64,000 nucleotides of DNA from Shigella phage ChubbyThor. A model generated the notes under the pieces. It was not told the origin of the DNA, did no database searches, and saw nothing but the letters and a program-made list of their open reading frames with translations. Within the stretch, counting starts at the first letter, position 1; each line of letters begins with the position of its first letter. The stretch lies in the sequence record OL615013; one strand, given 5' to 3'. A program made the position numbers and the translations under genes. Below are positions 1 through 64,000 of this stretch, one piece after another.

Positions 1-356
1 TCTTGGTCGGTCAACAACTTGATGGCGACATTGGCATAGCACTTGCGATTCTTACAACCTTCGCGATCACCAACTGTCTTCACCTTGTTCTGAAAGGCTC
101 CCATGTTGGCCGCCTTGAGACCGTAGCGCATTGACACTACATCTTCACCAGCACGGCTCTCTCGCCAAGATATGGCAGCCAGGGTGTAACCAAGATCTTG
201 TGTCTTGCCTATGTGATAGGCAGTTGCCAGCGTATTAAGTTGTTGCTCGGAGAAATCATAAACACATTGACTTGTATTTTGGGAAGCGTGCACATTCCCG
301 CTGGCAATGGTAAAGGTCACGGACAAGGCCATGGCCTTCAACGTTGTCATCGTCAT
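1..356 (-). CDS. partial CDS (N-terminal 118 codons; 3' end lies beyond the left window edge): secreted protein with signal peptide, weak lytic-transglycosylase-like motif
   Basis: ATG at 354-356 on minus strand preceded by AAGGAA SD; frame open to position 1; N-terminus MTMTTLKAMALSVTFTIASGNVHA is signal-peptide-like; AISWRES motif resembles SLT catalytic E-S; not in ORF track because truncated. Confidence 0.45.
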   Translation of the reverse strand, partial: MTMTTLKAMALSVTFTIASGNVHASQNTSQCVYDFSEQQLNTLATAYHIGKTQDLGYTLAAISWRESRAGEDVVSMRYGLKAANMGAFQNKVKTVGDREGCKNRKCYANVAIKLLTDQ

Positions 357-436
357 GATGGCGTTCCTTATGTGGATTGTCGACTTGCAGCTCGCTTGAG
401 CCTCCTGACAGGGGTTAAAAGATAAAGGGCACGTGG

Positions 437-443
437 TATTTAG
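437..443 (-). promoter_or_regulatory. CTAAATA late-promoter-like motif, inside a 9-bp hairpin, upstream of left-edge gene
   Basis: plus-strand tatttag at 437-443 within AAAGGGCAC...GTGCCCTTT (424-451). Confidence 0.35.
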
Positions 444-455
444 TGCCCTTTGGCC

Positions 456-734
456 TCATTCATAGATGAGGTGGTAGGATTCTTCGATGCACTCCAGCCA
501 GCCGTAGACGAACTGTAGAGGGTCATCCCAGTCACACGCCTTGCCGATCGTGAACTGACCGTCTAGACAATCCCCGCGCTCGTAGAAGTTCACGGTGCCA
601 TCAATCGTGATAACGTTTCCAGTCTGCATCACTGTTTTGACACCAACCGCAACCTTGTGGTGTTTATGTTTCGCATTCCAGGTATCAGCAGCAATCTGGC
701 CTGCCGAAAACAGTTCAACGTTGTCTTCTTTCAT
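456..734 (-). CDS. hypothetical protein (92 aa)
   Basis: ORF track; compact spacing with neighbours. Confidence 0.4.
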   Translation of the reverse strand: MKEDNVELFSAGQIAADTWNAKHKHHKVAVGVKTVMQTGNVITIDGTVNFYERGDCLDGQFTIGKACDWDDPLQFVYGWLECIEESYHLIYE

Positions 735-1044
735 ACGTTTGTCTCAGGTGTTCAGTAAAGGATTTACCCAGCTTGCGGAATAGTTTAATACGACCAATGA
801 CTTTGACGTAAACATCTCCGTGGCAGGGGCGTGGCTTACACCAGCACCCCAATACCTTCCCGTCAAGCTCAAGGAGTTCATCCTCGGTGATATCCCCTTC
901 AATCAGGCGCACATACAGGTCTTCTTCAAACAGTTCGATGCAGACGCCTCGTCCATGGTCTTTGACCTCGAACGGGTTCCCCCATTTACCAGGCCGACCA
1001 ATGTAGACGTCATATGGCTCCTTCTTGAAGTGGACGACTTTCAT
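715..1044 (-). CDS. DUF4326-like phage protein
   Basis: Start moved to internal ATG (MKVVHFKKEPYDVYIGRPGKWGNPF...GCWCKPRPCHGD), pattern recalled as DUF4326; ATGA overlap with upstream small ORF. Confidence 0.5.
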   Translation of the reverse strand: MKVVHFKKEPYDVYIGRPGKWGNPFEVKDHGRGVCIELFEEDLYVRLIEGDITEDELLELDGKVLGCWCKPRPCHGDVYVKVIGRIKLFRKLGKSFTEHLRQTYERRQR

Positions 1045-1214
1045 TTGAAGATCTCTACAGCGAACCCAATCGCGAAGTAGAGGGCGGCCACGCCGATAAG
1101 AGAGCAGCACACCATCTCCCTGACTTTGGACTCCCTGCTCATCTCGTATACCCCCAGTAACGCGTCAAAGAACATGAAGACACTAATGGCCAACAACAGA
1201 TGATCCCAGTTCAT
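1041..1214 (-). CDS. small hydrophobic membrane protein (57 aa, two predicted TM segments)
   Basis: Not in ORF track (short); ATG at 1212-1214 overlaps stop of 1211..1525 ORF (ATGA) and its own TGA overlaps ATG of DUF4326 gene; translation MNWDHLLLAISVFMFFDALLGVYEMSRESKVREMVCCSLIGVAALYFAIGFAVEIFK. Confidence 0.45.
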   Translation of the reverse strand: MNWDHLLLAISVFMFFDALLGVYEMSRESKVREMVCCSLIGVAALYFAIGFAVEIFK

Positions 1215-1525
1215 GACATATCCTCATGGTTAGACAGACTGATCAAGAAGGACAGATTCCGGTCATGTATGAGGTCAATGGCCTTGCGGCTGCCCACGGC
1301 ATCACATGTCCAACAACTGTAATTCCCCGCGATCTTCAATGCTAATCTGACGACATGGCGTCTCATATTGTACTGAGCCAACTGATATCGGGCACGTGTC
1401 TTCTTGCGCCAGCACTGATTCTCAGCAATGTATTTGTAGAGAATCATCAACCGGACGGCTTTGTACAGGCGCTTTTCAGCGCCCTTGGATTTCTTTGAAA
1501 CACGGATCAGACTACCCATGATCAA
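1211..1525 (-). CDS. hypothetical basic protein (104 aa)
   Basis: ORF track; start overlaps end of gp46 ORF. Confidence 0.4.
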   Translation of the reverse strand: MIMGSLIRVSKKSKGAEKRLYKAVRLMILYKYIAENQCWRKKTRARYQLAQYNMRRHVVRLALKIAGNYSCWTCDAVGSRKAIDLIHDRNLSFLISLSNHEDMS

Positions 1526-3858
1526 TCCTTCTTGATAACTTCGGTCAGGCCGTTGCGCAGGCCATAGCGGATGTTGTGAGGGAAGTACTCTTGGAACTCC
1601 TGCTCACGCTGACTGATGACAAACAGGTTGTTCCCGCCGAACTTATGCTTCAGCATCTCAACCGATTCCTGCACCCCGCGCTCGCTCATGTTCTCAAGGA
1701 TTTCGTCCAGGACAAACAGGTTACATTGCACCGATGCCTTGAGGTTAGCCACGTCACGCAGAGCTAATGTCACAGCCAGGTTCAGGCGGCTGCGCTGGCC
1801 AGTAGACAGGGAGAAGATGCTCTGTCCCTTGCGGCCTGCTGCGCTCATGGTGATCTCAAAGGTATCGTCAACAACGATGTCCAGGAACATGTTGAGGGCT
1901 TCAAGATACTCGTTGATCTTGCTATTGAGGAATGGCAAGTACAGGGCGATGATACGCGCCTTGGTCTGGTCATCCTTCAGGAAGAATAACAGGTGCTGTA
2001 GATCCTGGAGTTCCTCATCTGCATCTTCACGTAGTTCATACAGAGCCTCCAGTTCACCTTCCAACGCAGCGATAGAGTTCTCCAGGTCGGCGGTAGGCGT
2101 CGGCTGTACAGCCAATTTACGCTCCAGATCGGCAATGGACGCCACGAGAGGAGCACGACGGGCTTTCAGCTCGGCGATCTTATCATCGACGGCTTTAATC
2201 CCGCTGACGGCATTCTCTCGCGTCTGTTGCAGCGACGCAGTGATATCTTCAAAACGAACGTTCAGCGCCTTGCGGATGTCAAGAATCTTCTGTTGGCATT
2301 CACGGTTCAGCGAATTACACTCAATCGTGGCCGCTTCATGGAAGCCCTGAATGTCACGGTGCAGCTGCTTGATGTTGTCAACGATTTCGTCGGCCTGCTT
2401 GCGCATTGCATCCAGTTCGGCATCCAACACAGCAATGTCAGCAACCAGCTTGTCGTCCTGAGCCTTGTGACCATCAATCAGGGTTGTGACATCGGCAGTG
2501 ACCTTATCCAGCTGATCCAACTTCGCCTGCAGTTCCTGTATCTGAGGGCTGTACTCGCTCTCAATGCGCGCTTTGGTATCGTCGGACACCAGCTGGGTGC
2601 ATGTTGGGCAAGTCCCCATATCGTGGAAGCGCTTGATGGCCGCTTGATGACCATCCATTTCTGTTTGGAAACGGATACGGAAGTTCTCACCCTGTTGGCG
2701 GCGCTGGATAGCAGCGTTCAGGGTGTCCAGGTTGGCGTTGCGTTCGGTGAGCAGGGTGTTCTTGCTTTCGGCCACTGTAAAGGCACGGTCACGCAAGACC
2801 TGAAGATCATGCTCCGCAGTAGACACTTCGATGCGCTCATAATCATCGGCCTTTTCCTGAGCGGCATCCTTCACCGCCTGGATCTTGGCTTCAAAGTCTT
2901 TCTTGACAGCCTCGATCTCCACCATGGATTCGTCATGAAGGCGGCTTTCCACCGTCTTCATTTCCTGAGTGGCTTCGAATTCCACGGCAGTGAGACGGGT
3001 TCGTTCTTCATTCTGGGCAGCGATGTCTGCATCCAGGGAATTCAGGGCTTCCTGTTGCTGTACAAGGATATCGGCCGACTGCTGTTGGATAAGGGCATTG
3101 GATTGCTCTATCTGCTGCAGCTGCGTCTTCTTGTTGGTGTGGTCAACAACCTTCAACGCACATTCATTCGCGATCGTGTCCAGCTTTTCGTTCGCTTTCT
3201 TGATGGATGCCTTGACATCTTCGTTCATCAGGCTGAAGAAGCCCAAGTCCCAGATAGTCTCCACCATGGCGCGGCGGTCGGCTGTGTACATCTCCGTGAA
3301 CGGAATGAACTTCTCTTTGCCCAGCACCAGAGAGTTCTCAAACATCTTCTGGTCCACGCCGATGAGGTTCACGATGTACTTGTTCATGTCGGCTTTGGCT
3401 GCTTCGTTATCGATCTGCAACCACTTGCCGTCCACCATCTGGTAGACTTCAACAAAGTCAGGTTTAATGCCACGGCGAACCTTCCATTCGCTACCACGGC
3501 AGGCAAACTCCACCTCACCCACACATTCCTTGCGGCTCTGTGAGTTTACCAGGCCTGCCTTCTTCTCCTTCTTGCTGTACGTGTCGTTGTACAGTACGAA
3601 GAATAGCAACCACACCAGCATCGTGGATTTACCCGCGCCGTTATCGTCAGACGTGACGAGGGTAGCCGGGTTGCGCTGGTAATCAATCTCCATGAACTGA
3701 TTACCGATGGAGCGGAAGTTCTTTGCGCGGCCTTTGCGGAAGGTCAGTTTGTGCGTAATGTTGTCACGCACTTCAAATGGGACTTCGACCTCAACCGGAG
3801 TGTCGGCTTCCTTCAAAAGATTGCCAAATTTGGCCAGGATATCTGTGCTCTGAGTCAT
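1522..3858 (-). CDS. 46: recombination endonuclease subunit, SbcC/Rad50-like ATPase (T4 gp46-like)
   Basis: Walker A GAGKSTML near N-terminus, long coiled-coil middle with CPTC zinc-hook-like motif, C-terminal ABC signature region; adjacent to Mre11-like gene as in T4 46-47. Confidence 0.85.
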   Translation of the reverse strand: MTQSTDILAKFGNLLKEADTPVEVEVPFEVRDNITHKLTFRKGRAKNFRSIGNQFMEIDYQRNPATLVTSDDNGAGKSTMLVWLLFFVLYNDTYSKKEKKAGLVNSQSRKECVGEVEFACRGSEWKVRRGIKPDFVEVYQMVDGKWLQIDNEAAKADMNKYIVNLIGVDQKMFENSLVLGKEKFIPFTEMYTADRRAMVETIWDLGFFSLMNEDVKASIKKANEKLDTIANECALKVVDHTNKKTQLQQIEQSNALIQQQSADILVQQQEALNSLDADIAAQNEERTRLTAVEFEATQEMKTVESRLHDESMVEIEAVKKDFEAKIQAVKDAAQEKADDYERIEVSTAEHDLQVLRDRAFTVAESKNTLLTERNANLDTLNAAIQRRQQGENFRIRFQTEMDGHQAAIKRFHDMGTCPTCTQLVSDDTKARIESEYSPQIQELQAKLDQLDKVTADVTTLIDGHKAQDDKLVADIAVLDAELDAMRKQADEIVDNIKQLHRDIQGFHEAATIECNSLNRECQQKILDIRKALNVRFEDITASLQQTRENAVSGIKAVDDKIAELKARRAPLVASIADLERKLAVQPTPTADLENSIAALEGELEALYELREDADEELQDLQHLLFFLKDDQTKARIIALYLPFLNSKINEYLEALNMFLDIVVDDTFEITMSAAGRKGQSIFSLSTGQRSRLNLAVTLALRDVANLKASVQCNLFVLDEILENMSERGVQESVEMLKHKFGGNNLFVISQREQEFQEYFPHNIRYGLRNGLTEVIKKD

Positions 3859-3859
3859 G

Positions 3860-4975
3860 TTATGCGTCCAGTTTGTTCAGGCGTTGTTGGGCAGCATTGT
3901 AGAAGTGCTCTGCCAGTTTACAGACGTTGTCAGGGCGCTGGATGTTGTTCCCGGCGCGGATATCCTTCTTCAGGACTTCCACTGCATCGGTTGCCACCAT
4001 CTCTTCGGTGACCTCAACCTTCTCAGCCGCCACGGTGATAGTCCGGTCGATGAAGTTGTAGTCAATGCACTTGCAGCGCTTCATGGCATCACAGAACTTT
4101 TCATAATGCTTAGCATTGTCGCGGTTCTGTACGATAACCTTAACGATCTGTCCTTCAATACCCAAGCCTGTGTTCAGCCATTCCGGGTCGATCCAGTTAC
4201 CCTCATCGTCTGAGGACAACTTGGTGTAGTCATACTCCACATAGCGGAACAACGTCTGGTGCTCGCTGTTGGGGATGAATACCTCGCCGCCGCGCATATC
4301 GTCTACATAGAAACCACGGTTGGTGCCGTCTTTGTAGTCTTCCCAGTTCAGGTGATACGGAGTCCCAATATATTGAATGTTACCTTCCATCGAACGGGTA
4401 TGGAAATGTCCCGTGTCGACCCTGGTAAACTTGGAAAGCAGAGCAACGTCGATCTGACCGTGATCACAAGTAGAAGACTGGTACATTTTGAACCCTGCCA
4501 GCTCCAGATGCGCAAAACAGTACTCGGCGTCTGTATCTTGTATCGCTTTAATAGACGCATCATAGTTCTCCTTGTTGATCCAAGGCAGCAGCAGAGTCTT
4601 GACACCCTCGATCATCACTTCGGTCGGTTCGCTGTAGTAGCAGTACACATCTGGGTCGAGTTCGTTCAGGTAGGATGGCCAGTTGATGCGGTTGGACTCT
4701 TCCAGGGTGATGTCGTGGTTGCCAACAATGCCATTCCACTTGATGTCAGCCGCTTTCAGCGCTGGAGTTAATTCATCCTTCAGCCAGTCTTTGTCGCGCC
4801 CGTACATGAATTTTCGGACGTCAAACGTGTCACCCAATTGCCAGACCTCATGGATGTCCGAGTCGACAAGCTCGGGGATGAAATAGTTGATGAGGTAGTT
4901 CTTGATGAAGTCGCGAACGTAACGGGAACCATTACGGCTCCCGATATGCAGATCGCCTATTTTAGCAATCGCCAT
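3860..4975 (-). CDS. 47: recombination endonuclease subunit, SbcD/Mre11-like nuclease (T4 gp47-like)
   Basis: Calcineurin-like phosphoesterase motifs GDLHIG, GDTFD, GNHD; directly downstream of gp46-like gene. Confidence 0.85.
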   Translation of the reverse strand: MAIAKIGDLHIGSRNGSRYVRDFIKNYLINYFIPELVDSDIHEVWQLGDTFDVRKFMYGRDKDWLKDELTPALKAADIKWNGIVGNHDITLEESNRINWPSYLNELDPDVYCYYSEPTEVMIEGVKTLLLPWINKENYDASIKAIQDTDAEYCFAHLELAGFKMYQSSTCDHGQIDVALLSKFTRVDTGHFHTRSMEGNIQYIGTPYHLNWEDYKDGTNRGFYVDDMRGGEVFIPNSEHQTLFRYVEYDYTKLSSDDEGNWIDPEWLNTGLGIEGQIVKVIVQNRDNAKHYEKFCDAMKRCKCIDYNFIDRTITVAAEKVEVTEEMVATDAVEVLKKDIRAGNNIQRPDNVCKLAEHFYNAAQQRLNKLDA

Positions 4976-5703
4976 TATTCTGTTTCTCCTTCGGTTTCGT
5001 CCAAATCGAATTGGGTTTTGCCAAAGTCCTGATCTGAATTGTCTTCGGCCTGCGCTGTTACCGTATTCTTAGCCTGCGCCATGTATTGAAGTATGCCTTT
5101 CGCAATCTTTTTATTCGATTCTGCGAGACGAGCCGCCTCCACCTTCTCTCGCTCCTTCTGCCTTTGAGCGTCCTTTTTGTTCTCAAAGTTACCGATACGT
5201 TCACGGAAGTCCATGCCAATCCCTGTCGCGTCAACAAAGATCTCTTGTTGGAAGTCGGGATCGTCTGCCAGGCCTGCGAACCCACCCGCCTCTTCAAATG
5301 AGCGCAATTTGATGTACGTGTGTTCTTCTTCGATGTTCAGTTTACGAGCAAATGAGCGATCCGCACACATGGTCACCCAAGAGAAGAAGTTGATCTTCCC
5401 TTTCTTTCCAATGTGGTCGACGTCAAAGGTGTGGAGGTAACGCAGGATGTTGACGATTGCTTCAGAGACCATGTCTTCACGGAAGGGATAGTCGCGATAG
5501 TTGTAGCGGGTGCTCATCTTGGTGATGATGCGCTGGACCTGTAGAGCAACATAGTTGGGGATCTTTGGAAGCCTGGTGCCTTCAGCCAGAGCCTTCTTAC
5601 GAGCAGGGATCCAATCACGAAGGATACTGATGACACGCTCGTTATCTTCGTCCGTGAAATATTTGACGACATTCTCGCCACGATCAACATAATTCATACC
5701 CAT
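4975..5703 (-). CDS. 55: late-transcription sigma factor (T4 gp55-like) with C-terminal extension
   Basis: Recalled similarity to T4 gp55 (ILRDWI, YNYRDYPFREDMVSEAIVNILRYLHTFD, FFSWVTMCADRSFARKLNIEEE); T4-like 47-55 synteny. Confidence 0.75.
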   Translation of the reverse strand: MGMNYVDRGENVVKYFTDEDNERVISILRDWIPARKKALAEGTRLPKIPNYVALQVQRIITKMSTRYNYRDYPFREDMVSEAIVNILRYLHTFDVDHIGKKGKINFFSWVTMCADRSFARKLNIEEEHTYIKLRSFEEAGGFAGLADDPDFQQEIFVDATGIGMDFRERIGNFENKKDAQRQKEREKVEAARLAESNKKIAKGILQYMAQAKNTVTAQAEDNSDQDFGKTQFDLDETEGETE

Positions 5704-5714
5704 TGTGGGAACCC

Positions 5715-6242
5715 TCAGATACCGATAAATTCATCAAAAGATCCAACAACCTTCTTCACTGAGATCTTGTCATTCTCAATCAGGAAGTTGCTGTCGTTTT
5801 TGGCTGCTGTGGCCCAGTCATCGGCAAGTTCGTTACCTTCGTGCCCCGCATGACCCTTAACCCATTTTAGTTCAACTTCACAAATTGAACAAACGAGATC
5901 ATAGATTCTGAACAGATCTTTGATGAGTTCAACGTTCTTGTCTGGGAAGCCCTGATACTCCCACTTCGCTCGCCATTCGGTGACGCTCTTGATGGTGTAT
6001 TGACTGTCAGACCAAATTGTTGCCTTTGGTATTCTGCGCTCACCCTTTCCTGAGAATGCCCACAGCAGCTTCAATGCGTTGGTCACACCCAACAACTCGG
6101 CGATGTTGTTGGTGGACGGGGGAGGTAGGTGACCGAAGAACACCTTCCATTGCATACCCGATATTGGCCTGATGACAAATGCCCATCCTGCGGCCTGGTT
6201 GGTCTTCGGGTTAGAACCCCCGTCAGAATAAATTTCTATCAT
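5715..6242 (-). CDS. ribonuclease HI (RnhA-type)
   Basis: SDGGS near N-terminus and GHAGHEGNELAD motif; start moved from track position to ATG at 6240-6242 (MIEIYSDGG...). Confidence 0.75.
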   Translation of the reverse strand: MIEIYSDGGSNPKTNQAAGWAFVIRPISGMQWKVFFGHLPPPSTNNIAELLGVTNALKLLWAFSGKGERRIPKATIWSDSQYTIKSVTEWRAKWEYQGFPDKNVELIKDLFRIYDLVCSICEVELKWVKGHAGHEGNELADDWATAAKNDSNFLIENDKISVKKVVGSFDEFIGI

Positions 6243-6244
6243 GA

Positions 6245-6252
6245 TATAAATA
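6245..6252 (+). promoter_or_regulatory. exact T4-type late-promoter octamer TATAAATA, about 36 nt upstream of the plus-strand gene at 6288
   Basis: tataaata read directly at 6245-6252 in the divergent intergenic region. Confidence 0.3.
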
Positions 6253-6287
6253 TCCCAAACTGGTTTTATAGAAAGAGGAATGAAACT

Positions 6288-7055
6288 ATGGCACCCCGCG
6301 CATATCGTTTCAGTCTCACCGCCCCGCAGATTGAGCAATTGCTCCTTTCTATCAATGATGCTATCAAGTCAGAAGATATCATCTATGATTATGCTGCAGG
6401 TGGGACTGTTGGGCAAGTCGCAGCAGCGTCTGCCGTCAAGAACATGTGGTTGAAGCTCAACGAGATGGTAACAGGCCAAGGCCTCAAAGATGCCATCAAC
6501 GCTGCAGAAGACAGCAACGTGTTCACCGACTATTATAAGTCTTTACTGGATCGCGAAGGCTGGAAATTTATTGGGTCTCCGGCAGATGAACTTGAGCGAG
6601 GCGACATCGACACCGCGAACTTCACGGGTGGTGAGGTCATTCTACTTCAGAAGAACGCTTCAGGCAACCCCGAATTCCAATACTGGAAGCGTACCCCGGT
6701 TGCTGGGGGTGATCCGACCTTCGCCTGGGCTTCGGTCTATGAAGGGAACTCCAACGACTCCAGCATCGAAATCCCGGTGATTGGCACCAGCGTCCTCAAA
6801 GACATTCCCAAGGCTCTCTTCCATATGGTGGAGTTCCGGGTTCATGTCTATGATGAAACGCTGGGGCACTGGCAAGATACAGATGGCAAGGTGGGGTATC
6901 GTGGCGAGGATCTGTTCTACAGCACGTATAACCATGTGCAGACCAAACCGCTCGCCACCATTGACTTCAGTCAAGACACAGATAGCATGACAGTCTCTGT
7001 GACTTCCCTGGAGCCGAATGTCAAATGCCATCTGTCGTTTATCGCTGGTTACTAA
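6288..7055 (+). CDS. hypothetical protein (255 aa), plus-strand gene
   Basis: ATG at 6288 with AGAGGA SD 8 nt upstream; divergent from RNase H gene; track ORF 6129..7055 trimmed to this ATG. Confidence 0.55.
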   Translation: MAPRAYRFSLTAPQIEQLLLSINDAIKSEDIIYDYAAGGTVGQVAAASAVKNMWLKLNEMVTGQGLKDAINAAEDSNVFTDYYKSLLDREGWKFIGSPADELERGDIDTANFTGGEVILLQKNASGNPEFQYWKRTPVAGGDPTFAWASVYEGNSNDSSIEIPVIGTSVLKDIPKALFHMVEFRVHVYDETLGHWQDTDGKVGYRGEDLFYSTYNHVQTKPLATIDFSQDTDSMTVSVTSLEPNVKCHLSFIAGY

Positions 7056-8770
7056 ACCTCAAACACGGCATCAGTAAACCAAGCGGGGAAGAACTCTGGG
7101 TTGCGCATCATCAGTGATTCAAAAGAAGAATCAAGGATGTATGTCGCAGCCCAGTCATTCACGCCCCTGACCGAACGCCCGCACATCTGAACGATACGCA
7201 GTACCGCCATCCTGAAGTACGCCGATGGGTCTACACTGTTGACGTGAGCCACCAGAGGATCACCAAGGTAATCGTATGGAACCTTGATCAAGATCTGAAA
7301 TCGGCTGTAATCGCCTTTGAAGTCATACCCCTCTTCCATAGCCGGACTGGCGATGACACAAGGCGTCTTCGTCCGGAACGCGTGTTCCATGATGTCCATC
7401 AGAGCCTTACGAGTACGAGGAACGTGAATCATATTCCGGTACTTGCTAAACTTCTGTAGAGCCAGGGCGCGGTCATAGCTGACGGTGTGGATGATACCAG
7501 ACTGACCGGGGTGGAATGCGATGATCTCGTCCACGTATTCAGCCAGCTTCTTCATCTCATAGTCACCCATGTTGGACGACATCTTCATGACGGGCATGTA
7601 GTTGACTTTGCGGTTCTCAATCGGGATAGGGTTGCCGATCTGAATCTTGTGGTACTCACCATCACGGATACCCAGTGACCGAGCGTACGAGTCAATCCCA
7701 CAAATGGTCGCCGACATGTGAACATGATAGTCACCCTTGCGGAACAGGCCGAACTGAGACACATCAGAGGCAATGACAGGCTTGAACTGGATCATGCCCT
7801 TGTCCTTCTCCTGCACGATGAAGGTGCTGGCGTTGGTCTGCCCCATGATACCACAGTAGTCACTGAGGTTGTGAAGGGTGTCAATGATGTCAGACAACTT
7901 CATCACCTGGGCTTCAGTCAGGCGCTCGTCCTCTACCAGTTCCTCAAGGGTTTCTAAGAGGGCTTCAACCTTGTCATGCAGGTCGTCAAAGATCGCATGC
8001 ATCTCACCTGTCAGTGAGTACAGCTTACCCAACTCGTAATTCTCTGTGCGTCTGACGATATCCGTGATGATCTCCACGATAGGCACCCCCTCGGGGATTG
8101 TCAGCAACCCCCTTACAGCATTTATGCTGTATTCCATGATCGTGTGCTCTAGGAGCGTAGAGGGCATTTTATGGCACTCGTCAAGGATCAGCATATCGGC
8201 GCGGTTTTCCGGCTTCATACAGATCGTCGTGCACATCTCCACCATCATGGCGGCGTTGGTGCAGCGCAGAGAAGAGATGTCCGTCCAAAGACGACGAGCC
8301 TGAACATATGGGCAACGATTTTTATTACAGTGGCCATCTCGGCATGCCATACGGCACTGGATAGCGTTGTAATACAGGTCAGGACTGATATGACAACGAT
8401 AGTTCTTCTTGCCCTTCAGGATGTCTATCGCCACGGCTTTCTCCGCCGCATACTGATCTTGTAACCCTTTGGTCGGCGTCGTGATAGACGTGCGGAACTG
8501 ACCATACGGATTGCGCTCAAGAACCAGATGGCGAAGCACGTTATGGATGGTAGTGCCAATGAGGGATTTGCCCACACCAGTCGGAGCCTCGATGATCACG
8601 TGTTTGAATTTCTTATTCACAAGGGCATCAACGGCTTCAACGATGCACTCCATCTGGCCGGGGTTGGCGGTGTCGTATGGGAAGGACTCAGTGGCAAGAG
8701 ACTTGATGCGGTCTATGCTAACTGGTCCGACGCCATCAAGCGCCTTGGTATATTGGTTGAATGCTGTCAC
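7052..8770 (-). CDS. DinG/XPD-like superfamily-2 DNA helicase with Fe-S cluster
   Basis: Walker A APTGVGKS, DECH box, four-cysteine cluster CRMACRDGHCNKNRCPY between them. Confidence 0.7.
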   Translation of the reverse strand: MTAFNQYTKALDGVGPVSIDRIKSLATESFPYDTANPGQMECIVEAVDALVNKKFKHVIIEAPTGVGKSLIGTTIHNVLRHLVLERNPYGQFRTSITTPTKGLQDQYAAEKAVAIDILKGKKNYRCHISPDLYYNAIQCRMACRDGHCNKNRCPYVQARRLWTDISSLRCTNAAMMVEMCTTICMKPENRADMLILDECHKMPSTLLEHTIMEYSINAVRGLLTIPEGVPIVEIITDIVRRTENYELGKLYSLTGEMHAIFDDLHDKVEALLETLEELVEDERLTEAQVMKLSDIIDTLHNLSDYCGIMGQTNASTFIVQEKDKGMIQFKPVIASDVSQFGLFRKGDYHVHMSATICGIDSYARSLGIRDGEYHKIQIGNPIPIENRKVNYMPVMKMSSNMGDYEMKKLAEYVDEIIAFHPGQSGIIHTVSYDRALALQKFSKYRNMIHVPRTRKALMDIMEHAFRTKTPCVIASPAMEEGYDFKGDYSRFQILIKVPYDYLGDPLVAHVNSVDPSAYFRMAVLRIVQMCGRSVRGVNDWAATYILDSSFESLMMRNPEFFPAWFTDAVFEV

Positions 8771-8824
8771 TTTCTTCCTCCTATGGGATTCGCCTTTAGT
8801 TTAACCGATTCCCAGGAACGAAAA

Positions 8825-8847
8825 AGCCGGAGTACAATGCTCCGGCT
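8825..8847 (-). terminator. intrinsic terminator hairpin downstream of HU-like gene (works on either strand)
   Basis: AGCCGGAG / CTCCGGCT 8-bp stem with 7-nt loop, flanked by A5 upstream and TTCTCTTTT downstream. Confidence 0.6.
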
Positions 8848-8899
8848 TTCTCTTTTGTCACGCCCCCGCGTTGCAGAGGCCGGACCGAACCAGGTTGAA

Positions 8900-9178
8900 T
8901 TACTTGCCGTTGGCAGCGTTCTTCAGACCTTCGCCCACTTTAAATTTCACAACGTTTTTCGCTTCGATCTGAATGGTCTGACCGTTCAGAGGGTTACGAC
9001 CTTCACGAGCTTCCTGGTGCTTCACTTCGAACGCGCCGAAGCCGACCAGCTGTACAGATGCGCCTGCAGCAACTGCAGTTTTAACGCCGTCGATAAAGGA
9101 TGCCACTACTTTCTCCGCTTCGCCTTTGGTGATGTTCTGGGTCGAAGCAATGTGGGCAACAAATTCAGTACGATTCAT
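8900..9178 (-). CDS. HU/IHF-family DNA-binding protein
   Basis: Full-length HU-like sequence MNRTEFVAHIA...GFGAFEV...GRNPLNGQTIQIEAKNVVKFKVG. Confidence 0.85.
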   Translation of the reverse strand: MNRTEFVAHIASTQNITKGEAEKVVASFIDGVKTAVAAGASVQLVGFGAFEVKHQEAREGRNPLNGQTIQIEAKNVVKFKVGEGLKNAANGK

Positions 9179-9268
9179 CTGGATTTCTCCGTTGGGTTAA
9201 TGTTTACTTTCATGTTCACTACAAGAGGACTACAGTTTAACTAACAAATTTTATTGAATAAAGCGGAA

Positions 9269-9553
9269 TTATTGGGTGTTTCCTTTGGAGATGAATGATT
9301 CCATGTCTTCCCGAGAAATAATCGTTTCCACACGATCTTCATCGATCAACATTTCGTTCAGAAGGTCATAGCCCAGGACTTTCACACCACGCACGCCCCA
9401 AGACTTTTCCCTCAGCTCTGACTCAATACTGAGAACTCTCTGAACCGTCAGGCCACCAGAAGAGAATGGGACCGGAAAGAAAGCAGAACACACTTGGGCG
9501 CACCCATTTACACTGTAACGAACCAGCAAGACATCACACCATACGCCAGCCAT
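9269..9553 (-). CDS. hypothetical protein (94 aa)
   Basis: ORF track; tightly packed with downstream gene. Confidence 0.4.
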   Translation of the reverse strand: MAGVWCDVLLVRYSVNGCAQVCSAFFPVPFSSGGLTVQRVLSIESELREKSWGVRGVKVLGYDLLNEMLIDEDRVETIISREDMESFISKGNTQ

Positions 9554-9554
9554 G

Positions 9555-10238
9555 TTACACCTCCACCGCGTGAGACTTCAGGAGTTCATCAATCGCTTTC
9601 TGACCCATGTAGGAGAATGGGGTGCGCTGGTAGAATGCCCACAGAACCAACTGAACTACAGCGCGGGAACGGGTTTCGGCTCGCATCACCAGGTCGCTGA
9701 AATGAGGAGACTCAGCCGTCCATTGGATCTCTTCGCCCAGGTCTTGATTACAGGTCACAGAGATGCGGAACTTGTTGCACAGATTGTCGACTTCTTTGTA
9801 CGCATCGGTAGACACCCGAAGTTGGTCTGCATGCGCCCATGGTGTCGTGACGATTCTTTCTCCCATCACTTTATCAGAGATAAACCAATCAATGGATTCA
9901 ACAAACTTGCCGAAATGGTCGATGCGATAAATGCAGTCTCCCCCTTCCATAGAACGCATGGCATGATAGCGAGCGTCGATTTCGTTGTTGTGCATCGCGT
10001 TGAAGTCGATGAACACGCGACGCGCCAACACAACATCTTCCGGCTCCAGAGGGATGTATTCCCCTTCGTTGCTAGACCTCCGGATGTTCGGATAATGTAG
10101 AATGCCGCTTAAATGCCCAGTGCAATATACATAACGAGGTCCAACACCCCCGACACGAGCATGAGCGACATAGGATGGTTCTGTGAATCGCAAGTGGCCT
10201 TGATCGGCACCGACGATAATAGAATAAAGGTTTTCCAT
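9555..10238 (-). CDS. hypothetical protein (227 aa)
   Basis: ORF track; ATG at 10236-10238 preceded by conserved leader ...GAGAACTATATC. Confidence 0.5.
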   Translation of the reverse strand: MENLYSIIVGADQGHLRFTEPSYVAHARVGGVGPRYVYCTGHLSGILHYPNIRRSSNEGEYIPLEPEDVVLARRVFIDFNAMHNNEIDARYHAMRSMEGGDCIYRIDHFGKFVESIDWFISDKVMGERIVTTPWAHADQLRVSTDAYKEVDNLCNKFRISVTCNQDLGEEIQWTAESPHFSDLVMRAETRSRAVVQLVLWAFYQRTPFSYMGQKAIDELLKSHAVEV

Positions 10239-10295
10239 GATATAGTTCTCTCAAATGAAAGGGCGACCTTATGATAAGCCGCCCTGGATTATTGA

Positions 10296-11204
10296 TTATT
10301 GGAAATCGCCGACATACATGTTCAGCTTGTCATCCCAGTTCAGAACGATGCGGATCGTTCCGGAATCTTCAGGGAATGACAGCTTAGAGCACATGGCGCG
10401 ATTGACATAAGTCCCGCTCTGGTTGACGTTGTAGTCCTTGCCTTGCATAATACCGAAGCGCTTGAAGTCGCGAGTGACCATCATGTTCAACGTGGTCCAC
10501 GGAATGATGTCACGCAAGGCTTTACACAGGATGATCTTGCCATCCGACCTGAACGACACAAACAGCTCGTTGGCGATACGACGGCGAGCAGGCGGCTCGA
10601 GTTCGCGCAGGGAGATAAATTCAGAGGGATCGTCCAATGCACCCAGGGTGATCATGTCTTCGCGAACTTTATTGACAATTTCAGTTACTGCTGACACGAC
10701 TTCAACTGCCGGATTCGTCTTAAATGGCTCAACAGTCGTGGACATCTTGGATACAGACATCCCGTTGCCGTTGCGCTTCTCTGCATATTGCTCGACGGAC
10801 TTGTCGCTCACCGGAGGCAGTTTGGTGGCAGGAGTTATGACCGGGCTTGCATCTGGTTTCGCCTTTGGGGTACTCCGAGCCGCACGCAGCTTTTCCTGGG
10901 CTTCCAGAATGCGCTCTTGACGAGAAAGTGGAGCCTTTGGGGTGATCTTCGTACTGAAATCTGAAACGCCGACCCAATCACCCTGGTCATTACGCTTGGC
11001 GACCAGAGTCAGTTTGTGGATGATGCCCTGAAGTTTGCTCTCACGCAAGTTGTCGGCATACCAGAACTTCGCGCCCATCTCGAACTTCTCGGCGAAGATC
11101 ACGCGAGCGTCTTCGTGTACCAACATAACTTTGGCTGTGTTGGGGGCAAAAGCCTTATTCTTTTCGATAATCGCCGCAGCGATTGATTTGGTCAGGAGCA
11201 TCAC
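10296..11204 (-). CDS. hypothetical protein (302 aa) with Pro/Lys-rich linker
   Basis: ORF track; long ORF, no recognised motif. Confidence 0.5.
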   Translation of the reverse strand: MMLLTKSIAAAIIEKNKAFAPNTAKVMLVHEDARVIFAEKFEMGAKFWYADNLRESKLQGIIHKLTLVAKRNDQGDWVGVSDFSTKITPKAPLSRQERILEAQEKLRAARSTPKAKPDASPVITPATKLPPVSDKSVEQYAEKRNGNGMSVSKMSTTVEPFKTNPAVEVVSAVTEIVNKVREDMITLGALDDPSEFISLRELEPPARRRIANELFVSFRSDGKIILCKALRDIIPWTTLNMMVTRDFKRFGIMQGKDYNVNQSGTYVNRAMCSKLSFPEDSGTIRIVLNWDDKLNMYVGDFQ

Positions 11205-11252
11205 AGTGTATTCCTTCAGTTCACAATGTAGGGCTAAATTTTAACCCGAAAC

Positions 11253-11570
11253 TTATTTTTGAAATCCGACAAAGTCCTGGGCAATCCCCCGACAATACAT
11301 CAAGTCTTTCTTCGTTTGTGGGCTGTTTTCGGCCGCAGACATCATCATTGGTAGGTCCAGCGCATTCTCTATCTGATCAACACTGAACAGATCAAGGCGC
11401 TTCAGCTCTCCCTCGAAGTCAGACAGGAGGATAGATGTATCTTTGTCGTCCGGATGGAATTGCTGGTACGTCTCCATCCAGGCGGCGCAGGTATTCAGTT
11501 TAGACGGTGGTGTGGCGTTTACACACCCGGCCATCAGTAACAGCAGGAGTAGGATTTTACCTTTCATCAC
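11253..11570 (-). CDS. predicted lipoprotein (105 aa)
   Basis: N-terminus MMKGKILLLLLLMAGCVNA: hydrophobic signal with lipobox-like MAGC. Confidence 0.5.
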   Translation of the reverse strand: MMKGKILLLLLLMAGCVNATPPSKLNTCAAWMETYQQFHPDDKDTSILLSDFEGELKRLDLFSVDQIENALDLPMMMSAAENSPQTKKDLMYCRGIAQDFVGFQK

Positions 11571-12253
11571 TCGTTCTCCTTCATCATATTGTCGCAGTCA
11601 ACACGAGTCTGCTGGAGTTCGCGCGACATGCGAGGATCATCAAGGTTCACGCTCAGATTCGTGGCCAAGTCTTTCAGACCGTTCTGAACACGATCCTCAA
11701 AATAATGGTCGTTCTCAACCAGCCAGGCTCTGAGGCCAAGAGCGCGAGTACGCCATTCCTTCTTCAGGACGCGATCAGAGGTCTGCGTAGCGCTGTATTC
11801 GAATACTTTGATGCACTGATTGCCATCGTTGATGAGGTTCAGGTGACGGCGGCCTATCTGCACACCCTTCTGTAATGCCGGAGAAGGGAGAGAACGGCAC
11901 TGTCTGACTGTCATGCGGCCTTGGGTGCCCATTCGACCAGTCATGATAAGATCGCCAGCCTCCATGCCGCCTCGGTTAAATTCGTCGTCATTGAGGTAGC
12001 CCTTGAGGTTATAGGCTCCCTGTTTGTATCGGTTGAACTCAATCCCGGCGTTAACAACAGCAGTGGAGACGTTGCCTGTGTTCCAGAGTTCAGCAAAGTT
12101 CTCTATGGAACCAGACTTGTCGATGGCGACTGCCTGGGAGAACCCAGCACAGTAGGAAAGATCAGACCACAGTTTGTCACCTGTGGAGTTCAGCTTGGCG
12201 GCGGCGGGTAATGCCAGACCAGCCAGCACGACCCCGAGGATTAAACGTTTCAT
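11567..12253 (-). CDS. secreted/periplasmic protein (228 aa)
   Basis: Start moved to ATG at 12251-12253 with AAGGAGA SD; N-terminus MKRLILGVVLAGLALPAAA signal peptide. Confidence 0.55.
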   Translation of the reverse strand: MKRLILGVVLAGLALPAAAKLNSTGDKLWSDLSYCAGFSQAVAIDKSGSIENFAELWNTGNVSTAVVNAGIEFNRYKQGAYNLKGYLNDDEFNRGGMEAGDLIMTGRMGTQGRMTVRQCRSLPSPALQKGVQIGRRHLNLINDGNQCIKVFEYSATQTSDRVLKKEWRTRALGLRAWLVENDHYFEDRVQNGLKDLATNLSVNLDDPRMSRELQQTRVDCDNMMKENE

Positions 12254-12338
12254 GGTGATTCTCCTTATTTCATTGGATGAAATGATAGGCGGCTCACCAT
12301 GTTGAGTAAAGGGTTTCAATAAACTATCGTATTCAGAA

Positions 12339-13169
12339 TCATTGGAATTCAACTCCATACCTTTCAAGCCATTTATCACAAGTTAAAGGATCCCAACCAT
12401 TATCTAACCTTCGAATAATCGGATTCACTTTAGCCCAGATCCCAGAAGAATTGGAACCGAATACTTCTTTAATGGCTTCTCCCTTGGTCTTACCTTTCAA
12501 TATATGGTAATGTATGTGGGCTGCCCAACACCACCAATTATCCCTATCCGGAGTCCATCTTGGCTTCTCCCAAGGCATTTGCTCTCTGGAGGTTCTGGTA
12601 AAAGCCTCAACACGTTTCCTTTCTTGGTCCGATGTCAATTTATTGGTTAGGCTCTTTCCATAACAGTGATGGTGCTCTCCTCTCTTGACACCTGCATTTC
12701 TCTTCGCAAAGAATTGTTTCAGTTCAGGGTCTTCCTTGCGCTTGTCTTCATAGAATTTCAGCAGTGAATCTGAAGTTGCATCTTTGGCTGCCTGAGACTT
12801 CTTTTTACCATACATCGGGTTGTTAGCCCCTCTGTTCTCTTCGGACAATCTCGCGGCGTATTTCTTACGCATTTTGGCGAAGAGATGTGAATTAACTCTG
12901 TGGCCATTCCTTCTCAGGATCATCAGCGCCTTTACCATACACGTATCCGGCAGCGCCAGAGCGAGACACACGTGAGCAATATAGTGGACGCGGTGTGGTA
13001 ATTTGATTAAATTGTTCTTATCTTTCTTGAATTGAGGAAATAGGGCGGCTGGAAGGATGTGGTGAAATTCTCCTTCCCCGTTGTAATCTGAATAGGCTGA
13101 AAGCAATTTCACATATTTGCCTACAAAGTGCGGTTTGCCACCTATTGTTAAAAGATATTCTCTTTTCAT
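12339..13169 (-). CDS. HNH-type homing endonuclease-like protein
   Basis: N-terminal EFHHILP...NNLIKLPHRVHYIAH (HNH pattern); NPMYGKK DNA-binding repeat like those in the GIY-YIG endonuclease at 32793. Confidence 0.6.
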   Translation of the reverse strand: MKREYLLTIGGKPHFVGKYVKLLSAYSDYNGEGEFHHILPAALFPQFKKDKNNLIKLPHRVHYIAHVCLALALPDTCMVKALMILRRNGHRVNSHLFAKMRKKYAARLSEENRGANNPMYGKKKSQAAKDATSDSLLKFYEDKRKEDPELKQFFAKRNAGVKRGEHHHCYGKSLTNKLTSDQERKRVEAFTRTSREQMPWEKPRWTPDRDNWWCWAAHIHYHILKGKTKGEAIKEVFGSNSSGIWAKVNPIIRRLDNGWDPLTCDKWLERYGVEFQ

Positions 13170-13618
13170 TTGTAGTGACTATCACTGACCGTCCGGTACT
13201 TCACACCCTTGAACTGCTTGGCGACCTTGACGAACTCCATCGCTGGCATGCCCACTTTGTAGACCTTGATGCGCTGGCGGTCATCCATGTTCAGGGCGGC
13301 GACATAGCGGTGTGAGCCGTCGACCACATAGTTATCAGAAGACACCCAAACCCGACCCATGGGCTTCTTGTTTCTGATGTTCTTCATGATCTTCCAGACC
13401 TTCATCTTGTTGATTTCGTTCTGGGTGAGACGGAGCGATTTGATAGGAACCTGACCAGCGTCGATGGTGATGCCAAGTTCCTCCAAGTAGTCATGGAACG
13501 CCTGCTGCTTGTCATCGTCGATCTGTGGCATAGAAGAACGAGAAAGCCCGAGGTTTCCAACAGGAATCCTCAGGCCGTTGATAATGTTCAACCAGTCTAT
13601 GAAGGAAGACATGAACAT
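13166..13618 (-). CDS. ParB-like nuclease domain protein
   Basis: VWVSSDNYVVDGSHRYVAA resembles ParB N-terminal motif; track start is GTG, moved to ATG at 13618 with GAGGTG SD. Confidence 0.55.
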   Translation of the reverse strand: MFMSSFIDWLNIINGLRIPVGNLGLSRSSMPQIDDDKQQAFHDYLEELGITIDAGQVPIKSLRLTQNEINKMKVWKIMKNIRNKKPMGRVWVSSDNYVVDGSHRYVAALNMDDRQRIKVYKVGMPAMEFVKVAKQFKGVKYRTVSDSHYK

Positions 13619-13761
13619 GAGATTCACCTCGGGATATGGATTATCCCTTAGTTAGGCGTGAAAAGTCTTACACAGGACGGCTCCGAGATATTCACACAAC
13701 AAAACGATCACGACGCCCAATGAACACCCAATAAGCCAACCCCAAAATTCAATACTCACCA

Positions 13762-14049
13762 TCACACCTCGTCTTCTTCAGGTCCACCATCAATCAGGAT
13801 ACGAGCGGTGTCGAAACCTTCCCCGCCTGTGTTCAACAGCTTGGTCAGATCATCAAGGGTATCGACAGGACCAAGATCAGCCTTGCGCAGAATGAACTCG
13901 AGAAGGCCGTAGAGCGCTGTTTTGTACCGTTCACCGTCGATATCGTTTTTGACTTTCATTAAGTCAATAATCGCGTCTGTCTCCCTGAAACCTGTTTCAA
14001 CTTCACTGCGCACCATAGAGAATAGAGCGAGTTCTTCGTCCCTTTTCAT
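13762..14049 (-). CDS. hypothetical acidic protein (95 aa)
   Basis: ORF track. Confidence 0.4.
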   Translation of the reverse strand: MKRDEELALFSMVRSEVETGFRETDAIIDLMKVKNDIDGERYKTALYGLLEFILRKADLGPVDTLDDLTKLLNTGGEGFDTARILIDGGPEEDEV

Positions 14050-14420
14050 AACGTACCCCCAACAGAGATCATGAACTCTTCTTCAATGGTCGTGACAGGG
14101 CGGCGGTTGCGGGTTTCGATCATGAAGCCCCAGCCGCCGTCGGCGACGTTGCCAAAGGTCTTGACGCCAAAGGTCTTCTTCCCGTTGGAGCAGGCATAGA
14201 AGTCCAAGATGAACGGACTGCCCTGATTGTCGATCCCACGGTTTACACCATCCGCTACACAGCGCTCAATCATCTTCCCGTTCTTATACAGAACGAGGTC
14301 TTGACCATATGCCTTGAAAGCATAAACGCCGTTGGTAGACACTCCGGTGATGACAGGAGGAGCGGAAACAGCAGAGAAGGAAGCGCCCAGCAGGGCAACG
14401 GCGAGGATTAACTTTTTCAT
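14046..14420 (-). CDS. secreted protein (124 aa)
   Basis: Start moved to ATG at 14418-14420; N-terminus MKKLILAVALLGASFSAVSA signal peptide. Confidence 0.55.
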   Translation of the reverse strand: MKKLILAVALLGASFSAVSAPPVITGVSTNGVYAFKAYGQDLVLYKNGKMIERCVADGVNRGIDNQGSPFILDFYACSNGKKTFGVKTFGNVADGGWGFMIETRNRRPVTTIEEEFMISVGGTL

Positions 14421-14444
14421 GATATAGTCTCTTGGTTTCAAATG

Positions 14445-14466
14445 GGCGGGGTAATCATACCCCGCC
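14445..14466 (-). terminator. GC-rich hairpin (repeat copy 1), terminator-like
   Basis: GGCGGGGTA / TACCCCGCC 9-bp stem, loop ATCA; same 20-mer recurs at about 15006. Confidence 0.5.
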
Positions 14467-14472
14467 GTGGGT

Positions 14473-14979
14473 TTATAGGGTAACAAGTGATACGGTAAAA
14501 ACCATCGTCCCGTCTGTTGCCATTTTTCTTGAAACTGGTATGACGCGAGGCTGGCAGAATATCCATTCTTTCTCCATGGACGCCAAGTCCAGCATATCCA
14601 TTTCTGATTCATCGCCTTTGTTCACAAATTTTTCTAGAGAACCATAGACATTAAGCCCCTCCGGGAGTCCGTTTCGATGTTTGTAACAAATGCGGGCAAC
14701 AGCTTTGGTTCCGTACGATTTAGAAAATTGTTTGGCCACATGCTTCAGTTCACTGAAGCTAAGACAAGAATCCCATGTCTGGAACATGTCGCCTCGTTCA
14801 AACAACATCTCTAAACGCGCAACGTCCTCCTTAGGCAGCCCGCGATAAAGTGTGGTCGTCTGTGGCTCGCGTAATTCTTGCACCAGATCACGGACGGCAG
14901 GGGAAACAGTACCGGGGCGCATGATGTGGGACTTATCATGGGCGAGGTAAAATAAATCTTGAATTTGTTGATCGGTCAT
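14473..14979 (-). CDS. hypothetical protein (168 aa)
   Basis: Track start is TTG; moved to ATG at 14977-14979 preceded by ...GCAGGAACTATATC. Confidence 0.5.
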   Translation of the reverse strand: MTDQQIQDLFYLAHDKSHIMRPGTVSPAVRDLVQELREPQTTTLYRGLPKEDVARLEMLFERGDMFQTWDSCLSFSELKHVAKQFSKSYGTKAVARICYKHRNGLPEGLNVYGSLEKFVNKGDESEMDMLDLASMEKEWIFCQPRVIPVSRKMATDGTMVFTVSLVTL

Positions 14980-15005
14980 GATATAGTTCCTGCATTTCAA
15001 ATAGA

Positions 15006-15023
15006 CGGGGTAATCATACCCCG
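15006..15023 (-). terminator. GC-rich hairpin (repeat copy 2), terminator-like
   Basis: CGGGGTA / TACCCCG stem, loop ATCA; near-identical to 14447..14466. Confidence 0.45.
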
Positions 15024-15038
15024 CCCAAAGTTATAGAA

Positions 15039-15278
15039 TTAACTGATGTGCTTCAGAAGAGCGAAGAGGATCGCGGCCTTGGCTTTCACCTTGCCGACGA
15101 CGCCTGTCTCAACATCGACTTCTTCAGCAACCCACTCTTTGCCCTTCTTGCTGATGATAACGTCACGGCGCTGGGCATATACCTCTTTGGTCGCATACAC
15201 ACGACGGAACCCTTTAGCGCGGAGCAAGCCCCAATTGCGATCAATCTCTACTGAAGTTTCGACCATTTTGTTCTTCAT
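15039..15278 (-). CDS. hypothetical basic protein (79 aa)
   Basis: ORF track; ATG at 15276-15278. Confidence 0.4.
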   Translation of the reverse strand: MKNKMVETSVEIDRNWGLLRAKGFRRVYATKEVYAQRRDVIISKKGKEWVAEEVDVETGVVGKVKAKAAILFALLKHIS

Positions 15279-15401
15279 GATATAATCTTACCTTTCAACC
15301 TGGTGAACCCCATCGTTCGCCAGTTATTGAATAATAGGATATTCCTTAGAGGAAGTAAACCCCTAAAAGTAAAAATCCCCAACAAACGTTGGGGACTTCT
15401 G

Positions 15402-15728
15402 TTATTTGCGCAGGGCAACCACGAGTTCAGCGAGTTCGCCCATGGTAGGGTCATCGCCTTTACTACCCAGCCAGCCGTCGTCGATTTCGACCTGAAACTC
15501 TTCTTCGAGGTCCATTACAATTTCGATAGCGTCCAGTTCGTCGCCGCCGAGATCCTTCTTGGTGCGGAGACCAGCCAGCTTGTCCAGGGCATCGTTGATT
15601 ACCACTTCGGCATCGACGATCCCTTTGATGCTACTCTTGTCCTCATCACTGACTTCCAGATTCAGATTGTCAGTGGCGTACTGAGCCAGATGACGCATGA
15701 CTTCAACATATGTTGGTTTACTGCTCAT
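15402..15728 (-). CDS. acyl-carrier-protein-like protein with Ser-to-Glu at the phosphopantetheine site
   Basis: KKDLGGDELDAIEIVMDLEEEFQVEI matches the ACP core LGADSLDTVELVMALEEEFG, with E where the modified Ser normally sits. Confidence 0.55.
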   Translation of the reverse strand: MSSKPTYVEVMRHLAQYATDNLNLEVSDEDKSSIKGIVDAEVVINDALDKLAGLRTKKDLGGDELDAIEIVMDLEEEFQVEIDDGWLGSKGDDPTMGELAELVVALRK

Positions 15729-15747
15729 GCTACTTCTCCCAAAGAAA

Positions 15748-15763
15748 GGCGGGTTGCCCCGCC
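15748..15763 (-). terminator. intrinsic terminator after the vWA gene
   Basis: GGCGGG / CCCGCC stem, loop TTGC; minus-strand RNA continues UUUCUUUGGGAGAAG then ATG of the ACP-like gene. Confidence 0.55.
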
Positions 15764-15770
15764 CGTTGGA

Positions 15771-17972
15771 TTAGATTTTGATCTCTTTCTCTGCCAGTTC
15801 GGCAGTGACCTTGTACTTCACGCCATCCACTTCAACTTCCATGGTTGACTCTTCCAGGTCGAGGTCGGTGAACCAGCCGTGGCCAGCAACGATACCATAC
15901 ACCACTTTAGACAGCGTCTTGTTCAAGGCGCGGACTTCAGTGATGGCCGCCTTGGCAGCAGCGTCGATCCAGTTTTCGATCAGCTGTTTCTGTACGGCTT
16001 CAGGCACGGCAGTGATCGCAGGAGACTTCACGAATGCTTCGTATTCCTTCAGAGCATTGGCGATGAACAAGTCACCCGCATTGAGTTTCTTGTTCTCGGC
16101 AATCTTCTTCTGTACTGCCGCGATGCTAGGCAGAGAAGACGCTCCAGCGATCTTAACGTTCAGCTCACGGCTCATGTAGACATCCGTGGAGTCCTTCAGT
16201 TCGGTCTTCGGTGAGAAGCCGTAATCGCGGATGCCGTAGGAGGACAGGAACTCTGCCGCCTCAGCGCCGTACTGTACTGCCAGGCCTTTGGCGTTACCTT
16301 TGCCAACCAGTTCATCACGGAAGAACTTCAGCACCTTCTGCTTGCCTTTCAGGGCTTCCAGACGGACATTATCCGCAAAGAACTGAGCAGCACTGATGTT
16401 CTTGACCATGGCGCGGTTGACCAGCGGTACGCTTTCCAGGTTCAGGACAAACACTTCCGGACCACCGAACACATGGACGCCCATCTGGCACAGATTGGTT
16501 ACAACTTCAACATCAGCCCTGAACGGCAGAGTCTTCACGTTGATGATGCCGTCTTTGACGATGGTGTAGTTGCGCCACTGGAAAGTATCCAGTTCTTCAG
16601 GCAGACCGAACTTCTTCTGCACGAACTCCGGAATCGCCACAGTGCCGTGCTGGACAGTGCGTACACTGATATTAGGGCGTTCGGAGTTATAGACCAAATC
16701 GCTGATTGGCACAACACCCAGATCGTTGTTAGGTTCGAACGTCGGGTTCCACTCTTCGTGCTCGGCCAGCTTGAGAGCCAGGGCTTTGCGCTCTTCTTTG
16801 GACTCGGCGTTCGCGATCTGTTCTGCCAGCTTGTCTTCGGTATCGTCCAGTTTCTGAGCCGTACCGCGACCGATGCTCTTGTAGGAGAACATAGGATGTT
16901 TGGTAGCAACACACACGCCAGCTTCAGCCAGATACGTCAGCACGTCAACGACGGTCGTCGCATCTTCAGCTGGAACCAGGTCATAATCAATACCGTCAAC
17001 GCCGCGCAGCTGGTCATCAACGATGGCCTGGGTCAGATCAACTTTGATGTTGGAGTAGTCCTGCTTGGTGAAGCAGTTGCTGTACTGTTTGATGAAGCGA
17101 ACGTCACCCGTTTTCTTCAGGGCAGCCCACACCAGGTCTGCGTCCATGATGTGTACGCCGTAGAACGCCAGCACGTATGCCGCCTGGATGTCCGCCAGCG
17201 CATCAAGCTGGTCGATCATGTTAGGATTGACGACCCACAGCTTCGTGACGCTCTCAGGGATGCTCACGTGGCCGATAGGATGGTCTTCATCCGGCTGTAC
17301 CGCCAGCACAGTTGCTACGCCGTTTTCAACGTAGATGGCATGATCATACAGCAACGGAACATCAACAACCACTTTCGGCACCGAGGACTTCAGTACGTTT
17401 TCCAGCTCGGTCTGATATTCGGTCTGGCCTTCGGCGAACACGTGAGTCGCGCCGGAACGTTCAGACATCAGAGCCAGCAGTTCGCGGTTACAGTACCAGC
17501 CGTATTCGATGAATGTGACGTTGTCGAAAGCGGAAGGAAGTTTTTCGGCGGTCTCCAGGATCTCATTGGAGCGCCAGCAGTTGTCATAACCATCGGTCAT
17601 GAACGCCAGGTTGTTGACGTAGCCGGGTTTCTTCAGGTCACGCGCAGTATCCATCGCCAGTTTCAATGGTTCAACAAAACCAGTACAGCCGGATGGTTGT
17701 AGGAAGCGGTCGATCAGTTTGTTCAGCTCGCTCAGGTCAGATGCTGCACTAACCTGACGGCCAGCGAACACAGTACCAAAGTCGCCACGGGATGAGAAAT
17801 ACAGAACACTCACAGTATCTTCCGGTTTCACCAGAGAAGGCAGGTTCTCCTTCAGATGCTTACGGACTTCAGGGAGCGCACGGTACATCGAATAAGAGAT
17901 GTCCACAACGATTACATGGTTGGACGGGGCAGCAGTCGCAACCGCATTCTTAAATTCTAATGATTCAATCAT
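15771..17972 (-). CDS. von Willebrand factor A (vWA) domain protein with about 500-aa uncharacterised C-terminal region
   Basis: Track start is TTG; moved to ATG at 17970-17972 (MIESLEF...); MIDAS-like HVIVVDISYSM in N-terminal domain. Confidence 0.6.
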   Translation of the reverse strand: MIESLEFKNAVATAAPSNHVIVVDISYSMYRALPEVRKHLKENLPSLVKPEDTVSVLYFSSRGDFGTVFAGRQVSAASDLSELNKLIDRFLQPSGCTGFVEPLKLAMDTARDLKKPGYVNNLAFMTDGYDNCWRSNEILETAEKLPSAFDNVTFIEYGWYCNRELLALMSERSGATHVFAEGQTEYQTELENVLKSSVPKVVVDVPLLYDHAIYVENGVATVLAVQPDEDHPIGHVSIPESVTKLWVVNPNMIDQLDALADIQAAYVLAFYGVHIMDADLVWAALKKTGDVRFIKQYSNCFTKQDYSNIKVDLTQAIVDDQLRGVDGIDYDLVPAEDATTVVDVLTYLAEAGVCVATKHPMFSYKSIGRGTAQKLDDTEDKLAEQIANAESKEERKALALKLAEHEEWNPTFEPNNDLGVVPISDLVYNSERPNISVRTVQHGTVAIPEFVQKKFGLPEELDTFQWRNYTIVKDGIINVKTLPFRADVEVVTNLCQMGVHVFGGPEVFVLNLESVPLVNRAMVKNISAAQFFADNVRLEALKGKQKVLKFFRDELVGKGNAKGLAVQYGAEAAEFLSSYGIRDYGFSPKTELKDSTDVYMSRELNVKIAGASSLPSIAAVQKKIAENKKLNAGDLFIANALKEYEAFVKSPAITAVPEAVQKQLIENWIDAAAKAAITEVRALNKTLSKVVYGIVAGHGWFTDLDLEESTMEVEVDGVKYKVTAELAEKEIKI

Positions 17973-18135
17973 CGTTATTGCCTTCTTCAGGGTTGTCTTC
18001 GGCCTCACCTTCCGGCTTGACCAGCATATGTTCAAGGAAATCGCGATTGAGTTCAATCTGACTCATCAGCGTTTCCGATGGGCTAAAGCGGCGGTCGAGG
18101 TTGTCGACGCCCGCACGTTCAAATGGTTTGGCCAT
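17965..18135 (-). CDS. small acidic protein (56 aa)
   Basis: ATG at 18133-18135 next to stop of upstream ORF; 8-nt overlap with vWA start. Confidence 0.35.
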   Translation of the reverse strand: MAKPFERAGVDNLDRRFSPSETLMSQIELNRDFLEHMLVKPEGEAEDNPEEGNNDD

Positions 18136-18136
18136 A

Positions 18137-18496
18137 TCAGCCGCCCTTGACTTCAGTAACGCCAGGGATCGACCGCAGGGCTTGGCGAACATCGGCGACC
18201 TTGTCCTTCTCCACAGTCACCACAATGAACGAGAAGTTCCTTTGTTTACGCCATTTCTTGAAGTGTGAGACAAGCTGTACTTCGTTTTCTTCTGCGCCGC
18301 TTCCCCCTTCTACAGGGACGTAAACGACACCAGATTCAATAACTACATCGGCGTCATCGGGGATATCTGCGTCTACATCTTCGCGATATTCACCATTGAC
18401 TTTGATGCAATGATCGTCGTGCCAAGCGCCGTTCACCCAATATTCATCATCGTGGTAGTACGCATTGAACTCGACACCTTTCATCTTCACAGACAT
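18137..18496 (-). CDS. hypothetical protein (119 aa)
   Basis: ORF track; ATG at 18494-18496. Confidence 0.45.
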   Translation of the reverse strand: MSVKMKGVEFNAYYHDDEYWVNGAWHDDHCIKVNGEYREDVDADIPDDADVVIESGVVYVPVEGGSGAEENEVQLVSHFKKWRKQRNFSFIVVTVEKDKVADVRQALRSIPGVTEVKGG

Positions 18497-18538
18497 CAGG
18501 ATTCCCTCGAAACAGGGGAGTTGCCTCCCCTTCGGTTA

Positions 18539-20203
18539 TCAGATTTGTGATGCCAGTTCTACTACGAGAGGAGCGGCACGGACACGCGCATCTTCCAGAG
18601 TTTGAGTGTTGAAGAACTTGCCGTCACGATACACCAGCTGGTGCTGGTTGTCGGCGTCTTGCACCTGATCAAAGGTGATACCGTCAACCAACACTAGTTT
18701 ACCCTGAGAGTCTTTAATGACTTTAAGGAAACCACGCGCAGACTTTTTAGTCCCGCCTTTGTCGGTCTTCGGCTCTTTGAAGATCTCACGGAATTCGCCG
18801 TTCACCTTACCAGCCGTTGCTTTCACCGCCGTGCCAGTACTGTCACGGGTGTTCATCTGGTAGGTGTAGGAACCGATACCGAACACCACGTTGATGGAAG
18901 CGAAGTTCCGGCCAGCCAGACGACTAAAGATCTGGTCTTCACGTGCCAGGGTGATGGAGTCACCGTAGATCAGACCGATGTGTTCGTCCAACAGGAAGTG
19001 GCCAGTTTCAGTTTGAGTACCGCCAAAGATCTCCCACAGGCGCTGGATAGAGCCGACTGCTTCAGAACGGCTGATGATATTACGGTCGTCTGCCATCAGA
19101 GAGTTGATCGTGCCTTCGCCTGTGATCAGGTGATAGGTGTTCGTCTCTTCGATGTGAATGACTTCAGTGCTGCTAGACACGCCGCTGATGTTCAGCGTGG
19201 CGCGGTCTTTGAACCCCTCAATGCGGTAGCCGCCGACGATATGAACTGGGTCGCCCGAGTCAGGGCGGATCACGACTTTACCGTTACGCGCCATGATAAT
19301 GTCTTTCAGGCGAGGGAGATAGTCGTCGATGACCTGCCAGTAATCCCACGCATCAGACACGATGCTGACGATGCCATCAGGATACACGTCCTGCACCAGG
19401 CGGCGGAAGGTTTCGAATTCGCCATCCTTCGTACCCATACACATCACGGCGTGTTCGGTAGCCGCAACAGAACCAGCAACGACATAGTCTTCGTCGATGT
19501 CTGCGCCATAATACTCTTCTACGAAGTCCAGGGCAGGGTTGGTATCGGTGCCTTTGAAGAACACCAGATGACCGGAACCGGAAGACGCCGCGTCATGCCA
19601 TCCACTCATGCCACGGAAGGAGAAGTCGTGGCCTTGGTAGTCGATGAACCAATGGTCCGGCGACACGCCTGTAGCGAGGGCAGCTTTCACCATCAGTGCC
19701 TTGTAATGCAGGGCGATGGTGGCGTTCGTCATCGGCTTCCAGATCTCAGAGCTGAACACAGTCTCCAGATAGTTGGTCAGCCAGTAGAACTCCGGCAGGG
19801 TGTTGAACATCACATACACCGGAACGCCATATGGGCACATGGTGCCTTCAGGCAGAGCACGGACTTCGATAGGCAGGTAGCCGAGGTCATGCAGGGCTTC
19901 AATATGCTCTGTGCCGACGCGGCCTGGACCCAGGACTTTGTTCATGCGACGGGCATACTTCTTCAACACCTTGGCCTTTGGGCGCTGGAAGAATGCTTCG
20001 TCAAACAGTTCGTGGAACCAGGTCATGAAGCCCTGGATGCCCCAGACCACCACGCCGTTCTTCGGCAGGTGAGAGTTGAACAGTTTGTTGGAGCGCGGAG
20101 TTCCGTTGGAGAACACCAGCTCGCTGCCTTCAGGGAACTGATAGATGTGCCCTGATTTGTAGAAGTCGATTGCATGGATTGGGTCTAAGTGGCGCATGCT
20201 CAT
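18539..20203 (-). CDS. nicotinamide phosphoribosyltransferase family protein (NadV/Namat-like)
   Basis: NAMPT-like motifs DFSFRGMSG, VSDAWD, RPDSGDP, GLIYGDSIT; 4-nt overlap with upstream PRPP-synthetase-like gene. Confidence 0.8.
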   Translation of the reverse strand: MSMRHLDPIHAIDFYKSGHIYQFPEGSELVFSNGTPRSNKLFNSHLPKNGVVVWGIQGFMTWFHELFDEAFFQRPKAKVLKKYARRMNKVLGPGRVGTEHIEALHDLGYLPIEVRALPEGTMCPYGVPVYVMFNTLPEFYWLTNYLETVFSSEIWKPMTNATIALHYKALMVKAALATGVSPDHWFIDYQGHDFSFRGMSGWHDAASSGSGHLVFFKGTDTNPALDFVEEYYGADIDEDYVVAGSVAATEHAVMCMGTKDGEFETFRRLVQDVYPDGIVSIVSDAWDYWQVIDDYLPRLKDIIMARNGKVVIRPDSGDPVHIVGGYRIEGFKDRATLNISGVSSSTEVIHIEETNTYHLITGEGTINSLMADDRNIISRSEAVGSIQRLWEIFGGTQTETGHFLLDEHIGLIYGDSITLAREDQIFSRLAGRNFASINVVFGIGSYTYQMNTRDSTGTAVKATAGKVNGEFREIFKEPKTDKGGTKKSARGFLKVIKDSQGKLVLVDGITFDQVQDADNQHQLVYRDGKFFNTQTLEDARVRAAPLVVELASQI

Positions 20204-21054
20204 TTTACACGTCCTGTATTTTCAGTTTTGAAAGGAAGACCGTCGGCGGTGATATTCTCCCACCAGACAGTGTCGGCATACACAGCATCGTAAATCCCGT
20301 CGAAAACAGAGAGACCTTTGCTGAAGATGCCATGGGTAACGAAGAGCGTCATGTGTTTGGGCTTGTGCTTCTGAAGCTCTTTGCCTAACTCAACGAACGT
20401 GCGCCCACCGTCGCAGATATCATCAACCACAACCAGATAGCGGTCTTTGATCAGTTCAGGGTTTGTAATGCTCACCCCAATGATCTCACCAGTCTTGGTG
20501 TCACGGTTCTTGTGTCCGTAGACAACAGGAACACCATCCAGAGACAGGCTGAGGGCTTCGGTCTTCTTCGCCGCGCCACCGTCAGGGGCTACCAACACAG
20601 CATTGTTCCCACGGATGAACCAGCCCAGATACTGACGCACGATGTAATCTTGCGGGACAACATGGACGTTGTTGATCAGAGAAGTCACAACATGGCTGTG
20701 AGGGTCTTTGATCGCCACGCGGTCAAAGTTCATGCTATTGATGAACTCAGCCGCCCACTTCACAGACAGAGGCTCGCCGAAGTCGCAATGGCGGTCCTGG
20801 CGAGCATACGGGAAGTAAGGGATATACGCATGGAATGTCGTCAGACGATCCACGTTGCCCAGGCCACGCACGGCGTTTACCAGAAGCGCCAGCTCAATGA
20901 AGTCGGCTGATGATTTGATGTGAGCATCAATCACCACGTTCTGGACGTGACCGACAGGGATGCCAGCCTTTTGGATCTTGATATGTTCCTCACCACCTGG
21001 GAAGGTGAAGTGCTTGTAGAACACATCTTGGTCGTTCAATTTCAAACGAAACAT
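20200..21054 (-). CDS. ribose-phosphate pyrophosphokinase family protein (Prs/Adps-like)
   Basis: PRPP-binding motif VVVDDICDGGRTF and VLVAPDGGAAKK; size typical for Prs family. Confidence 0.8.
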   Translation of the reverse strand: MFRLKLNDQDVFYKHFTFPGGEEHIKIQKAGIPVGHVQNVVIDAHIKSSADFIELALLVNAVRGLGNVDRLTTFHAYIPYFPYARQDRHCDFGEPLSVKWAAEFINSMNFDRVAIKDPHSHVVTSLINNVHVVPQDYIVRQYLGWFIRGNNAVLVAPDGGAAKKTEALSLSLDGVPVVYGHKNRDTKTGEIIGVSITNPELIKDRYLVVVDDICDGGRTFVELGKELQKHKPKHMTLFVTHGIFSKGLSVFDGIYDAVYADTVWWENITADGLPFKTENTGRVK

Positions 21055-21164
21055 AATGTAGCCTCATGGTGTATTGTACAGCCGTATTATACTGTGATGC
21101 ACAAATTGAAACACCCAGCAAATATACTGGGCGTCATTGATATTGAAGGAGTTTGATAATTCAG

Positions 21165-21959
21165 TTATTTGTAGGAATCGACGATGGCCTTGAACAGCGC
21201 GTCCTTCTGGTCGGTTGGGATATAATCCGCCGGAGCCAGCAAGAGCCGCCTGATGTCTTCACAGCAGCCTTTCTGCTCTTCGGCGCTCATCTTATCCCAA
21301 GTGGTGGCATTAAAGTAGATCCCACCCTTGTAAGCCGCCGTGCAAGTCTTGGCCAGGCGAACAACGAGTTCTGAATACAGTTCATCAGGCCGCATGTGTG
21401 AACGCAAATATGTTTCCACTCTGGCCTGGACTTTGCTGTTGTGTTGGTCATTGTGAAGTTCGTTGTCGGTATGAATAAATTCAGCACCGAATCCGCGACT
21501 TGGGTCTCGTGGATGATGGAACACGAAAGACTGGCTATGACCTTTCAAGAATTCCATCCCAGCCATATGATTTATCTTCCCCCTTTCGGAGATGTACTGC
21601 AAGATATCTATCTTCGCATCGGCGGTGGCCGCCTCCAACATCTGCTTCTCCACGACGGCGCGGTAGGCTTCCAGTTCCCACAACTGGGAGAAAGTCTTGT
21701 CATAGGCCAGCTTCTTACCCAACTCTTCATCAAAGTTGGCAGGGTCGATGGAAGTAGAGCTATTCTTGCCCCAGACGACAAAGCCGTTGTCCATCTTGAA
21801 ATGGCAGGTGATGACACGATGACCGCCGACTTCACGGTCTTCATAGATGACTTCAGCAATGTGGGACTTCAGGAGGTCTGGAGACAGCTTCAGACCTTCG
21901 CGAACAGATTTACCCTTCAGCTCAACACCTTTGGGTTCATTACGATTGATGGTTGCCAT
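21165..21959 (-). CDS. hypothetical protein (264 aa)
   Basis: Track start is TTG; moved to ATG at 21957-21959 (MATINRNEPKG...). Confidence 0.45.
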   Translation of the reverse strand: MATINRNEPKGVELKGKSVREGLKLSPDLLKSHIAEVIYEDREVGGHRVITCHFKMDNGFVVWGKNSSTSIDPANFDEELGKKLAYDKTFSQLWELEAYRAVVEKQMLEAATADAKIDILQYISERGKINHMAGMEFLKGHSQSFVFHHPRDPSRGFGAEFIHTDNELHNDQHNSKVQARVETYLRSHMRPDELYSELVVRLAKTCTAAYKGGIYFNATTWDKMSAEEQKGCCEDIRRLLLAPADYIPTDQKDALFKAIVDSYK

Positions 21960-22341
21960 TCTGTGTTTCCCGTAATTGGTTGCATACAACAACTACTTTA
22001 CGGCACATGTCGATATCGAACAAGCCGATATGGCAATCACGCTTCTTGATCCCCAGCTTATGCGCCAGCCAACTGTAAGCGTCGCTCCTGCTCCTCTCTC
22101 CGCTTTTCCACAATGGGTCAAACGATCTATGGGCTTTTCGCTTCTCGGCACGGAGAGCGGCATTCGCCATCCTTCCCAGAGGTTGTCTGCCGTCGCCATG
22201 GGCATGGCAACCGACACGAGCGTCACATGGAGTGCATACCCAGAACTTCAGATTGCGGAGGTCAGGGCGATGAGGGTGGAGGACGTCACCACCGACGAAT
22301 TCGGCTGGGTGGCCGCAGTAATCACAGATGACAGGTTTCAT
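21940..22341 (-). CDS. zinc-ribbon phage protein
   Basis: CDYCGHPAEF...FWVCTPCDARVGCH four-Cys/His pattern; start moved to ATG at 22339-22341 just after terminator hairpin. Confidence 0.5.
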   Translation of the reverse strand: MKPVICDYCGHPAEFVGGDVLHPHRPDLRNLKFWVCTPCDARVGCHAHGDGRQPLGRMANAALRAEKRKAHRSFDPLWKSGERSRSDAYSWLAHKLGIKKRDCHIGLFDIDMCRKVVVVCNQLRETQNGNHQS

Positions 22342-22358
22342 ATTCTTTGTCCAAAAGA

Positions 22359-22379
22359 AACCCCGCACATGGCGGGGTT
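22359..22379 (-). terminator. intrinsic terminator
   Basis: AACCCCGC / GCGGGGTT 8-bp stem, loop ACATG; minus-strand RNA continues UCUUUUGG. Confidence 0.65.
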
Positions 22380-22401
22380 GCTCAGGCCGAGGCCAACAGG
22401 G

Positions 22402-22773
22402 TTATTTCAGCAGCGCTTCCAGTTCTTCAACAGATTTGCCTTCCAGCTCCTGCTGTTTCTTACGCTGGATCAGCTCCAGGATAACCTGGTTGTTCGCCTT
22501 ACGCTCTGCCGCGTCTTTGCTGTCGTCACGCTCTTTCAGCTTAACGCCGATGATGTGCTTGACAACGTCGAAGCGCAGCTGCAGTTCGGAGTCAACGTTG
22601 CTTTTGGTGCCGATGAAATCTTCTTCATCGGTTTCCGCTGCCTTCACCTGACGGCTCAGACCTTTGGCCATTTCGTTCAGGGCGGTCAGGCTAAGGTCCC
22701 AGACCTGCTCAACAGACAGCAGACCTTTGTTGGATTCGAAGCGCAGTTTCAGACGGGTTGCTTTATCAAACAT
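22402..22773 (-). CDS. hypothetical protein (123 aa)
   Basis: ORF track; ATG at 22771-22773. Confidence 0.45.
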   Translation of the reverse strand: MFDKATRLKLRFESNKGLLSVEQVWDLSLTALNEMAKGLSRQVKAAETDEEDFIGTKSNVDSELQLRFDVVKHIIGVKLKERDDSKDAAERKANNQVILELIQRKKQQELEGKSVEELEALLK

Positions 22774-22817
22774 TTTACTATCCTCAATGATGAATGGGTT
22801 ACAATTTCAAATCAGGT

Positions 22818-24836
22818 TTAGAACACAACTTTCACAGTGCGGTTGAACGAGCCGCTCACCTTCACGAACACGTGGTTGCGTTGGGTGGTAGAGAAGCCCA
22901 GACCGGACAGCTGCTCAGTGCTTGGCTGTACTTTAATCTTACCACCTAACATTTCAAAAACCTTGCGGTGTTTATCAAGTTCCGGCTTCAGATATTCGTT
23001 GTAGAAGCCACGGGTGCCGACAGGGTTAGCACAACCTTCCAGGATGAAGAACACGTGCTTGTTGCCCGTCTGCTCGCCGTCCCAATGGTTTGGTGAGTTC
23101 AGAACCAGCTGTACCTTCTGGAAGACGGAGGTCTTGATGCCCCAGATTTCCTGAGAGCGAGCGTCGTCTTTCAGGGTAGAACTGATGTCGACCACCTGAC
23201 CAGCGCGTACCTGAACCACAACAGCCAACGTGCGGTCTTTGTTTCCCAGACCAGGATGCGAGAAGCGCTTGGTCTGGCCTTTGTATTCAACTTCGATTTC
23301 GAAGCCCACATCGCAGGTTTCGCGCTTGCTGTAGTTGGTGACATAGAACTCATAGTTCCCGTCACGCAGCTTGCATTCATCGCTGAAGAAGATGTTCTCC
23401 ACCGGACGGCGGTTCGGGTCAATACCGTCCATACCGTTCATGTCGATGTCCAGGGTTGCACCAGTTGCCGAACGACGGTTGTTGAAATACACGTGGTTGT
23501 GAAGAGGATCGTTCAGGCTCAGATCCAGGTCGTCGTTGTTATGCCAAGCCAGCGACACACGGAGGAAGCTGTCGACGTTGCCGCCTGCGGTCTTCACGCG
23601 CTCTTTGATGGAGTCGGCCACTTCACCGTTGTATGACCAGCTGAAGCCGTTGTTCCACTTGAACAGGTTAGGAGCACCTGCCGTAGCCGGAGCGATCAGG
23701 GACATCAGGTTGCCAGTGTGAGAGTTTTCAACCAGCACTTCCAGGGAATGCGCCTTTGGCAACACGTTGGTCAGGAAGTCGTCGATGGTGATCTCTTCAA
23801 CCTTGTCCAGGGACTTGGTCGGAGTCTTCACTTCAGACGCCAGCTGAGCAAACGGGTCCATCTTCTTCTGCGCTGCCAGGTCGGCGAACAGAACGTTGTT
23901 GATGGTCAGATCGTCATACACGGCATAACGGCGACCCAGTGAATCGGTCAGACCCAGCGCTTCGACTTCTTTCTGCGCGTTTTCAATCATGGACTTCGTG
24001 ACCAGCGCGGTTGGGCGCTTGTAGTTCGTCGGAGCGACTTTGGCTTCAAAGGACTTCACGGCGGTTTCCAGATCCCGACCTTCATTGAGGTCTACCAACA
24101 GAGAGCCAATCACGGTATTGCGGATGCCGTGAGGGGTGTGTCCGTTTGCACGGTAGCCAGTACGCCAAGCCCACAGAGCGCGTTTCTCTTCTGCAGTTTG
24201 TTCGTACAGGGTCTTGCTCGTCACGAACGCCTGTACTGCTGCTTTGTGCTCTTCACCACGATACAGAGAATTCTGATCAATCAGTTCCAGAACGATTTCG
24301 GCCGATTCCAGAGACAGTTCACGCAGGCCGCGCTCAAACACTTCAATCGCCTGGCGGATTTCACCCTTCTTAGAAGCGATGACATCAGCCCGCAGAACAT
24401 AGCTGGGCAGCAGGTCGGTGTGGAAGTGGTTGTAGGTGCGGACATTACCGTCTTTCATTTCGTGATTCGACTCAACACCGACTTTCTTGGTATCGTTGAA
24501 GTACACGTCGACGATTGCGTGTTGCTTGACATACGCAGACAGCGCCGCGGCGACAACGTCGTATTCGTTACCCAGCTGAATGTTATCCCAGATAGAGATC
24601 ACGTTCAGGTCGGCGTCGATGGTCACCACACCGCCGATGTTACGGATGAATTGTTTACAGCAGGTGCAGTCGTGCTCGGTGCGCTCACGGTAGAGCGGGT
24701 TGGTGCCAGCAGGGAAAGAAGACAGATACAGATCCCACAGAGCATCTTTATCGATGTTGGTCATGAACAGACCAGTTGCTGACATGGCCAGCACATTATT
24801 GTTTACAGCTACTGCGAAGGGCTTAAATTCTGACAT
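22818..24836 (-). CDS. large hypothetical protein (672 aa)
   Basis: Long ORF with ATG start; no polymerase or other motif recognised. Confidence 0.6.
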   Translation of the reverse strand: MSEFKPFAVAVNNNVLAMSATGLFMTNIDKDALWDLYLSSFPAGTNPLYRERTEHDCTCCKQFIRNIGGVVTIDADLNVISIWDNIQLGNEYDVVAAALSAYVKQHAIVDVYFNDTKKVGVESNHEMKDGNVRTYNHFHTDLLPSYVLRADVIASKKGEIRQAIEVFERGLRELSLESAEIVLELIDQNSLYRGEEHKAAVQAFVTSKTLYEQTAEEKRALWAWRTGYRANGHTPHGIRNTVIGSLLVDLNEGRDLETAVKSFEAKVAPTNYKRPTALVTKSMIENAQKEVEALGLTDSLGRRYAVYDDLTINNVLFADLAAQKKMDPFAQLASEVKTPTKSLDKVEEITIDDFLTNVLPKAHSLEVLVENSHTGNLMSLIAPATAGAPNLFKWNNGFSWSYNGEVADSIKERVKTAGGNVDSFLRVSLAWHNNDDLDLSLNDPLHNHVYFNNRRSATGATLDIDMNGMDGIDPNRRPVENIFFSDECKLRDGNYEFYVTNYSKRETCDVGFEIEVEYKGQTKRFSHPGLGNKDRTLAVVVQVRAGQVVDISSTLKDDARSQEIWGIKTSVFQKVQLVLNSPNHWDGEQTGNKHVFFILEGCANPVGTRGFYNEYLKPELDKHRKVFEMLGGKIKVQPSTEQLSGLGFSTTQRNHVFVKVSGSFNRTVKVVF

Positions 24837-24951
24837 GATGTAGTCTTCCTGTTTCAGTTCAAATGTGCGCCCCGTTTGCCAGGGCGCTTCGTTTAAGTGA
24901 GGTCAATAATACGTTGAAAAAAGTTATTGAAGAATGAAGTAAAGGGAATCT

Positions 24952-26175
24952 TTATTCAGGTTTCTTCAAACGGTCCAGCAAATTGACGGAACCACGTTTG
25001 AGCACGACTTCATCACAGCGCTTTTTGTATTCCCCACCGCCGTCATAGCTGACCTTGCCCCGAGGTTTTTCACCGCGCCCAACCGCCTCAACACAGCGAG
25101 TGTACTTGCTCAGTTCACAGAACATGTTCTCCAGCTGCATGACGTTCATGCATTGGTCTACAGGCTCTTCGGCCGACCAGAATTGCTCGCGAACATACCC
25201 ATATTGGGAGTATACCGCGTCCTGATTATCCCGTAGCCAGAATATGCATTCTTCGTGAGTCATGCCGTCCTTGTTCAGGAACAGCAGATCAATACCTGCG
25301 CGACAGCCCGGTCCGGCGATCGTGAAGTGATTCTCGCTGAACGGATAACCAGGCATGTACGTGAAATCAACCCAGATCTGATAGGCCAGGAATGGACCAA
25401 GCCCTTCAATGTCGTCGTACATGCGCTGGTATACTTCCAGAGGAGTATCAAGACGCAGCAGGTCATGGAAGTAATTTGGGTGCTTGTTGACGAATGCCTT
25501 CAGGGAACGGATAACACGCATCGGCATGTATGGTTCCCATCCCTCGATGGTATATTCACCAGGATTCTCTTCGACCAGCTTCTTGGCGACCTTGTAGTCC
25601 ATCTCGTCCACAATACCCTGGCCAACGCGATACACTTTCACCATCATCCCACCGAAGCGCTGCTCCTTGTGGTTGACAACCAGCTCAGGGAAAGCCAGGC
25701 ATTGCTTCAGGCCGCCTGTGTTGAAGGCATTGGTGAACACCTTGCCGCCGTCGGCCTCGAACTTCTGAAGTCGTTCGCGGGTTGCGTCAAGGTTGATCTT
25801 GGCGAAGTCTTTGATCGTCATCGCGCCGCCGATAGCCTGGATCGGATCCCAGAGGTTGAACATGCGGAACAGAACGCAGTTGAACATCTTGTCTGCCATG
25901 CCCAGAGCATCGTTCTTGACGATGTTATTGATCAGGTTGAGAGACTGCCTGTCGTGCTCTCTCCGGACGTTACAGAACTTGACCTGCCGTAGTATAGGAT
26001 TATTGGTCCAAGGGGCAGGAAGACGCTGGACGTCCTTCTTGACGTGGATCTTATAGCGCTCGCTCATCCATTCGTAAGACAGGCGGGTATGGGTCGGACT
26101 GAGAACCGGTTTGGCCGACTTTATCTTTTCTTCACGGACACCGCAGTACGGGACGTCCAGGGCTTTATCTTTCAT
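24952..26175 (-). CDS. hypothetical protein (407 aa)
   Basis: Long ORF with ATG start; no motif recognised. Confidence 0.6.
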   Translation of the reverse strand: MKDKALDVPYCGVREEKIKSAKPVLSPTHTRLSYEWMSERYKIHVKKDVQRLPAPWTNNPILRQVKFCNVRREHDRQSLNLINNIVKNDALGMADKMFNCVLFRMFNLWDPIQAIGGAMTIKDFAKINLDATRERLQKFEADGGKVFTNAFNTGGLKQCLAFPELVVNHKEQRFGGMMVKVYRVGQGIVDEMDYKVAKKLVEENPGEYTIEGWEPYMPMRVIRSLKAFVNKHPNYFHDLLRLDTPLEVYQRMYDDIEGLGPFLAYQIWVDFTYMPGYPFSENHFTIAGPGCRAGIDLLFLNKDGMTHEECIFWLRDNQDAVYSQYGYVREQFWSAEEPVDQCMNVMQLENMFCELSKYTRCVEAVGRGEKPRGKVSYDGGGEYKKRCDEVVLKRGSVNLLDRLKKPE

Positions 26176-26199
26176 GGTATCCTCTTAGAATACGAAAAA

Positions 26200-26220
26200 C
26201 AGAGGCCATTATAGCCTCTG
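26200..26220 (-). terminator. intrinsic terminator
   Basis: CAGAGGC / GCCTCTG stem, loop CATTATA; minus-strand RNA continues UUUUUCG. Confidence 0.55.
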
Positions 26221-26244
26221 TTGTTTAGTGAATAACTGTATATC

Positions 26245-27126
26245 TTAATCGATACGGGTCAGCTGGGTGATAGATGATTGCACTGGGCTGGCCACATAGA
26301 TACGGACGTTGGCTTTCCATTCACCCCAGATCAACGGCAGAGTTGGGAAGTTGTCTTCATTGAAAACAAACACGGGAATATAACTCTCGACTGTTTCACC
26401 AGAGAACGCCTGGAAGCCCATCTTGGCGTACCCCATAATCTCGTCAACAAAGTCGAACGGAGCGAAGGCAACACCAGCGTGTTCGTTGCATCCGAGTCGA
26501 CCTGGGGTAGCCGTGCCCGTCAGAATGATTTCGGTTATCTGGCGCTTAGGCTCGGTGGTCAACATATCAGAGAAGTCCGGCTCTTTGAATGCTGCCATGT
26601 TCTTCAGGAACTTGCCAGCCGGGTACTCTTTGCCGTCGACGGTGATGGTGTCTACCACTTTGATGCACGCCTGGGGGAATTCCCCTTCGATGCGTAGACT
26701 TTCGCGTGGGAAGCCTTTGTTGTAGTAGTAATCCAGTGCAGGCACAACTTCACCTTCATTACGAATGAACTTGCTCATGTTGGAAGCATAAACGCGCTGT
26801 AGGCACTCATCGCCGTCGAAACCAGCAATGTGAGCCACGCCGTCATTGACGGTGGTGATATCACCCTGGGCGTCCATGATCTTTTTCATGGCATTGATAC
26901 GAGCTTCCGGATCAGCATAAACCGGGTTATCGCTCGGCTTGGGGGTGACAGACAGAGTCAATGCCACGTCATGGTCAAAGAATGCCGCTTCCATCAGTTC
27001 GCGGGTTTCTTCCAGCACCAGTTTCGCCTGATTGCGGATCTTACCAAAGTCGGGCGATGTGACGTCGCCCTTTGCATTACCGAAAGCCAGATTCAGATTC
27101 ACGTTCTTAGAAAATGTAGTTGTCAT
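26245..27126 (-). CDS. hypothetical protein (293 aa)
   Basis: ORF track; N-terminal LVLEETRELMEAAF is faintly MazG-like; unconfirmed. Confidence 0.55.
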   Translation of the reverse strand: MTTTFSKNVNLNLAFGNAKGDVTSPDFGKIRNQAKLVLEETRELMEAAFFDHDVALTLSVTPKPSDNPVYADPEARINAMKKIMDAQGDITTVNDGVAHIAGFDGDECLQRVYASNMSKFIRNEGEVVPALDYYYNKGFPRESLRIEGEFPQACIKVVDTITVDGKEYPAGKFLKNMAAFKEPDFSDMLTTEPKRQITEIILTGTATPGRLGCNEHAGVAFAPFDFVDEIMGYAKMGFQAFSGETVESYIPVFVFNEDNFPTLPLIWGEWKANVRIYVASPVQSSITQLTRID

Positions 27127-27142
27127 GATTTAGCGACTCCAG

Positions 27143-27607
27143 TTATTCGCTTTTGGCCTTTGTAGGCCGGATAATGTATTTTGGAACCAGCTTCCATTCA
27201 GGAACCTGATCGTGTTTAACCACTTTAATGCGTGACATATCGGCGGCTTCGGTGACCTGCTCGGGATGAATGACCTTCACCATGTTCCACTGCTCAAGCA
27301 GCTTGATGATGCGGTTCATCCTCAGGACATCTTCGCGGTTAAACCCGTTGTAATGCCCGTCCAGCATAAACAGATGCTTGAAGTGGACGATATAATACTT
27401 GCCATACTTATGAAGAATATGACAAGTCTGATACAGAGTATTCGGCTCTTGGCGCGTGTTTACCCCAATTCGGCTCAGTGTTTCCTTGATCCCCAGGAAT
27501 ATTCCTGGCCGATCTTGGTTCAATTGAACTTCAACCATACAATCAACGATGCTGGCCTCATCGTTGACGGCTGAAATGTTCAATATGTCTAGCGTATTGC
27601 GCGCCAT
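27143..27607 (-). CDS. regA: translational repressor RegA
   Basis: Recalled similarity to T4 RegA (LYQTCHILHKYGKYYIVHFKHLFMLDG ... EWKLVPKYIIRP); sits after gp62 as in T4. Confidence 0.85.
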   Translation of the reverse strand: MARNTLDILNISAVNDEASIVDCMVEVQLNQDRPGIFLGIKETLSRIGVNTRQEPNTLYQTCHILHKYGKYYIVHFKHLFMLDGHYNGFNREDVLRMNRIIKLLEQWNMVKVIHPEQVTEAADMSRIKVVKHDQVPEWKLVPKYIIRPTKAKSE

Positions 27608-27636
27608 GACTCATTCCCCTTTTACAATAGTTTGAA

Positions 27637-28059
27637 CTACTTAGCCTTGCGCGGTTTCGCTTTGGCGTTCAGCTCAGTACGTCCCATCTTCTCGCGTATC
27701 TCGGCCAGGACTTCCTTCGGCAAGAAACGGACGTACTCGGATGCCTTCTCCATGCTGATGTAGAAGTACTCGGAGAGTAACTTCACGTCAGGATCAATCG
27801 GACCTTTCTTAGACCATTTGTCGTAGCGTTTCCGCGCCGGAATGGTGTGAAAGGCATATGACCATTGCATCCATGGAGTGACAGCATGCAGCTTGTTCAT
27901 CTGCTGTGCAGTCACCAGAGTGTCTTTGCTCTGAGCTAAACCACGCCGCGTCATAAACGGGTCGAATCCTTTCAACACTTCTGGGTCATCAGACTGCAGA
28001 AGGTTTTCTTTGCTGCTGTTCAGAGCAGCCAGGTAATCGAACAATCCAGGGGCGGCCAT
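27637..28059 (-). CDS. 62: clamp loader small subunit (T4 gp62-like)
   Basis: IPARKRYDKWSK resembles T4 gp62 VPRGKRYGKWAK; position between gp44 and regA. Confidence 0.75.
   Translation of the reverse strand: MAAPGLFDYLAALNSSKENLLQSDDPEVLKGFDPFMTRRGLAQSKDTLVTAQQMNKLHAVTPWMQWSYAFHTIPARKRYDKWSKKGPIDPDVKLLSEYFYISMEKASEYVRFLPKEVLAEIREKMGRTELNAKAKPRKAK
27639..27645 (-). promoter_or_regulatory. CTAAGTA variant motif upstream of regA
   Basis: minus-sense GGCTAAGTAGTTCAAAC about 32 nt upstream of ATG 27607, overlapping the gp62 stop. Confidence 0.25.
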
Positions 28060-28063
28060 AGTA

Positions 28064-29053
28064 TCACTTCCACTTGATGTTGAGCATGACGTTTGTCAGG
28101 AAAAACACAGCATGCAGCCAGACATCGCCGACCTGACGGTGTTCAATCTGAGACTGACCACATACGCATACCAGATCAGGGATAGACTCATTCTGAACCA
28201 GCATCGGCTTCTCTTTATCCTGTGGTACACAGAACTGGAAGAAGCGGGAATAGAAGTCTTCGGTGATGTAGTTCTGGTTGTCAGTCACCCACTGCTTCAT
28301 GCCAGCCCAGTCATTGGCTTTCAACATAGCAACCAGCGTACCGAGGTCAGCCGCTTTCAATACAGCCAGAGCGCGTTCGTCGATCTTGCCATAGGTGGTG
28401 ACGTTGTCCTGTAGGGCACCCATGATGCGGCGGTTGTCAGGGAAGTTGCGCTTGACGATGGCGGCCAACACCTGAGGAACGAACTCAACACCTTCGGCGC
28501 GAAGGATTTCAACGCAACGGAGGCAGAACTTGTTCTGAACTTCCAGTGCTTCCTGCTCGTTCCAGATAAAGTCGATCTCACGGCAACGGGAGCGCAGAGG
28601 TTCGTTGACACGCTGCTTGGCGTTGGTGGTCAGAATGAACGAGCAGTTCTTGGAGACCTTCTCTACGATACCCTTCAGAGACTCCTGCGCCGCCATAGAC
28701 AGGCGCTCCACTTCGTCGAGGATAACGACTTTGCGACCACCGAAGACACTCACGCCAGTAGAGTACTGAATCACGCGATCACGGATAACATCAATGCTGT
28801 TGTCCAGGGATGCGTTGATCAACAGAGGTTGCTTACAGCCGATTTCGTTACACACGGCCAGAGCAGAGGTGGTCTTGCCAGTACCAGGTCCAGGGGAGTA
28901 GAACAGCATCGAAGGGATGTTGCCGTTGCCACTTGTGATATAACCGTGGATTTTAGCGCGGACGTCCTGGGGGATGATGATCTCATCCAGGTTGTCTGGA
29001 CGATATTTGTTTTCCCATGCGTACTGGTCGGAAACGATAGTGATATTAGACAT
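28064..29053 (-). CDS. 44: clamp loader large subunit, AAA+ ATPase (T4 gp44-like)
   Basis: Walker A SPGPGTGKTT, Walker B VVILDEVER; start moved to ATG at 29051-29053 (MSNITIV...). Confidence 0.85.
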   Translation of the reverse strand: MSNITIVSDQYAWENKYRPDNLDEIIIPQDVRAKIHGYITSGNGNIPSMLFYSPGPGTGKTTSALAVCNEIGCKQPLLINASLDNSIDVIRDRVIQYSTGVSVFGGRKVVILDEVERLSMAAQESLKGIVEKVSKNCSFILTTNAKQRVNEPLRSRCREIDFIWNEQEALEVQNKFCLRCVEILRAEGVEFVPQVLAAIVKRNFPDNRRIMGALQDNVTTYGKIDERALAVLKAADLGTLVAMLKANDWAGMKQWVTDNQNYITEDFYSRFFQFCVPQDKEKPMLVQNESIPDLVCVCGQSQIEHRQVGDVWLHAVFFLTNVMLNIKWK

Positions 29054-29084
29054 TTCAGCCTCTTGTAGAAGAATCATTTCAAAC

Positions 29085-29103
29085 GGGCGGGAAAGCCCCG
29101 CCC
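29085..29103 (-). terminator. hairpin between gp45 and gp44 (terminator/attenuator-like)
   Basis: GGGCGGG / CCCGCCC stem with 5-nt loop, followed on minus-strand RNA by GUUUGAAAUG and the gp44 SD. Confidence 0.45.
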
Positions 29104-29132
29104 ACACATTATAGCATCAGGCTGGAGATTGA

Positions 29133-29801
29133 TTACTCAATCTGTGCGCCGACGAAGTAATTGATCGTCGCATCGGAGGACTGGAAGTTCACCATCTGCA
29201 GTTCGGCACAGGCGCGCAGAGTGTAGTTGCCTTCGATCATCTTCAGGTTGGCAACGTCCAGCGGCATTACGAAGTCCGGCAACGCGGTTTCACCCAGCTC
29301 AACAGTGTAGTTGTTGGAGTTATCCAGGGTAGTGGTGGTCGCAACCAGACGAGTTTTGCCGCCCTGAGCAACCAGACGCACTGTCTTGTGACCGAGGGTA
29401 GAACAGGCGCGGGTCAGTTCTTTCATCTTCTCTGGAGTGATGATCGCTTCAAAGTCGACAGACGGCAGTTCAATGGTGTCAGCCGGAACGACAGTGAGTT
29501 CTTTAGCAGAACGCCAGAATTGCAGCTGAGAGCTTTCGCCTTTCAACAGGATGTAGTCCTGATGGAATTCGGCTTTACCGCCTTTGAAGGAAGGCAGGCG
29601 CTGGATGGCCAGAAGTTTGGTCAGGTCCAGGATAGGGAACTCAAACGGGAAGTCTTCTTCGATCTGTGCCACGGCGATAACAGTAGACGAATCGTTGATG
29701 CTGCGCAGCATCTTACCCGGTGTCAGAACGATAGATGGGTTGATGGTCTCAAAGTTGGCCAGCAACTGGAGTGTACGTTCGGAGAGAGTGATCTCTTGCA
29801 T
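29133..29801 (-). CDS. 45: sliding clamp, DNA polymerase processivity factor (T4 gp45-like)
   Basis: Size and position upstream of gp44/gp62 as in T4; recalled gp45-like sequence. Confidence 0.75.
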   Translation of the reverse strand: MQEITLSERTLQLLANFETINPSIVLTPGKMLRSINDSSTVIAVAQIEEDFPFEFPILDLTKLLAIQRLPSFKGGKAEFHQDYILLKGESSQLQFWRSAKELTVVPADTIELPSVDFEAIITPEKMKELTRACSTLGHKTVRLVAQGGKTRLVATTTTLDNSNNYTVELGETALPDFVMPLDVANLKMIEGNYTLRACAELQMVNFQSSDATINYFVGAQIE

Positions 29802-29991
29802 TTATGTATCCTCAAAATATAGTGGGGTTCAAGTCATGTTTGACGCAATCTAGTATCGCTGTGTTGTGCTTATAGAACAAGTGGCAAATTGCGCTACGCG
29901 TTATTAATAAATGCCTTCGGCATTTATGGACTTTATTAAAGATAATAACCTTTATTAATCCTATTCGCTTCGCTCATAAAACAAATACTCG

Positions 29992-30021
29992 TTGTTCGTT
30001 AACACTCACAACTCGTATAAT
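29992..30021 (+). promoter_or_regulatory. sigma70-like promoter candidate (TTGTTC-N18-TATAAT)
   Basis: Read directly in AT-rich intergenic region between gp45 and the plus-strand gene. Confidence 0.3.
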
Positions 30022-30078
30022 ACCACGCCATTTGTTCAACAGGAAAGCAATTTTTATTCAACAGCAAAATTAATTTAT

Positions 30079-30107
30079 TTGGTCTAAACATGCACGCGAA
30101 ATAATAT
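30079..30107 (+). promoter_or_regulatory. sigma70-like promoter candidate (TTGGTC-N17-TAATAT), about 35 nt upstream of ATG 30142
   Basis: Read directly in AT-rich intergenic region. Confidence 0.35.
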
Positions 30108-30141
30108 GTATGTCATGTTAACCAACACACGAGAGTAATAT

Positions 30142-30519
30142 ATGAAACAGTTCGTAGGATTATATGCGGTCGGATGCAGTAAGCCAGACGCCATCCTCAC
30201 CGCAGGGCAATTTGTCACAGGCACCCCAGTTTATCTGGCGCAGCTGGCGTCAGACAAGAACTTACCATCGGAGCCGCGATTTGTCCCTCTGGGTTTGATG
30301 ACAGGCCTGAAAGTTGGTCTGTATGTCGGTGTGGTGACGTTTGAAAACGGCGTCGAAGCGAAAGTTCTGCCATTCAAATTGGGCAGCGAACAAATGCTGA
30401 AGGATACGATCAGTGAACACCTGAACACACAATGTCTGGCTTCTCTGGACAAATTGTTCGGCGCAGTATCTGATGAAGGCGAGGCCACCCCCGCCTATGT
30501 GAATCAAGATCAGTCGTGA
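30142..30519 (+). CDS. hypothetical protein (125 aa), plus-strand gene
   Basis: ATG with GAGAG SD; protein-like sequence; converges on uvsW with 10-nt overlap. Confidence 0.5.
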   Translation: MKQFVGLYAVGCSKPDAILTAGQFVTGTPVYLAQLASDKNLPSEPRFVPLGLMTGLKVGLYVGVVTFENGVEAKVLPFKLGSEQMLKDTISEHLNTQCLASLDKLFGAVSDEGEATPAYVNQDQS

Positions 30520-32018
30520 TTACCCAGCGCCACCTTCATGAACTCCACAGGGTGGCGCTCTGTCAGGTAGAACTTGTAACGCTCATGAGAGTGCCTGATA
30601 GCGTGGTTCGTGCTGGCGTTGTACGACACATCATCCACTAAGTCCCATATCCACGCGACGTCCTTGGAGGAGTGCTGACGCATCAGACGACCCAATGTCT
30701 GTATGACGCGGATATATGACTTGCTCGGGTGCGCCAGTACAAGGTGGTGTAGCTTCTTGATTGACACACCCTGTTGCATTGTCCCGTATGAAGCCAACAA
30801 CGTGATATCCTCTCCATCCTCCATCGCTTTCTGTATGCGGCGGCGGTCTTCGATCTTCACTTCCCCGTTGATGACAAACACGTTGGGCTTGACTGCGCTC
30901 AGCATATCGTACACAACCATCATGTGGGCGTCAATACGCTCGAACATGATGGCCACGTTCCCTTTCAGATTCAGTGCCATCTTGGCGATCAGTTCGTTGC
31001 GGGACTGGTGTGTAATAAGGTATTCTATTTCCTTGGTATAATCCCCGTCCAGACCAACAGCATCCGCCGGAGTGTGCTTCAACTGAATCATCTTCACTTT
31101 GATGTCAGTGGCGTACCCGAGATTGATAAGGTCGCGAGCCGTGATGATCTTATGGTACGCCCCGAAGTGAGCCACCACCTGAAGCCCGGCAACTTTGGTG
31201 TTCGACAGCGTACCTGTAACCCCCAGGCGCTGGTCGGCGTAGATGCAGTTGTTGAGGATGTAGGACAGTTTCTCAGACTTGGAGGTATGCACTTCATCCA
31301 CCACGATGTCGCCGAACTGGTGGAACCATTCTTTCGGCTGGTCTTGAATGCCCTGCCATGTACTGATGACGATTGGTTTGCTGATTTCCTTTGTCGCGCC
31401 CTCAAAGATCAACTGAGTGTTGGCAACGGGCTTCCAATCGCTGCCGTGTGCGTACTCTTCAAAGTTGTCGTACAGCTGAGTGACCAGGTGAATCGACGGC
31501 ACCACGATAAGCGTCTTCAGAGGACTTTCGAGAGCTTCTCTGCGCTGCCTGTAGTACCGCGCCATGACATACAGAATAAAGGACTTACCAGCACTCGTAG
31601 CCAGTTCACAGACGCATCTGGTTTGACGCATAGCCTTGGCGATGGTGTCGTACTGATAGTCGCGGGTCTCAGCATCGATGTATTCGTGATTTTCGGTGCG
31701 GATCTTTGGATGGAGACTGTCGATGAAGTCATGGATTTCTTGATCTGGGATGTCCTGAATGTACTTCAGAGCCGGATCCAGTTCAATGGTGTATTTGTTG
31801 TTCTTGCAGAACTTGAACACCTCAAACAGTAGGCCGATATCAATCAGACCGGATGACTTGGTGAACAAGCGAACAACCCCGTCCCATTTAGAGAAGGGGT
31901 TGGGAACGAAGTTCGGGTCTTCGAATTTGAAGTAGTCATTCAGCTCTTCCCTGATAGAAAGATCTGCGATGCAACGCATGCGGACTTCGTTAACCTTAAC
32001 AATCTGAATGTCTGCCAT
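30510..32018 (-). CDS. uvsW: UvsW-like SF2 DNA helicase
   Basis: Walker A LATSAGKS, VVDEVH box, KEWFHQFG, LHHLVLAH, TLGRLMRQHSSK, WDLVDD recalled as T4 UvsW-like; start moved to ATG at 32016-32018 with GGGAGA SD. Confidence 0.85.
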   Translation of the reverse strand: MADIQIVKVNEVRMRCIADLSIREELNDYFKFEDPNFVPNPFSKWDGVVRLFTKSSGLIDIGLLFEVFKFCKNNKYTIELDPALKYIQDIPDQEIHDFIDSLHPKIRTENHEYIDAETRDYQYDTIAKAMRQTRCVCELATSAGKSFILYVMARYYRQRREALESPLKTLIVVPSIHLVTQLYDNFEEYAHGSDWKPVANTQLIFEGATKEISKPIVISTWQGIQDQPKEWFHQFGDIVVDEVHTSKSEKLSYILNNCIYADQRLGVTGTLSNTKVAGLQVVAHFGAYHKIITARDLINLGYATDIKVKMIQLKHTPADAVGLDGDYTKEIEYLITHQSRNELIAKMALNLKGNVAIMFERIDAHMMVVYDMLSAVKPNVFVINGEVKIEDRRRIQKAMEDGEDITLLASYGTMQQGVSIKKLHHLVLAHPSKSYIRVIQTLGRLMRQHSSKDVAWIWDLVDDVSYNASTNHAIRHSHERYKFYLTERHPVEFMKVALGNHD

Positions 32019-32043
32019 ACAAAATCTCCCAAGGAATATGGGG

Positions 32044-32050
32044 TATTTAG
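32044..32050 (-). promoter_or_regulatory. CTAAATA late-promoter-like motif upstream of uvsW
   Basis: minus-sense CGCTAAATACCCCATATT about 26 nt upstream of ATG 32018. Confidence 0.4.
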
Positions 32051-32793
32051 CGATCCGGCCAGACTCCGTTCTGTTCTTTATCCATGCGATGGTACAGACG
32101 AACACGCTCAAACATCTTTGTCAGGATGTCATCGCGGTTGAACTCTATGATGGTTGGCGTCAACGATGACTCGTTGGCAATCACATTGATGAGGCGGGTG
32201 ATCTTGACACCGAACATCTGCTGGAACATAACAGAGTACAAGCACAGCTGGATACTGTAGTCCTCGATCATTCCCCGCGTCTTCATGGTGTTCGATGTCT
32301 TGAAGTCGATGATAGCAGGCTTACCCTCATAAACCCCGATAAGGTCCACTCGACCTGCGAGACCAAGCACCTCGCTATATAACGGGATCTCCTGAGCATA
32401 GATCTTTGTCATCTTGTTCAGATAGGGGAACAGCTGCTTGAACATGAACATGTATTCGCCAGCCGCTTCCAACACTTCTTTCATTGGGCGGTTCTTCAAA
32501 TACAGTTCACATGCAAGGTGCAGCTTCTCCCCTCGGTCAGCGCAACGCATGGTCTCAAGGTCGGCGGCCTCTGCACCCAGCTTCTCCCTCCAAGCCTCAA
32601 GCCATTCATGATCACCAGTACGCCCCAGCATCGTCGTGACAGACGTCAGCTTGACACCAGTTGGTGACACATAATGACGACCGTTCTCCGTCGTCACACA
32701 CTCCAGTTCCTTATGAGGAAGTTCGTACTGCTGGAATGTGTAATGACGATTTTCGAAGTCGTTCAGCTTGCGCAGGGCTTGGAGAGATGCCAT
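32047..32793 (-). CDS. PD-(D/E)xK nuclease (RecB/Cas4-like exonuclease family)
   Basis: GRVDLIGV...IIDFKTS (D...D/E.K) and QLCLYS (QxxxY) motifs. Confidence 0.6.
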   Translation of the reverse strand: MASLQALRKLNDFENRHYTFQQYELPHKELECVTTENGRHYVSPTGVKLTSVTTMLGRTGDHEWLEAWREKLGAEAADLETMRCADRGEKLHLACELYLKNRPMKEVLEAAGEYMFMFKQLFPYLNKMTKIYAQEIPLYSEVLGLAGRVDLIGVYEGKPAIIDFKTSNTMKTRGMIEDYSIQLCLYSVMFQQMFGVKITRLINVIANESSLTPTIIEFNRDDILTKMFERVRLYHRMDKEQNGVWPDR

Positions 32794-33515
32794 TATGTAT
32801 AATCCTTGACAAAGTTATTCCATGCTTCGTCCTCATAAGGATTCCAGCCGGATTTGAATTTGTTAACCATGGCTTGAGACACTCCGATTTTTATACCCAA
32901 TCCTTTATGAATTCTGTAATATCCATGCCCCGCTTTCCAACATTCGAAAGCACTGTCTGCGAATTTCCATTGTTCTCTAGAACCGTATTTTATAGTGGAT
33001 GGGTTATCCCAAGGATGACATCCTTTCATGGGAGATGATTTGCCAAACCAATAGTTCCTTTCACCACCGTTCATTCCTGGGAAACGTTTCCCAAACATTG
33101 GGTGTTCTTTACCCTTTCTTCCTTTCAGGGGACCAGGTTTCCCATAACCGTGATGAAGTTCGCCTCTCTTCCCAAACATGGGGTTCTTTTCGGCGGGGAG
33201 GCTGGTCGTCAACCATATGTCTTTGTCGTTATCTTGAAAATGCCGATTCAAAAGACCTGGTGTTCCCCACAAAGCCTTTATCCTTTCTTGTTCGACTCTG
33301 TATGCTTCTCCCACAGTAGAAAATACTTCTAAATGGTCAACAGAGAAATATTCATCCCCAAACTCTTTTATCATTCTTTGAACGATTTTAGAAGACGTGA
33401 AATATGTGACCCAAAATTCCTTTGGATCACATTTCTTGGCAGTACGAGAACCGATGTATACTTTACCATCTTTGGTGACGACACGGTATACATATGGGAT
33501 TCTATCATGCACCAT
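32793..33515 (-). CDS. GIY-YIG homing endonuclease (Seg-like) with NUMOD-like repeats
   Basis: N-terminal YVYRVVTKDGKVYIGSR; three NPMFGK-type repeats; start moved to ATG at 33515 with GGAGAAAG SD. Confidence 0.75.
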   Translation of the reverse strand: MVHDRIPYVYRVVTKDGKVYIGSRTAKKCDPKEFWVTYFTSSKIVQRMIKEFGDEYFSVDHLEVFSTVGEAYRVEQERIKALWGTPGLLNRHFQDNDKDIWLTTSLPAEKNPMFGKRGELHHGYGKPGPLKGRKGKEHPMFGKRFPGMNGGERNYWFGKSSPMKGCHPWDNPSTIKYGSREQWKFADSAFECWKAGHGYYRIHKGLGIKIGVSQAMVNKFKSGWNPYEDEAWNNFVKDYT

Positions 33516-33957
33516 CGAGGTACTTTCTCCAATCAATCGCATTCTTCACTTCGTATCCCAGCTTGTTCAGGCGATCCAAACAAGTCTCGATGAACTTGAC
33601 TTTTGCTTTTTGTTCTTGTAACAGAACAGACAGTTCTACATAGTCATCGTCGGCTTTGACCCATGTGTCCAGGTCAGACTTCAGGGGGCGAACCTTCAGG
33701 GGGCGCTCTGCGTAGATGTTCGGGGGTAACTCCCCTGCATAGTAGCGGCGCAGATAGAGATCGATCTGGCGGAAGCGCCCGTTGAGGAATTCAAGATAAC
33801 GCCCCTCACGCAGATAATGCCGTTGTACGGCCATCCAAGAGCGCCCGATTTTCAGTGAGATCTGGTCAAGGTTCATGTCTTCTGGGTCCACTGTAATCAG
33901 CGGCTCCAGTTCGTTCATGATGTCCTCGGTTGCCATTGTCTGTAGTTGTTCTTTCAT
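33505..33957 (-). CDS. uvsY: UvsY-like recombination mediator
   Basis: Recalled resemblance to T4 UvsY (LYLRRYYAGE vs ARLDYYSGRG; C-terminal CLDRLNKLGYEVKNAIDWRKY); same 150-aa size class; downstream of uvsW region. Confidence 0.55.
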   Translation of the reverse strand: MKEQLQTMATEDIMNELEPLITVDPEDMNLDQISLKIGRSWMAVQRHYLREGRYLEFLNGRFRQIDLYLRRYYAGELPPNIYAERPLKVRPLKSDLDTWVKADDDYVELSVLLQEQKAKVKFIETCLDRLNKLGYEVKNAIDWRKYLDGA

Positions 33958-33999
33958 AAAATATCCCAGCTTGTCAATGTCATAGAATTATACCGTATT

Positions 34000-34500
34000 T
34001 CATGGATTAGAATCAATCACCTTCCCACCAGATAGTGGGACCAGCTGCTGGAACTTGAACGTCACTGTCGTCACCAGCTGAGGTACAGCCGCATCCACAT
34101 CCACCAGTACGTTGTCCAGAGCAGTCGGACGGGCTTCCTCCAGCACGAGAGTGAGGCCAATCGGTCGGTTGAGGTTATCCAGTAATTCAATGGTAATGTC
34201 CTTGGAGACAGCCAAATCCTTGCCGACGTTGCTGGTGATCCATTGGTGGATCTGTAACCATGATTTCCAGTCCTCGTCTATAACGAAAGTAAATACGACG
34301 GGATCATAGGTTAAACGTTCTGAAGGGATAGAAACCAGTACGTCGCCAGGAGACGGACCATCGATACCTTCAGAGTACACTCCTGGTATACTGAAGTCGT
34401 GGATGTTACGGGTTAGGAGTACAAGGTCTCCGATAGTCAGACGCCACTTATCGGACGCCGCGAAATTAGGGTTTTCGTTCTTGAATTGTACGTCGGACAT
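34000..34500 (-). CDS. hypothetical protein (166 aa)
   Basis: ORF track; ATG start; no motif recognised. Confidence 0.5.
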   Translation of the reverse strand: MSDVQFKNENPNFAASDKWRLTIGDLVLLTRNIHDFSIPGVYSEGIDGPSPGDVLVSIPSERLTYDPVVFTFVIDEDWKSWLQIHQWITSNVGKDLAVSKDITIELLDNLNRPIGLTLVLEEARPTALDNVLVDVDAAVPQLVTTVTFKFQQLVPLSGGKVIDSNP

Positions 34501-34538
34501 AATAGCACCTTTTGCTGTGGAGATATTTTGTGACCCTG

Positions 34539-35180
34539 ATGCGCGGGATCAGTAGATTGTTGTTGGCATGCGCGATGCTCTTACTTACGAGCTGTCGCAT
34601 CTTTGTCACGCCAATAATTTCTGTTTCCGAACTCTGGAACCCAGAAGTACGCACCGTACCTGTGACGTTGTCGGCCAGTGTTCCTACTTGTAACAAGGGT
34701 ATGCTGGACATCATCGTGCAAGAGTTCCAGACCTTCCAGAAGCTCGTACCTTTAGGTTGCTTCGAGGAGAACACGAGCACCCTCAAGCCTTACTGGAAGA
34801 CCACGATTCCCCTCCTGCGGCGTGGCGATGAAGGGAAGATTCCATACCTATCAGCAAGTATTTATTACTCTCAGAACAACAGCATCATCATCACTTTTAA
34901 TCCATCATTCTACGCCAAGCTGAAGCAACACATGGTTGGGCGACTGAGTGAAACATCGGATATAATCGTGACGTTCAAAATCATGAATGACTCAGATAAA
35001 CCAGTACGAATCGCAACTCAGGGTGTGTTTGTCAACAACGATGCTGTTGGGAATGAGATGAACATCTTCGAAGTGAAGCCAGAGGGGACGATCTGGATCA
35101 GGCTGAGCAACGTCGGGGTGAACTCCCTACTGTTGGATGGCATCGAACCAGTGGGAGTTCTTCCGGCTCGGGAGCGCTGA
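34539..35180 (+). CDS. predicted lipoprotein (213 aa), plus-strand gene
   Basis: Track start is TTG; first ATG at 34539 gives MRGISRLLLACAMLLLTSC with lipobox LTSC; converges on 35182..35910. Confidence 0.45.
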   Translation: MRGISRLLLACAMLLLTSCRIFVTPIISVSELWNPEVRTVPVTLSASVPTCNKGMLDIIVQEFQTFQKLVPLGCFEENTSTLKPYWKTTIPLLRRGDEGKIPYLSASIYYSQNNSIIITFNPSFYAKLKQHMVGRLSETSDIIVTFKIMNDSDKPVRIATQGVFVNNDAVGNEMNIFEVKPEGTIWIRLSNVGVNSLLLDGIEPVGVLPARER

Positions 35181-35181
35181 A

Positions 35182-35910
35182 TTACTTCAGCGCGCTCTTC
35201 AGATTATCAGAACCGATGTTGTTGATAACGCCACCAGCGCACAGGTCTTTAGCCCACTCAGACAGTACATTGGCGAACGAGAAGTTCAGACACTTGCTGA
35301 CCATGTCTTGGATGTGGGCTAACTCTGAGGCAATACCATTGGCGATATCCTGACCGATTTGCGCCACCTGAGCAATAGCATCGTTGATATATCCGGTAAC
35401 TTCGGCGGCCAGCGCCTGGATCTTTGCCAGGCCAGCGCTCACACCCTGCGCAACTAACTCAGCCAGTTCGGCCATCTTGGCGGTAACAGTGCTGAGAGCG
35501 CCCTCCATGGCCCCGATCCACTGGTGCCCAAGAGTCTGTATGACGCCGAAGGCATTATTGATCAGATCACAGTTGGTCGGCTCGCGCTCGATTGACTTCA
35601 GGCCAGATTTGTACGACACGGAAGTCCCGATGCGGGAATACGCTTCGTTCACAGTCTGATCACCATAGTTGTTCAGCGTGGTGAGGCTGGTGTCGGCAGA
35701 GGTGAACATCGTGTTCGTTTCATTGAGTTTGGCTGTGGTTAGACCGCCTGCCGTCAGAGCGCCCTGGATTTGCGTATTTCCGGTGTTTGCCAGTGCAGCT
35801 GTAGTCGCCTTGCCGCTGGTGATTAAACCCTGAGACGTGCTGCTGAGGGACGGGAGAGGATTGTTAAATGCGTTGCCCTGCTCAAGGGCGTCATAGATCT
35901 GTGCGTTCAT
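35182..35910 (-). CDS. hypothetical protein (242 aa), Ala/Gly/Thr-rich N-terminal half
   Basis: ATG at 35908-35910 (MNAQIYDAL...), immediately after a perfect hairpin carrying the CTAAATA motif. Confidence 0.55.
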   Translation of the reverse strand: MNAQIYDALEQGNAFNNPLPSLSSTSQGLITSGKATTAALANTGNTQIQGALTAGGLTTAKLNETNTMFTSADTSLTTLNNYGDQTVNEAYSRIGTSVSYKSGLKSIEREPTNCDLINNAFGVIQTLGHQWIGAMEGALSTVTAKMAELAELVAQGVSAGLAKIQALAAEVTGYINDAIAQVAQIGQDIANGIASELAHIQDMVSKCLNFSFANVLSEWAKDLCAGGVINNIGSDNLKSALK

Positions 35911-35913
35911 AGA

Positions 35914-35942
35914 AAATACCCCCATGGATGATGGGGGTATTT
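35914..35942 (-). terminator. perfect 12-bp hairpin directly upstream of a start codon
   Basis: AAATACCCCCAT / ATGGGGGTATTT arms with 5-nt loop; minus-strand RNA continues UCU then AUG. Confidence 0.5.
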
Positions 35943-35944
35943 AG
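35938..35944 (-). promoter_or_regulatory. CTAAATA late-promoter-like motif upstream of 35182..35910
   Basis: minus-sense CCTAAATACCCCC, part of hairpin, about 28 nt upstream of ATG. Confidence 0.4.
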
Positions 35945-35948
35945 GTGA

Positions 35949-36116
35949 TCATGGCAGTTTGTAAACGAAGTTGGACCAGAACTTCCGAGCGAACTTCTTG
36001 GCATAGACCTTCCAGTCGGCGTATTCGCCTTCCTTCAGGTCATTGTAGGTCTCGAACCCTACTGCTCCCAGGAAGTACGCCGTGAAGATATAGCAGAACA
36101 GATTGACGACAAACAT
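35949..36116 (-). CDS. small hydrophobic protein (55 aa)
   Basis: Not in ORF track; ATG at 36114-36116 with GGAG SD about 9 nt upstream; translation MFVVNLFCYIFTAYFLGAVGFETYNDLKEGEYADWKVYAKKFARKFWSNFVYKLP. Confidence 0.4.
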   Translation of the reverse strand: MFVVNLFCYIFTAYFLGAVGFETYNDLKEGEYADWKVYAKKFARKFWSNFVYKLP

Positions 36117-36157
36117 GATGTATCTCCGCTGTGTGAACTCAAATTATTTATGGTATG

Positions 36158-36580
36158 TTACAAAAGGCGCTTGGTCTTCGGCTTGCCCATCAGTGTGATG
36201 TCCACAGGGAGGCCAGCTTTCTTGCAACGGTTGATCATGTCCAGGGTGCCAGTGGACGAGCCGTCCCACATCGCAATCGGATACACTTCCAGCTTGGTCT
36301 GCCTGACGAGATCCAATGCCTTGTCTAACATGTCCTGATTGCGTTTGTTGCCCATCCCTTTCCCATACTTTTCATAATAGCTCGGAGGGATTGGCATAGG
36401 AGTGATATGAACATAATTGATTTCAGCCCAATCACGGCAAATCGTGTCGACACCCGTGGCCTCACCCTCGATCAACGTATAGACTTCATGAGGATCGAGG
36501 AGTTCGTCCAGCTTGGCGAATACCTTATCCCGCTCGGTGATTGAGCGGGAACCTGTAACGAGTACGATATATTTCTTCAT
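36158..36580 (-). CDS. SLOG/DUF2493-like Rossmann-fold protein
   Basis: MKKYIVLVTGSR...GEATGVD...YGKGMGNKRNQDML...AMWDGSSTGTLDMI pattern; track start is GTG, moved to ATG at 36578-36580. Confidence 0.5.
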   Translation of the reverse strand: MKKYIVLVTGSRSITERDKVFAKLDELLDPHEVYTLIEGEATGVDTICRDWAEINYVHITPMPIPPSYYEKYGKGMGNKRNQDMLDKALDLVRQTKLEVYPIAMWDGSSTGTLDMINRCKKAGLPVDITLMGKPKTKRLL

Positions 36581-36585
36581 GGAAC

Positions 36586-36906
36586 TCACAGCGCCCCAAG
36601 ATTGCCGATGACATACAGGGAGCACAGAGGAGTGCCTGACGAACGGGGTTCGATTGTCATCCCGCTCAGGCGGATCAGTTCCAGTAAGCCGTCAGTGGTT
36701 TGATACGCGCGTGTCGAACCGTTCGGGCGATAAAGCTCCAGCTCGGTTCTTCCTTCCTTTAATGCATTACGGATACGAGCGAACACACTGTGGTCGCCGA
36801 ACTTCTGTTTCAGAAGGTCCAGCTTGGTGACCAGTCGACGACGCGATTTGCGCGCACGAGGGTTCTCTTTTACGACCGCTTCTAAAATTGGGATGCTGTT
36901 AGCCAT
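36586..36906 (-). CDS. hypothetical protein (106 aa)
   Basis: ORF track; ATG start. Confidence 0.4.
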   Translation of the reverse strand: MANSIPILEAVVKENPRARKSRRRLVTKLDLLKQKFGDHSVFARIRNALKEGRTELELYRPNGSTRAYQTTDGLLELIRLSGMTIEPRSSGTPLCSLYVIGNLGAL

Positions 36907-36965
36907 GATAAAGTCCTCTATTTGTAGGGGATAGGGTATGCGGTTAACATACCCCGTTCAAAGGT

Positions 36966-37247
36966 TTAGAACAAATGCTCGCCTTCCACATGGTATGCTA
37001 ACACGCCGTCAGAACATTCAAAATACATGTTATCATATTCCCACAGAGCGGTGATTTCTTCACCCTGGCAAACTACCGAAAACTTCGGCTGGCTGGCCTT
37101 AACTGGAAATTTTTCAGGGGAAGAGATTGGGGTGAATTTGGCATTTCTGACGGCCATACCAACAAATTGCTGCAATGTTACTTTGTAACGAGAGTGGGTG
37201 ATAGTACCAGCATTCAGGGCTTCGATCAATTGCGCTTTAGTTGTCAT
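36966..37247 (-). CDS. hypothetical protein (93 aa)
   Basis: ATG preceded by conserved leader AAGGAACTATATC. Confidence 0.45.
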   Translation of the reverse strand: MTTKAQLIEALNAGTITHSRYKVTLQQFVGMAVRNAKFTPISSPEKFPVKASQPKFSVVCQGEEITALWEYDNMYFECSDGVLAYHVEGEHLF

Positions 37248-37350
37248 GATATAGTTCCTTCATTTCAGAGTCAGTGTTGTGCTGCTTATGGAATGAAGTA
37301 TACGGGGTTTATTGAAGAAGTAAACCCCGTTTATTGAATAAATTTAAAAT

Positions 37351-37587
37351 TTATTTGAAGCGATCAGGAAGGGCGTCGTGAACCTCGGCGCTCAGCACCA
37401 GAAACTTACCATCCGTTGTTGGGAAGCAATAGTCTTTATTGATGTGACGCAAGTGTTCAGCTACAGCTGCCACGCAGTCATCTGTCACGTCGGTCTTCTC
37501 ACCAACCCACATGCTGGTTTTGGTGTTCAACCTGCCCTGGAATATAGTACCAGTCAGAGGGCTTGCGCCGATCTTTTTGATAATCAT
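37351..37587 (-). CDS. hypothetical protein (78 aa)
   Basis: ORF track. Confidence 0.4.
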   Translation of the reverse strand: MIIKKIGASPLTGTIFQGRLNTKTSMWVGEKTDVTDDCVAAVAEHLRHINKDYCFPTTDGKFLVLSAEVHDALPDRFK

Positions 37588-37595
37588 GTTTGACC

Positions 37596-38036
37596 TCAGT
37601 TAATACGGAACAGATGTGGATAACCACCAGGATGACCCTGACCCGTAACGAACACGTCGAACTTCGAACCCTTGATCAGGCCAGGCAGATTGCCAGAGTC
37701 CAGCAGTTCGCGGATCTGATCCATCGCCAGCATCCAGTTCTTAGCAGGTTCAGCTTCAGCCTCTCCACGATTGAGGACGAGTTCACCTTCAGAATAATAC
37801 TTCCCGCTGTCTTTCATGTAGTACAGCTTGATATGGATATACTGAGGGGATGGGACCAAACGCCAGCCGTCATCAATCAGATCCTGGCGATCATTATCCA
37901 GGGACTGGTAATCGATCTCACCAGACGCCAGACCATAGCTGCGCATGTAGCGGAACTTCTCAACACGGTCTTTCACGTCAGAGATGAAGAACTCCTTCGT
38001 GGCAGGACTGATGAAAATGTATTTCTCTTTTGACAT
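37596..38036 (-). CDS. hypothetical protein (146 aa)
   Basis: ATG preceded by conserved leader AAGGATCTATATC. Confidence 0.45.
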   Translation of the reverse strand: MSKEKYIFISPATKEFFISDVKDRVEKFRYMRSYGLASGEIDYQSLDNDRQDLIDDGWRLVPSPQYIHIKLYYMKDSGKYYSEGELVLNRGEAEAEPAKNWMLAMDQIRELLDSGNLPGLIKGSKFDVFVTGQGHPGGYPHLFRIN

Positions 38037-38048
38037 GATATAGATCCT

Positions 38049-38276
38049 TCAGTTCAAAATGGGATGTTCGTCGATATCGGACTGCGTTGCAATCTCCCAG
38101 CGGACGATGTTCTCGGTTGTGATGAAATCACGGTTCAGGTGAGAGGCTGGCACATACACCATCGTGTCGACCATGAAGTAACGCTGCTCGTTGTTCCAGG
38201 AGTCAACGTAAGCCTCAATGAGGCATACTTCGATCACTTCGCCTTTCGGCTTCTTCACAGTCTTTTTCAGGTACAT
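38049..38276 (-). CDS. hypothetical protein (75 aa)
   Basis: Track start is TTG; moved to ATG at 38274-38276 with GAGGG SD. Confidence 0.4.
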   Translation of the reverse strand: MYLKKTVKKPKGEVIEVCLIEAYVDSWNNEQRYFMVDTMVYVPASHLNRDFITTENIVRWEIATQSDIDEHPILN

Positions 38277-38339
38277 GACACAGCCCTCGGATAGTAGACG
38301 GGGCAATAATACCTCTCGCCCCGTTATTGAAATGATCTT

Positions 38340-39812
38340 TTAGTTCAAGGTATATTTGATCAGACCACAATTCCAAATCCTGACCAGCCCGGCTTCGGTT
38401 GCTAACTGGCTTTCTGTTTTGCCTTCTATGTCATAACCCATCCTAGCAAATGAATCTTTTCTGAAACCGAACTTGTGCTCACGCATAAATGTACCAGGCT
38501 TGTGATATTTGTAATCCGGCTTCTGTACTTCCTCTTCTATGAACCCGTGGGATAGGTAAATGTTCGACAGCCTGCTTACGACACACCTGTCGCCAAAAGA
38601 ATAGATTGGGACACCAACAAATTTCCTTCTGAAGTGCGATAGAAGTTTACTGAACGCCCCGTGGCAATCATTAGAGGCAAATCTGACTAATTCCAGGCCA
38701 TCTTTCCTTTTGGTAAACAACATCACAGCCTGTATCACACCAGCCTTATCAATTAGCGATAAGTGGTGGGTGGACGACACGGAACCTTGTATATGATGGG
38801 CGTCTAGAAACTCCCTCACACCGTTTATATTACCCCAAACAACTTTATGTTGGCGAGCGTATGAGACAGGCGTTTTAATGCCGAGTTTTGCCTTCAGAAG
38901 AGATTTGACCACATCCTGTTTCTCAGCCCATTCGTCTTCCCAAATATGGATCAACTGGATACCCTGAGATTCACACATTTCAGTCTTTTCTAGATGATAC
39001 CGTTTTTCTTTAAAAACTTCTGAATGCCAGTACAACCCATTGAATTCTATTGCAAGTTTGTGTTCCGGGCAGTAGATATCCAATTGTTTGCCTGACAATA
39101 TACTGTAATCAGAAACCTTGTTCACAACTCCTATTGAGGTGAGGAACTCGGATATTTCTTTTTCATAAGAAGATTTCTTATTCCTGACAGAACCATTGTT
39201 AAACAATGCACGTTTCAATATGATCGAGTTTTTCATGGGATTGTCAACACCATAACGTTCTTGTAATGTTATCAACGCCTTCTTCCTCACACCAGGTAGT
39301 TGTAGTGTAGAGCAGCTCCCATATTTGGATATATTTGAAGCCTCTATAGCTTTCCGACCAACCCCGCCTTTACACATAGAAATCTGATAACATTCTTCGG
39401 AACAATATGTTCTGTAATCTTTGTCATTGATGTAAAAGTTGGTTTCTTTGGAACACACAGGGCACATTTTCACGGTTCTATTGTGTAACCATGCTGTGAC
39501 TTTACAGGCCAGATCTTGTAGGGTGTTATGGGCGTTGGCAAATATCAACAGGTCCAATCTGATGTGCTTCATTAACAAATTAGATTTGCATTTCTGAATA
39601 TCCAATTTGTTGTTCTTAGTGAACATGTGTTTATGGAAAAATTGACGATAAGATTCTTCATCCGAAAGGCACGTCGCATCAGCAACAAATTCCGGTGATA
39701 GATTTTTCAATGTGTTGCTAGAAAACGTTTTACAACCATCTGAACAAAATTTCTTATCTTTCCTGGATGCTTTGAACTGTTCATGACAGACACTACAGAT
39801 TACCTGATACAT
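38340..39812 (-). CDS. putative freestanding endonuclease: N-terminal zinc ribbons plus Vsr/DUF559-like PD-(D/E)xK domain
   Basis: CxxC pairs (CSVCHE...CSDGC, CPVCSKE...CSEEC); LDIYCPEHKLAIEFNGLYWHSE matches Vsr/DUF559 core; AT-rich by eye; inserted beside gp23. Confidence 0.45.
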   Translation of the reverse strand: MYQVICSVCHEQFKASRKDKKFCSDGCKTFSSNTLKNLSPEFVADATCLSDEESYRQFFHKHMFTKNNKLDIQKCKSNLLMKHIRLDLLIFANAHNTLQDLACKVTAWLHNRTVKMCPVCSKETNFYINDKDYRTYCSEECYQISMCKGGVGRKAIEASNISKYGSCSTLQLPGVRKKALITLQERYGVDNPMKNSIILKRALFNNGSVRNKKSSYEKEISEFLTSIGVVNKVSDYSILSGKQLDIYCPEHKLAIEFNGLYWHSEVFKEKRYHLEKTEMCESQGIQLIHIWEDEWAEKQDVVKSLLKAKLGIKTPVSYARQHKVVWGNINGVREFLDAHHIQGSVSSTHHLSLIDKAGVIQAVMLFTKRKDGLELVRFASNDCHGAFSKLLSHFRRKFVGVPIYSFGDRCVVSRLSNIYLSHGFIEEEVQKPDYKYHKPGTFMREHKFGFRKDSFARMGYDIEGKTESQLATEAGLVRIWNCGLIKYTLN

Positions 39813-39867
39813 AATTGTTCTCCTTCGTATGGTATCTAGTATAACCTGTTTGGTATTATGAACAAAT

Positions 39868-39890
39868 AAAACCCCGCCGAAGCGGGGTTT
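39868..39890 (-). terminator. intrinsic terminator downstream of major capsid gene
   Basis: CCCCGC / GCGGGG stem with CGAA tetraloop, A/T extension; minus-strand RNA continues UUUUAUUUGUU. Confidence 0.65.
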
Positions 39891-39918
39891 GTTAGGACGT
39901 AAGCCATTGTTTTAATTA

Positions 39919-41250
39919 TTAAAACAGGCCTTTTATTAACCCTTTACGGAAGTAAGGGTTGCTGTCCTGGGCGATACCATCCGCAGTCACATAGACCTGT
40001 GGATCCTGGTTCTCTGGGATCTGAACGAATGGGTTAGCACAAATCCCGTAGCGGGTCTTGAACGCCATACGTGGGCTGAAGGTGGTTTCACCCTGGGTGC
40101 GGTACATTTCCAGCGGCACATACGGCGCGAAGAAGATACCAGCATCCAGCGCGGTCGCGCCTTTGTATGCCAGGGTGATGTACTCTGCTACTGCATACGG
40201 GTCGATGTAGACACGCATACCGTTAGACAGAACACCAGCGAAGGTCTGGCCAGTTGGGTCGATCGCCAGCTTGGTGTTTTCCTGCAGCGCCGGAGCGTAA
40301 TCCAGCATGCCGGACATTGCCAGAGCGGATGCTACGTTCGGAGAACACAGAACACGGTTGCCTTTACCACGACGGGTGTCAACACCGATGCCGTTCGCTT
40401 CAACTTCCAGCATGAAAGTCATGTACTTCCATTTTTCCAGCGCCCAACGACCGGAGATGTCAGTGGAGATGTCTACAACGCCGTTTGCGCCGAATTTTTT
40501 GAAGCGTACTGCGCTGAAGTTCATGGTACGGATGAACTCACGGTTCATTTCCGCCTGAATTTCAGTTACCATCACGTCGGACAGGATGCTGTCAACGTCT
40601 TCGCCGTGGATCGCCATCATGTCCTGGCGCAGTTCATGGCTGTAGTCAGCGTACAGGCCACGAGACTTCGCAGTCACGGTTGCTTTCTGAACGGTGATAC
40701 CAACACGCGCCCATGGGTTGGTGGTGGTGCCCAGCAGTTCAGCGTCGGTGGTCGGCATGCCTTTACCGATGGTGGTCACGCCAGCGCCGGAACCTTCGAT
40801 CTCGGCCTGAGTAAAGCCAGATGGATCGCCAGCCTGTACAGTACCGTCACCAGAGTAGCCGGAATCAGCTTCCTGCATGAACAGTTCTTTACGGGACTGT
40901 TGGGTGTTGGATGAGTCGCCGACGCCCTGGCGAGCACGCAGAGCAAAGATCTGACCGTCAGGACCAGACAGCGGCTGTACGCCGAAGAAGTCCATCGCGA
41001 TGTTGATCGGAGCCAGACGTTTTGCCATGTCGATCAGGACTGGCTGCCATTTGCCCACAGAGTTGTTCACAGAACCAGGAGCGTCAGATTCGCCCAGGTT
41101 TTTGGCGTTCCACTCAGCCTGGTTTTGCAGCAGGCGGACAGCAACGTTTTCGGCAGACAGCGGCTGAATCTGTTTGGACTCTTCGGAGAGTACTGGCAGC
41201 CACTCTTTGCGCATTTCTTCGGTAACAAGTTTCTTAGCCATGGTGGTCAT
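39919..41250 (-). CDS. 23: major capsid protein (T4 gp23-like)
   Basis: Recalled similarity to T4 gp23 (GVQPLSGPDGQIFALRA, AFKTRYGICANPF, C-terminal YFRKGLIKG); T4 late-gene order. Confidence 0.85.
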   Translation of the reverse strand: MTTMAKKLVTEEMRKEWLPVLSEESKQIQPLSAENVAVRLLQNQAEWNAKNLGESDAPGSVNNSVGKWQPVLIDMAKRLAPINIAMDFFGVQPLSGPDGQIFALRARQGVGDSSNTQQSRKELFMQEADSGYSGDGTVQAGDPSGFTQAEIEGSGAGVTTIGKGMPTTDAELLGTTTNPWARVGITVQKATVTAKSRGLYADYSHELRQDMMAIHGEDVDSILSDVMVTEIQAEMNREFIRTMNFSAVRFKKFGANGVVDISTDISGRWALEKWKYMTFMLEVEANGIGVDTRRGKGNRVLCSPNVASALAMSGMLDYAPALQENTKLAIDPTGQTFAGVLSNGMRVYIDPYAVAEYITLAYKGATALDAGIFFAPYVPLEMYRTQGETTFSPRMAFKTRYGICANPFVQIPENQDPQVYVTADGIAQDSNPYFRKGLIKGLF

Positions 41251-41281
41251 TCCTTACATTGATATTCAGTTAAGTTGAAAT

Positions 41282-41288
41282 TACTTAG
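41282..41288 (-). promoter_or_regulatory. CTAAGTA variant motif upstream of gp23
   Basis: minus-sense ACTACTAAGTAATTTCAAC about 32 nt upstream of ATG 41250. Confidence 0.3.
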
Positions 41289-41300
41289 TAGTTCAAAATC

Positions 41301-41320
41301 AAGCCCCCTTTCGAGGGCTG
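41301..41320 (-). terminator. hairpin between gp22 and gp23
   Basis: AGCCC / GGGCU-type stem; minus-strand RNA continues UGAUUUUGAAC. Confidence 0.4.
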
Positions 41321-41332
41321 TGGCTGCTAAAA

Positions 41333-42190
41333 TTAGCCGTTGATGCCGTACTTCGCACGATATGCTTCACGCTGACGACGAATAGATTCTTTCAGCTCTT
41401 TGTCTGTTTCATCTTCATCGTCTTTGTCGTCATCGCCTTCTTTCTTAGACTTTTTGCCTTCGTCGACTTTGTCTTTGTCGCCTTTGTTGTCGTCGTCACC
41501 GTCTTTGCCGCCGACTTTGTCCTGGAAGTCATCGTCATCGCCTTCTTTCTTCGCGGACTTACCTTCTACCAGGTTGCGGAAGGTGTGTACGCGGGAAGCG
41601 AATTCGCTTTCGGTGGTGAACTGCACCGCTTCCAGCAGATTGACAACCGTTGCTTTCTTGGTGTCGACCATGCCTTCACAGATACGGGCGATCACAGAGT
41701 CGCGCAGAGTCGCATTCGCGGCTTCTTTGATTTGACGGTTTTCGCTTTCAGCAGCCGCAGCGCGTTGTTCTGCTTCTGTCAGGCGGGCAGTCAGCGCAGC
41801 GATCTGGCCGTTTTCGTCAGTCGCAAAGTTGATACCAGCTTCTTTCAGAACGCCAGTCAGGCCAGTCAGCAGGTTTTCAGCTGCTTCACGCTTGATCTGA
41901 GCATCGATTGCAGGAGCGTTGGTGTTAGCCCACTCTTCTACAACAGCGTTCAGGAAGCTGTCAACTTTGGTTGCGATCTCCATCAAGTGAGACTCTTTCA
42001 GCTGAGCAATTTCAGACTGATGAGCTTCAACCAGACGCAGGCGCTCGACGTTGGCAGCGTTTTCGGTTTCTTGAATAGCGGTCAGGCGAGCGGCTTCTAC
42101 TTTAGATTCCAGCAGACCAGACACTTTATCCAGGAAGTCGGTGCTGAGGCCGTTAACGCCCTCAAACAGTTTTTGCAATTCAGGTTTCAT
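41333..42190 (-). CDS. 22: prohead core scaffold protein (T4 gp22-like)
   Basis: Coiled-coil, highly acidic KD/E-rich C-terminus; position between gp21 and gp23. Confidence 0.7.
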   Translation of the reverse strand: MKPELQKLFEGVNGLSTDFLDKVSGLLESKVEAARLTAIQETENAANVERLRLVEAHQSEIAQLKESHLMEIATKVDSFLNAVVEEWANTNAPAIDAQIKREAAENLLTGLTGVLKEAGINFATDENGQIAALTARLTEAEQRAAAAESENRQIKEAANATLRDSVIARICEGMVDTKKATVVNLLEAVQFTTESEFASRVHTFRNLVEGKSAKKEGDDDDFQDKVGGKDGDDDNKGDKDKVDEGKKSKKEGDDDKDDEDETDKELKESIRRQREAYRAKYGING

Positions 42191-42217
42191 GATTATTTCC
42201 TTCTGAACGATTTTCAG

Positions 42218-42224
42218 TATTTAG
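42218..42224 (-). promoter_or_regulatory. CTAAATA late-promoter-like motif upstream of gp22
   Basis: minus-sense CACTAAATACTG about 28 nt upstream of ATG 42190. Confidence 0.4.
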
Positions 42225-42235
42225 TGAGGCTGAAT

Positions 42236-42904
42236 TCAGCCCAGATGTCTCAATGCGATATCGAGGCGGCGCAGGAAGTCGTCTTCGAACTGAATATTGG
42301 TTTTCACCAATGAATCGACCACTTGCCCTTTGATGTCTTTAGGAACCCAAATCCCCGAAGATTCATCAAGCTGCCATTCAACAGATTCGCTCACAGCCTT
42401 TACATAACAAACTTGTCCAGAAGGACGGTCGACTGCATCAACAGCAGTGAGCATAAAGCCAGGTTGAACGTCGTCATAACCGTTCACCGACTTGGTCTCA
42501 CCAAGGCCACGTGTAGACACGGCCAAGTTGAAGTCTGCTTCAGCCAGAGCACGAATGATCTGGCCTTTTGGTGTATTTAGCACACGCGCTCGACCGATTG
42601 CGTTTGTACCCTCCCAACGGAGGCTCTCGGTCTTCAGCGCAGCTTCAGCAATATCTGGGAAAGGGTAGTCGGGATGTTTGAGTTCACCGATTGCGCGACG
42701 ATCCTGAACATACTCTTTGTCATATGCTTCGACAGCTGGTATGCCCACTTTCTGGAGATCGTAGTTGCGTCCATTACGGTTCACCTGATTACACATCACG
42801 AATGGACCTTCGATGTACATGGCTTTGCCGCCAGTAGCCGTGGCCGCCTCACCAATTTGGAGGTCTTTCCCTATCGCCGTGATCTCACGCAACAGTTTCA
42901 TCAT
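42236..42904 (-). CDS. 21: prohead core protease (T4 gp21-like)
   Basis: Size and position between gp68 and gp22; recalled gp21-like sequence. Confidence 0.7.
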   Translation of the reverse strand: MMKLLREITAIGKDLQIGEAATATGGKAMYIEGPFVMCNQVNRNGRNYDLQKVGIPAVEAYDKEYVQDRRAIGELKHPDYPFPDIAEAALKTESLRWEGTNAIGRARVLNTPKGQIIRALAEADFNLAVSTRGLGETKSVNGYDDVQPGFMLTAVDAVDRPSGQVCYVKAVSESVEWQLDESSGIWVPKDIKGQVVDSLVKTNIQFEDDFLRRLDIALRHLG

Positions 42905-42911
42905 TCGCTCC

Positions 42912-43217
42912 TTAACTCAGTCCCATCATTTTGCGGAACTTCATCGCTTTCTTCTTACGACGCTCAATCTTGCGACTGTAGCCCATACCCATGCGTTTCT
43001 TGGCTCGGATTGCCTTGCGGTTGCCCAGTTTGCGGGTACGGCGCTCACTGGCGACCATAACCTCACAACGAGAACCATCCGCAGACAGTTTGAAACCAGG
43101 AGCGCACTGCAGGCGACGGCGGCGTTTACCTTTTGCATTCACCTTGTCAATGACTTTCTGCTCGTCCATGCGGGAAGCCAGGAAATCAGCGAATGTTGCA
43201 ACTTCTTCGATTTCCAT
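42912..43217 (-). CDS. 68: prohead core protein (T4 gp68-like), highly basic
   Basis: Position between gp67 and gp21; Arg/Lys-rich. Confidence 0.55.
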   Translation of the reverse strand: MEIEEVATFADFLASRMDEQKVIDKVNAKGKRRRRLQCAPGFKLSADGSRCEVMVASERRTRKLGNRKAIRAKKRMGMGYSRKIERRKKKAMKFRKMMGLS

Positions 43218-43227
43218 GATGCTCTCC

Positions 43228-43395
43228 TTATTCGTCTTGCGCAGGAGACATGTCTTGACTCAGAGAGTTCATGACATATGCGGTGCCCTGTTGAACGAGT
43301 TCCTGGGCGCGAGCAGACAGTTCAGTTTGACATTCAGCAACAGCAGCATCGGTGTCACCAGCGATGATTGCTTTTACCAGATCGATAGCGGCCAT
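43228..43395 (-). CDS. 67: prohead core protein (T4 gp67-like)
   Basis: Small protein between portal and gp68; track start is GTG, moved to ATG at 43393-43395 with AGAGGA SD. Confidence 0.5.
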   Translation of the reverse strand: MAAIDLVKAIIAGDTDAAVAECQTELSARAQELVQQGTAYVMNSLSQDMSPAQDE

Positions 43396-43432
43396 GTTCA
43401 TATCCTCTAAATGTTTTCTATACTTAGTCGAA

Positions 43433-45124
43433 TTATTCTTCACCACCAGGAGGGTTAGTCGCTGGGATGACGTTAGGTCTGAATTTCAGTGGGCTGACTT
43501 CACCGCCGCCGAAGCCGCCTGATTCATCTGCCTGCACTTCAGGATATTTGCCTTCTTTCTTCTCTTGCGCGATCTTCTCTTGCTGATCTTTGATGTCTTC
43601 GTCAGACATACGCAGCAGATTGCGCTGAGCAAAATCGATAGAGAACAGGGTGCCAATGTACGGTTCGATCTGACCAAGAGCAGACATGCGTTGCGCCAGG
43701 ATTTCGTTTTCCTGCTGCTCACGAATGAAGCTGTCAGATGTAAATTCGAACTTGACAAACGGCTTGATCTTTTCGTTCCAATCAGTCTGGTCAGTGATGT
43801 TCTTCAGGATCAGCTGACGACGAAGAAGTTCAAGGAAGAATCCTGAATAACGACGACGCAGGCCTGAACAGAATTTGTTGAAGCGCAGTTCTTCCTGGGT
43901 GATTTCAGCAAGATTGGAACCACCGATGTTGATGGAACCTTCCTCTTGGAGGCGGCTCTTAGGGATCATCAGAGCCTCGTAGAGCTTCTCGCGGAAGTAT
44001 ACCACATGATCCATTTGACCCAGTTGATCGCCGCCACCTACGTTGGATATCTCCGTTGCGTTCTGCCCTTCGCGGCGCGGCAACCAGTAGTCTTCAGCGA
44101 TACCCATCAGATGGGTATTGCCTGCCACTTTACCAGTGGTGCGATCATACGCCAGACGGTTCTTGAATTTACCCATCATCGCCTGCATATACTCTTCCGC
44201 AGACTTCTTACCCAGAGTACCCACGTCGAGATAGAACGCTCGCTTCTCTGGAGCACGCGTGATGGCGTAGATGACCGTCGCATCCTCAGTTGTAACGAGG
44301 TTGTTCAGGGGACGGATAGCAGGGTTCAGAAAGCCTGGGATGACCCCATTGGCCAACGGATCTTCACCACTGTCGATGTAGACAACGCTTTCTTCGTCAA
44401 ACACCAGTTCCTGCTGCGACGGCTGGAAGTTCTGAGACGTGCCCGATTGCCCAGTAAACTGATTGCGGTTGTAGTTCGGGTTGTAGTAATATTGAAGTTT
44501 GACTTCTCCAATTACCTCGATACCGTCGCGAACTTCTTTCTTCACGATGTATACAGGGCGGATGCAGCGAGAATCCAGCATCACCAGTTTGGCAATACCA
44601 CCTTTCTTGTTCTTTGGATCAACGACAACATGGTAAGCCTGACGACCTTCTACATACCAACGACGGATCTTTTGATATGCGGTGTTGTTGAAGTCCATGA
44701 GTTCAAGAACTTCCTTGAAGGCATCATTGATCTTTTCTTTGATGGAGTCGTCGATGCCTTCAACCTTTTCCAGATTGATTGTGACGGGAGTCTCATCCTC
44801 TTCACAGGTGACGACGTCGTTCACGATAATATCGACAGCCTTACGGATCTCAGGTTGCTGAGCCATAGACTGATATTCTTCGACGACTTGTTTGACGCTG
44901 AGTAGTTCACTCTCAACGCCTACGAAATTGAATGTGTTGGCACCGCCCTGCAAGATGATAGAACCATCCTGAGCATCGTCCAGCGCAACAACAGCCGCTT
45001 TTGAAAGCAACTTCTCTTCTTGGTTCGTTACCAGTTTGTCGGTGTCTACCGGGGCTTCAATCTTCCCGCCAGTACCGAACAGACCGAAGAACCCGTTACC
45101 GAATGCACCATTACCGAATGCCAT
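43433..45124 (-). CDS. 20: portal vertex protein (T4 gp20-like)
   Basis: 563 aa, position between gp19 and gp67 as in T4. Confidence 0.75.
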   Translation of the reverse strand: MAFGNGAFGNGFFGLFGTGGKIEAPVDTDKLVTNQEEKLLSKAAVVALDDAQDGSIILQGGANTFNFVGVESELLSVKQVVEEYQSMAQQPEIRKAVDIIVNDVVTCEEDETPVTINLEKVEGIDDSIKEKINDAFKEVLELMDFNNTAYQKIRRWYVEGRQAYHVVVDPKNKKGGIAKLVMLDSRCIRPVYIVKKEVRDGIEVIGEVKLQYYYNPNYNRNQFTGQSGTSQNFQPSQQELVFDEESVVYIDSGEDPLANGVIPGFLNPAIRPLNNLVTTEDATVIYAITRAPEKRAFYLDVGTLGKKSAEEYMQAMMGKFKNRLAYDRTTGKVAGNTHLMGIAEDYWLPRREGQNATEISNVGGGDQLGQMDHVVYFREKLYEALMIPKSRLQEEGSINIGGSNLAEITQEELRFNKFCSGLRRRYSGFFLELLRRQLILKNITDQTDWNEKIKPFVKFEFTSDSFIREQQENEILAQRMSALGQIEPYIGTLFSIDFAQRNLLRMSDEDIKDQQEKIAQEKKEGKYPEVQADESGGFGGGEVSPLKFRPNVIPATNPPGGEE

Positions 45125-45148
45125 GATTAAGTCCTCAACATTTTCTTG

Positions 45149-45155
45149 TAATTAG
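45149..45155 (-). promoter_or_regulatory. CTAATTA variant motif upstream of gp20
   Basis: minus-sense CACTAATTACAAG about 25 nt upstream of ATG 45124. Confidence 0.3.
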
Positions 45156-45158
45156 TGA

Positions 45159-45177
45159 GGGGGAATAAGATTCCCCC
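45159..45177 (-). terminator. stem-loop between gp19 and gp20
   Basis: GGGGGAAT / ATTCCCCC 8-bp stem, 3-nt loop; no clear U-tract. Confidence 0.4.
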
Positions 45178-45190
45178 AGCACTGAGGACA

Positions 45191-45724
45191 TTACAGAGAC
45201 TTATCAGAAATGGCCTGGAAGTAACGCAGATCGACAGTGAACTGAGTATATGAGTCCATTGCAGACATATCCAGTTCCAGCTGGCCGAGGTTCTGAGGCC
45301 AACCCCCCTGCAGAGTCCAGGTCTTAGTGACGTTGTCGTTCGCATCCAGTAACTCCATGATCACGTCACGGAAATAGTCATCTGGATTCGCCGCCGCACG
45401 GTTGCTGTTGCTTCCGTTAATGTACTGCTGCCAAACTTCAAAGGCGTTGTAAGCAGAGTTGTTCACGACGTTGATGAACGTAATAGGAAGCGCTTCGAAG
45501 CGGCGATCACCAGGGAATGGAAGTTCACGACCACCCCAAGGCACAAGGATCTCACCCAGCTGGCCAGTAGGAGTGTTGGTTGTTACTGCCAACAGAGACA
45601 CGTCGCGAATGGTATCCGCGCCAGCTACGAATGCTGGGAAGTTGACGGTCACACGCCAGCGGTGCTGACGTTGTACGCCGCCCCCACGTGACATGGCCGC
45701 GCGAAATTCATTAACTGTAGCCAT
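45191..45724 (-). CDS. 19: tail tube protein (T4 gp19-like)
   Basis: 177 aa, position between sheath and portal as in T4. Confidence 0.7.
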   Translation of the reverse strand: MATVNEFRAAMSRGGGVQRQHRWRVTVNFPAFVAGADTIRDVSLLAVTTNTPTGQLGEILVPWGGRELPFPGDRRFEALPITFINVVNNSAYNAFEVWQQYINGSNSNRAAANPDDYFRDVIMELLDANDNVTKTWTLQGGWPQNLGQLELDMSAMDSYTQFTVDLRYFQAISDKSL

Positions 45725-45744
45725 TATAGATTCTCCAAAAAGAG

Positions 45745-46452
45745 TTACACAATTCTAATTAGCTGCCAACCCGTCGTGTTCAAACGCTCTGCGGTCGCAG
45801 TTTTCCTATGATACACAGACGGCGGTGGAACTGGAATACCCTTGTCGATGTAATCATACAATGCTGAATATTTAAGTCCCAACCTCTCCACGTATTCACG
45901 ACAATTCCCGTGGATTTCGTGTTCTTCGCCGGATGGAGATACCAATTTGAATCGCTTGGCGTTTCCGTTTTGTTCTCCAACGCGTTTCCCCTTCCAGTAG
46001 CCCGACATACACTTCTTGTATTCGTCTGGCCTGGGCTTTCCTTTCAGACAATGTATGATATCTCCAGATTCCCATCTGGGGTCATCTAACTCTACCGCGC
46101 CCAACCTTTGACCAGAAATCGAATCAATCGCTCCGGCCTTTCCTCTTGTTGTCTGCCCGTCACCGCCCCAAGTCTTGTTGTACCCCCGCTGGGTGGACAT
46201 GTGGGTTCCGTGTTGCTTTATAAGAATGATTTCCAATTCTTTTAGATCTTCCACGGAATAGGTCTGGGCTAACACTTGAACAGAAAAGGACTCTTCTCCG
46301 TACTTTCTTATTGCTTGGTGAATAAAGTAATCAGATCCCTTCTGAGCACTATTGCAGTGCTCCCACCACCTTTGCATAGGGTCTCTCGTCGTTATCCCGA
46401 TATAGGCTTTCTGATTGACGAGATTTGTAATTTTGTAAACACTTCCGATCAT
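45745..46452 (-). CDS. GIY-YIG homing endonuclease inserted between tail sheath and tail tube genes
   Basis: N-terminal SVYKITNLVNQKAYIGITT with downstream RWWEH; C-terminal basic region. Confidence 0.8.
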   Translation of the reverse strand: MIGSVYKITNLVNQKAYIGITTRDPMQRWWEHCNSAQKGSDYFIHQAIRKYGEESFSVQVLAQTYSVEDLKELEIILIKQHGTHMSTQRGYNKTWGGDGQTTRGKAGAIDSISGQRLGAVELDDPRWESGDIIHCLKGKPRPDEYKKCMSGYWKGKRVGEQNGNAKRFKLVSPSGEEHEIHGNCREYVERLGLKYSALYDYIDKGIPVPPPSVYHRKTATAERLNTTGWQLIRIV

Positions 46453-46506
46453 TTCGATGTTCTCTCAGTAAAATCGTTCTATTGTGACCCGCAAGAGACC
46501 ATTGAA

Positions 46507-46526
46507 ATGCCCTCCGAAGAGGGCAT
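46507..46526 (-). terminator. hairpin downstream of tail sheath gene
   Basis: ATGCCCTC / GAGGGCAT 8-bp stem with CGAA tetraloop. Confidence 0.5.
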
Positions 46527-46537
46527 GAGGGGTAAAA

Positions 46538-48433
46538 TCAAGAAGCGGCTACGATGCCACCACCGCTTTCGACTTCGCTGAATTCCATGTCTGGTCGAAC
46601 GGCGGCGAAATCAAGATAAATCCAATTTATACTGTATTCTGGTTTCAGCCAGATACCCGCAACCATCTGGTTCGCAGCGATGATGTCGGCGGTGTTGTTG
46701 TCGGCGTCGCACTTCACCTGACCATCGTAGATCGCACCCATGTTGGCCAGCTGGCGGATATACGGGCGTACAGCGTTGCTGAACAGGCTACGAGTGAATT
46801 CATCGTTGTTCTCACCAAGGTAGTATTTGGCGATTGCTGCGATGTTCTGCTCGGCCATGATGAACAGGCCACGAACGTTGATGCGGTCAAACGCAGACGG
46901 GCGAGTCAGACCAGTCTTGTCGCCGTACAGCACGATGCCTTCGTTGGAGAAGGTGACGATGCTGTTGATCTGGTTGCGATACAGCACAGCACGCTCATCA
47001 GAAGACGCAGACCACGCCATGCGGTTATAGTTGTTGTATTTGCCACGGTTGTGGAACGCAGGGGATTTGTAGATGCCCGCGATCTCAATGCTACGTGCCC
47101 AAACACCCGCCGTACCACCACAAGCAGGGATCCAGCGCATCTTGTCGTTGTACTTGTCGTACACATACGCCCAGTTGTCGTCCATGAAGAAGTAGGAAGA
47201 GTCACGTACCAGACTTTCACGCCAGGCCACAACATCTTCCATCTCACGACCACGGTTGCCGACCACAACGTCACGCAGAGGAGACACGAAGGACACAGTG
47301 TCTTTGCGCTCGGTGGAGAGATCAATCAGCGTCTGTTGCTCAATGAGTTCTTCACAGAATGCAAACACAGGCTTGGCGTCATACGCTTCGGCATTGTTCA
47401 GGGCTTCAATGGCCGCCACACGGTTGCCAGTGTAATCGTCTACACCACCTTCGAGTTCAGTGACGCCAGCAGCCAGGGTAGTGGCGAAGGTGTACACCCA
47501 ATTTGAGGTGTCGTTGATCACGTCTTTGAAGTACGCATTGGAGCCATCGGATTTCTTAGAACCCTGAGTGGCCTGCATCAGTTCATATTTTTCGATAATA
47601 GAACCGGAAGCACCAACAGTGGTGGTCACTGCAGTCGCAGTCAGACCGTTCGCATCAGGCACGATAGCAGTCACAGCCTGAGGACCGATTGCTTTGTGAG
47701 TGACGGTGACGGTGTTGGACTTCACGACAACAGAAGAATACACGTCAGTCAGAGCCGTCAACGCAGTGCCGATTTTGGTCGCCAGGGTGGCCGGGGTGTC
47801 AGTGTCAGTGTACGCCACGTCTTCGCCAGCAACAGAGATTGAGCCTGCACCAGTAGTCGTACCGGATACAGAGATACGATCAACCTGACCAACAGCGCCA
47901 GAAGAATCTGTGATGCGACCGACTTTGTCAACGATGACGATGTGGTATTCGCCAGCCTGTGGAGCATAGGCGAAGTTGTTACGGAATTCCCAAGTCGGGA
48001 ATCCAGCAGCATCACACACGTTGATCGCAACGTCGTTACCCAGGGAGCCAGCATAGCGGCCTGTCCAGGTAATAGACGCAGATGGGGACGCGGTTTCGAA
48101 GTCCAGTTTGTTACGGATAAGGATTGCAGTCTGACCTTTGGTTACAGCGTTACGTGCCGCCGGACCGACCACACGGGTCACCCATGCAACAGAGCTGTAA
48201 GACAGGAAGTCAGCAATCACCAGGAAGTCGGTGGCAGTTGCATCGTTTGGCTTGAAGAATTTCTTCACCAGACCAGTTTCACCACCAGTGACCAACACAG
48301 GGAGTTCTGCTTCACCCCATTGGAATTTACCGACGGTCGCACCCTGAACAACAACGGATGGAGACGTCTGAAGCGTGGCATCACGCTCAGTCCACTGTAC
48401 GGACGGCGCAACGCTGAAGCTTTGAGTTGCCAT
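46538..48433 (-). CDS. 18: tail sheath protein (T4 gp18-like)
   Basis: N-terminal GKFQWGEAE matches T4 gp18 GKFQWGPA; start moved to ATG at 48431-48433 (MATQSFS...). Confidence 0.85.
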   Translation of the reverse strand: MATQSFSVAPSVQWTERDATLQTSPSVVVQGATVGKFQWGEAELPVLVTGGETGLVKKFFKPNDATATDFLVIADFLSYSSVAWVTRVVGPAARNAVTKGQTAILIRNKLDFETASPSASITWTGRYAGSLGNDVAINVCDAAGFPTWEFRNNFAYAPQAGEYHIVIVDKVGRITDSSGAVGQVDRISVSGTTTGAGSISVAGEDVAYTDTDTPATLATKIGTALTALTDVYSSVVVKSNTVTVTHKAIGPQAVTAIVPDANGLTATAVTTTVGASGSIIEKYELMQATQGSKKSDGSNAYFKDVINDTSNWVYTFATTLAAGVTELEGGVDDYTGNRVAAIEALNNAEAYDAKPVFAFCEELIEQQTLIDLSTERKDTVSFVSPLRDVVVGNRGREMEDVVAWRESLVRDSSYFFMDDNWAYVYDKYNDKMRWIPACGGTAGVWARSIEIAGIYKSPAFHNRGKYNNYNRMAWSASSDERAVLYRNQINSIVTFSNEGIVLYGDKTGLTRPSAFDRINVRGLFIMAEQNIAAIAKYYLGENNDEFTRSLFSNAVRPYIRQLANMGAIYDGQVKCDADNNTADIIAANQMVAGIWLKPEYSINWIYLDFAAVRPDMEFSEVESGGGIVAAS

Positions 48434-48475
48434 AATCTTATTCCTTCTCGGTAGAGTTTCGCTCAATTTGAAAGT

Positions 48476-48482
48476 TATTTAG
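48476..48482 (-). promoter_or_regulatory. CTAAATA late-promoter-like motif upstream of gp18
   Basis: minus-sense CACTAAATAACTTTCAAATTGAG about 43 nt upstream of ATG 48433. Confidence 0.4.
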
Positions 48483-48485
48483 TGA

Positions 48486-50705
48486 TCACCGTCTCAGCCA
48501 TTCTTCCATGGACATGCCAGAGCGTTCGTCATACACCTGAACTCCACCAAACCCTGGGATACTCTCTATAGAGTGAGGATCTGGTGTTGAAAGCACACCC
48601 CCGAAAGGTAACATCTGAGATTCTTCCATCGCAGATAATCTTCCTCTCATGTCCACAGAGATACTTGAGTTTGTGAGATCACTAAACCATTCTTGTTTCA
48701 CCGCCCATGCATAGAGCACGAGAGGCATCACACAGTCATCATGACAACCATCATCGGCTTCATACCTTGTCCCAGTCCATACGAATGTACTGAGTTCATC
48801 TATCGTGTCTTGGTCATCAACCACCAGCATCTCACGTTCGATAAGCGCCTTGAGGTTAGCACAACCATTCGAACGCACTTTCTTGTTCGTGTTGATGCCA
48901 GGCTCAGGGCGGCGGCCACCAATTCGTTTGCCAGTACCCTTCGCATCTGTGGTAGTGAAGATGATCTCCGGGTATTCAATTTCCTGATATAGAATTGTGA
49001 TCACCTGGCCACCCACGTCGTTGTTGGTTTCAACCAACATCGGACACGTGCCATACTTCTCGCCCATGTCGGCGATAGTGTATGCATACATCATTGGAGG
49101 TATCGTGTTGTTCCGATACTTGGCTGCAATCTTGTGAGGATAGTCTGTGATATCCAAGATGGTCAGAACAGAGTAATCCCCCTCCACACCTTTGCCTGTA
49201 TCGGCGATACCCATGTAGATGCGCTTCGGATCGTAATCGTGGTAGATCTTGGTGAACTCGTTCGGCTCCTGATAGAGTTTCGAGGTCATCTTGTCTAGAC
49301 ACTTGGCAGGTATCAGTGATCCTACAGAACCACGGAACTTGATACCGAATTCCTGATCGAAACGTGCATCGCCCAGCTTCGCCCTCTGTTTGGATTCCCA
49401 GTTCGGATCCTTGGTGTATGTTGGAACACGATACCATGGAACCTCTGTGAGTTTGAAGTCGTTGTATTGAGGATGCTCTGGGTTCGCCTTGGTGACGATG
49501 TCGTAGAACAACCCGCGCTGACCTTTCGGCGTACTGGTCAGGATACAACGTGATGTCTCTGCAGATGCAATCGCTGGGAATGTGGACTCCCAGAATTCAA
49601 AGTCATTTTCGATGAACGCCACTTCGTCTACATACAGAAGCGATACAGATCGACCACGGATGGAGTCAGAGGATGTCGCATAAGCATAGATCTTCGACCC
49701 GTTTTCGAATTCAATCAACGTGGAGCCGAACTTCTCACAACCCTGTTGGAGGAAGAATGGCAAATCCTGGTATGCCTTGCGGATACGGTCTAGGATTTCA
49801 ATCGCCTGCTTCTCTTTGTTCGCCAGTACCGCGATCTCTTTGTCAGAGTGGAACATCGCATACCAGAGCAGGAACGCTGCTACGACTGTCGTGTTGTGGC
49901 TGAGGAAGCCGTTGGTGTAGTAGCGCTGATCACTAGATTTCACCTGCAGGTCAAACATGTGATGCATCTCACCAGTCTGCCATACCTCAACGACTTCTTC
50001 TAGACCTTCTTCGGTCATTAGCCGTGAACCAGCAACCAGATCTTTAGCAAACACTTCCTTCATGTTCTGATTGAAGAACATGTGATCATCGGCCACGTTG
50101 ATACGACGACCACTGGAAGTGATGACAACGTACTCTTGGTACAGCTTAGTCTTGTGCGCGGCGATGACAGGCACCCAGCCTTTGTCACAGCGAACAAAAT
50201 AACGCTTGCCGAAGCGGCTGTCTACGAACTTATCGTGTTTGCCAAAGGCATTCAGTGGCTCGGCGTGATTTGGTCCCTCGAAGCGGCTGTGAAGCTCCTC
50301 GATGGTGACTTTAAACTCTTCTTGGCTGAACGTATCGTAAACCTCGACGATGCTGTCACCCTTCACACACTTACCAGACTGACGCGCCTGAACCACGGCG
50401 TTGAAGCGGTGATCCTGGAAGTCATGGAACAGCTGCTTCTGATAATCATGCATATCGAAGAGGATGAAGCCCTTATCGATGGTCGTGATCTTGTAGTAGT
50501 TGGCGGCGAAGTAATGAGCGTCCATCGCGCACTCAACGAACTCCGATTCTTGATCGTCGGTCAACATCAACTCTACACGAGGAGCACGCACAGACGGCTT
50601 GCGCATGAACGTCTGGTCCATACGCAATCTGACATCATCAATCTTGAATCCCGTCTTTATCGGGGCATATTCAATATCACGCTTCTGATACGCCATCGTC
50701 TTCAC
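48486..50705 (-). CDS. 17: terminase large subunit (T4 gp17-like) interrupted by a mini-intein
   Basis: ARQSGK then 159-aa insert then TTVVAAFLLWY, versus T4 Walker A SRQLGKTTVVAIFLAHF; C-terminal nuclease region present. Confidence 0.85.
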   Translation of the reverse strand: MKTMAYQKRDIEYAPIKTGFKIDDVRLRMDQTFMRKPSVRAPRVELMLTDDQESEFVECAMDAHYFAANYYKITTIDKGFILFDMHDYQKQLFHDFQDHRFNAVVQARQSGKCVKGDSIVEVYDTFSQEEFKVTIEELHSRFEGPNHAEPLNAFGKHDKFVDSRFGKRYFVRCDKGWVPVIAAHKTKLYQEYVVITSSGRRINVADDHMFFNQNMKEVFAKDLVAGSRLMTEEGLEEVVEVWQTGEMHHMFDLQVKSSDQRYYTNGFLSHNTTVVAAFLLWYAMFHSDKEIAVLANKEKQAIEILDRIRKAYQDLPFFLQQGCEKFGSTLIEFENGSKIYAYATSSDSIRGRSVSLLYVDEVAFIENDFEFWESTFPAIASAETSRCILTSTPKGQRGLFYDIVTKANPEHPQYNDFKLTEVPWYRVPTYTKDPNWESKQRAKLGDARFDQEFGIKFRGSVGSLIPAKCLDKMTSKLYQEPNEFTKIYHDYDPKRIYMGIADTGKGVEGDYSVLTILDITDYPHKIAAKYRNNTIPPMMYAYTIADMGEKYGTCPMLVETNNDVGGQVITILYQEIEYPEIIFTTTDAKGTGKRIGGRRPEPGINTNKKVRSNGCANLKALIEREMLVVDDQDTIDELSTFVWTGTRYEADDGCHDDCVMPLVLYAWAVKQEWFSDLTNSSISVDMRGRLSAMEESQMLPFGGVLSTPDPHSIESIPGFGGVQVYDERSGMSMEEWLRR
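49893..50369 (-). mobile_element. mini-intein (about 159 aa, no homing-endonuclease domain) in the terminase Walker A P-loop
   Basis: Insert starts with Cys (codon 50367-50369) right after ARQSGK, ends MFDLQVKSSDQRYYTNGFLSHN (block F/G-like, terminal His-Asn, codons ending 49893), followed by Thr +1. Confidence 0.75.
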
Positions 50706-51378
50706 CTTCTTCCTTCGGCTCTGCCTGAACTTCGATTACATCTTCTTCGGGATCAGGTCCTTTGGACGCAGCTTTCGCTGCAGTACGTTCTTCAGCACGT
50801 TTACGGGCGTCTTCGATGGTCTTCAGTAGATCACGGGAAGACCTGGCCTGTTTGCCGACGTTGACCGTGGTTGTACCATCAGGGGACGTGGTGACCTCGA
50901 CAGTTGTTTCGTCCCCAGGAGGTGGCTCTTTGTCGCCTGTAACAGCCTTGATGGTCTTCTGGTTCTCCATCAGGTCTTTGTTCAGACCGCGCATGAGTTC
51001 GCCCAACTCTTTGAAGACTGTGAACGCGCGGGGTGCTTCAGTCGTCGTCGCGAGTTTGGCCGCCTGCCCCATCATGAACATCGTGGCTTCCTGCATGGCA
51101 TAAGTCGTGTCACGGATGCGTTTGTAGTCGGTGGTGGCGTCCGTGTCTTCGAAGTCTGGAACCTTAGATTCCTTGGACTTCAGCTCTTCTGGGTCCAGAG
51201 AAGGAGGGAACACCACAGGCTCATACCCTGCAGGCTTTTCACCCAACCATTCGCCTGTATCCGGATCATAATCTTTTCCAGCCACAGGCGAGGTCTTCTC
51301 CATGACTTCTTGAGCGACCTCATCCCGCGCTTGGATAGCACCGAGGGTGGACAATAGGCGTTCTGACATAGCACTCAT
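50677..51378 (-). CDS. 16: terminase small subunit (T4 gp16-like)
   Basis: AMQEATMFMMGQAAKLATTTEAP resembles T4 gp16 core; overlaps gp17 start; track start is TTG, moved to ATG at 51376-51378. Confidence 0.65.
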   Translation of the reverse strand: MSAMSERLLSTLGAIQARDEVAQEVMEKTSPVAGKDYDPDTGEWLGEKPAGYEPVVFPPSLDPEELKSKESKVPDFEDTDATTDYKRIRDTTYAMQEATMFMMGQAAKLATTTEAPRAFTVFKELGELMRGLNKDLMENQKTIKAVTGDKEPPPGDETTVEVTTSPDGTTTVNVGKQARSSRDLLKTIEDARKRAEERTAAKAASKGPDPEEDVIEVQAEPKEEGEDDGVSEA

Positions 51379-51380
51379 AA

Positions 51381-52076
51381 TCAATCTCCAGGATGATGTA
51401 CACCGTCTTTGTCAACACGGAACCACTCTGGTAGTTCCGTCCACGGCGTTTTCAAATCATTAGACATTTCGATAATTATCTCTTTGATCCCGTTAGGATC
51501 CCCGCCACCACCATTGTCCACCCAATAGTCGTACCCATAGATGAAGCCGCTCAGCTGGAACATGAAGGAGCAGTCGACGTGTGGTGAATCAGAAGCATCC
51601 CCTTCCCAGTTATCGGACATCTGGTGGTTAATCAGTTGGATCTTGATCTTCTGGTCTTGCTGTAGTGTATCGTTGTCCTTGATGCCACAGTCTAGAGAGG
51701 GGGTGAATACCGAATAAACCTGCTCTAGCACCTGTAACATCTCAACCAATTTCTTGGTTCGGATATTGTACTCAAAATCGATAATCAGGGGAATTCGCTG
51801 CTTCGCCCCGGCTGTTGGCGTCGATTGTCGATTGTGGTACGTCTTCGTCACCTGTTTGTTGATTTCAAACTGACCAAAAGAGAAGGTCGCAAATGGGAGC
51901 ATGTTGGATGGCACGTTCCTGTTGAGGTCATTGCGTCTCCCGATGGCCATGTGTAATGGGACTTCCATAAGGCCACGCTCTGTGTTCACCTTCAGATCAG
52001 ACATAATGGTGGCAAACAGATTGATGTATTTCATCAATGAATCATGGTAGAAGTAATTTTCAAATGGTCTGGCCAT
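51381..52076 (-). CDS. 15: tail sheath stabiliser/completion protein (T4 gp15-like)
   Basis: N-terminal NYFYHDSLMKYINLFA resembles T4 gp15 start; position as in T4. Confidence 0.65.
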   Translation of the reverse strand: MARPFENYFYHDSLMKYINLFATIMSDLKVNTERGLMEVPLHMAIGRRNDLNRNVPSNMLPFATFSFGQFEINKQVTKTYHNRQSTPTAGAKQRIPLIIDFEYNIRTKKLVEMLQVLEQVYSVFTPSLDCGIKDNDTLQQDQKIKIQLINHQMSDNWEGDASDSPHVDCSFMFQLSGFIYGYDYWVDNGGGGDPNGIKEIIIEMSNDLKTPWTELPEWFRVDKDGVHHPGD

Positions 52077-52078
52077 GA

Positions 52079-52729
52079 TTATTCTCCAAAGTCGATCTTC
52101 ATCTTGTCCACTGCAAGCCCCTTCTCAAGCACATCCGCCAAAGCATTGTCGGTCTGCAGAGAAGAATCCTTGTACACGTCCGGTTCGTTCTCTTCGTCCA
52201 AGATGGACAGACGTTTGTCGATATCGTCGATCTCCGGAACGCCTGTATCGAAGTTTTCGTTGCCGTACTGGAACAACGTGCACGGCAGAGAGAACGTATA
52301 CCATTTGCCAAATTGCATGAAGTCTTCATCGTTGTTCGGGTTGTTGACCTTGAAGATCTTGTTCGCCAGGGGCAGGTAGATCAGGTCACCTTCCTGAGGT
52401 TGTTGTTCAATCCCAACACCGTTGCCTATCACCTCAGCAAAGCGGCGGCGCGAGATAGAGAACGTCACCTCATCCTGTAGATTAATACCCCCGAACTTCT
52501 CCCACATCTGGGTGTTGAAGCCCTGGTAATCCTGCATGTAAACTTCGATGTCGAACGCTTGGTCGAATCGATGGTTTGCATCGTTGGTGACTGGGAATTT
52601 TTCAACGATGGAACGTGGTATATACTTGACGTCTATCCCACGCAACTGAATCATTTCTTGCACCAAATCTTCAATCAGCTTCTGTGTGCCTTGGTGATTG
52701 GTGGCGTTGAAATATTTTGAAGTGGCCAT
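52079..52729 (-). CDS. 14: neck protein (T4 gp14-like)
   Basis: Position between gp13 and gp15; assignment by synteny only. Confidence 0.55.
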   Translation of the reverse strand: MATSKYFNATNHQGTQKLIEDLVQEMIQLRGIDVKYIPRSIVEKFPVTNDANHRFDQAFDIEVYMQDYQGFNTQMWEKFGGINLQDEVTFSISRRRFAEVIGNGVGIEQQPQEGDLIYLPLANKIFKVNNPNNDEDFMQFGKWYTFSLPCTLFQYGNENFDTGVPEIDDIDKRLSILDEENEPDVYKDSSLQTDNALADVLEKGLAVDKMKIDFGE

Positions 52730-52752
52730 ATCGATACCCTCAATTTTGAAGG

Positions 52753-52759
52753 TATTTAG
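52753..52759 (-). promoter_or_regulatory. CTAAATA late-promoter-like motif upstream of gp14
   Basis: minus-sense CGACTAAATACC about 24 nt upstream of ATG 52729. Confidence 0.4.
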
Positions 52760-52788
52760 TCGAAGTTTATTCTTTTGAGGAATAACTC

Positions 52789-53001
52789 ATGCAAGTGGAA
52801 GACATCAAAGAAGTTCGCAGCGGTCGTCGCGTCCGAATCATCTGTGTGGATGCCAAGATTGGAGGCGGTGATTACGACATCGTCGGTCTGGTGAAGGAAG
52901 TGGATGGCACAGACTTCATTGAGTGGTGGAACTCCAAAGACAAGACCGAAGACGGCCTGCTGCGTGGTAGTGGCAACGGAAACCTGGATTTGAAAATCTA
53001 A
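52789..53001 (+). CDS. small hypothetical protein (70 aa), plus-strand gene inside the late block
   Basis: ATG with GAGGAA SD 6 nt upstream, followed by terminator hairpin at about 53005. Confidence 0.5.
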   Translation: MQVEDIKEVRSGRRVRIICVDAKIGGGDYDIVGLVKEVDGTDFIEWWNSKDKTEDGLLRGSGNGNLDLKI

Positions 53002-53004
53002 AAG

Positions 53005-53026
53005 AAGGGCGGGGGAACCCGCCTTT
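53005..53026. terminator. bidirectional terminator between convergent genes
   Basis: GGGCGGG / CCCGCC stem, loop GGAA, U-rich flanks on both strands. Confidence 0.55.
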
Positions 53027-53028
53027 CC

Positions 53029-53781
53029 TTATCCCATATAGAAGTCAATCGGGTATTGCTGGCCAGTACGAAGTTCTTCCTCTAAACGCTCGATCTCCGC
53101 TTCAGCCTCGCTGAACATAGTATCACCATCCAGCTCAATACCGCCAGGGAGACGGATGCCTCTTGCCTTCTTCAGCACCTCTGCCCAACGGCGTTTTACC
53201 AGAGCTGTTGCATACGCCTTCAGCCACATGTCATTCCATGCTTCTTCGTTCCCTTCTACCTCGGGGTCAATGTTCTGATAACACTTGAACGCCAAAGCCT
53301 CGTCCTTTGTCAGGGCGAATTGAGGGTAGAGTTTGCGCTGGAATTTCTTGTACACGAAGGTGCGCTTCACGTTCAGCACACTGGTGATGTCGGACAGGCG
53401 CTGCTGCATTGAGACATAATCGATCAGGCGGATAGACACCAGCGCTGACTTCGGCACCAACATAGCCTGCGCCATTTGCCACTGAGGGGTTGCCCAGTTA
53501 CCGATAGATTCAATTGGTGGTCCTGGAATGACTTCGGTGACGTCGTCGATATCTTTCGGGAATTCGATGTAGCCCTTCGTGATAGTGTCGTCATCAACGA
53601 CATGGACGAAGAACGCATCCTGGCTACCGTCGCGGTGATACTCCCAGAATTTCTGTAGAGCGTCATCGACAGCGTCGGACACCTGTGATGGGTCGAGGTT
53701 GATCTGAATTACGGGTGCCCCCAATTTCTTGAGGATGTAATTCATAAACCCCTTGCGGTCTCTGATAGAATTAACGGCCAT
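53029..53781 (-). CDS. 13: neck protein (T4 gp13-like)
   Basis: N-terminal ILKKLGAPVIQINLDPSQV resembles T4 gp13 ILRRLGAPIINVELTPDQI; track start is GTG, moved to ATG at 53779-53781. Confidence 0.7.
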   Translation of the reverse strand: MAVNSIRDRKGFMNYILKKLGAPVIQINLDPSQVSDAVDDALQKFWEYHRDGSQDAFFVHVVDDDTITKGYIEFPKDIDDVTEVIPGPPIESIGNWATPQWQMAQAMLVPKSALVSIRLIDYVSMQQRLSDITSVLNVKRTFVYKKFQRKLYPQFALTKDEALAFKCYQNIDPEVEGNEEAWNDMWLKAYATALVKRRWAEVLKKARGIRLPGGIELDGDTMFSEAEAEIERLEEELRTGQQYPIDFYMG

Positions 53782-54109
53782 TGACGTTCCCCTTACCACT
53801 CTGGAGATCAGATACCGTAATCCGCAGAGTTCGCACGTCGTCGGACAGACTGCTGCTATTGAGTTTTAATTCAGCAACGTTCTGCTTGACGTAGTTGACG
53901 TCTGTGTTCAATACAGCGATCTTCTCACTCATATCGTTGACTTTGACAAGGATCTGGTCAACCTTGTTAGAATCCCGCTCAACCACATCAAGACGGTTTT
54001 CGAACTTACCCATCATCCAAACAACCGAGCCAACAGAGACTATCGCCGCCGTCAGCACCCCGGTGAGGATCGCTTTCACATCGATCACAGTGTTAGTTTG
54101 AGTTGTCAT
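53771..54109 (-). CDS. small membrane-anchored coiled-coil protein (112 aa)
   Basis: Start moved to ATG at 54107-54109 with CAGGAGG SD; N-terminal TM VLTAAIVSVGSVVWMMG then heptad-like region. Confidence 0.45.
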   Translation of the reverse strand: MTTQTNTVIDVKAILTGVLTAAIVSVGSVVWMMGKFENRLDVVERDSNKVDQILVKVNDMSEKIAVLNTDVNYVKQNVAELKLNSSSLSDDVRTLRITVSDLQSGKGNVNGR

Positions 54110-54341
54110 CTTGGCCTCCTGACGGGAGTTCAATCCCGAGGTGTTCCGCCATGAGTTGTACCGTCGCTGTCAGTTGATCGATTTGCGCTGCCTGCGCTGC
54201 AATAGTTCTGTCCTTTTCTTCCTGATTACGACGGGCGTTCAGAGCCGCTAAACCAGCAGCGCTGTCTGTGCAGATGATAGCCCCAGGGCAAGAGCTACTT
54301 CTCATCATCGATGCATGCCCCTGTACTTTTACACCACGCAT
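54093..54341 (-). CDS. small coiled-coil protein (82 aa)
   Basis: ATG at 54339-54341 with AGAGGA SD; 17-nt overlap with downstream gene. Confidence 0.4.
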   Translation of the reverse strand: MRGVKVQGHASMMRSSSCPGAIICTDSAAGLAALNARRNQEEKDRTIAAQAAQIDQLTATVQLMAEHLGIELPSGGQDDNSN

Positions 54342-54360
54342 GATAATATCCTCTGTTAAT

Positions 54361-54378
54361 GGCGGGGTTGCCCCCGCC
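54361..54378 (-). terminator. GC-rich hairpin after the large structural gene
   Basis: GGCGGGG / CCCCGCC stem, loop TTGC; no strong U-tract. Confidence 0.4.
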
Positions 54379-54391
54379 TTGGTAATACTAC

Positions 54392-57300
54392 TTATGCCAG
54401 AGCAATCAAACGGAAATCTTTGAATGATGGCGGCGCTGTACGGTTGCCTCTCACCAGCAGGCGGATCTTCAGGCCAACGAAAGGATTGGTGCTGTCCACA
54501 GTCTTGTCATATTCGTATTCAAAGAATGTAGAACCATCGTTGACCAGAGGGGATGTTGGAGTCACGGTTTCCCATGCGACATCATCCATCTCCTGACCAG
54601 CGCGGAGCAGTTTCACCTGTACAGTCATTGAAGACTGAGAAGGCAGCATCGCACCGAAGTATTGCTTCAGGGTGGTGCAAGGGTTATCGAAGCCGATATC
54701 CTTGGTCACATAACTGAACACGTCTTCAAACGGATCCACCCCGTAGGTGTTGAAGATGACAGTGAAATCATCTCCATCGATCATCGGAGCCGTGTACACG
54801 TTGCTTTCGTTACGCGTCATTGTCGCCCGCACCTGGAAGTCACCCACTTGGCGATAGATGCCTTCCGTCGGCAGAGACACGTCCGTATCGGATTCGAACT
54901 CAGCCCAATCAGAGAATGAGTTGGAGGTCGCATCGCGGTAACGGTATTCCAGTTTCAATACAGATCCTTCCAGGGCTGAATTGGTGACGCTTGCGTAGAA
55001 CATGTCTACCAAGTAGTTGCCCAGGAAAGAAGCCTCTTCACCACCAATCTGCCCGTCGGAGTCGGCGTTGGAACTCAGAACAAATTTGAACGTCGTGAAC
55101 GTCGCGTCTGTCACAGTGTGTTGGGCGTTCAGTTGCTCAGGAGTGAAACCACAACCACCCGTCAGACCAGACAGGGTAACACTTTCACCCGCAGTCAGGC
55201 CATGCCCCGGCGCGTACACTGTAACAGTTGAAGAACCGTTGACACATTTCACGGTGTTCAGACCCAGAGGGCGGATCTTCGGACCGACTTTAGCATCGAA
55301 GGTCACGATGTTTGAACCAGCGGAGAAGTTACAGCGATACACACGGAACTTCATATCGGCAGTCTGGTTTGGAGTCCAAGTCGTGCCGTTGGAAGACGTG
55401 AAGAACACGCCAGTGTACGGCTGCTTGGCGATGTACTCGTTGGTCAGCAAGTTCTTTTTGCCCATCTCTGCGATGTATGCGTTGTAGTCCTGAGTGTTGG
55501 CCAGGAGCACGATCGCGAACTCAGTCTGCGCCTGCAGATACACAGGATAATCAAACTTGAACATCGTTGGTACAGAAGAGTCTGTGGAGACGGAAACTTC
55601 TGATGGGTTCAAAGTCTTACGAGTGACCACAGTCGTCGCAGGCAGGCCATTACTCATCTCACGGATTTCCAGAGTAATCGGGATATCACGGGACTTGGTG
55701 GAGAAGAAGACTTCAATCCCTTCGATGTACTCACCACCAATATTGGTAGCAACCATGAAGGATTGAGCAATCGGGTCTTTCCACTTCGCAACTTCAACCG
55801 TCTCCGTTTTGTTTTCGGTGGACTTGGTCGCAGTGTAACCCAGGACGCGAGTGTTGACATAGGTCTTTTGAATGCCCTGTTTCTTACCGAAGGATTTGTG
55901 AACCGCTTCAGCATTGGTCAGGGTATCATCAGCAGACTTGCTGTCCACAGGGCTGTCAGTCAGACGGAAGACGTTGTCGCCCGTGTTGAACTTAACAGTC
56001 TCGTTCTGAGGCACTGCGAACACGCCTTTGATATTACCGTTGGCATCAGTGTTCAGCGCGCCACCCAGTACGCCACCACTTGGAGTACAGTACGCGCTCA
56101 CATCACGCCCTGAGAAGAACGGATATACACGAGTGAACGGACGCAGGCCTGTGGCTTCGAAGTTGATGTTCGTTTTGCGCATGTATGGAATAACCTGCGT
56201 TTCAACGATCTGCTCGCCAGTCAGGGTAGTCGTCGTCTTGTCGGTGTACGTGTACGTGGTGACGTCACGGGTAGACACAGTCGTGCGGTAGCGGTAGCCC
56301 CACCATACGCCGCCTGCGCCATGTGGTTCCCACACACGCTCAGACACAGACACAGTACGCCATGTGCCATACACAGAACCTTCTTTGATCGCGCCGCGTG
56401 TGTTGATCGTTTCGTTGATCACACGTGGAGCAACATAGTAGTTCTCGAACCAGTAGTCGGTGGTCGGGTTCAGCTTCAGGAAACCTTCCCAGTTGAATAC
56501 CGCATATGGGTTCACGTTGATGGTCGTGGTCGCATAATCCTGGCGCACAGAGATCTCACGGGTGTAGTTGCATACAACCATGCCATCCTGAACGTTGTTC
56601 CAGCCTACTGGCGTCAGGTCAACCGCATTCTGCTGAACGAACGGGCGTAGGCGACCATTGTCAGTATCGATTGAACCTACCCAGTCAGCAGACAAATCGT
56701 CGATCAGACGGAAGTCTTTGAACGGGTCGGCAGCGATACCGTTTTTGAAGCGCGGGTTGCCAGTGATCGGGTCGAACACCTGCTGAGTCATAGCTGAAGA
56801 TTCCAGCTGTGACAGTGAGGTGTAGTATTCAACATTGGAGATACGGGTCTCCAGTTTACCGATATCACGCATCGTGTAACGACGGTTGTCGATGGTACGA
56901 ATCTGAATATCGTCGATGTTGGCCGTGTAAGGCGGGATCATCAGTTCGTACAGACGCATGCCGTTGTCTGGGATCGCAGGCGAAGCCAGGTTGTTGGAAC
57001 TCACACCACGCGCCACATTGAACACGCCGTTGTCGGCCAGATACACAGCATCAATACGAGGCAGGTAGTACTCCGCATCGAGGACGATAGCAGTGTTCGG
57101 GCGAACCATATCAGTGTCGGAAGCGCCGCTGGTGATCTTAGGACGGAAGTCCAGGCAGTCTGCCAGGCCATACACAGTACCAGAACTGGACGAAACATAG
57201 TTCGGAATGTCTGGGTAATCGATGGAAGAATAGGAATCCGCTGTGAAGAAATCACCAGAGCTGTGAGCGAAATACTGATACACCACCGTGAACGTCCCTG

Positions 57301-59230
57301 AAATGGCTCCAGTGCCCGATAACAGGTTAGAACGATAGTATGCAGCATCACGCTGGCCGCCGTCCAGAGTGAAGTTAGAGGTGACGTCAGCGCCACTTGC
57401 ATTCTTCACGCTGACCAGCTTGTAGCCGTCGTGGTTGTTCAGCTGTACGCTGGCCGCCGAAGTGAACGTCACAGTCTCGGTGACTTCGGTAACAGTCTTG
57501 GTCTTGATCGTCGCTGTGGTGCGGACCATCAGTGCCAACAGGTTGATAGACTGGTTGGCGTACCCCGCACCCAGGGAAATCTGCAGTGCTGAACCGACCG
57601 GAGTACCAGTCAGGGACAGTCCCGAAGAGATATCAAACTGAGCTGCAGTGCCGTCTGCCTTCGCCGCTGAGTACAAAGAGAATTCAGGGCTGAAGCTGTA
57701 ACCCAGAGGAGCAGAGATAGAGCCTGCGCCTGCCGCGTTCAACGTGATCTTGTTTGACCGCAGGACGGTGTAGTTGATGTCGATGGTCCCCGTAGGAGCC
57801 AGCGTCTTCACACCAAATACAGGCAGAGGGAAGATCAGGTCAATTGCTGAACTCTGGCTGAACTGATTAGACTCCAGTTCGCAAGAGAACATTGTTGTAC
57901 CGCTTTCTTCGTATGCAACTTTGGTGACAGTACCCATGTCCCCAGTGACAACGAGGTCGCGCATATACAGACGGAATTCCGCTCCAGAACGTTCTGCTGA
58001 AATCAGGAGGGCAGTGGCCTGGACAGCGCTGGATGCGTTCAGGAACTTGTAACGGATTGTGCGAGAGACAACCGGAACCCCTTTGGAGTTCTTGGACACC
58101 AGATAGTTGCCAGTCGCAACAGCCACAGGGTTGTTGTTCAGGGTATCGGTGTCACGGGCTTTATCAATAGTGACCAGCTCTTCGCCGAGGTTTTCGATAC
58201 GACGGCCACGAACGTAGGAGATCCCTGGCTTCATGACCGCCACGAATTTGCTTGCGTCACCACCTTCGGCAGGAGTATAAACGCCACCGTTGTTGTTCTG
58301 TTTCAGATGTTCACGCAGGTCGATCTGATGAGTGGAGACGTTGTAATCCCCGTTGGTCTCATAAGTGCGCTGCGCCATACTGTCTTCGAGGATGTTGTAG
58401 GTGGACTGGGTCACCATGGACTGAATGCGCCCATCTTTGACTTTCGCCAGCTCTACGAAGTCCGCCACTTCTTCATCATAACCGAAGCGTGACAACACCA
58501 GGTCCACGCGGAAACGGTGCGCGCCAGGGGCTTTGGAGTTTGGCGTTCCCTGAGCATTGGAGAATAGGCTTTCATCTTCTACTTCAGTGACGATGGTCTC
58601 TGTTACTTTGAAGCCCACCCGGTGTGAAGTAGAGTTGGAAGCGTTGTCGACGATCAGAGTTGCTGGCTCAACGTCCAGGAACATACCGCGGACGAAGTAA
58701 ACGCCTTTGGTCATACGAGCAACGATAGAGCCACCCACAGTCGCAGCAATACCATAACCGATACGAATGAAGTTATCGTTCACATCGTAGGTGTTGAAGT
58801 ACAGGTTGTCGCCGACGCCAAAGCCGTCAGATGAACCACTTTCAGTCATCTCGAGGATAGCGTACATCGTATCCGGTTCTGAAACATAGCGCTCCAGGGA
58901 CAGCACACGCGCCTTGGCGTTGTTGTCTTTGCCCAGGACGTACAGTTCTGCAATGTTCTCCAGGTCGGTGAACTCGGTGCCGCCAGCCAGAGTGAATTTC
59001 ATAGACACGGCTGTATTGGTGATTGTCAGGCCACCGGGGATAACCATCGAACCGTCTTTGAACAGATGGTTCCCGAGTTTCTCCAGCTGATCCTGGAAGA
59101 TGGTCTGCATCTGGTTCAGTTCACGGGTCTGAACTTTGATAGGAGCCGGACGAAACAGGATGCGTGAAAAACGCTTCTCTGGATTCCAATCATCCCAGTA
59201 TGGGCGGCGGTTGAGGTTCATTTCTTGCAT
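54392..59230 (-). CDS. very large virion structural protein (about 1612 aa), likely tail/baseplate or fibre component
   Basis: Single long ORF in late block; start moved to ATG at 59228-59230 (MQEMNLNRRPYWDD...); Thr/Ser/Asn/Gly-rich beta-type composition. Confidence 0.6.
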   Translation of the reverse strand: MQEMNLNRRPYWDDWNPEKRFSRILFRPAPIKVQTRELNQMQTIFQDQLEKLGNHLFKDGSMVIPGGLTITNTAVSMKFTLAGGTEFTDLENIAELYVLGKDNNAKARVLSLERYVSEPDTMYAILEMTESGSSDGFGVGDNLYFNTYDVNDNFIRIGYGIAATVGGSIVARMTKGVYFVRGMFLDVEPATLIVDNASNSTSHRVGFKVTETIVTEVEDESLFSNAQGTPNSKAPGAHRFRVDLVLSRFGYDEEVADFVELAKVKDGRIQSMVTQSTYNILEDSMAQRTYETNGDYNVSTHQIDLREHLKQNNNGGVYTPAEGGDASKFVAVMKPGISYVRGRRIENLGEELVTIDKARDTDTLNNNPVAVATGNYLVSKNSKGVPVVSRTIRYKFLNASSAVQATALLISAERSGAEFRLYMRDLVVTGDMGTVTKVAYEESGTTMFSCELESNQFSQSSAIDLIFPLPVFGVKTLAPTGTIDINYTVLRSNKITLNAAGAGSISAPLGYSFSPEFSLYSAAKADGTAAQFDISSGLSLTGTPVGSALQISLGAGYANQSINLLALMVRTTATIKTKTVTEVTETVTFTSAASVQLNNHDGYKLVSVKNASGADVTSNFTLDGGQRDAAYYRSNLLSGTGAISGTFTVVYQYFAHSSGDFFTADSYSSIDYPDIPNYVSSSSGTVYGLADCLDFRPKITSGASDTDMVRPNTAIVLDAEYYLPRIDAVYLADNGVFNVARGVSSNNLASPAIPDNGMRLYELMIPPYTANIDDIQIRTIDNRRYTMRDIGKLETRISNVEYYTSLSQLESSAMTQQVFDPITGNPRFKNGIAADPFKDFRLIDDLSADWVGSIDTDNGRLRPFVQQNAVDLTPVGWNNVQDGMVVCNYTREISVRQDYATTTINVNPYAVFNWEGFLKLNPTTDYWFENYYVAPRVINETINTRGAIKEGSVYGTWRTVSVSERVWEPHGAGGVWWGYRYRTTVSTRDVTTYTYTDKTTTTLTGEQIVETQVIPYMRKTNINFEATGLRPFTRVYPFFSGRDVSAYCTPSGGVLGGALNTDANGNIKGVFAVPQNETVKFNTGDNVFRLTDSPVDSKSADDTLTNAEAVHKSFGKKQGIQKTYVNTRVLGYTATKSTENKTETVEVAKWKDPIAQSFMVATNIGGEYIEGIEVFFSTKSRDIPITLEIREMSNGLPATTVVTRKTLNPSEVSVSTDSSVPTMFKFDYPVYLQAQTEFAIVLLANTQDYNAYIAEMGKKNLLTNEYIAKQPYTGVFFTSSNGTTWTPNQTADMKFRVYRCNFSAGSNIVTFDAKVGPKIRPLGLNTVKCVNGSSTVTVYAPGHGLTAGESVTLSGLTGGCGFTPEQLNAQHTVTDATFTTFKFVLSSNADSDGQIGGEEASFLGNYLVDMFYASVTNSALEGSVLKLEYRYRDATSNSFSDWAEFESDTDVSLPTEGIYRQVGDFQVRATMTRNESNVYTAPMIDGDDFTVIFNTYGVDPFEDVFSYVTKDIGFDNPCTTLKQYFGAMLPSQSSMTVQVKLLRAGQEMDDVAWETVTPTSPLVNDGSTFFEYEYDKTVDSTNPFVGLKIRLLVRGNRTAPPSFKDFRLIALA

Positions 59231-59264
59231 TTTGATGCTCCATCGATAGGTGCCATTATAGAGA

Positions 59265-59271
59265 TATTTAG
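59265..59271 (-). promoter_or_regulatory. CTAAATA late-promoter-like motif upstream of the large structural gene
   Basis: minus-sense TACTAAATATC about 35 nt upstream of ATG 59230. Confidence 0.4.
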
Positions 59272-59300
59272 TATACAGCCAACCGAGGAATAGAAAGAAA

Positions 59301-59322
59301 AAGCCCCTCATCTGAGGGGCTT
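59301..59322 (-). terminator. intrinsic terminator after tailspike-like gene
   Basis: AAGCCCCTCA / TGAGGGGCTT inverted repeat; minus-strand RNA continues UUUCUUUCUAUU. Confidence 0.65.
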
Positions 59323-59328
59323 TGTCTA

Positions 59329-61113
59329 TCAAGCGGAAGCATTCCATTGGCCAGCATTGATCACCCATGTGCTCGTTACTTTTGAATACACCATTTTCAC
59401 GAGATTCATTTTCGTGGTGGCGGTGTTAGCGCCAGTCACATCAACAGGGACACCCGCTATGCTCAATGAAGCAATGTTTGAACCTCTCAGTAAAAACGTC
59501 AGCTCCATACCATCATATGGCGTACCAGTAAATGCGATGTTGGAACCAGAAGAAACGTTTCTTCGATAGCACCCATAACCGCTGTTTATGTCGACAGAGT
59601 CAGTTGTGAGCTGTAATGGCAATTTTCCACGACTTAGTTTACATGCCGTTACAACGCCGAGATCATCAATGCCTCGACTTGCACCCCAACGTGCGATGTT
59701 GACTATGTGGCCAGTCACACCAGCGTCTTGCGCACCACCAATGTCGAAGAAACCTCCAGCCCTTGTACCCCATATCGGCTCATCAATCAAGCTGTTGGTG
59801 GAGCCAGTTACACTATAACCATGTGCGAGGGTTCCTTGGCTTGGAGAAGAGTGTGTACAATCTCGGAATGTAGCATCTTGAGAACCACTGATGCGGACAT
59901 CAGAGATACTATTGTTCTCGTAATACATTCCATATACCTTTGTTCCCTTGGCCTGATCCAAGAAACCATACTTCGTGGTATTCTGGCTGAACCCGTTAAC
60001 AAAACAGACTGCTTCTGTGGGGAATGTTGTGGTGTAATCCCAAGAGGTCCCGCCGTCGGTGGAGTGTCTTACGATAATACCATAATCTGGCATATCCACT
60101 TCTGGTGCACCGGAATAACCGTCAAATCCTGTTATCACAATAGCATTGGCACCGTTCTGTACTATTAACCGACTAGAACCAGCCCCGCCGCCGATAACCT
60201 CGCAACCGTCTATTTTCAAACCGTAGCACAAAGTCCCTATCTCTATCCCGACATTATTAATGGCCGTCCCCATGTCTACCCACATCATATCCAGATGTCC
60301 ATGGTTCCTCCAATATTTGGCTCTGAAAGCGACGCAACCCGTTTTACCATTCAATGATATTCTGATATTGTGTAATTTGCAGTTTCTCACTGCATTGCCA
60401 CCAGAACGGGAAGGGTCAATCGTGAGAACACCGACATTATTTCCACCAGCCAAGAATAATGCACCGGAATGTGCATAAATTTCAGAGTTAGGATAAAACG
60501 CCAACGCCTGGCCAGTTACCGTATAGTTGCCAGGAAGAAACTGGAATGTCCCACCCTGGGATAATTTAGTTTGTATAAGAGACTGAGACATCGAAGGGTC
60601 GATGACAGTTAGACGATAAAACCCAGAGTATAACTCATCTCTCAATGCATCTGGATCCAATTTCACCCAGTTAGAACTTGACAACCCACCAGTATTGGCA
60701 ATGGTGCTCCCAGCATTTACAGATTTGGGTAAAGTACCACCCCAACGGTAAAGGCTTGTACCATCAGAAACGACTTCATTTCTAACACGTATCGTGAACC
60801 CCGAATCGAAGTTTTCGACCAAAGTTACAAATTCCTTCCGAAGCACTGCAAGAACCCCCAGGTCTACAGTGCCCGTATTGTGTACGAGAATGCCGTCTGT
60901 CAGGCTGGTGATGGTAGCGCCAGCGGGCAGGTTGGAAGGCAGTGCATAGGAGCGCTGAGTGACCTTATCGTAGATCACCTTGTAACCAGTCAGGGTGGAT
61001 CCTGGTTTAGCATAGAGAACCTCAGACTTCTTGCACCCAAACTTACGAGCAATGGAGTCTTTGTTTGTCTCCTTAGAGACAGAGCCTTTCGGCTGTGAAA
61101 ATTGCGGATTCAT
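59329..61113 (-). CDS. tailspike-like protein with right-handed beta-helix region (putative depolymerase)
   Basis: Repetitive G/N/V/I-rich segments (NAVRNCKLHNIRISLNGKTGCVAF ... GIEIGTLCYGLKIDGCEVIGGGAG) typical of pectate-lyase-fold tailspikes. Confidence 0.6.
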   Translation of the reverse strand: MNPQFSQPKGSVSKETNKDSIARKFGCKKSEVLYAKPGSTLTGYKVIYDKVTQRSYALPSNLPAGATITSLTDGILVHNTGTVDLGVLAVLRKEFVTLVENFDSGFTIRVRNEVVSDGTSLYRWGGTLPKSVNAGSTIANTGGLSSSNWVKLDPDALRDELYSGFYRLTVIDPSMSQSLIQTKLSQGGTFQFLPGNYTVTGQALAFYPNSEIYAHSGALFLAGGNNVGVLTIDPSRSGGNAVRNCKLHNIRISLNGKTGCVAFRAKYWRNHGHLDMMWVDMGTAINNVGIEIGTLCYGLKIDGCEVIGGGAGSSRLIVQNGANAIVITGFDGYSGAPEVDMPDYGIIVRHSTDGGTSWDYTTTFPTEAVCFVNGFSQNTTKYGFLDQAKGTKVYGMYYENNSISDVRISGSQDATFRDCTHSSPSQGTLAHGYSVTGSTNSLIDEPIWGTRAGGFFDIGGAQDAGVTGHIVNIARWGASRGIDDLGVVTACKLSRGKLPLQLTTDSVDINSGYGCYRRNVSSGSNIAFTGTPYDGMELTFLLRGSNIASLSIAGVPVDVTGANTATTKMNLVKMVYSKVTSTWVINAGQWNASA

Positions 61114-61143
61114 GTGAATCTCCTGTTGTTATTCTCAATGGAA

Positions 61144-61161
61144 AAGCCCCCGAAGGGGCTT
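61144..61161 (-). terminator. terminator hairpin between the two tailspike-like genes
   Basis: AAGCCCC / GGGGCTT stem with CGAA tetraloop. Confidence 0.5.
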
Positions 61162-61164
61162 AGC

Positions 61165-63870
61165 TTAGTTAACGGAATCGAGAGAAGAAATCAATTTCAA
61201 ATTGATCTGTACCTGAGACTCCGCAGTTACAGCAGGAATAGCCAGACCACCAGCATTAAGCCCAAAATTCGCAATAAAGCCAGTAGTTGAAGATCTCACT
61301 ACGTCAAATCCTGTACCGCCTGAGCCGGTGCTTGCAAATTGAGTCTGCTTAGCACCGAAAGCATCACCCGTACCAGCTATTGCTACTTGCCAAATACCAC
61401 GGAATAACGTAGCCGCAATATTAGCTGCCGCAGCGCCAGCAGCACGAGTGATCTTCATGTTGTCGTAGAACCAGACTTCCTGAATTGTAGCAATGTTACG
61501 AGCACCGAAACTAACAACTTGGTTCCCTTCAAAGCTGTAGTTAGTTCGGTTATCAACAACAAAATCACATAACATACAGGTCTGGGTAGACACATTAAGA
61601 TCTAAGGTATTTCCATGTGCAATGAGTGACTTAGGAATACCTTGTACGCGGAAACCCGCAGAACGGTATGTAAGATTCAACGTATTTAATTGCTTGATAC
61701 TGTTAGCCATCAGTTTCACACGTTGACCTCGGTATACCATAGTGTTAGCTGCACCTGCGTTAACAATAATACCTTCGGCATTGTTATTAAGCGTATCGCA
61801 CTTCAGCACTACAGTATTATGGCTAATATCAATATCCTGGAACACAGCATAAGTTGCATCCCCTGCTCCGGTACTGATTGCAACACCATCAAAAGCTCGG
61901 AGTTCGCAATAGTTATTATTGATTTTAACAAAAGGATCTGGGTAAGTAGCCTGGGTTGCTTCACCCCCACCACCAACATCAATGCTCCTTGTATACTTGC
62001 CTCCAATTAACAAACCAGTAGTAAAACTGGCAGGTATGTTACGAGAACGCACATAGTTATTGGAAATGATTAAGTTATAAGGTTCATAGTTCGGTGCCCA
62101 ACCCGACCCACATTTAGCATAAATACCTACAACACCATGTTCTAAACACTGGTTATTGGTAATGATCGCCTGACCGCCACCGTGGAAGTCAATACACTTA
62201 CGGCGACAGTTACGAATCATGTTTTCACTGATGGTTACATTACGAATGCGGCGGTTACGTCCATGCGTGATTCCGTAACCAGGATCGTAACTGGCATTCA
62301 GGGTATCATCACCATTCGGGTGACCAATATCTTCAATGTTATTTCCCAGATAAACTAAGCGATAACCAGACAACACATAAATTCCTGCACTGTAACAGTT
62401 ACGAATGTAACACTTGCTTACCATCACACCATCTGGAACATCAGATTCTGTGGTGTAGTCGGCGCTACCGTAAGCTACGGCTGCATTACGGATACCAATA
62501 CCTACAGCACCATAGTTAAAGCCTGTGATGCGGCAACGATTGATTAAAATGCCACGACAAGCACGCTGAACTTTAATACCACAAGCCCAGCTACCGATGT
62601 AACCATTTAAGAACTCACCCCATTTGTTCTGCCAACCTGCTGCTTGGGATCCATCAGCATTATAATTAGGGAATTGTCCTTGAGTACCGTCATAAGCACC
62701 ACTGGTATAGTTGCTGGTATCAAGCCCATTATTAGGTGCAAGTACCATAGCGCTGTCATACCCGAAACGCTCTTCGCCTTTTTCAGCATAACCAGTAGTA
62801 ACATCGATAGCAGGAAATACACCTGGCCCCTGAATTGCTAACTCTACAGTCACGTTTTCACAAGCAATAAGCGCAAGTGCATCCATACCGTGAGTTTTTA
62901 CAATTAAAGTACCGTTGTAAATTTTGATGTTCTTCTTGCCTACTAAAGCCAAGCAAGGACTAAAGTTGTGAGTACCGTCAGAAAAATCAGGTTCAGATGG
63001 ATATTTAGTAGCCAAGTCTGGATTTTTACTGATCAGGTACGTACCACCATAGAGATTAATATCTCCAGTGGATGCATCAAAATAATTTTGAAGCGCTTTA
63101 GTATCATCAGCCTGACCATCAGCTTTTGCTTTAAAATCTTTAGGGCTTAAGTTCTCATTGCCTTTATCCTGGATAGTACGTGCTACCGTATCCGCACCAG
63201 GGGCTTTGTAGCCAACTAAAGATGAACCTGTAGATTTGGCTAAATCTGCACGAAGGGTGTCATCTACGCTTTCTAAAGCCTCATTAATAGTGTTAAGTTC
63301 TTCCTGTACCGTGTTACCGGAAGTTGTACCAATCAGACTTGCGCCTCCATCGGAAGAGAGCGCCAGGTAATTCTGTTTGATGGACATCTCAGCCACAACC
63401 CAAACACCAGCAGCCGGAGATCCATTCAGGAACGACACCACACCAGTCGTTCTGTTGTAGGTGTAATCAACCCCAGGAACCTGGAACTTCCCGTCAATGT
63501 GCAGAGATTGTACACCATATGTCGTGAAGTCTGGGGTGAATGAGGTCTCGCTGCCAACTGCCTGGAACTTGTAGATGCGAATCCCGTTTTCATAATCTTC
63601 TGGTGACAGGATCTTGTCAAATAGGCAGTAAACGACGTCATCTGCTTCAAGAGATCGACCGAGGTTGACTGTGTTCCCATCGATTTCATAGTTGTCAACA
63701 GGAACCTGGACGCCGCCGTTGATGGTGATGAATCCCGTAACAGGATAGAACGGGAGGGAGATAAACGTCTCTCCACCCGTTGCTGTGTAAGTGTATGGAA
63801 TCTGGTGCGGGGCTGTTACAACCGCTCCAAAGATGCTCTCGACGTTTCTGGTCATTTGAAGATACCCCAT
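61165..63870 (-). CDS. tailspike-like protein with right-handed beta-helix region (putative depolymerase)
   Basis: PbH1-like repeats (IRNCYSAGIYV, ISENMIRNCRRKCIDFHGGGQAIITNNQCLEHGVVGIY, IISNNYVRSRN); 901 aa. Confidence 0.6.
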   Translation of the reverse strand: MGYLQMTRNVESIFGAVVTAPHQIPYTYTATGGETFISLPFYPVTGFITINGGVQVPVDNYEIDGNTVNLGRSLEADDVVYCLFDKILSPEDYENGIRIYKFQAVGSETSFTPDFTTYGVQSLHIDGKFQVPGVDYTYNRTTGVVSFLNGSPAAGVWVVAEMSIKQNYLALSSDGGASLIGTTSGNTVQEELNTINEALESVDDTLRADLAKSTGSSLVGYKAPGADTVARTIQDKGNENLSPKDFKAKADGQADDTKALQNYFDASTGDINLYGGTYLISKNPDLATKYPSEPDFSDGTHNFSPCLALVGKKNIKIYNGTLIVKTHGMDALALIACENVTVELAIQGPGVFPAIDVTTGYAEKGEERFGYDSAMVLAPNNGLDTSNYTSGAYDGTQGQFPNYNADGSQAAGWQNKWGEFLNGYIGSWACGIKVQRACRGILINRCRITGFNYGAVGIGIRNAAVAYGSADYTTESDVPDGVMVSKCYIRNCYSAGIYVLSGYRLVYLGNNIEDIGHPNGDDTLNASYDPGYGITHGRNRRIRNVTISENMIRNCRRKCIDFHGGGQAIITNNQCLEHGVVGIYAKCGSGWAPNYEPYNLIISNNYVRSRNIPASFTTGLLIGGKYTRSIDVGGGGEATQATYPDPFVKINNNYCELRAFDGVAISTGAGDATYAVFQDIDISHNTVVLKCDTLNNNAEGIIVNAGAANTMVYRGQRVKLMANSIKQLNTLNLTYRSAGFRVQGIPKSLIAHGNTLDLNVSTQTCMLCDFVVDNRTNYSFEGNQVVSFGARNIATIQEVWFYDNMKITRAAGAAAANIAATLFRGIWQVAIAGTGDAFGAKQTQFASTGSGGTGFDVVRSSTTGFIANFGLNAGGLAIPAVTAESQVQINLKLISSLDSVN

Positions 63871-63891
63871 AGAGGATTTGCCAATATGGGG

Positions 63892-63898
63892 TATTTAG
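63892..63898 (-). promoter_or_regulatory. CTAAATA late-promoter-like motif upstream of tailspike-like gene
   Basis: minus-sense CACTAAATACCCCATATT about 22 nt upstream of ATG 63870. Confidence 0.4.
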
Positions 63899-63976
63899 TG
63901 ATAATGGATATCAGCCGGAACCGCCACCTTGAGAGAATAGATCTTTCATACCACACCTCAATTTTATTCTAAGAAT

Positions 63977-63996
63977 AAGCCCCCATTTGGGGGCTT
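63977..63996 (-). terminator. terminator hairpin at right window edge
   Basis: AAGCCCCC / GGGGGCTT 8-bp stem, loop ATTT, A/U-rich flank. Confidence 0.5.
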
Positions 63997-64000
63997 AGTT

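What the first reader, a model, noticed from the sequence alone, without database searches (positions are those of the whole stretch)
18539..21054. NAMPT-family and PRPP-synthetase-family genes in one overlapping operon: candidate NAD+ reconstitution (NARP1-like) counter-defence module
A 554-aa nicotinamide phosphoribosyltransferase-family protein and a 284-aa ribose-phosphate pyrophosphokinase-family protein overlap by 4 nt. This pairing is the published phage NARP1 layout, in which a Prs-like Adps makes ADPR-pyrophosphate and a NAMPT-like Namat condenses it with nicotinamide to rebuild NAD+ after depletion by Thoeris, DSR, SIR2-HerA or SEFIR defences. No NMN adenylyltransferase gene was recognised nearby, which would argue for NARP1 over the NadV+NMNAT (NARP2) route. 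The NAMPT homolog also carries an extra segment of roughly 50 residues (around ISGVSSSTEVIHIEETNTYHLITGEG) that I do not recall in canonical NadV.
Basis: partly seen in the sequence, partly recalled or inferred. Interest (0 to 1): 0.8.

Follow-up and report, generated by a model that had tools for sequence, protein, structure and literature searches.

The report
Known phage NAD+ rebuilding operon (NARP1)

Summary
Both ORFs are real. A 284-aa Prs-family gene (20200-21054, minus strand) overlaps a 554-aa NAMPT-family gene (18539-20203, minus strand) by ATGA.

The window is an Agtrevirus-type Ackermannviridae phage, 97% identical to Salmonella phage SKML-39. The NAMPT-like protein is 100% identical to that of Shigella phage ChubbyThor.

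The NARP1 reading holds:
- The Prs-like protein falls inside the phage Adps clade (200/200 bootstrap against canonical Prs). It misses every NCBIfam Prs cut-off.
- The NAMPT-like protein keeps all catalytic residues and carries the Namat clamp motif (GSYTYQMNTRD).
- Its best sequence and fold matches are the solved SPbetaL1 Namat.
- No NMNAT, Nudix or Macro gene is in the 64 kb.

It is already known. ChubbyThor, SKML-39, MK-13 and Ag3 are listed in the supplementary tables of the NARP1 discovery paper.

The "extra ~50 residues" are real (about 46 aa, Y326-A371) and modelled as an ordered mini-domain. They sit at a general insertion hotspot, where the validated Bas63 Namat has a larger insertion.

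Side finding: the upstream gene is a gp49-RyR protein whose RyR core is deleted here.

No activity was tested in this lineage.

The parts
20200..21054 (-). adps: 284-aa Prs-family protein, predicted ADP-ribose pyrophosphate synthetase (Adps)
   Evidence: ORF. Pfam Pribosyltran and Pribosyltran_N. It falls below all NCBIfam Prs cut-offs. It lies inside the Adps clade with 200/200 bootstrap. ChubbyThor and SKML-39 orthologues are listed in Table S1 of 10.1101/2024.02.11.579819.
18539..20203 (-). namat: 554-aa NAMPT-family protein, predicted nicotinamide ADP-ribose transferase (Namat)
   Evidence: ORF. It scores 456 bits against Namat 9w5x and 174 bits against human NAMPT. Foldseek top hit is 9w5x with target TM 0.95. 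Catalytic residues and clamp motif are shown. It is 100% identical to the ChubbyThor protein, which is labelled 'Adps-associated' in Table S2.
20200..20203 (-). ATGA stop/start overlap of adps and namat (translational coupling inferred)
   Evidence: The sequence reads gtaaaATGAgcatg.
20395..20424 (-). Adps residues 211-220, DDICDGGRTF: Adps-type version of the Prs ribose-5-phosphate loop (Prs has DDMIDTGGT)
   Evidence: The loop is identical in Bas63 Adps.
20509..20511 (-). Adps K182, equivalent to the catalytic Lys162 of SPbetaL1 Adps and Lys197 of B. subtilis Prs
   Evidence: Alignment A2 and the HMMER alignment to 5mp7. The K162A mutant is described in 10.1101/2024.02.11.579819.
18842..18874 (-). 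Namat residues 444-454, GSYTYQMNTRD: selectivity-clamp helix (SCH) motif GSX-phi-X-phi-X-phi-TRD
   Evidence: The motif is defined in PMC12774641. Position 7 is Met instead of Tyr/Phe.
20054..20092 (-). Namat residues 38-50, SNKLFNSHLPKNG: selectivity-clamp loop (SCL), same length as in Bas63 (SDKWFNSPLAIDG)
   Evidence: The SCL rule is given in PMC12774641.
19091..19228 (-). Lineage-specific insertion of about 46 residues (Y326-A371) after the RPDSGDP catalytic strand
   Evidence: In the AF2 model it has pLDDT 92-97, strands 328-331, 348-351 and 356-359, and helix 366-371.
21062..21091 (-). Putative expression signals upstream of adps: TATAAT (21091-21086) and GAGG ribosome-binding site (21065-21062)
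   Evidence: Read directly from the sequence. The consensus scan did not call a complete sigma-70 promoter, so this is inference only.
18515..18530 (-). Stem-loop GGGGAG-gcaa-CTCCCC 9 nt after the namat stop codon (possible terminator or RNA-stability element)
   Evidence: Read directly from the sequence. The terminator scan did not call it because the T-tract is short.
21165..21992 (-). Upstream neighbour: N4 gp49-like protein with a remnant RyR domain whose ligand-binding core is deleted. It is context, not a demonstrated part of the pathway.
   Evidence: Pfam Phage_gp49_66 only. It is 38% identical to the L008 protein, which has Pfam RyR at 1.7e-10. Alignment A6 shows the loss of HESW..GWxYG..HP.

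Best explanation
The two overlapping genes are a NARP1 cassette (NAD+ reconstitution pathway 1) in an Agtrevirus-type Ackermannviridae phage. After a host NADase defence (SIR2-HerA, DSR1/2, type I Thoeris, SEFIR and the like) cleaves NAD+ to ADP-ribose and nicotinamide, the 284-aa Adps uses ATP to pyrophosphorylate the ribose C1 of ADP-ribose, giving ADPR-PP. The 554-aa Namat then displaces the pyrophosphate with nicotinamide and regenerates NAD+ directly. Shown here: family membership, clade placement, conserved catalytic and clamp residues, operon layout, and absence of NMNAT and Macro genes. Inferred by homology from SPbetaL1, Bas63 and FADO: the two reactions and the counter-defence phenotype. 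With no Macro-domain Adpp, the cassette is predicted not to rescue the phage from aRES systems, which produce ADPR-1''-phosphate.
For: Adps side. An NJ tree of 27 sequences over 272 columns separates canonical Prs from Adps-like proteins in 200/200 bootstraps. The window protein lies inside the Adps group, which contains all three characterised Adps (Bas63, SPbetaL1, FADO). TIGR01251 scores 105.7 bits against a cut-off of 113, and the Prs-specific NCBIfam models score 47-93 bits against cut-offs of 296-536. The best PDB Prs hit is only 67 bits. The loops DDICDGGRTF and GHKNRDTKTGEI match Bas63-type Adps, not Prs (DDMIDTGGT, DKRRPRAN). Namat side. Sequence scores are 456 bits to Namat 9w5x/9w5w, 358 bits to H. 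ducreyi NadV and 174 bits to human NAMPT. Foldseek ranks Namat first, with target TM 0.95 and rmsd 2.0. All catalytic residues are kept: D13, Y15, F194, R197, D220, H251, R313, D315, G414-D415 and R453-D454. The SCH motif GSYTYQMNTRD fits the published Namat consensus, whereas NARP2-type Nampts have GGGLLQQLDRD and HdNadV has GAQTYQRNTRD. Layout and context. adps precedes namat with an ATGA overlap, as in SPbetaL1 (1-nt overlap). There is no NMNAT, Nudix or Macro gene in the window. Catalogue. ChubbyThor OL615013_00158/00159, SKML-39, MK-13, Ag3, P46FS4 and EspM4VN are listed in Tables S1 and S2 of 10.1101/2024.02.11.579819. The same motif occurs in bacterial homologues that also have an Adps-type neighbour (Fibrella).
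Against: No enzyme of this lineage has been assayed. Identity to characterised Adps is only 24-33%, and to characterised Namat 47-48%. SCH position 7, which stacks on adenine as Y396 in SPbetaL1, is Met here. The SCL fourth residue is Leu, not the Trp of Bas63. In my small Namat/Nampt tree, the genuine NMN-forming H. ducreyi NadV nests among the Namats, so tree position alone cannot assign substrate. Namat retains PRPP-dependent NMN synthesis in vitro (PMC12774641), so a classical salvage contribution is not excluded. The effect of the 46-residue insertion on activity is unknown.
Confidence: 0.88

Rival explanations
1. Classical salvage, as the GenBank annotations say. The 284-aa protein is a PRPP synthetase and the 554-aa protein is a NadV/Nampt that makes NMN from PRPP and nicotinamide. 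Host NadR/NadD then completes NAD+ synthesis.
For: Public records annotate the genes as ribose-phosphate pyrophosphokinase and nicotinamide phosphoribosyltransferase. Namat can still make NMN from PRPP in vitro (PMC12774641). H. ducreyi NadV nests within the Namat radiation in my tree.
Against: The Prs-like protein fails all NCBIfam Prs thresholds. It is separated from Prs in 200/200 bootstraps. Purified SPbetaL1 Adps gave no PRPP-synthetase activity, and Bas63 NARP1 restored NAD+ in a host lacking pncC and nadR (10.1101/2024.02.11.579819). The NAMPT-like protein has the adenine-clamp motif that true Nampt/NadV lack.
Confidence: 0.07
2. A decaying or non-functional cassette. The genes are remnants on their way out, like the fused Adps-Namat ORF of phage Ag3 and the eroded RyR domain next door.
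For: Ag3 carries a fusion of Adps residues 1-222 to Namat residues 226-554. The upstream RyR domain is internally deleted in this lineage. Det7 lacks the cassette altogether.
Against: Both ORFs are full length with every catalytic residue intact. The 90%-identity clusters hold 116 and 114 member sequences. The Namat-like protein is 99.8% identical, over the trimmed alignment columns, between the window (an Agtrevirus-type phage) and Mansal (a Kuttervirus). The model is confidently folded, with pLDDT 94.
Confidence: 0.03
3. A general NAD+ booster for the phage's own NAD+-consuming enzymes, such as the nearby RNA polymerase ADP-ribosylase-like gene, rather than a counter-defence device.
For: An Alt/Mod-like ADP-ribosyltransferase ORF lies 3.5 kb away (phrog_832, 1.8e-15). 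ADP-ribosylation also yields nicotinamide.
Against: Protein ADP-ribosylation leaves the ADP-ribose attached to the target, so free ADPR, the Adps substrate, is not produced in bulk. In Bas63 the ADPR-PP intermediate appeared only when a defence system was present. This is a matter of emphasis more than a different mechanism.
Confidence: 0.02

Closest known systems
NARP1 of Escherichia phage Bas63 (JohannRWettstein) genes 79-80, validated in vivo (Osterman et al., 10.1101/2024.02.11.579819)
   Same: adps lies upstream of namat. The Adps loops DDICDGGRTF and K-x-R-[DN]-x-K-T-G-E-I are shared. The SCL has the same length and pattern (S-x-K-x-F-N-S-x-L). Both carry the Namat SCH motif. Both have an insertion at the same site after RPDSGDPVHIV-G-Y.
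   Different: Identity is only 33% for Adps and 48% for Namat. The Bas63 genes are 45 nt apart rather than overlapping. Bas63 Namat is 593 aa, with a longer and unrelated insertion sequence plus a second insertion. Bas63 has Trp at SCL position 4 and Tyr at SCH position 7, where the window has Leu and Met.
NARP1 of Bacillus phage SPbetaL1 (biochemically characterised; Namat structures 9w5x/9w5w, PMC12774641)
   Same: The operon order is the same and the genes overlap. The catalytic residues are the same. It is the best sequence match (456 bits) and the best fold match (TM 0.95).
   Different: SPbetaL1 Namat is compact (491 aa, no insertion). Its SCL is shorter and has the stacking Arg40. Its Adps has the Gram-positive loop DDLSSFGGTF.
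NARP2 (Nampt + bifunctional Nmnat) of Vibrio phage KVP40 and relatives
   Same: It has the NAMPT-family fold and rebuilds NAD+ from nicotinamide.
   Different: The window has no Nmnat or Nudix gene. The KVP40-like VH7D Nampt is only 30% identical and has GGGLLQQLDRD in place of the clamp motif. NARP2 uses PRPP, not ADPR.
NARP1-AP (Adps-Adpp-Namat with a Macro-domain ADPR-1''-P phosphatase; 10.64898/2026.01.28.702374)
   Same: The Adps and Namat core is shared.
   Different: There is no Macro-domain gene in or near the operon. Sensitivity to aRES defence is therefore predicted.
Haemophilus ducreyi NadV (9ke8/9keo), a genuine NMN-forming bacterial Nampt
   Same: It is 44% identical, has target TM 0.92, and nests in the same radiation.
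   Different: Its clamp helix reads GAQTYQRNTRD, with no Ser-aromatic at positions 2-3 and Arg at position 7. It has no insertion.

Membership tests
NARP1: Adps | Belongs to the phage Adps clade, which is separate from canonical Prs | tested here: met
   The NJ tree gives the Prs|Adps split in 200/200 bootstraps, with the window protein inside the Adps side alongside Bas63, SPbetaL1 and FADO Adps. It falls below all NCBIfam Prs cut-offs.
NARP1: Adps | Catalytic lysine (SPbetaL1 K162) and the Prs-type ATP/ribose-binding motifs are retained | tested here: met
   K182 is present in GHKNRD. FPGGEE, ARQDR, DPHS and DD211-212 are conserved.
NARP1: Adps | Pyrophosphorylates ADP-ribose (not ribose-5-phosphate) to ADPR-PP | not testable with these tools
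   This needs purified protein and LC-MS.
NARP1: Namat | Nampt-like catalytic core (Phe/Arg/Asp nicotinamide pocket, catalytic His, Arg306/Asp308 equivalents) | tested here: met
   F194, R197, D220, H251, R313, D315, G414-D415 and R453-D454 are invariant in alignment A1.
NARP1: Namat | SCH signature GSX-phi-X-phi-X-phi-TRD, with Ser at position 2 and an aromatic at position 3 | tested here: met
   The window has GSYTYQMNTRD. NARP2 Nampts have GGGLLQQLDRD and HdNadV has GAQTYQRNTRD.
NARP1: Namat | Aromatic residue at SCH position 7 stacking on adenine (Y396 in SPbetaL1) | tested here: inconclusive
   The window has Met450. The paper says these positions are 'most often' aromatic. Met, His or Cys occur at this position in about 15 of the other top homologues, and close relatives P0006 and P0007 have Tyr and Phe. 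In SPbetaL1, single clamp mutations cost only 1.3- to 1.7-fold.
NARP1: Namat | SCL loop with Arg/Lys/Tyr at the third position and a stacking residue there or next to it | tested here: inconclusive
   The window has S38-N-K40-L41-F42. The third residue Lys fits the rule. The fourth is Leu rather than an aromatic, and Phe follows. The [KR]-L-F pattern recurs in many homologues.
NARP1: Namat | Forms a clade distinct from NMN-forming Nampt/NadV | tested here: inconclusive
   It is clearly apart from NARP2-type Nampts (300/300). However, H. ducreyi NadV nests among the Namats in my 16-sequence NJ tree.
NARP1: operon | adps and namat are adjacent on the same strand (Namat within ten genes of Adps) | tested here: met
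   The genes share a 4-nt ATGA overlap, with adps upstream.
NARP1: operon | Restores NAD+ and overcomes NAD+-depleting defences in vivo | not testable with these tools
   This needs a phage knockout and challenge on hosts carrying SIR2-HerA, DSR or Thoeris.
NARP2 | Nmnat (CTP_transf_like, often with Nudix) encoded by the phage | tested here: not met
   None was found among about 73 ORFs of the window. At genome level, Table S2 labels ChubbyThor and SKML-39 'Adps-associated'.
NARP1-AP | Macro-domain Adpp phosphatase within the operon | tested here: not met
   No Macro-domain hit was found in the flanking genes or anywhere in the window.
Canonical ribose-phosphate pyrophosphokinase (Prs) | Scores above the curated NCBIfam Prs thresholds | tested here: not met
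   TIGR01251 scores 105.7 against a cut-off of 113. The Prs-specific models score 47-93 bits against cut-offs of 296-536.
RyDEP / RyR-domain cADPR glycosidase or sponge (upstream gene only) | Intact RyR (PF02026) domain with the H-x-x-W, GWxYG and HP ligand-binding residues | tested here: not met
   No RyR hit appears even at E<=10. Alignment A6 shows about 43 residues deleted in frame, including the core, in the window and in SKML-39. The domain is intact in L008, Det7 and phiA41.

The most novel reading that the evidence does not exclude
The confidently folded insertion of about 46 residues after the RPDSGDP catalytic strand of Namat may be more than a neutral loop expansion. It is conserved within the Ackermannviridae lineage, while the same site is hypervariable in length (0 to about 80 extra residues) and in sequence across phage Namats. 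It could be a functional surface module. For example, it might gate or extend the ADPR-PP entrance, mediate regulation, or diversify under pressure from host factors that target Namat. A related possibility concerns the neighbouring gene. The Ackermannviridae NARP1 cassette may belong to a three-gene anti-Thoeris/anti-NADase island together with the gp49-RyR gene, whose RyR part has been lost in this phage.
Probability: 0.12. Interest if true: 0.5.

Novelty: already known. Interest (0 to 1): 0.2.

Why it matters
NARP1 explains how some phages escape the many bacterial defences that kill infection by destroying NAD+. Confirming it here adds no new biology, because this exact protein pair is already in the published catalogue of 859 NARP1 phages. 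Three practical points follow. First, the GenBank product names in this phage family ("ribose-phosphate pyrophosphokinase", "nicotinamide phosphoribosyltransferase") are functionally misleading. Second, for therapeutic or biocontrol Ackermannviridae phages, the cassette predicts resistance to SIR2/TIR/DSR-type NADase defences but not to aRES, because no Adpp is present. Third, the insertion hotspot in Namat is undescribed in the papers I could search, and the RyR-NARP1 neighbourhood in this phage family was not described in the three papers I checked. Both are small and testable leads.

Tried and rejected
1. The consensus promoter/terminator scan of 17.9-22.5 kb found nothing on the minus strand within the operon. 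The TATAAT and the hairpin I report come from reading the sequence and are only suggestive.

2. I searched for a solved Adps structure by sequence. Only distant Prs structures came back, at 67 bits or less, so no structural test of ADPR specificity was possible.

3. A Namat-versus-Nampt tree was meant to give a clean clade test. H. ducreyi NadV nested among the Namats, so I do not rely on tree position for the Namat call.

4. A permissive Pfam scan (E<=10) of the upstream gene for RyR and of the downstream 119-aa ORF returned no RyR hit and only noise for the 119-aa ORF. The 119-aa ORF (phrog_4254) and the 75-aa ORF (phrog_8656) remain of unknown function.

5. I considered that the odd phrog_12872 hit, where both proteins match one 547-aa family, meant a natural fusion enzyme. 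It traces to the single fused ORF of phage Ag3, joined at a shared 'FVE'. That is probably a deletion or an assembly artefact.

6. I considered that the insertion might be unique or a mobile element. I rejected this because it is 46 aa, in frame, conserved in relatives of 70-87% identity, and one of many different insertions at the same site.

Full report
**Observation**

The two ORFs exist exactly as described. A 284-aa ORF lies at 20200..21054 and a 554-aa ORF at 18539..20203, both on the minus strand. The DNA at the junction reads GTA AAA TGA / ATG AGC, so the stop of the first gene and the start of the second share ATGA.

- The 554-aa protein matches Pfam NAPRTase (6.7e-32), NCBIfam PRK09198 (471.6 bits, cut-off 405) and PHROG nicotinamide phosphoribosyl transferase families.
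- The 284-aa protein matches Pfam Pribosyltran and Pribosyltran_N and phrog_619.

**Source**

The region is 97.2% identical in DNA to Salmonella phage SKML-39 (Ackermannviridae, Agtrevirus) and 97.0% to Shigella phage MK-13. The 554-aa protein is 100% identical to the GenBank protein of Shigella phage ChubbyThor. The neighbouring genes are typical of this family: a 5-hmdU DNA kinase, T4-like clamp loader, portal, capsid, sheath and tail spikes.

**Is the Prs-like protein Adps or Prs?**

It fails NCBI's curated Prs models. TIGR01251 scores 105.7 bits against a cut-off of 113. The Prs-specific models score 47-93 bits against cut-offs of 296-536. The best solved Prs scores only 67 bits.

I built a reference set from three sources:
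- the three experimentally characterised Adps (SPbetaL1, Bas63, FADO);
- 13 other phage Adps and one Namat-linked bacterial homologue (Curtobacterium) from the discovery paper's Table S1, plus three Adps-like homologues from my own search;
- seven canonical Prs, namely E. coli plus six taken from the same table.

A neighbour-joining tree on 272 trimmed columns separates Prs from Adps-like proteins in 200 of 200 bootstraps. The window protein lies inside the Adps side, near PVP-SE1 and phiR1-37, together with all three characterised enzymes.

It shares the Adps-type loops DDICDGGRTF (identical in Bas63; Prs has DDMIDTGGT) and GHKNRDTKTGEI (Prs has DKRRPRAN). It keeps the catalytic lysine: K182 corresponds to SPbetaL1 K162.

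**Is the NAMPT-like protein Namat or Nampt?**

By sequence it scores 456 bits against the solved SPbetaL1 Namat (9w5x/9w5w), 358 bits against H. ducreyi NadV (9ke8) and 174 bits against human NAMPT.

An AlphaFold2 model built on 118 homologues has mean pLDDT 94.1. Foldseek ranks Namat first (target TM 0.95, rmsd 2.0), then HdNadV (0.92), then mammalian NAMPT at about 0.89.

All catalytic residues are conserved. The published Namat signature is the clamp helix GSX-phi-X-phi-X-phi-TRD (PMC12774641). The sequences at that position are:
- window: GSYTYQMNTRD;
- NARP2-type Nampts of VH7D and Miller: GGGLLQQLDRD and GGGLLQEVTRD;
- HdNadV: GAQTYQRNTRD.

There are two deviations. Position 7, which is Tyr396 and stacks on adenine in SPbetaL1, is Met here. 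The clamp loop reads S-N-K-L-F where Bas63 has S-D-K-W-F. Both fall within natural variation. Met, His or Cys occur at position 7 in other homologues, and [KR]-L-F is common in the loop.

My small Namat/Nampt tree clearly separates the NARP2 Nampts (300/300) but places HdNadV among the Namats. Phylogeny alone therefore cannot assign substrate. The motif and the Adps partner carry the argument. The motif does track the partner: the Fibrella chromosomal homologue with the motif sits next to a Prs-like gene carrying Adps-type loops.

**Context**

A Pfam survey of about 73 ORFs across the whole 64 kb found no NMNAT, Nudix, Macro or RyR domain. This excludes NARP2 and NARP1-AP within the window.

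adps is preceded by a GAGG ribosome-binding site and a TATAAT. namat is followed by a GGGGAG-gcaa-CTCCCC hairpin. The consensus scanner did not call either as a promoter or terminator, so these are only suggestive.

Kuttervirus Det7 lacks the pair at the same genomic position, whereas Mansal has it. The cassette is therefore accessory within the family.

**Already known**

The discovery paper (10.1101/2024.02.11.579819) defines NARP1 and reports it in 859 phage genomes. Its Table S1 lists the Adps homologues of ChubbyThor (OL615013_00159), SKML-39, MK-13, Ag3, P46FS4, Gloob, EspM4VN and 0507-KN2-1 with 'Namat within 10 genes: Yes'. Its Table S2 lists their partners as 'Adps-associated'. No member of this lineage has been assayed.

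**The extra segment**

The segment is real. About 46 residues (Y326-A371) are inserted right after RPDSGDPVHIVGG. The model predicts it as an ordered unit with pLDDT 92-97, three short strands and a helix.

It is not special to this phage. Among the top 120 homologues, the spacing across this site ranges from 50-51 residues (the compact form, as in SPbetaL1) to 130. Sequences are unrelated between lineages but conserved in the window's relatives of 70-87% identity. Bas63 Namat, validated in vivo, carries a larger insertion at the same site. The Namat structure paper does not mention insertions.

The site follows a catalytic strand, so I infer that it lies on the catalytic face of the barrel. 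I could not check this in 3D.

**Neighbour**

The upstream gene (21165..21992) is an N4 gp49-like protein. Its homologues in a related 156-kb contig and in Det7 end in a RyR domain: Pfam PF02026 at 1.7e-10 for the contig protein, and the conserved core in the Det7 alignment. The Mansal homologue matches the contig protein over its full length. The contig's RyR domain also gives strong matches to RyR repeats in the PDB.

RyR-domain phage proteins were reported in 2026 to cleave or sequester cADPR Thoeris signals. One of them feeds ADPR into NARP1 (10.64898/2026.05.28.727677).

In the window and in SKML-39, about 43 residues including the HESW..GWxYG..HP core are deleted in frame. This copy is therefore unlikely to bind such signals.

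**Verdict**

The novelty level is 'already known'. Residual interest lies in the insertion hotspot and in the RyR-NARP1 neighbourhood.

Noticed in passing
window 21165-21992 (-); compare L008:4073-4963, L009:4495-5367 (Det7 gp42), L011:3995-4867 (Mansal_096): The gene just upstream of the NARP1 pair is a gp49-like protein. Its relatives in Kuttervirus and in a related contig carry an intact RyR (PF02026) domain, the family recently shown to degrade or sequester cADPR Thoeris signals. In this phage and in SKML-39 the RyR core is deleted in frame. In Mansal the order RyR-Adps-Namat is contiguous. Det7 has the RyR gene but no NARP1.
   Followed up: partly
L007 (Fibrella aestuarina chromosome HE796683) 4361-9174: A bacterial operon encodes, in order, an NrtR-type Nudix regulator, a Prs-like protein with Adps-type loops (DDICDGGGTF), a Namat-motif protein (P0084), DUF4291 and an ADP-ribosylglycohydrolase. 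It looks like a chromosomal NARP1 next to an NrtR-type regulator. From memory, NrtR responds to ADP-ribose, which would explain why a 'prs' paralogue sits with 'nadV' in NrtR regulons.
   Followed up: partly
Shigella phage Ag3 FJ373894_00125 (P0009); explains the phrog_12872 hits of both window proteins: Ag3 encodes a single 547-aa ORF that fuses Adps residues 1-222 to Namat residues 226-554, joined at a shared 'FVE'. This is either a deletion that inactivates both enzymes or an assembly error.
   Followed up: partly
window 14473-15000 (-): This ORF matches the PHROG family 'RNA polymerase ADP-ribosylase' (phrog_832, 1.8e-15), as annotated for Det7 gp48. It is an NAD+-consuming enzyme encoded 3.5 kb from the NAD+ rebuilding genes.
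   Followed up: partly
window 36158-36580 (-): This 140-aa ORF has a YAcAr domain of the SLOG superfamily (PF10686, 2.8e-11; phrog_289 'GTP-binding domain'). SLOG domains bind nucleotide-derived ligands in defence systems such as ThsA, so a phage copy could be a signal binder.
   Followed up: no
window 24952-26175 (-): A 5-hmdU DNA kinase (PF18723, 4e-82) indicates the hypermodified thymidine pathway typical of ViI-like Ackermannviridae.
   Followed up: no
window 18137-18496 (-) and 17965-18192 (-): Two small ORFs of unknown function (phrog_4254, phrog_8656) lie between namat and the VWA-domain gene. The 119-aa ORF is absent from P46FS4, Gloob, L008 and Kuttervirus relatives, so it is another variable element of this island.
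   Followed up: partly
H. ducreyi NadV (PDB 9ke8/9keo) in the tree: The genuine NMN-forming NadV of Haemophilus ducreyi nests among phage Namats, weakly sister to SPbetaL1 Namat, but lacks the adenine-clamp residues. It may be a Namat that reverted to PRPP use.
   Followed up: no
window 15402-15728 (-) and 15771-18056 (-): An acyl carrier protein-like ORF (PP-binding) and a 733-761-aa VWA-domain protein lie directly downstream of the NARP1 island. Both are conserved in Det7, Mansal and L008.
   Followed up: no

Follow-up and report, generated by a model that had tools for sequence, protein, structure and literature searches.

ViI gp160, annotated as 'aG/PT-PPlase1', is one of five ViI proteins that, supplied as lysates, were sufficient for the formation of 5-NeOmdU, the hypermodified base of ViI-like phages (Lee 2018). 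The purified ViI pathway (kinase, gp247 and gp226) was later established without gp160, and M6 gp55, the counterpart of gp160, was dispensable in lysate reactions. Our search of the literature found no published biochemical activity for either gp160 or M6 gp55. Virion DNA of ViI-like phages is free of 5-hmdU, and sequence context decides whether a site carries the hypermodified base or canonical thymine; among the papers retrieved, none attributes the thymine branch to a particular enzyme. Here we describe an ortholog of gp160 and its neighbours in Shigella phage ChubbyThor, using a 64,000-nucleotide stretch of record OL615013 (the window) in which three ORFs of 293, 407 and 672 aa (ORF 293, ORF 407 and ORF 672) follow the regA gene. 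The gene content of this segment is already known. We consider it likely that the region downstream of regA consists of three separate units, namely ORF 293, ORF 407, which would act catalytically on 5-phosphomethyl-dU, and a cassette formed by ORF 672 and a 123 aa ORF.

The phage is an Agtrevirus (ViI-like, Ackermannviridae). Shigella phage MK-13 shares 96.5% nucleotide identity with the OL615013 segment over 5.2 kb, and the gene arrangement is syntenic across the Ackermannviridae, with at least 80% of the query covered in 185 phage records. The block upstream of the trio comprises gp45 (29133-29801), gp44 (28064-29107), gp62 (27637-28059) and the translational repressor regA (27143-27607, minus strand), the last recognized by Pfam PF01818 (E 1.9e-34), phrog_242 'translation repressor' and the MK-13 annotation. 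RegA ends this T4-like 45-44-62-regA block and anchors the trio, whose members all lie on the minus strand at 26245-27126 (ORF 293), 24952-26175 (ORF 407) and 22818-24836 (ORF 672). A preliminary description of this DNA had placed the three ORFs at these positions and had noted the conserved order 45-44-62-regA; both observations are borne out, the latter by the coordinates, PF01818 and the MK-13 annotation, which agrees with the gene order of the block and the trio.

The trio resembles T4 gene 43 in map position only, following 45-44-62-regA as that gene does. A DNA polymerase was ruled out, with DNA_pol_B, an exonuclease domain and YGDTDS all unmatched in the three ORFs, which confirms the earlier remark that they lack family-B polymerase motifs. 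No family-B polymerase Pfam model matched any of them, and motif searches found neither YGDTDS/DTDS nor Walker A in the trio and no polymerase motif across the whole 64 kb window. The family-B polymerase of this group maps elsewhere, about 55 kb away in the relatives (ViI 145128-148124; MK-13 50121-53120).

Comparison with known thymidine hypermodification enzymes, which the preliminary description had proposed, identified ORF 407 as the ortholog of ViI gp160 (orf00160, Vi01_130c), with 88% identity over 407/407 residues and no gaps. The ViI gene occupies the same slot, after regA and a MazG-like gene, with shared flanking genes, and there is no material difference between the two proteins. 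ORF 407 matches PF18723, formerly aGPT-Pplase clade 1 and now called 'HMUDK_hel' in Pfam, at 276.2 bits (cut-off 25; E 4e-82) over residues 30-364. Papers of 2013, 2018 and 2021 and an Agtrevirus genome paper have already described the gp160 family, so that the label 'uncharacterised' given to the three genes was not wholly apt. Six phage lineages combine a PF18723 gene with genes for dUMP hydroxymethylase, the transferase and 5-hmdU DNA kinase. In Vibrio phage 207E48.1, contig L008, LysYB1 and RHph_TM26 the family clusters with the transferase (PF18724), a thymidylate-synthase homolog and kinases of PF18748 or PF18747, and in phage 15599 its gene adjoins the dUMP hydroxymethylase. Genes for the kinase, transferase and hydroxymethylase are absent from the 64 kb window and are all present in MK-13, which encodes the complete ViI pathway at 76-91% identity. 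ORF 407 is part of the conserved set of genes that hypermodify thymidine after replication.

Proteins with the helix-hairpin-helix glycosylase fold bind DNA and flip out a base. The predicted model of ORF 407 has such a helix-hairpin-helix, DNA-glycosylase-like fold, like that of the amino-acid:DNA transferases (PF18724 ADDT, aGPT-Pplase clade 2), namely ViI gp247, M6 gp51, PaMx11 gp46/PUGT and 15599 Pplase2. Residues G288-G294 (GPGCRAG; codons at 25294-25314, minus strand) form the putative helix-hairpin-helix motif, whose hairpin would contact the DNA backbone, and no deep homolog departs from G288, P289, G290 or G294. The stretch E349-E354 (ENMFCE; codons at 25114-25131, minus strand) includes C353, the sole invariant cysteine of the family, and the invariant E354; these two residues, K357, Y358 and the GPG hairpin are all invariant in the same alignment of seven homologs, drawn from the Ackermannviridae (including phage 15599), a Lysinibacillus Herelleviridae phage and a Rhizobium phage. 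E349 is mostly conserved, being Q in one homolog, and very deep divergence has also left Arg, Asp and Lys residues of the family invariant. The arrangement E349-N350-x-x-C353-E354 resembles E222-T223-x-x-C226 of 15599 Pplase2, which supplies a catalytic Cys and metal-binding Glu/Thr, at the level of the motif only, because alignment of PF18723 with the transferase family by hhalign was not significant (probability 0.2). ORF 407 differs from the transferases in having neither a PF18724 Pfam match nor BLASTP similarity to ViI gp247, and in that proteins of its type are unneeded for hypermodified-base formation in vitro. Assignment as the serine:DNA transferase was rejected, as that enzyme is gp247 (PF18724). 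Assignment as a 5-hmdU DNA kinase was rejected as well, because the P-loop (GxxxxGK[ST]) is missing, and no kinase Pfam match was obtained; that role belongs to ViI gp67 and gp243 and to the orthologs of these in MK-13.

We infer that ORF 407 is catalytically active, and that the invariant C353, followed by E354, would act upon 5-phosphomethyl-dU within DNA. Most probably it would give this intermediate an alternative fate, turning it into ordinary thymine wherever a site escapes hypermodification. Borohydride converts the transferase intermediate to thymidine, and therefore thymine-forming chemistry is feasible on the fold of ORF 407. A possible but rather doubtful alternative is that ORF 407 serves the 5-hmdU DNA kinases as a non-catalytic DNA-binding helper, which flips or presents 5-hmdU and determines in which sequence context (TG/TC sites) or how extensively it is phosphorylated. 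Such a role would suit the name 'kinase helical domain' that Pfam now uses, and also the dispensability of PF18723-type proteins in vitro and the sequence specificity of hypermodification, and the PF18723 gene lies near a kinase gene in LysYB1 and RHph_TM26. Two further points speak for it: the domain is fused to a kinase in Bacillus phage SP10 (Lee 2018, Table 3), and kinases by themselves leave much 5-hmdU unphosphorylated in vitro (M6 gp54 converts only about 23%). Against it, stand-alone kinases are active, as is the SP10 kinase domain without this domain, and an invariant Cys-Glu pair together with Arg, Asp and Lys kept over deep divergence is more typical of a catalytic site.

Catalysis of a different kind, in which ORF 407 would be a second group transferase adding another nucleophile onto 5-PmdU for a minor or conditional second modification, seems to us quite unlikely. 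A single modified nucleoside of 301 Da has been reported in ViI-like virion DNA (Lee 2018), and purified kinase, gp247 and gp226 suffice to explain it; against this stand the common fold and conserved Cys, the varied donors accepted by transferases, and phage SP10, which makes glutamylthymidine yet lists only this type of glycosylase-like domain (Lee 2018, Table 3).

Upstream of it, ORF 293 is a candidate MazG-like nucleotide pyrophosphatase confined to this phage lineage, an assignment that comes from PHROG only. It matches phrog_2144 'MazG-like pyrophosphatase' (E 5.8e-129) and phrog_671 'nucleotide pyrophosphohydrolase' (E 2.6e-19), whereas no Pfam match appeared even at E 10, NCBIfam gave none, searches of PDB sequences by single sequence or profile returned nothing, and hhalign against dUTPase_2 reached a probability of 0.2. 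Its likeness to MazG and the all-alpha NTP pyrophosphohydrolases consists of the PHROG annotation and of acidic helices recognized by eye (EETRE at 39-43 and DAQGD at 85-89) as candidates for the ExxE ... ExxD metal-binding motifs of the four-helix fold, a region where the alignment with the homolog of Acinetobacter phage 15599 (jackhmmer 2e-42) is unreliable. It departs from that group in falling below detection by the Pfam MazG and dUTPase_2 models and in carrying an additional C-terminal part of about 100 aa that diverges fast, while residues ~1-190 are conserved; identity with ViI Vi01_131c is 59%, with the divergence concentrated past residue ~190. ORF 293 would probably trim a (d)NTP pool and thereby support replication with 5-hmdUTP.

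A more specific role, that of the phage dTTPase/dUTPase that keeps thymidine out of new DNA, is an unlikely one for ORF 293. Phages of the hmU type need dTTP depletion, and annotation as a MazG-like NTP pyrophosphohydrolase would fit this, but the enzyme characterised experimentally in the related phage 15599 joins a domain of the PF08761 dimeric-dUTPase type to a dNMP kinase, and its counterparts are ViI Vi01_058c/059c and MK-13 gp008/009, located beside the hydroxymethylase. ORF 293 is unrelated in sequence to this enzyme, 15599 gp18, and phage 15599 possesses a homolog of ORF 293 as a separate gene.

On the other side of ORF 407, ORF 672 matches phrog_1735 end to end (E 0), and its membership of PF26675 (DUF8224) follows from the precomputed annotation of its homologs (49-99% identity). 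DUF8224 comprises 4924 cluster representatives at 50% identity and occurs in 558 phage records from many families. In the AF2 model (pLDDT 82.9), the sole domain with a structural match is a TerD-like beta-sandwich at residues ~420-560 (23157-23579, minus strand). The match to the TerD family of tellurite-resistance, Ca2+-binding beta-sandwich proteins (PDB 2qz7, 2kxt) lies at the level of the fold, in one domain of a multidomain phage protein of 672 aa, whereas the TerD sequence model and Ca2+-binding motifs gave no signal. The N-terminal domain carries invariant acidic, Cys and His residues.

The partner of DUF8224 is a helical, charged ORF of 123 aa (22402-22773, minus strand; phrog_2018), a homolog of which lies directly downstream of DUF8224 in every phage examined. 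Such homologs were found by BLASTP at 47% and 37% identity and by jackhmmer, at E values from 1e-43 to 1e-66, in ViI, two metagenomic phages, Piffle, McCartney and Karma. Together, ORF 672 (DUF8224) and the 123 aa ORF (phrog_2018) make up an independent cassette of two genes that is conserved and very widespread across unrelated phage families. DUF8224 is probably an enzyme that would act on some universally conserved molecule of the cell, and the small protein would be its obligate partner. Very unlikely, in our judgement, is a counter-defence or stress module linked either to the neighbouring genes of NAD+ reconstitution or to Ca2+ signalling of the Ter type. The TerD-like domain that might suggest it shows no TerD signal at the sequence level. 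Adps-like and Namat-like genes lie some 1.8 kb from the cassette in this phage, with a vWA protein nearby, but ViI keeps the cassette without NAD genes at the syntenic site, the neighbours of the cassette vary in other phages, and PADLOC gave no matches. The trio had moreover been described as directly adjacent to the NAD+ module, which is inexact, since three genes intervene over this distance, the 123 aa ORF, an unannotated ORF of ~133 aa (~21940-22341) and a gp49/66-like ORF of 264-275 aa (21165-21992).

Whether the trio constitutes a single accessory enzymatic module, as the preliminary description proposed, is decided mainly by gene distribution, which largely refutes an operon of ORF 293, ORF 407 and ORF 672 dedicated to thymidine hypermodification; we regard that arrangement as highly improbable. 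The three genes lie side by side on one strand, with synteny kept throughout the Ackermannviridae, and the middle one belongs to the pathway. However, the DUF8224 cassette is found in Schitoviridae, Herelleviridae, Caulobacter and other phages at loci without kinase, transferase or PF18723, no thymidine-hypermodification genes being present in those loci or in the whole genomes examined. Phage 15599, on the other hand, makes hypermodified thymine and has no DUF8224, which marks DUF8224 as a separate cassette. Elsewhere, PF18723 clusters with kinase, transferase and hydroxymethylase genes and not with MazG-like or DUF8224 genes, and the published reconstitution requires neither ORF 293 nor ORF 672. 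The idea that the trio encodes hypermodification enzymes holds for ORF 407, is plausible for ORF 293 through PHROG, and is not supported for ORF 672. A strong terminator-like hairpin also parts ORF 293 from ORF 407 (26198-26222, minus strand; 11-bp stem followed by a T run), an argument from its position only, because the overall number of such sites is not above shuffle expectation. A further terminator-like hairpin, with an 8-bp stem of which 6 pairs are GC, lies 3' of the 123 aa ORF (22359-22379, minus strand), and the annotation of Caulobacter phage Karma has a predicted terminator in the corresponding position behind its DUF8224 cassette.

The 5.2 kb around the three open reading frames that follow regA, named here ORF 293, ORF 407 and ORF 672 after their lengths in amino acids, is 96.5% identical in DNA sequence to Shigella phage MK-13, and 95–96% identical to Salmonella phages P46FS4 and SKML-39 and Shigella phage Ag3, all of which are ViI-like phages of Agtrevirus (Ackermannviridae). 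This segment matched 282 phage records, with at least 80% of it covered at one place in 185 of them, and the base composition over the region shows nothing unusual. On the minus strand lie, in order, gp45 (29133–29801), gp44 (28064–29107), gp62 (27637–28059), regA (27143–27607; Pfam PF01818, E = 1.9e-34), ORF 293 (26245–27126), ORF 407 (24952–26175) and ORF 672 (22818–24836). ORF calling and the MK-13 annotation concur on this map, including the three ORFs downstream of 45-44-62-regA recorded in the preliminary description. The same description placed the trio directly beside the NAD+ genes, but three further genes intervene, namely a 123 aa ORF (22402–22773), a Cys-rich ORF (~21940–22341) and a gp49/66-like ORF (21165–21992). 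The gp44 ORF as called opens with GTG and encodes 347 aa, against 329 aa in the annotations of MK-13 and ViI; translation therefore probably begins some 18 codons further downstream. The 5.2-kb segment is split into two matches in Salmonella phages Marshall and Maynard and in Escherichia phage AV101. The first two have an annotated HNH homing endonuclease inside it, so mobile endonucleases target the region for insertion.

None of the three ORFs matches a family-B polymerase model in Pfam, and neither YGDTDS nor a Walker A motif was found in them by motif search, in line with the lack of a polymerase in the regA-proximal slot that had been described; polymerase motifs were likewise absent from the entire 64-kb window. 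In this phage group the polymerase is encoded far from regA, at 145128–148124 in ViI and at 50121–53120 in MK-13, the two proteins being 87% identical. A post-regA segment without it is an ordinary feature of the map; that the polymerase gene sits at another location is already known for ViI-like phages. An ancestral order regA-polymerase-kinase 2-transferase-PF18723, from which the polymerase block later moved, was considered and found unsupported, no regA preceding the polymerase in Vibrio phage 207E48.1. The observation made in the preliminary description is correct and its interpretation partly so. Its suggestion of thymidine hypermodification holds for ORF 407, a known member of that gene set, and is not supported for ORF 672, which belongs to a separate, widespread cassette. 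Instead of the single accessory module it proposed, the segment contains a hypermodification member, a probable nucleotide-pool enzyme and an unrelated widespread cassette, a gene content already known for ViI-like phages. Searches of NCBIfam and PADLOC returned no match for any of the three ORFs, and single-sequence and profile searches of PDB sequences found nothing for the three proteins.

ORF 407 matches Pfam PF18723 ("5-hmdU DNA kinase, helical domain") with E = 4e-82 and aligns without gaps, at 88% identity, to ViI orf00160, which likewise follows regA and a MazG-like gene. In the work of Lee et al., gp67 carries accession YP_004327432, which is ViI orf00067; these authors therefore use ViI orf numbers, and the ORF 407 ortholog is ViI gp160, listed as "aG/PT-PPlase1" in their Table 3. 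A Pfam scan of the ViI proteins assigned gp247 to PF18724 ("amino acid:DNA transferase") and gp67 and gp243 to two kinase families, which leaves PF18723 as the family once called clade 1. Since ORF 407 lacks a P-loop, it is not a kinase, its Pfam name notwithstanding. Five lysates including that of gp160 together yielded 5-NeOmdU, the hypermodified thymidine of ViI-like phages (Lee et al.). Later work obtained the pathway from a purified kinase, gp247 (a serine transferase) and gp226 (a PLP decarboxylase); it found gp247 necessary, reported that reactions still worked when gp55 of phage M6, the gp160 counterpart, was omitted, and gave no function for gp160. An Agtrevirus genome paper already lists the ORF 407 ortholog as "aGPT-Pplase1". 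A gp160-type gene after regA has been listed in the thymidine-hypermodification gene set since 2013–2018 and is not new.

The neighbourhoods of PF18723 genes extend this picture to other lineages. The gene run in Vibrio phage 207E48.1, and in a contig of 139 kb, is polymerase, kinase 2, transferase, PF18723, kinase 1, a thymidylate-synthase homolog and dUTPase_2, and in the Lysinibacillus phage LysYB1 (Herelleviridae) and Rhizobium phage RHph_TM26 the genes are arranged as transferase, kinase 1, a small ORF, PF18723 and a thymidylate-synthase homolog. Acinetobacter phage SH-Ab 15599 (hereafter 15599), for which reconstitution of the hypermodification pathway dates from 2026, encodes a PF18723 protein (Pfam E = 6e-40) directly upstream of the dUMP hydroxymethylase and carries the characterised diamine:DNA transferase gene right after 44-62-regA, the slot considered here; the two loci are at 3922–5251 and 8961–9926 of its sequence. 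The post-regA slot therefore holds a hypermodification gene in another phage classed by NCBI in Ackermannviridae. No mention of the 15599 PF18723 protein was found in the 2026 paper under the name "Pplase1". MK-13 encodes all ViI pathway proteins, at 76–91% identity. Recurring beside kinase, transferase and hydroxymethylase genes across lineages, PF18723 is a conserved core member of the hypermodification system. The small ORF between kinase and PF18723 in three phages was considered as a fourth component and set aside, the three small proteins not being detectably homologous.

What this core member does can be approached through its conserved residues. In an alignment of seven homologs (this phage, ViI, Vibrio phage 207E48.1, contig L008, 15599, LysYB1 and RHph_TM26), the invariant positions include R72, D75, R76, R104, Y265 and D270, the GPG hairpin (288–290) with G294, and a single cysteine, C353, followed by invariant E354, K357 and Y358; E349 is kept in six of the seven. 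The transferases also have one invariant Cys, with a Glu four and a Thr three residues before it (E222, T223 and C226 in 15599 Pplase2). BLASTP detected no sequence relation between ORF 407/PF18723 and the transferases, and hhalign gave no significant comparison; E349-N350-x-x-C353 of ORF 407 nevertheless appears to resemble E222-T223-x-x-C226 locally, a likeness at the level of the motif. 5-hmdU is absent from virion DNA of hypermodifying phages, sequence context deciding whether it becomes the hypermodified base or canonical thymine (Lee et al., 2021). Borohydride turns the exocyclic-methylene intermediate of the transferase into thymidine (Lee et al., 2021), and no paper was found in which the thymine branch is given an enzyme. 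One speculative and rather unlikely proposal is that PF18723 returns the non-hypermodified fraction of 5-hmdU to canonical thymine in DNA. Attack on C6 of 5-phosphomethyl-dU by the invariant Cys353 would expel phosphate and give an exocyclic methylene, to which PF18723 would then deliver a hydride rather than an amino acid, by analogy an enzymatic counterpart of the borohydride reaction of the transferase.

Such a role would explain why all lineages examined keep PF18723 beside kinase and transferase, why it is dispensable for the hypermodified base in vitro, and why virions contain T without 5-hmdU; a protein of paralogous fold with one invariant Cys-Glu fits it as well. The main rival, which we rate slightly higher though still as doubtful, is that PF18723 serves as a non-catalytic helper presenting 5-hmdU to the kinases, with which both its fusion to a kinase in SP10 and its Pfam name agree; PF18723 might also be a second transferase. 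If thymine restoration by PF18723 were true, it would complete the hypermodification pathway and provide a DNA-level "hydroxymethyl-to-methyl" enzyme for DNA labelling and engineering.

ORF 293 matches phrog_2144 ("MazG-like pyrophosphatase") with E = 5.8e-129 and, less strongly, phrog_671 ("nucleotide pyrophosphohydrolase"), and several GenBank records name its homologs nucleoside triphosphate pyrophosphohydrolase. For the MazG assignment no match was obtained in Pfam (even at E = 10), NCBIfam or PDB sequences, and a profile comparison with dUTPase_2 was not significant (hhalign). Judged from the PHROG matches, ORF 293 is probably a nucleotide pyrophosphohydrolase, and we infer that it helps shape dNTP pools. 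A large database contains 277 proteins of this small family, nearly all of them from ViI-like phages, and 15599 has a homolog too. Residues 1 to ~190 are well conserved between ORF 293 and ViI and the last ~100 are not; these C-terminal codons (26245–26545, minus strand) diverge sharply between Agtrevirus and Kuttervirus, and little of the tail seems to be present in the 15599 homolog. That ORF 293 might be a dTTPase/dUTPase of the 15599 type was rejected, there being no similarity: the characterised 15599 enzyme is a different type of protein, PF08761 fused to a dNMP kinase, and corresponds to another ViI gene, the ViI and MK-13 counterparts adjoining the hydroxymethylase gene. A strong terminator-like hairpin between ORF 293 and ORF 407 (26222–26198, minus strand) suggests separate transcription units, although such sites are not enriched overall. 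Another lies after the 123 aa ORF (22379–22359, minus strand), and both rest on position only, given that counts of sigma-70-like promoters and terminators did not exceed shuffle expectation. An Rfam scan found no RNA families in 21000–30500, and the T4 late-promoter motif TATAAATA was not enriched, with one chance-level match elsewhere in the window.

ORF 672 had no match in local Pfam, NCBIfam or PDB sequence sets, and its 672 aa model gave nothing significant against the PDB (Foldseek); its homologs carry PF26675, DUF8224. This family is very large, with at least 5302 clusters at 90% identity among 8000 candidates scored, and 4924 representatives at 50% identity match ORF 672. By tblastn it occurs in 558 phage records, typically at 40–55% identity over the full length, in Ackermannviridae, in myophages of Serratia, Klebsiella, Cronobacter and Pectobacterium, and in Caulobacter phiCbK-like, Ralstonia phiRSL1, Bacillus Herelleviridae, Stenotrophomonas Schitoviridae and other phages; it is absent from 15599. 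A homolog of the 123 aa ORF directly follows DUF8224 in all contexts examined (ViI, two metagenomic phages, Piffle, McCartney and Karma), and Karma has a terminator annotated after the two genes. The pair retains 40–50% identity when phages of Gram-positive hosts are compared with those of Gram-negative hosts, and none of the DUF8224 loci examined outside Ackermannviridae contains PF18723, kinase or transferase genes. We conclude that DUF8224 and its small partner form an independent two-gene cassette, reaching to 22402, beyond the trio itself, and ranking high among uncharacterised phage gene pairs in both spread and conservation.

The RefSeq record of ViI splits the DUF8224 gene into two CDSs of 491 and 183 aa (Vi01_128c and Vi01_129c, both labelled orf00158; 35300–37319 of the ViI sequence), the source of the separate PHROG families 23228 and 25920, and in Salmonella phages SP1 and phage 38 DUF8224 likewise matches in two pieces. 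Either a frameshift or sequencing error accounts for the split in ViI, or the gene is truly disrupted there. An AAA/ATP-binding protein is encoded within a few kb of the cassette in the unrelated phages Piffle (574–2786) and McCartney (6538–9985), accompanied by a vWA-like DUF2201/metallopeptidase protein in the former and a metal-dependent hydrolase in the latter; the proximity may reflect a loose association or be fortuitous.

Among the genes between ORF 672 and the NAD+ genes, the Cys-rich ORF (phrog_1934) is 81% identical to ViI orf00153, has a CxxC ... CxxC arrangement, and encodes 142 aa from GTG, or probably ~133 aa from Met10. The MK-13 RefSeq record has no CDS at the matching place, so the gene was probably missed by that annotation. 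The NAD+ module (18539–21054, minus strand) encodes a PRPP-synthetase-like protein (284 aa; 105.7 bits against an NCBIfam cut-off of 113) together with a 554 aa NAMPT-like protein, with no NMNAT noticed nearby. The pair resembles the NARP1 anti-defence pathway of the literature (Adps and Namat) rather than classical salvage. ViI lacks these genes at the syntenic site. Downstream of these genes, a 761 aa ORF (15771–18056, minus strand; phrog_2426) has a von Willebrand factor A domain at its N terminus (Pfam VWA, E = 5e-6).

Follow-up and report, generated by a model that had tools for sequence, protein, structure and literature searches.

Several late genes of bacteriophage T4 carry a compact control element in which the late promoter itself encodes the 5′ strand of a hairpin that sequesters the ribosome site. 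Passages in PMC3014915 and PMC2988022 describe this design for e (lysozyme), soc, 49 (endonuclease VII) and I-TevI/segB/mobE. The T4-type late promoter is a minimal one: an 8-bp box alone suffices, about one helical turn 5′ of the start, and AT preponderates directly 3′ of the box.

For the ViI-like phages (Viunalikevirus/Ackermannviridae), a passage in PMC7283392 names CTAAATAcCcc as a 'unique regulatory motif', and the literature of 2011 stated that the late promoter of the family had not been identified. Our search of the Ackermannviridae literature found no transcript 5′- or 3′-end mapping, RNA-seq, timing or reporter data. Here we analyse a hairpin that overlaps this motif in a window of 64,000 nucleotides, the whole stretch of DNA considered in this work. 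By its sequence, the phage belongs to the ViI group (Ackermannviridae) of Shigella/Salmonella phages, and the window is Agtrevirus DNA with 99% identity to Shigella phages MK-13 and Ag3. Within 35 bases of it, we propose, the ribosome-binding site of the next gene is combined with a late promoter of T4 style and a probable transcription stop.

Results

A perfect hairpin between two co-directional genes

On the plus strand, positions 35914-35942 read AAATACCCCCAT GGATG ATGGGGGTATTT, a perfect 12-bp inverted repeat around a 5-nt loop. Read on the minus strand, the 5′ arm AAATACCCCCAT occupies 35942..35931, the loop CATCC 35930..35926 and the 3′ arm ATGGGGGTATTT 35925..35914; the order is TGA (35951-35949), CACC, TAAATACCCCCAT, CATCC, ATGGGGGTATTT, TCT and ATG (35910). 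An earlier note on this DNA had claimed a perfect 12-bp hairpin, placed on the minus strand between the stop of a small open reading frame and the ATG at 35910, with its stem ending 3 nt ahead of that annotated start codon, and our reading bears out each of these points. The span given there, 35914-35944, has to be shortened: stem and loop end at 35942, and positions 35943-35944 lie outside the stem and complete the CTAAATA motif. Likewise, the motif was said to form part of one arm, which is true of AAATA, the base of the 5′ arm, and not of its first two letters (35944-35943).

Calculation of the RNA folding energy, which the same note had proposed as a check, gave −19.5 kcal/mol for the minus strand (z = −4.2), with 0 of 200 shuffles equally stable. 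This is the sole perfect hairpin of at least 12 bp (loop 3–20) in the whole 64-kb window. The chance rate in a first-order Markov simulation was 0.07 per window, and 5.5% of the simulated windows held at least one such hairpin. Rfam covariance models gave no match within 35700-36200 at E up to 1.

The gene downstream of the hairpin (35182..35910, minus strand) is the orthologue of Ag3 orf00174 and encodes 242 aa (DUF7217, phrog_2114). The record of Dickeya phage JA15 and several from Kuttervirus call its product a structural protein. The upstream gene (35949..36116, minus strand; Ag3 orf00175, phrog_4845) encodes 55 aa, and its stop codon lies 6 nt ahead of the stem. A hydrophobic stretch at its N-terminus, MFVVNLFCYIFTAYFLGAVGF, fits a membrane protein, as the small open reading frame had been described. 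A cATAAATA box at 36145..36152 (minus strand), 28 nt 5′ of the orf175 ATG, is a possible late promoter of this upstream gene; it is kept in Agtrevirus, Limestonevirus and Kuttervirus (there as TATAAATA) and missing in Taipeivirus. Upstream of the hairpin lie 10 small co-directional genes with sigma70-like promoter/terminator cassettes among them. We rejected the ATG at 35925 as the real start because no Shine-Dalgarno sequence precedes it and because other genera either lack it or have it out of frame.

A probable T4-type late promoter box at the base of the stem

CTAAATA at 35938..35944 (minus strand), whose AAATA forms the base of the 5′ arm, resembles a T4-type late-promoter −10 box. The family motif CTAAATAcCcc is matched exactly at 35944..35934 (the box plus CCCC to 35934), and it is found again at 32050 and 63898. 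Throughout the window, CTAAATA occurs 10 times on the minus strand and never on the plus strand. Eight of the ten copies lie 30–53 nt 5′ of annotated starts, seven of them at the genes for the tailspike, orf206, gp14, gp18, gp22, orf174 and UvsW. CTAAATACCCC, with at most one mismatch, is present in five copies, all on the minus strand, versus 0.33 expected. At orthologous sites the box reads CTAAATA, TTTAAATA, TTAAATA, cATAAATA or TATAAATA. The last of these, found at the Kuttervirus sites, is the exact T4 late promoter, and cATAAATA is the box of phiMAM1; CTAAATA and TATAAATA have the last six of eight positions in common.

The segment behind the box departs from the T4 pattern. Its first five nucleotides are CCCCC, not the AT-rich sequence of T4 late promoters, and over 25 Ag3 sites the corresponding segments are mostly pyrimidine-rich. 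Both the start point and the promoter strength could therefore differ from those in T4.

The window also encodes putative late transcription factors. A gene for a gp55-type late sigma factor (4975..5703, minus strand) was identified via PHROGs (phrog_234, 'late sigma transcription factor', E = 3.6e-52), while a Pfam search gave no match for this gp55 homologue. A gp45 clamp homologue is encoded as well (phrog_223, E = 1.8e-64), and a gp33 homologue is annotated in Ag3 at 43935-44180. The gp55-type factor is the polymerase specificity subunit expected to read TAAATA boxes. With T4 geometry, late transcription is predicted to start within 35931..35933 on the minus strand, at about 35932 (the A, 6 nt past TAAATA), and no more than 2 nt of the 5′ arm would remain in an mRNA with this start.

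The family motif, the orthologous T4-type boxes, the gp55 and gp45 genes and the strand-specific placement 5′ of genes of T4 late type point in silico to the promoter role that the earlier note had suggested. A bidirectional promoter was rejected: the plus strand carries AAAATA, and no gene lies in that direction. In the Ag3 paper (Anany et al.), the hairpin site at orf174 is listed neither as promoter nor as terminator.

Conservation across genera

Both arms are conserved in Agtrevirus, Limestonevirus, Taipeivirus, Kuttervirus and Miltonvirus, with 100% of the alignment cells paired. In the 21 orthologous loci from these five genera the core AAATACCCCCA / TGGGGGTATTT is retained, and variation is found in the loop (CATCC, CATAC, TCAAT, AAAT, GAACCT), the upstream flank and the length of the T-tract. 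Even phiMAM1, with 50% protein identity, keeps 12 pairs by way of a U-A to C-G swap and one G.U. Covariation at the orf174 locus is thin: 10 of 12 pairs are invariant, one change is compensatory and a shuffle control was not significant (101 of 500). Such controls are uninformative for helices that are nearly invariant (99–100% paired). Support for the hairpin comes from conservation and recurrence, not from covariation statistics.

Sister elements at other late genes

The tailspike gene is preceded by a sister element at 63862..63898 (minus strand), in which CTAAATA (63898..63892) is followed by ATACCCCATA / TATGGGGTAT, a 10-bp stem with a 13-nt loop. Its hairpin (63862-63894, −16.3 kcal/mol) has GGGG in the 3′ arm and no U-tract in the window; in five loci the stem is invariant and the upstream sequence and the loop diverge. 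The earlier note had pointed to this similar arrangement, which is real, and had let it span the start of the gene, which is wrong, as it ends 6 nt 5′ of the ATG at 63855; an in-frame ATG within the 3′ arm is the only ATG inside this hairpin. The gene for gp14 (neck/head closure) has an element at 52734..52759 (minus strand) with CTAAATA, then ATACCTTC / GAGGGTAT, 8 bp including one G.U. Its 3′ arm holds the Shine-Dalgarno sequence GAGGG, the ATG follows at 52729, and the element is kept in most genera and replaced in some. A degenerate form precedes UvsW (32016..32050, minus strand; CTAAATACCCCA..TGGGAGATTTTGT ATG), with AAAU/AUUU and CCCA/UGGG pairing around a 2×2 internal loop.

In Ag3, the design is also found at the genes for the endolysin, a RuvC-like (Holliday-junction) resolvase and orf248. 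We tested the 12-nt promoter segments of the 25 Ag3 TAAATA sites 5′ of genes against ribosome sites. Segments paired much better with their own ribosome site than in trans with those of other genes (mean duplex −5.3 versus −3.2 kcal/mol), a value reached by 0 of 20,000 shuffles, and stems of at least 8 bp occurred at 7 of the 25 sites (p=0.00025). The arms of the endolysin element differ by C-G to U-G and G-C to G-U changes, and in the resolvase element a paired G/C deletion and an exchange of A-U for U-A separate the genera. We read these changes, from the sequences, as suggesting RNA-level selection at the sister sites. Anany et al. proposed a sigma70-like early promoter, Porf100, 5′ of the Ag3 endolysin sister site.

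Predicted access to the ribosome site

The Shine-Dalgarno-like GGGGG of orf174 (35919..35923, minus strand) lies in the 3′ arm, 8 nt 5′ of the ATG. We began with a coarse comparison of the mean unpaired probability from −15 to +3, between the RNA starting at −70 and the predicted late RNA, for all 9 motif genes and for 56 others; the effect of shortening did not separate motif genes from these controls (delta p = 0.53). This comparison was replaced by a targeted calculation of opening energies, together with the cis/trans permutation test. To open the ribosome site of orf174 costs 19.3 kcal/mol in read-through RNA versus 10.9 kcal/mol in the predicted late RNA, the latter still a moderate cost. 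In the seven hairpin genes, read-through RNA exceeds predicted late RNA by 6–15 kcal/mol, versus −3 to +4 in most other late-type genes (exceptions: gp6 with 5.8, orf107 with 7.5). The position of GGGGG, a start beyond the 5′ arm and the two modelled costs are consistent with a role in ribosome access, as had been suggested for the downstream gene.

Terminator-like features

The GC-rich stem has five C-G pairs at its core, closes on a 5-nt loop, begins 6 nt past the TGA of orf175 and is terminator-like. It runs into the U-rich tract UAUUUUCU (35911..35918, minus strand), the first five bases of which pair with AAAUA of the promoter box. There are 6 U in these 8 bases, counting the A-U base of the stem as tract; the tract is interrupted and lies partly in the stem. 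A T-tract of 3–5 is kept in all genera compared. In phage KWBSE43-6, the orthologous hairpin is annotated as a terminator by ARNOLD (−14.7), and Anany et al. listed the Ag3 endolysin sister element as terminator Torf098. The hairpin at 35914-35942 was absent from the calls of a consensus terminator scan of our window, which we take as a limit of the tool because the stem gets extended through A-U pairs and too few T remain. The stem with UAUUUUCU, the ARNOLD call and Torf098 argue at the sequence level for the proposed terminator role. An RNase III site was rejected, the 12-bp stem being too short.

Discussion

A probable late-gene cassette

The element is probably a compact late-gene cassette of the T4 e/soc/49/I-TevI kind that doubles as an intrinsic terminator. 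Host RNA polymerase, equipped with the gp55-like sigma factor of the phage, would recognise CTAAATA (35944..35938, minus strand) as a late promoter of T4 type. Once transcribed, the same box and the CCCCCAT behind it would form the 5′ strand of a hairpin, whose 3′ strand supplies the GGGGG of the virion-protein gene and then the U-tract that ends 3 nt ahead of the AUG. RNA arriving from upstream, initiated at the sigma70-like promoters of the small genes orf184–orf175 or at the TAAATA box that orf175 has of its own, would contain both strands and form the 12-bp stem. Such RNA would either terminate at the U-tract or be read through with its ribosome site shut. Late RNA, with an inferred start some 6 nt past the box and at the upper end of the 5′ arm, would form no hairpin, would not terminate itself and would leave the ribosome site free. 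With upstream RNA stopped or shut and late RNA free of the hairpin, the virion protein would be made from its own late transcript only. Given orf175's own TAAATA box, read-through RNA may also be late, which weakens a purely temporal, early-versus-late rationale.

Alternative explanations

One alternative holds that the hairpin is a plain intrinsic terminator of the orf175 unit which abuts an independent late promoter and serves 3′-end formation or mRNA stability only. With hardly any read-through, burial of the Shine-Dalgarno sequence would then have no effect on regulation. Such a view gains from the GC-rich stem and UAUUUUCU 6 nt past a stop codon, from the ARNOLD annotation of the orthologue and from the listing of the endolysin sister as a terminator. 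It also gains from the frequent overlap of promoters with terminator hairpins in this genome, where, for example, three terminator loops (38306-38331, 15013-15038 and 10271-10296) hold −10 boxes and another (424-451) holds a TAAATA box, and from U-tracts at orf174, endolysin and UvsW, where a co-directional gene abuts and there is no other terminator. However, hairpins of the same design stand at tailspike, gp14, Ag3 resolvase and orf248 without a good U-tract; a separate terminator stands about 80 nt 5′ of the tailspike element, and the gene preceding the gp14 element is divergent. Ordinary terminators here need not contain the Shine-Dalgarno sequence of the next gene, and the complementarity between promoters and their own ribosome sites is significant genome-wide. 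We regard termination as the only function of the hairpin as unlikely.

An element that acts at the DNA level, either as the operator at which a dimeric phage protein represses or activates the late promoter or by extruding a hairpin or cruciform that eases promoter opening, as in the hairpin promoters of phage N4, seems very improbable to us. A perfect palindrome does overlap the promoter box, most positions of both arms never vary, and divergent late gene pairs in Ag3 carry palindromic TAAATA..TATTTA face to face. But the spacing of the arms varies (4–6 nt at orf174, 13 nt at tailspike, 17 nt at resolvase, 5 nt at endolysin), and since the arm sequences beyond TAAATAC differ between sites as well, there is no common operator. 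The endolysin substitutions are G.U wobbles, neutral in RNA and mismatches in DNA, and the plus strand copy is AAAATA instead of TAAATA and faces no gene. An N4-type hairpin promoter was rejected, as its stem and loop geometry differs and the 8-bp box is all that T4-type late promoters need.

Equally hard to credit is an accidental complementarity without any selected structure, arising from two unrelated consensus sequences, the pyrimidine-rich cCcc behind the box and a purine-rich ribosome site with TAT behind it: many ribosome sites in the phage read GAGGAnnTAT, several boxes are followed by CCTTC, CCCCA or TCCTC so that pyrimidine post-box segments provide 4–6 bp of pairing free, and most stem positions are invariant, but trans pairings rarely reach 8 bp while cis pairings span 8–12 bp at the 7 of 25 sites, the perfect 12-bp stem exceeds both consensus parts (CAT/ATG), changes at the top of the stem are compensated in phiMAM1 and at resolvase, and the 3′ arm is invariant across genera with diverging flanking intergenic bases.

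A possible composite motif

Beyond the late-gene cassette at orf174, we put forward a wider reading, tentatively and with some doubt. CTAAATAcCcc may be a composite of a TAAATA −10 box and a cis anti-Shine-Dalgarno tail (in the forms cCcc, CCTTC or TCCTC), and thereby part of a promoter/anti-SD/SD(/U-tract) palindrome that the Ackermannviridae use genome-wide as a general insulator for late-only translation of at least 7 genes, among them endolysin, resolvase, tailspike, neck and UvsW. Published accounts only list the motif; its composite nature is a suggestion of the present analysis. If true, the use of the design would be broader and more stereotyped than in the handful of T4 cases, and the GC-rich post-box segment would be explained, in contrast to T4. 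The cassette as such gives a concrete, testable reading to the unexplained 'unique regulatory motif' of the ViI-like phages.

For annotation, such hairpins have variously been left out, called terminators or used to extend open reading frames from an ATG inside the stem, which can now be corrected. Our results suggest that a family distantly related to T4 has conserved its way of confining the expression of lysis, recombination and virion proteins to late transcripts, with endolysin and junction resolvase among the functions shared with T4. Ackermannviridae serve as reporter and therapeutic phages, and for their engineering the element shows where insertions would break promoter, terminator and ribosome site together, and it offers a 35-nt part that may couple termination to late re-initiation. 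No general principle is changed by the finding.

Comparison with known systems

Intrinsic terminators with an upstream A-tract, and the overlapping terminator/promoter cassettes of virulent phages, resemble the element in their GC-cored 12-bp stem, 5-nt loop and U-rich tail, in the A-tract opposite that tail and in the position just past a stop codon. The element differs from them in its interrupted U-tract, in a start codon within 3 nt and in having the next gene's ribosome site in the stem.

The likeness to T4 e, soc, 49 and I-TevI goes further. In both, a stable hairpin holds the late box in its 5′ strand, just 5′ of the ribosome site, and the Shine-Dalgarno sequence in its 3′ strand, and the late gene lies downstream of other co-directional genes. 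As in T4, late transcripts would, by prediction, lack the 5′ strand here. Two of the Ag3 hairpin genes, those for the endolysin and the Holliday-junction resolvase, are functional counterparts of T4 e and 49, the textbook examples. Unlike the T4 cases, the present one is from the Ackermannviridae and is described from sequence and computation. In Agtrevirus the box is CTAAATA, not TATAAATA; the post-box segment is GC-rich here and AT-rich in T4; and the U-tract after the hairpin likely makes it a terminator too. The DUF7217 virion-protein gene has no T4 counterpart known to be under such control. The design as such is already known from T4, for example from the lysozyme gene, and the present case adds a member to it, not a new principle.

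A perfect hairpin ahead of orf174

Over 35000-37000, the window shares 99.0% identity with Shigella phage MK-13 and 98.8% with Shigella phage phiSboM-AG3 (Ag3), both of the genus Agtrevirus (Ackermannviridae). Related records number 178, from phages of Salmonella, Escherichia and Dickeya and others of the ViI-like group. Mapping of Ag3 proteins placed the genes of the window almost entirely on the minus strand. Among them are a gp55-type late sigma factor (4975-5703, minus strand; phrog_234, E = 3.6e-52), the gp45 clamp and gp23, gp22, gp21, portal, gp19, gp18, terminase, gp15, gp14, gp13, a large structural protein and tailspikes. Ag3 encodes all of gp55, gp33 and gp45.

The perfect inverted repeat described in the earlier note is present at 35914-35942, where the plus strand reads AAATACCCCCAT GGATG ATGGGGGTATTT (12-bp stem, 5-nt loop). 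It is the sole perfect hairpin of at least 12 bp in the window; a first-order Markov model predicts 0.07 per window, with one or more in 5.5% of simulated windows. The folding energy calculation proposed at that time gave -19.5 kcal/mol (z = -4.2) for the minus-strand RNA. On this strand the order is TGA (stop of Ag3 orf00175, 55 aa with a hydrophobic N-terminus), CACC, TAAATACCCCCAT, CATCC, ATGGGGGTATTT, TCT and ATG, so that, as claimed, only three nucleotides separate the stem from the start codon at 35910. This codon opens Ag3 orf00174 (orf174; 242 aa, DUF7217 / phrog_2114). Its orthologue is an 'unknown structural protein' according to the annotation of Dickeya phage JA15, and several Kuttervirus records have 'putative structural protein' for it. 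Allowing up to one mismatch, CTAAATACCCC occurs five times in the window, always on the minus strand, versus 0.33 expected.

The CTAAATA box as a probable late promoter

The base of the 5' arm is formed by the AAATA of a CTAAATA box. All ten copies of CTAAATA in the window lie on the minus strand and eight are located 30-53 nt 5' of start codons, namely those of the tailspike, orf206 (large structural protein), gp14, gp18, gp22, orf174 and UvsW genes, with the eighth 5' of orf114.1. The seven named genes are virion genes plus uvsW, a late gene in T4. At orf174, Agtrevirus and Limestonevirus have CTAAATA as the box, Taipeivirus has TTTAAATA, Miltonvirus cATAAATA, and Kuttervirus TTAAATA or TATAAATA, the T4 late-promoter consensus.

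In 2011, ViI-like phages were stated to have no identified late promoter. The Ag3 paper included a search for TATAAATA, and the orf174 site is in neither its promoter nor its terminator list; later work names CTAAATAcCcc a 'unique regulatory motif' for these phages (PMC7283392). Whereas AT pairs predominate 3' of the box in T4 late promoters, the ChubbyThor and Ag3 boxes are GC- or pyrimidine-rich there.

CTAAGTA and CTAATTA variants, nearly all on the minus strand, were seen 31-47 nt 5' of major late genes devoid of CTAAATA (gp23 41288, orf190 43427, portal 45155, gp19 45762 and RegA 27644, all minus strand); these could be late promoters of a weaker or variant kind. In addition, the UvsW (32035-32050) and tailspike (63883-63898) promoters share 16 identical bases, CTAAATACCCCATATT, 15 of which recur in the Ag3 orf227 promoter (Ag3 142240-142256). 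Such long shared sequence suggests duplicated or recombined promoter cassettes.

Related hairpins and probable termination

A scan of the complete Ag3 genome for TAAATA 5' of ORFs revealed several genes with one architecture, in which the 5' arm consists of the box plus the next bases and the 3' arm of the Shine-Dalgarno region. These are the endolysin gene orf097 (TTTAAATACCTTCGCA TTCAT TGCGGAGGTATTTTCTT ATG; 13 bp including one G.U), whose hairpin is terminator Torf098 in Anany et al., the RuvC-like resolvase gene orf079 (TAAATAGCCCATA, 17 nt, TATGGGCTATTTA C ATG; 13 bp) and orf248 (TATAAATATCCTCGC .. GTGAGGATAT TATC ATG). In the window, gp14 (52734-52759) has an 8-bp stem and UvsW (32016-32050) a degenerate form. 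The earlier note had a similar hairpin spanning the tailspike start; it exists (63862-63894, minus strand; 10 bp, 13-nt loop, -16.3 kcal/mol), but it stops 6 nt 5' of the annotated ATG at 63855.

A U-rich tract follows the stem at orf174, endolysin and UvsW, where no other terminator lies between the gene and its co-directional upstream gene. The tailspike and gp14 hairpins in the window lack a U-tract; a separate terminator (63976-63997) precedes the tailspike element, and a divergent gene precedes that of gp14. ARNOLD calls the orthologous hairpin of KWBSE43-6 a terminator. From this distribution of U-tracts and the ARNOLD call, the most economical reading of the orf174 element would be a three-in-one cassette of terminator, silencer and late promoter: incoming RNA would be terminated at the hairpin, RNA that escapes would be silenced by it, and transcription would restart from the late promoter within. 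The dual role proposed earlier, terminator for one gene and promoter or ribosome-access regulator for the next, is backed in silico by the promoter box, the buried Shine-Dalgarno and the terminator call on the orthologous hairpin. That the hairpin acts as a terminator only we regard as unlikely, though it is the strongest competitor.

The upstream gene orf175 has its own cATAAATA box (36145-36152, minus strand); a late transcript begun there would reach the hairpin once the 168-nt coding sequence had been transcribed. This (c/t)ATAAATA box was found in three genera, is TATAAATA in Kuttervirus and is absent in Taipeivirus. Incoming RNA may therefore be partly late, which favours an insulation or termination rationale over a purely temporal one.

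Conservation and pairing of the arms

Orthologous intergenic regions were collected via the downstream protein from 18 IMG/VR genomes, phiMAM1, KWBSE43-6 and KFM-TASP06. AAATACCCCCA...TGGGGGTATTT is kept in all of them, with small exceptions: one C fewer in the Limestonevirus arm, and a single C-to-U change in phiMAM1 that yields a G.U pair. The loop varies (CATCC, CATAC, TCAAT, AAAT, GAACCT), the T-tract 5' of the ATG ranges from 3 to 5 T, and the sequence 5' of the box is divergent. At the top of the stem, Agtrevirus has a U-A pair and phiMAM1 (50% protein identity) a C-G pair. In the formal count, 100% of cells were paired; with no variation at 10 of the 12 pairs and a single compensatory change, the covariation shuffle control at this locus gave no significance. 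It is the conservation of both arms amid drifting sequence, rather than covariation statistics, that argues for a selected structure here.

At the sister regions the variation is of RNA type. In the endolysin arms C-G has changed to U-G, and G-C to G-U (98.7% of cells paired). The clearest compensatory evolution of the set is upstream of the resolvase (Ag3 45306-45350; L071-L090, its orthologous regions), where Limestonevirus and Kuttervirus have TAAATACCCATAAC/GTTATGGGTATTT(A) for the Agtrevirus TAAATAGCCCATA/TATGGGCTATTTA, through loss of one G together with the C it pairs with, and one lineage has A-U swapped for U-A (...CATATC/GATATG...). The tailspike element has an invariant stem but a divergent loop and upstream flank, and the gp14 stem is retained in most genera. 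An operator or cruciform acting as DNA is very improbable given the variable arm spacing, the G.U-tolerant substitutions and the lack of a plus-strand gene.

Two consensus sequences might also be complementary by accident. In a permutation test on 25 Ag3 sites, the 12-nt promoter segment missing from a transcript begun 6 nt past the box was paired with its own or other genes' ribosome sites. The duplexes averaged -5.3 kcal/mol in cis versus -3.2 in trans (0 of 20,000 shuffles as good), and 7 of 25 sites had cis stems of at least 8 bp (p=0.00025). As the stem also reaches beyond the consensus parts, we give accidental complementarity very little credence.

Putative promoters within terminators elsewhere

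Promoters within terminator hairpins appear to be a general habit of the ChubbyThor genome. The sigma70-like TTCAAT-N14-TATAAT (up to two mismatches) has 17 matches in the window versus 4.1 expected, 14 of them on the minus strand, and in several cases its -10 box is inside a GC-rich terminator loop (minus strand 38306-38331, 15013-15038 and 10271-10296; 37302-37330 is also among the sites listed for the motif). Overlapping cassettes therefore look genome-wide rather than peculiar to late promoters. A TAAATA box in a terminator loop, seemingly a second way to fuse terminator and late promoter, is found at 424-451 (minus strand; AAAGGGCAC TAAATACCAC GTGCCCTTT, then ATCTTTT) and at Ag3 60826-60856 (box at 60850, locus L028; TCCCCC TAAATACA GGGGGA, then TTTCTTTTTCT).

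In the divergent Ag3 late pairs gp4/gp48 and gp2/gp54 (19023(+)/19050(-) and 41547(+)/41571(-); loci L027 and L028 of the Ag3 record, outside the window), face-to-face boxes form the palindrome TAAATAG-N14-CTATTTA, so that each leader carries the complement of the other promoter; the predicted start points almost coincide. Upstream of orf177, the hairpin GGGGTATG TTAACCG CATACCC (36940-36965, minus strand) has the GGGGTAT/ATACCC words of the late cassettes in reversed order, within a promoter-like TTGAAC-N17-TACCCT stretch. Many small, presumably early, genes share the ribosome site GAGGAnnTATATC-ATG (minus strand, for example 10238, 14420, 15278, 24836, 36906, 37247 and 38036), often with TTTGAA(C/A) ahead and directly 3' of a terminator.

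Start codons and annotation

At orf174 (35925) and tailspike (63870), both minus strand, the 3' arm contains an ATG that shares the reading frame of the annotated start, and a mechanical ORF list began orf174 at 35925. These codons are probably not used, because they have no Shine-Dalgarno and, in other genera, are missing or lie in another frame. They could mislead gene callers; in record KFM-TASP06 the CDS is extended upstream. The element is of value for annotation and phage engineering, and for explaining the cCcc tail of CTAAATAcCcc, a probable anti-Shine-Dalgarno segment.

Comparison with T4

In T4 e, soc, 49, I-TevI and related homing-endonuclease genes, a helix sequesters the Shine-Dalgarno and/or AUG on the long transcripts of the early or middle period, and the 5' strand of the helix is encoded by the late promoter directly upstream (PMC3014915, PMC2988022). 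Late transcripts therefore lack that strand and are translated. If the box stands roughly one helical turn 5' of the transcription start, as in T4, the late start is predicted near 35932, with a putative leader of AUCAUCCAUGGGGGUAUUUUCUAUG. By calculation, 19.3 kcal/mol would be needed to open -18..+10 at the orf174 AUG in read-through RNA, versus 10.9 in the predicted late RNA. This difference is 6-15 kcal/mol for seven hairpin genes and -3 to +4 for most other late-type genes (exceptions gp6 5.8 and orf107 7.5). In its predicted layout, orf174 agrees with what is documented for T4 e, soc, 49 and I-TevI; judged by sequence, the element is probably an Ackermannviridae instance of this well-known T4 mechanism, and it uses a motif that had already been listed for the family.
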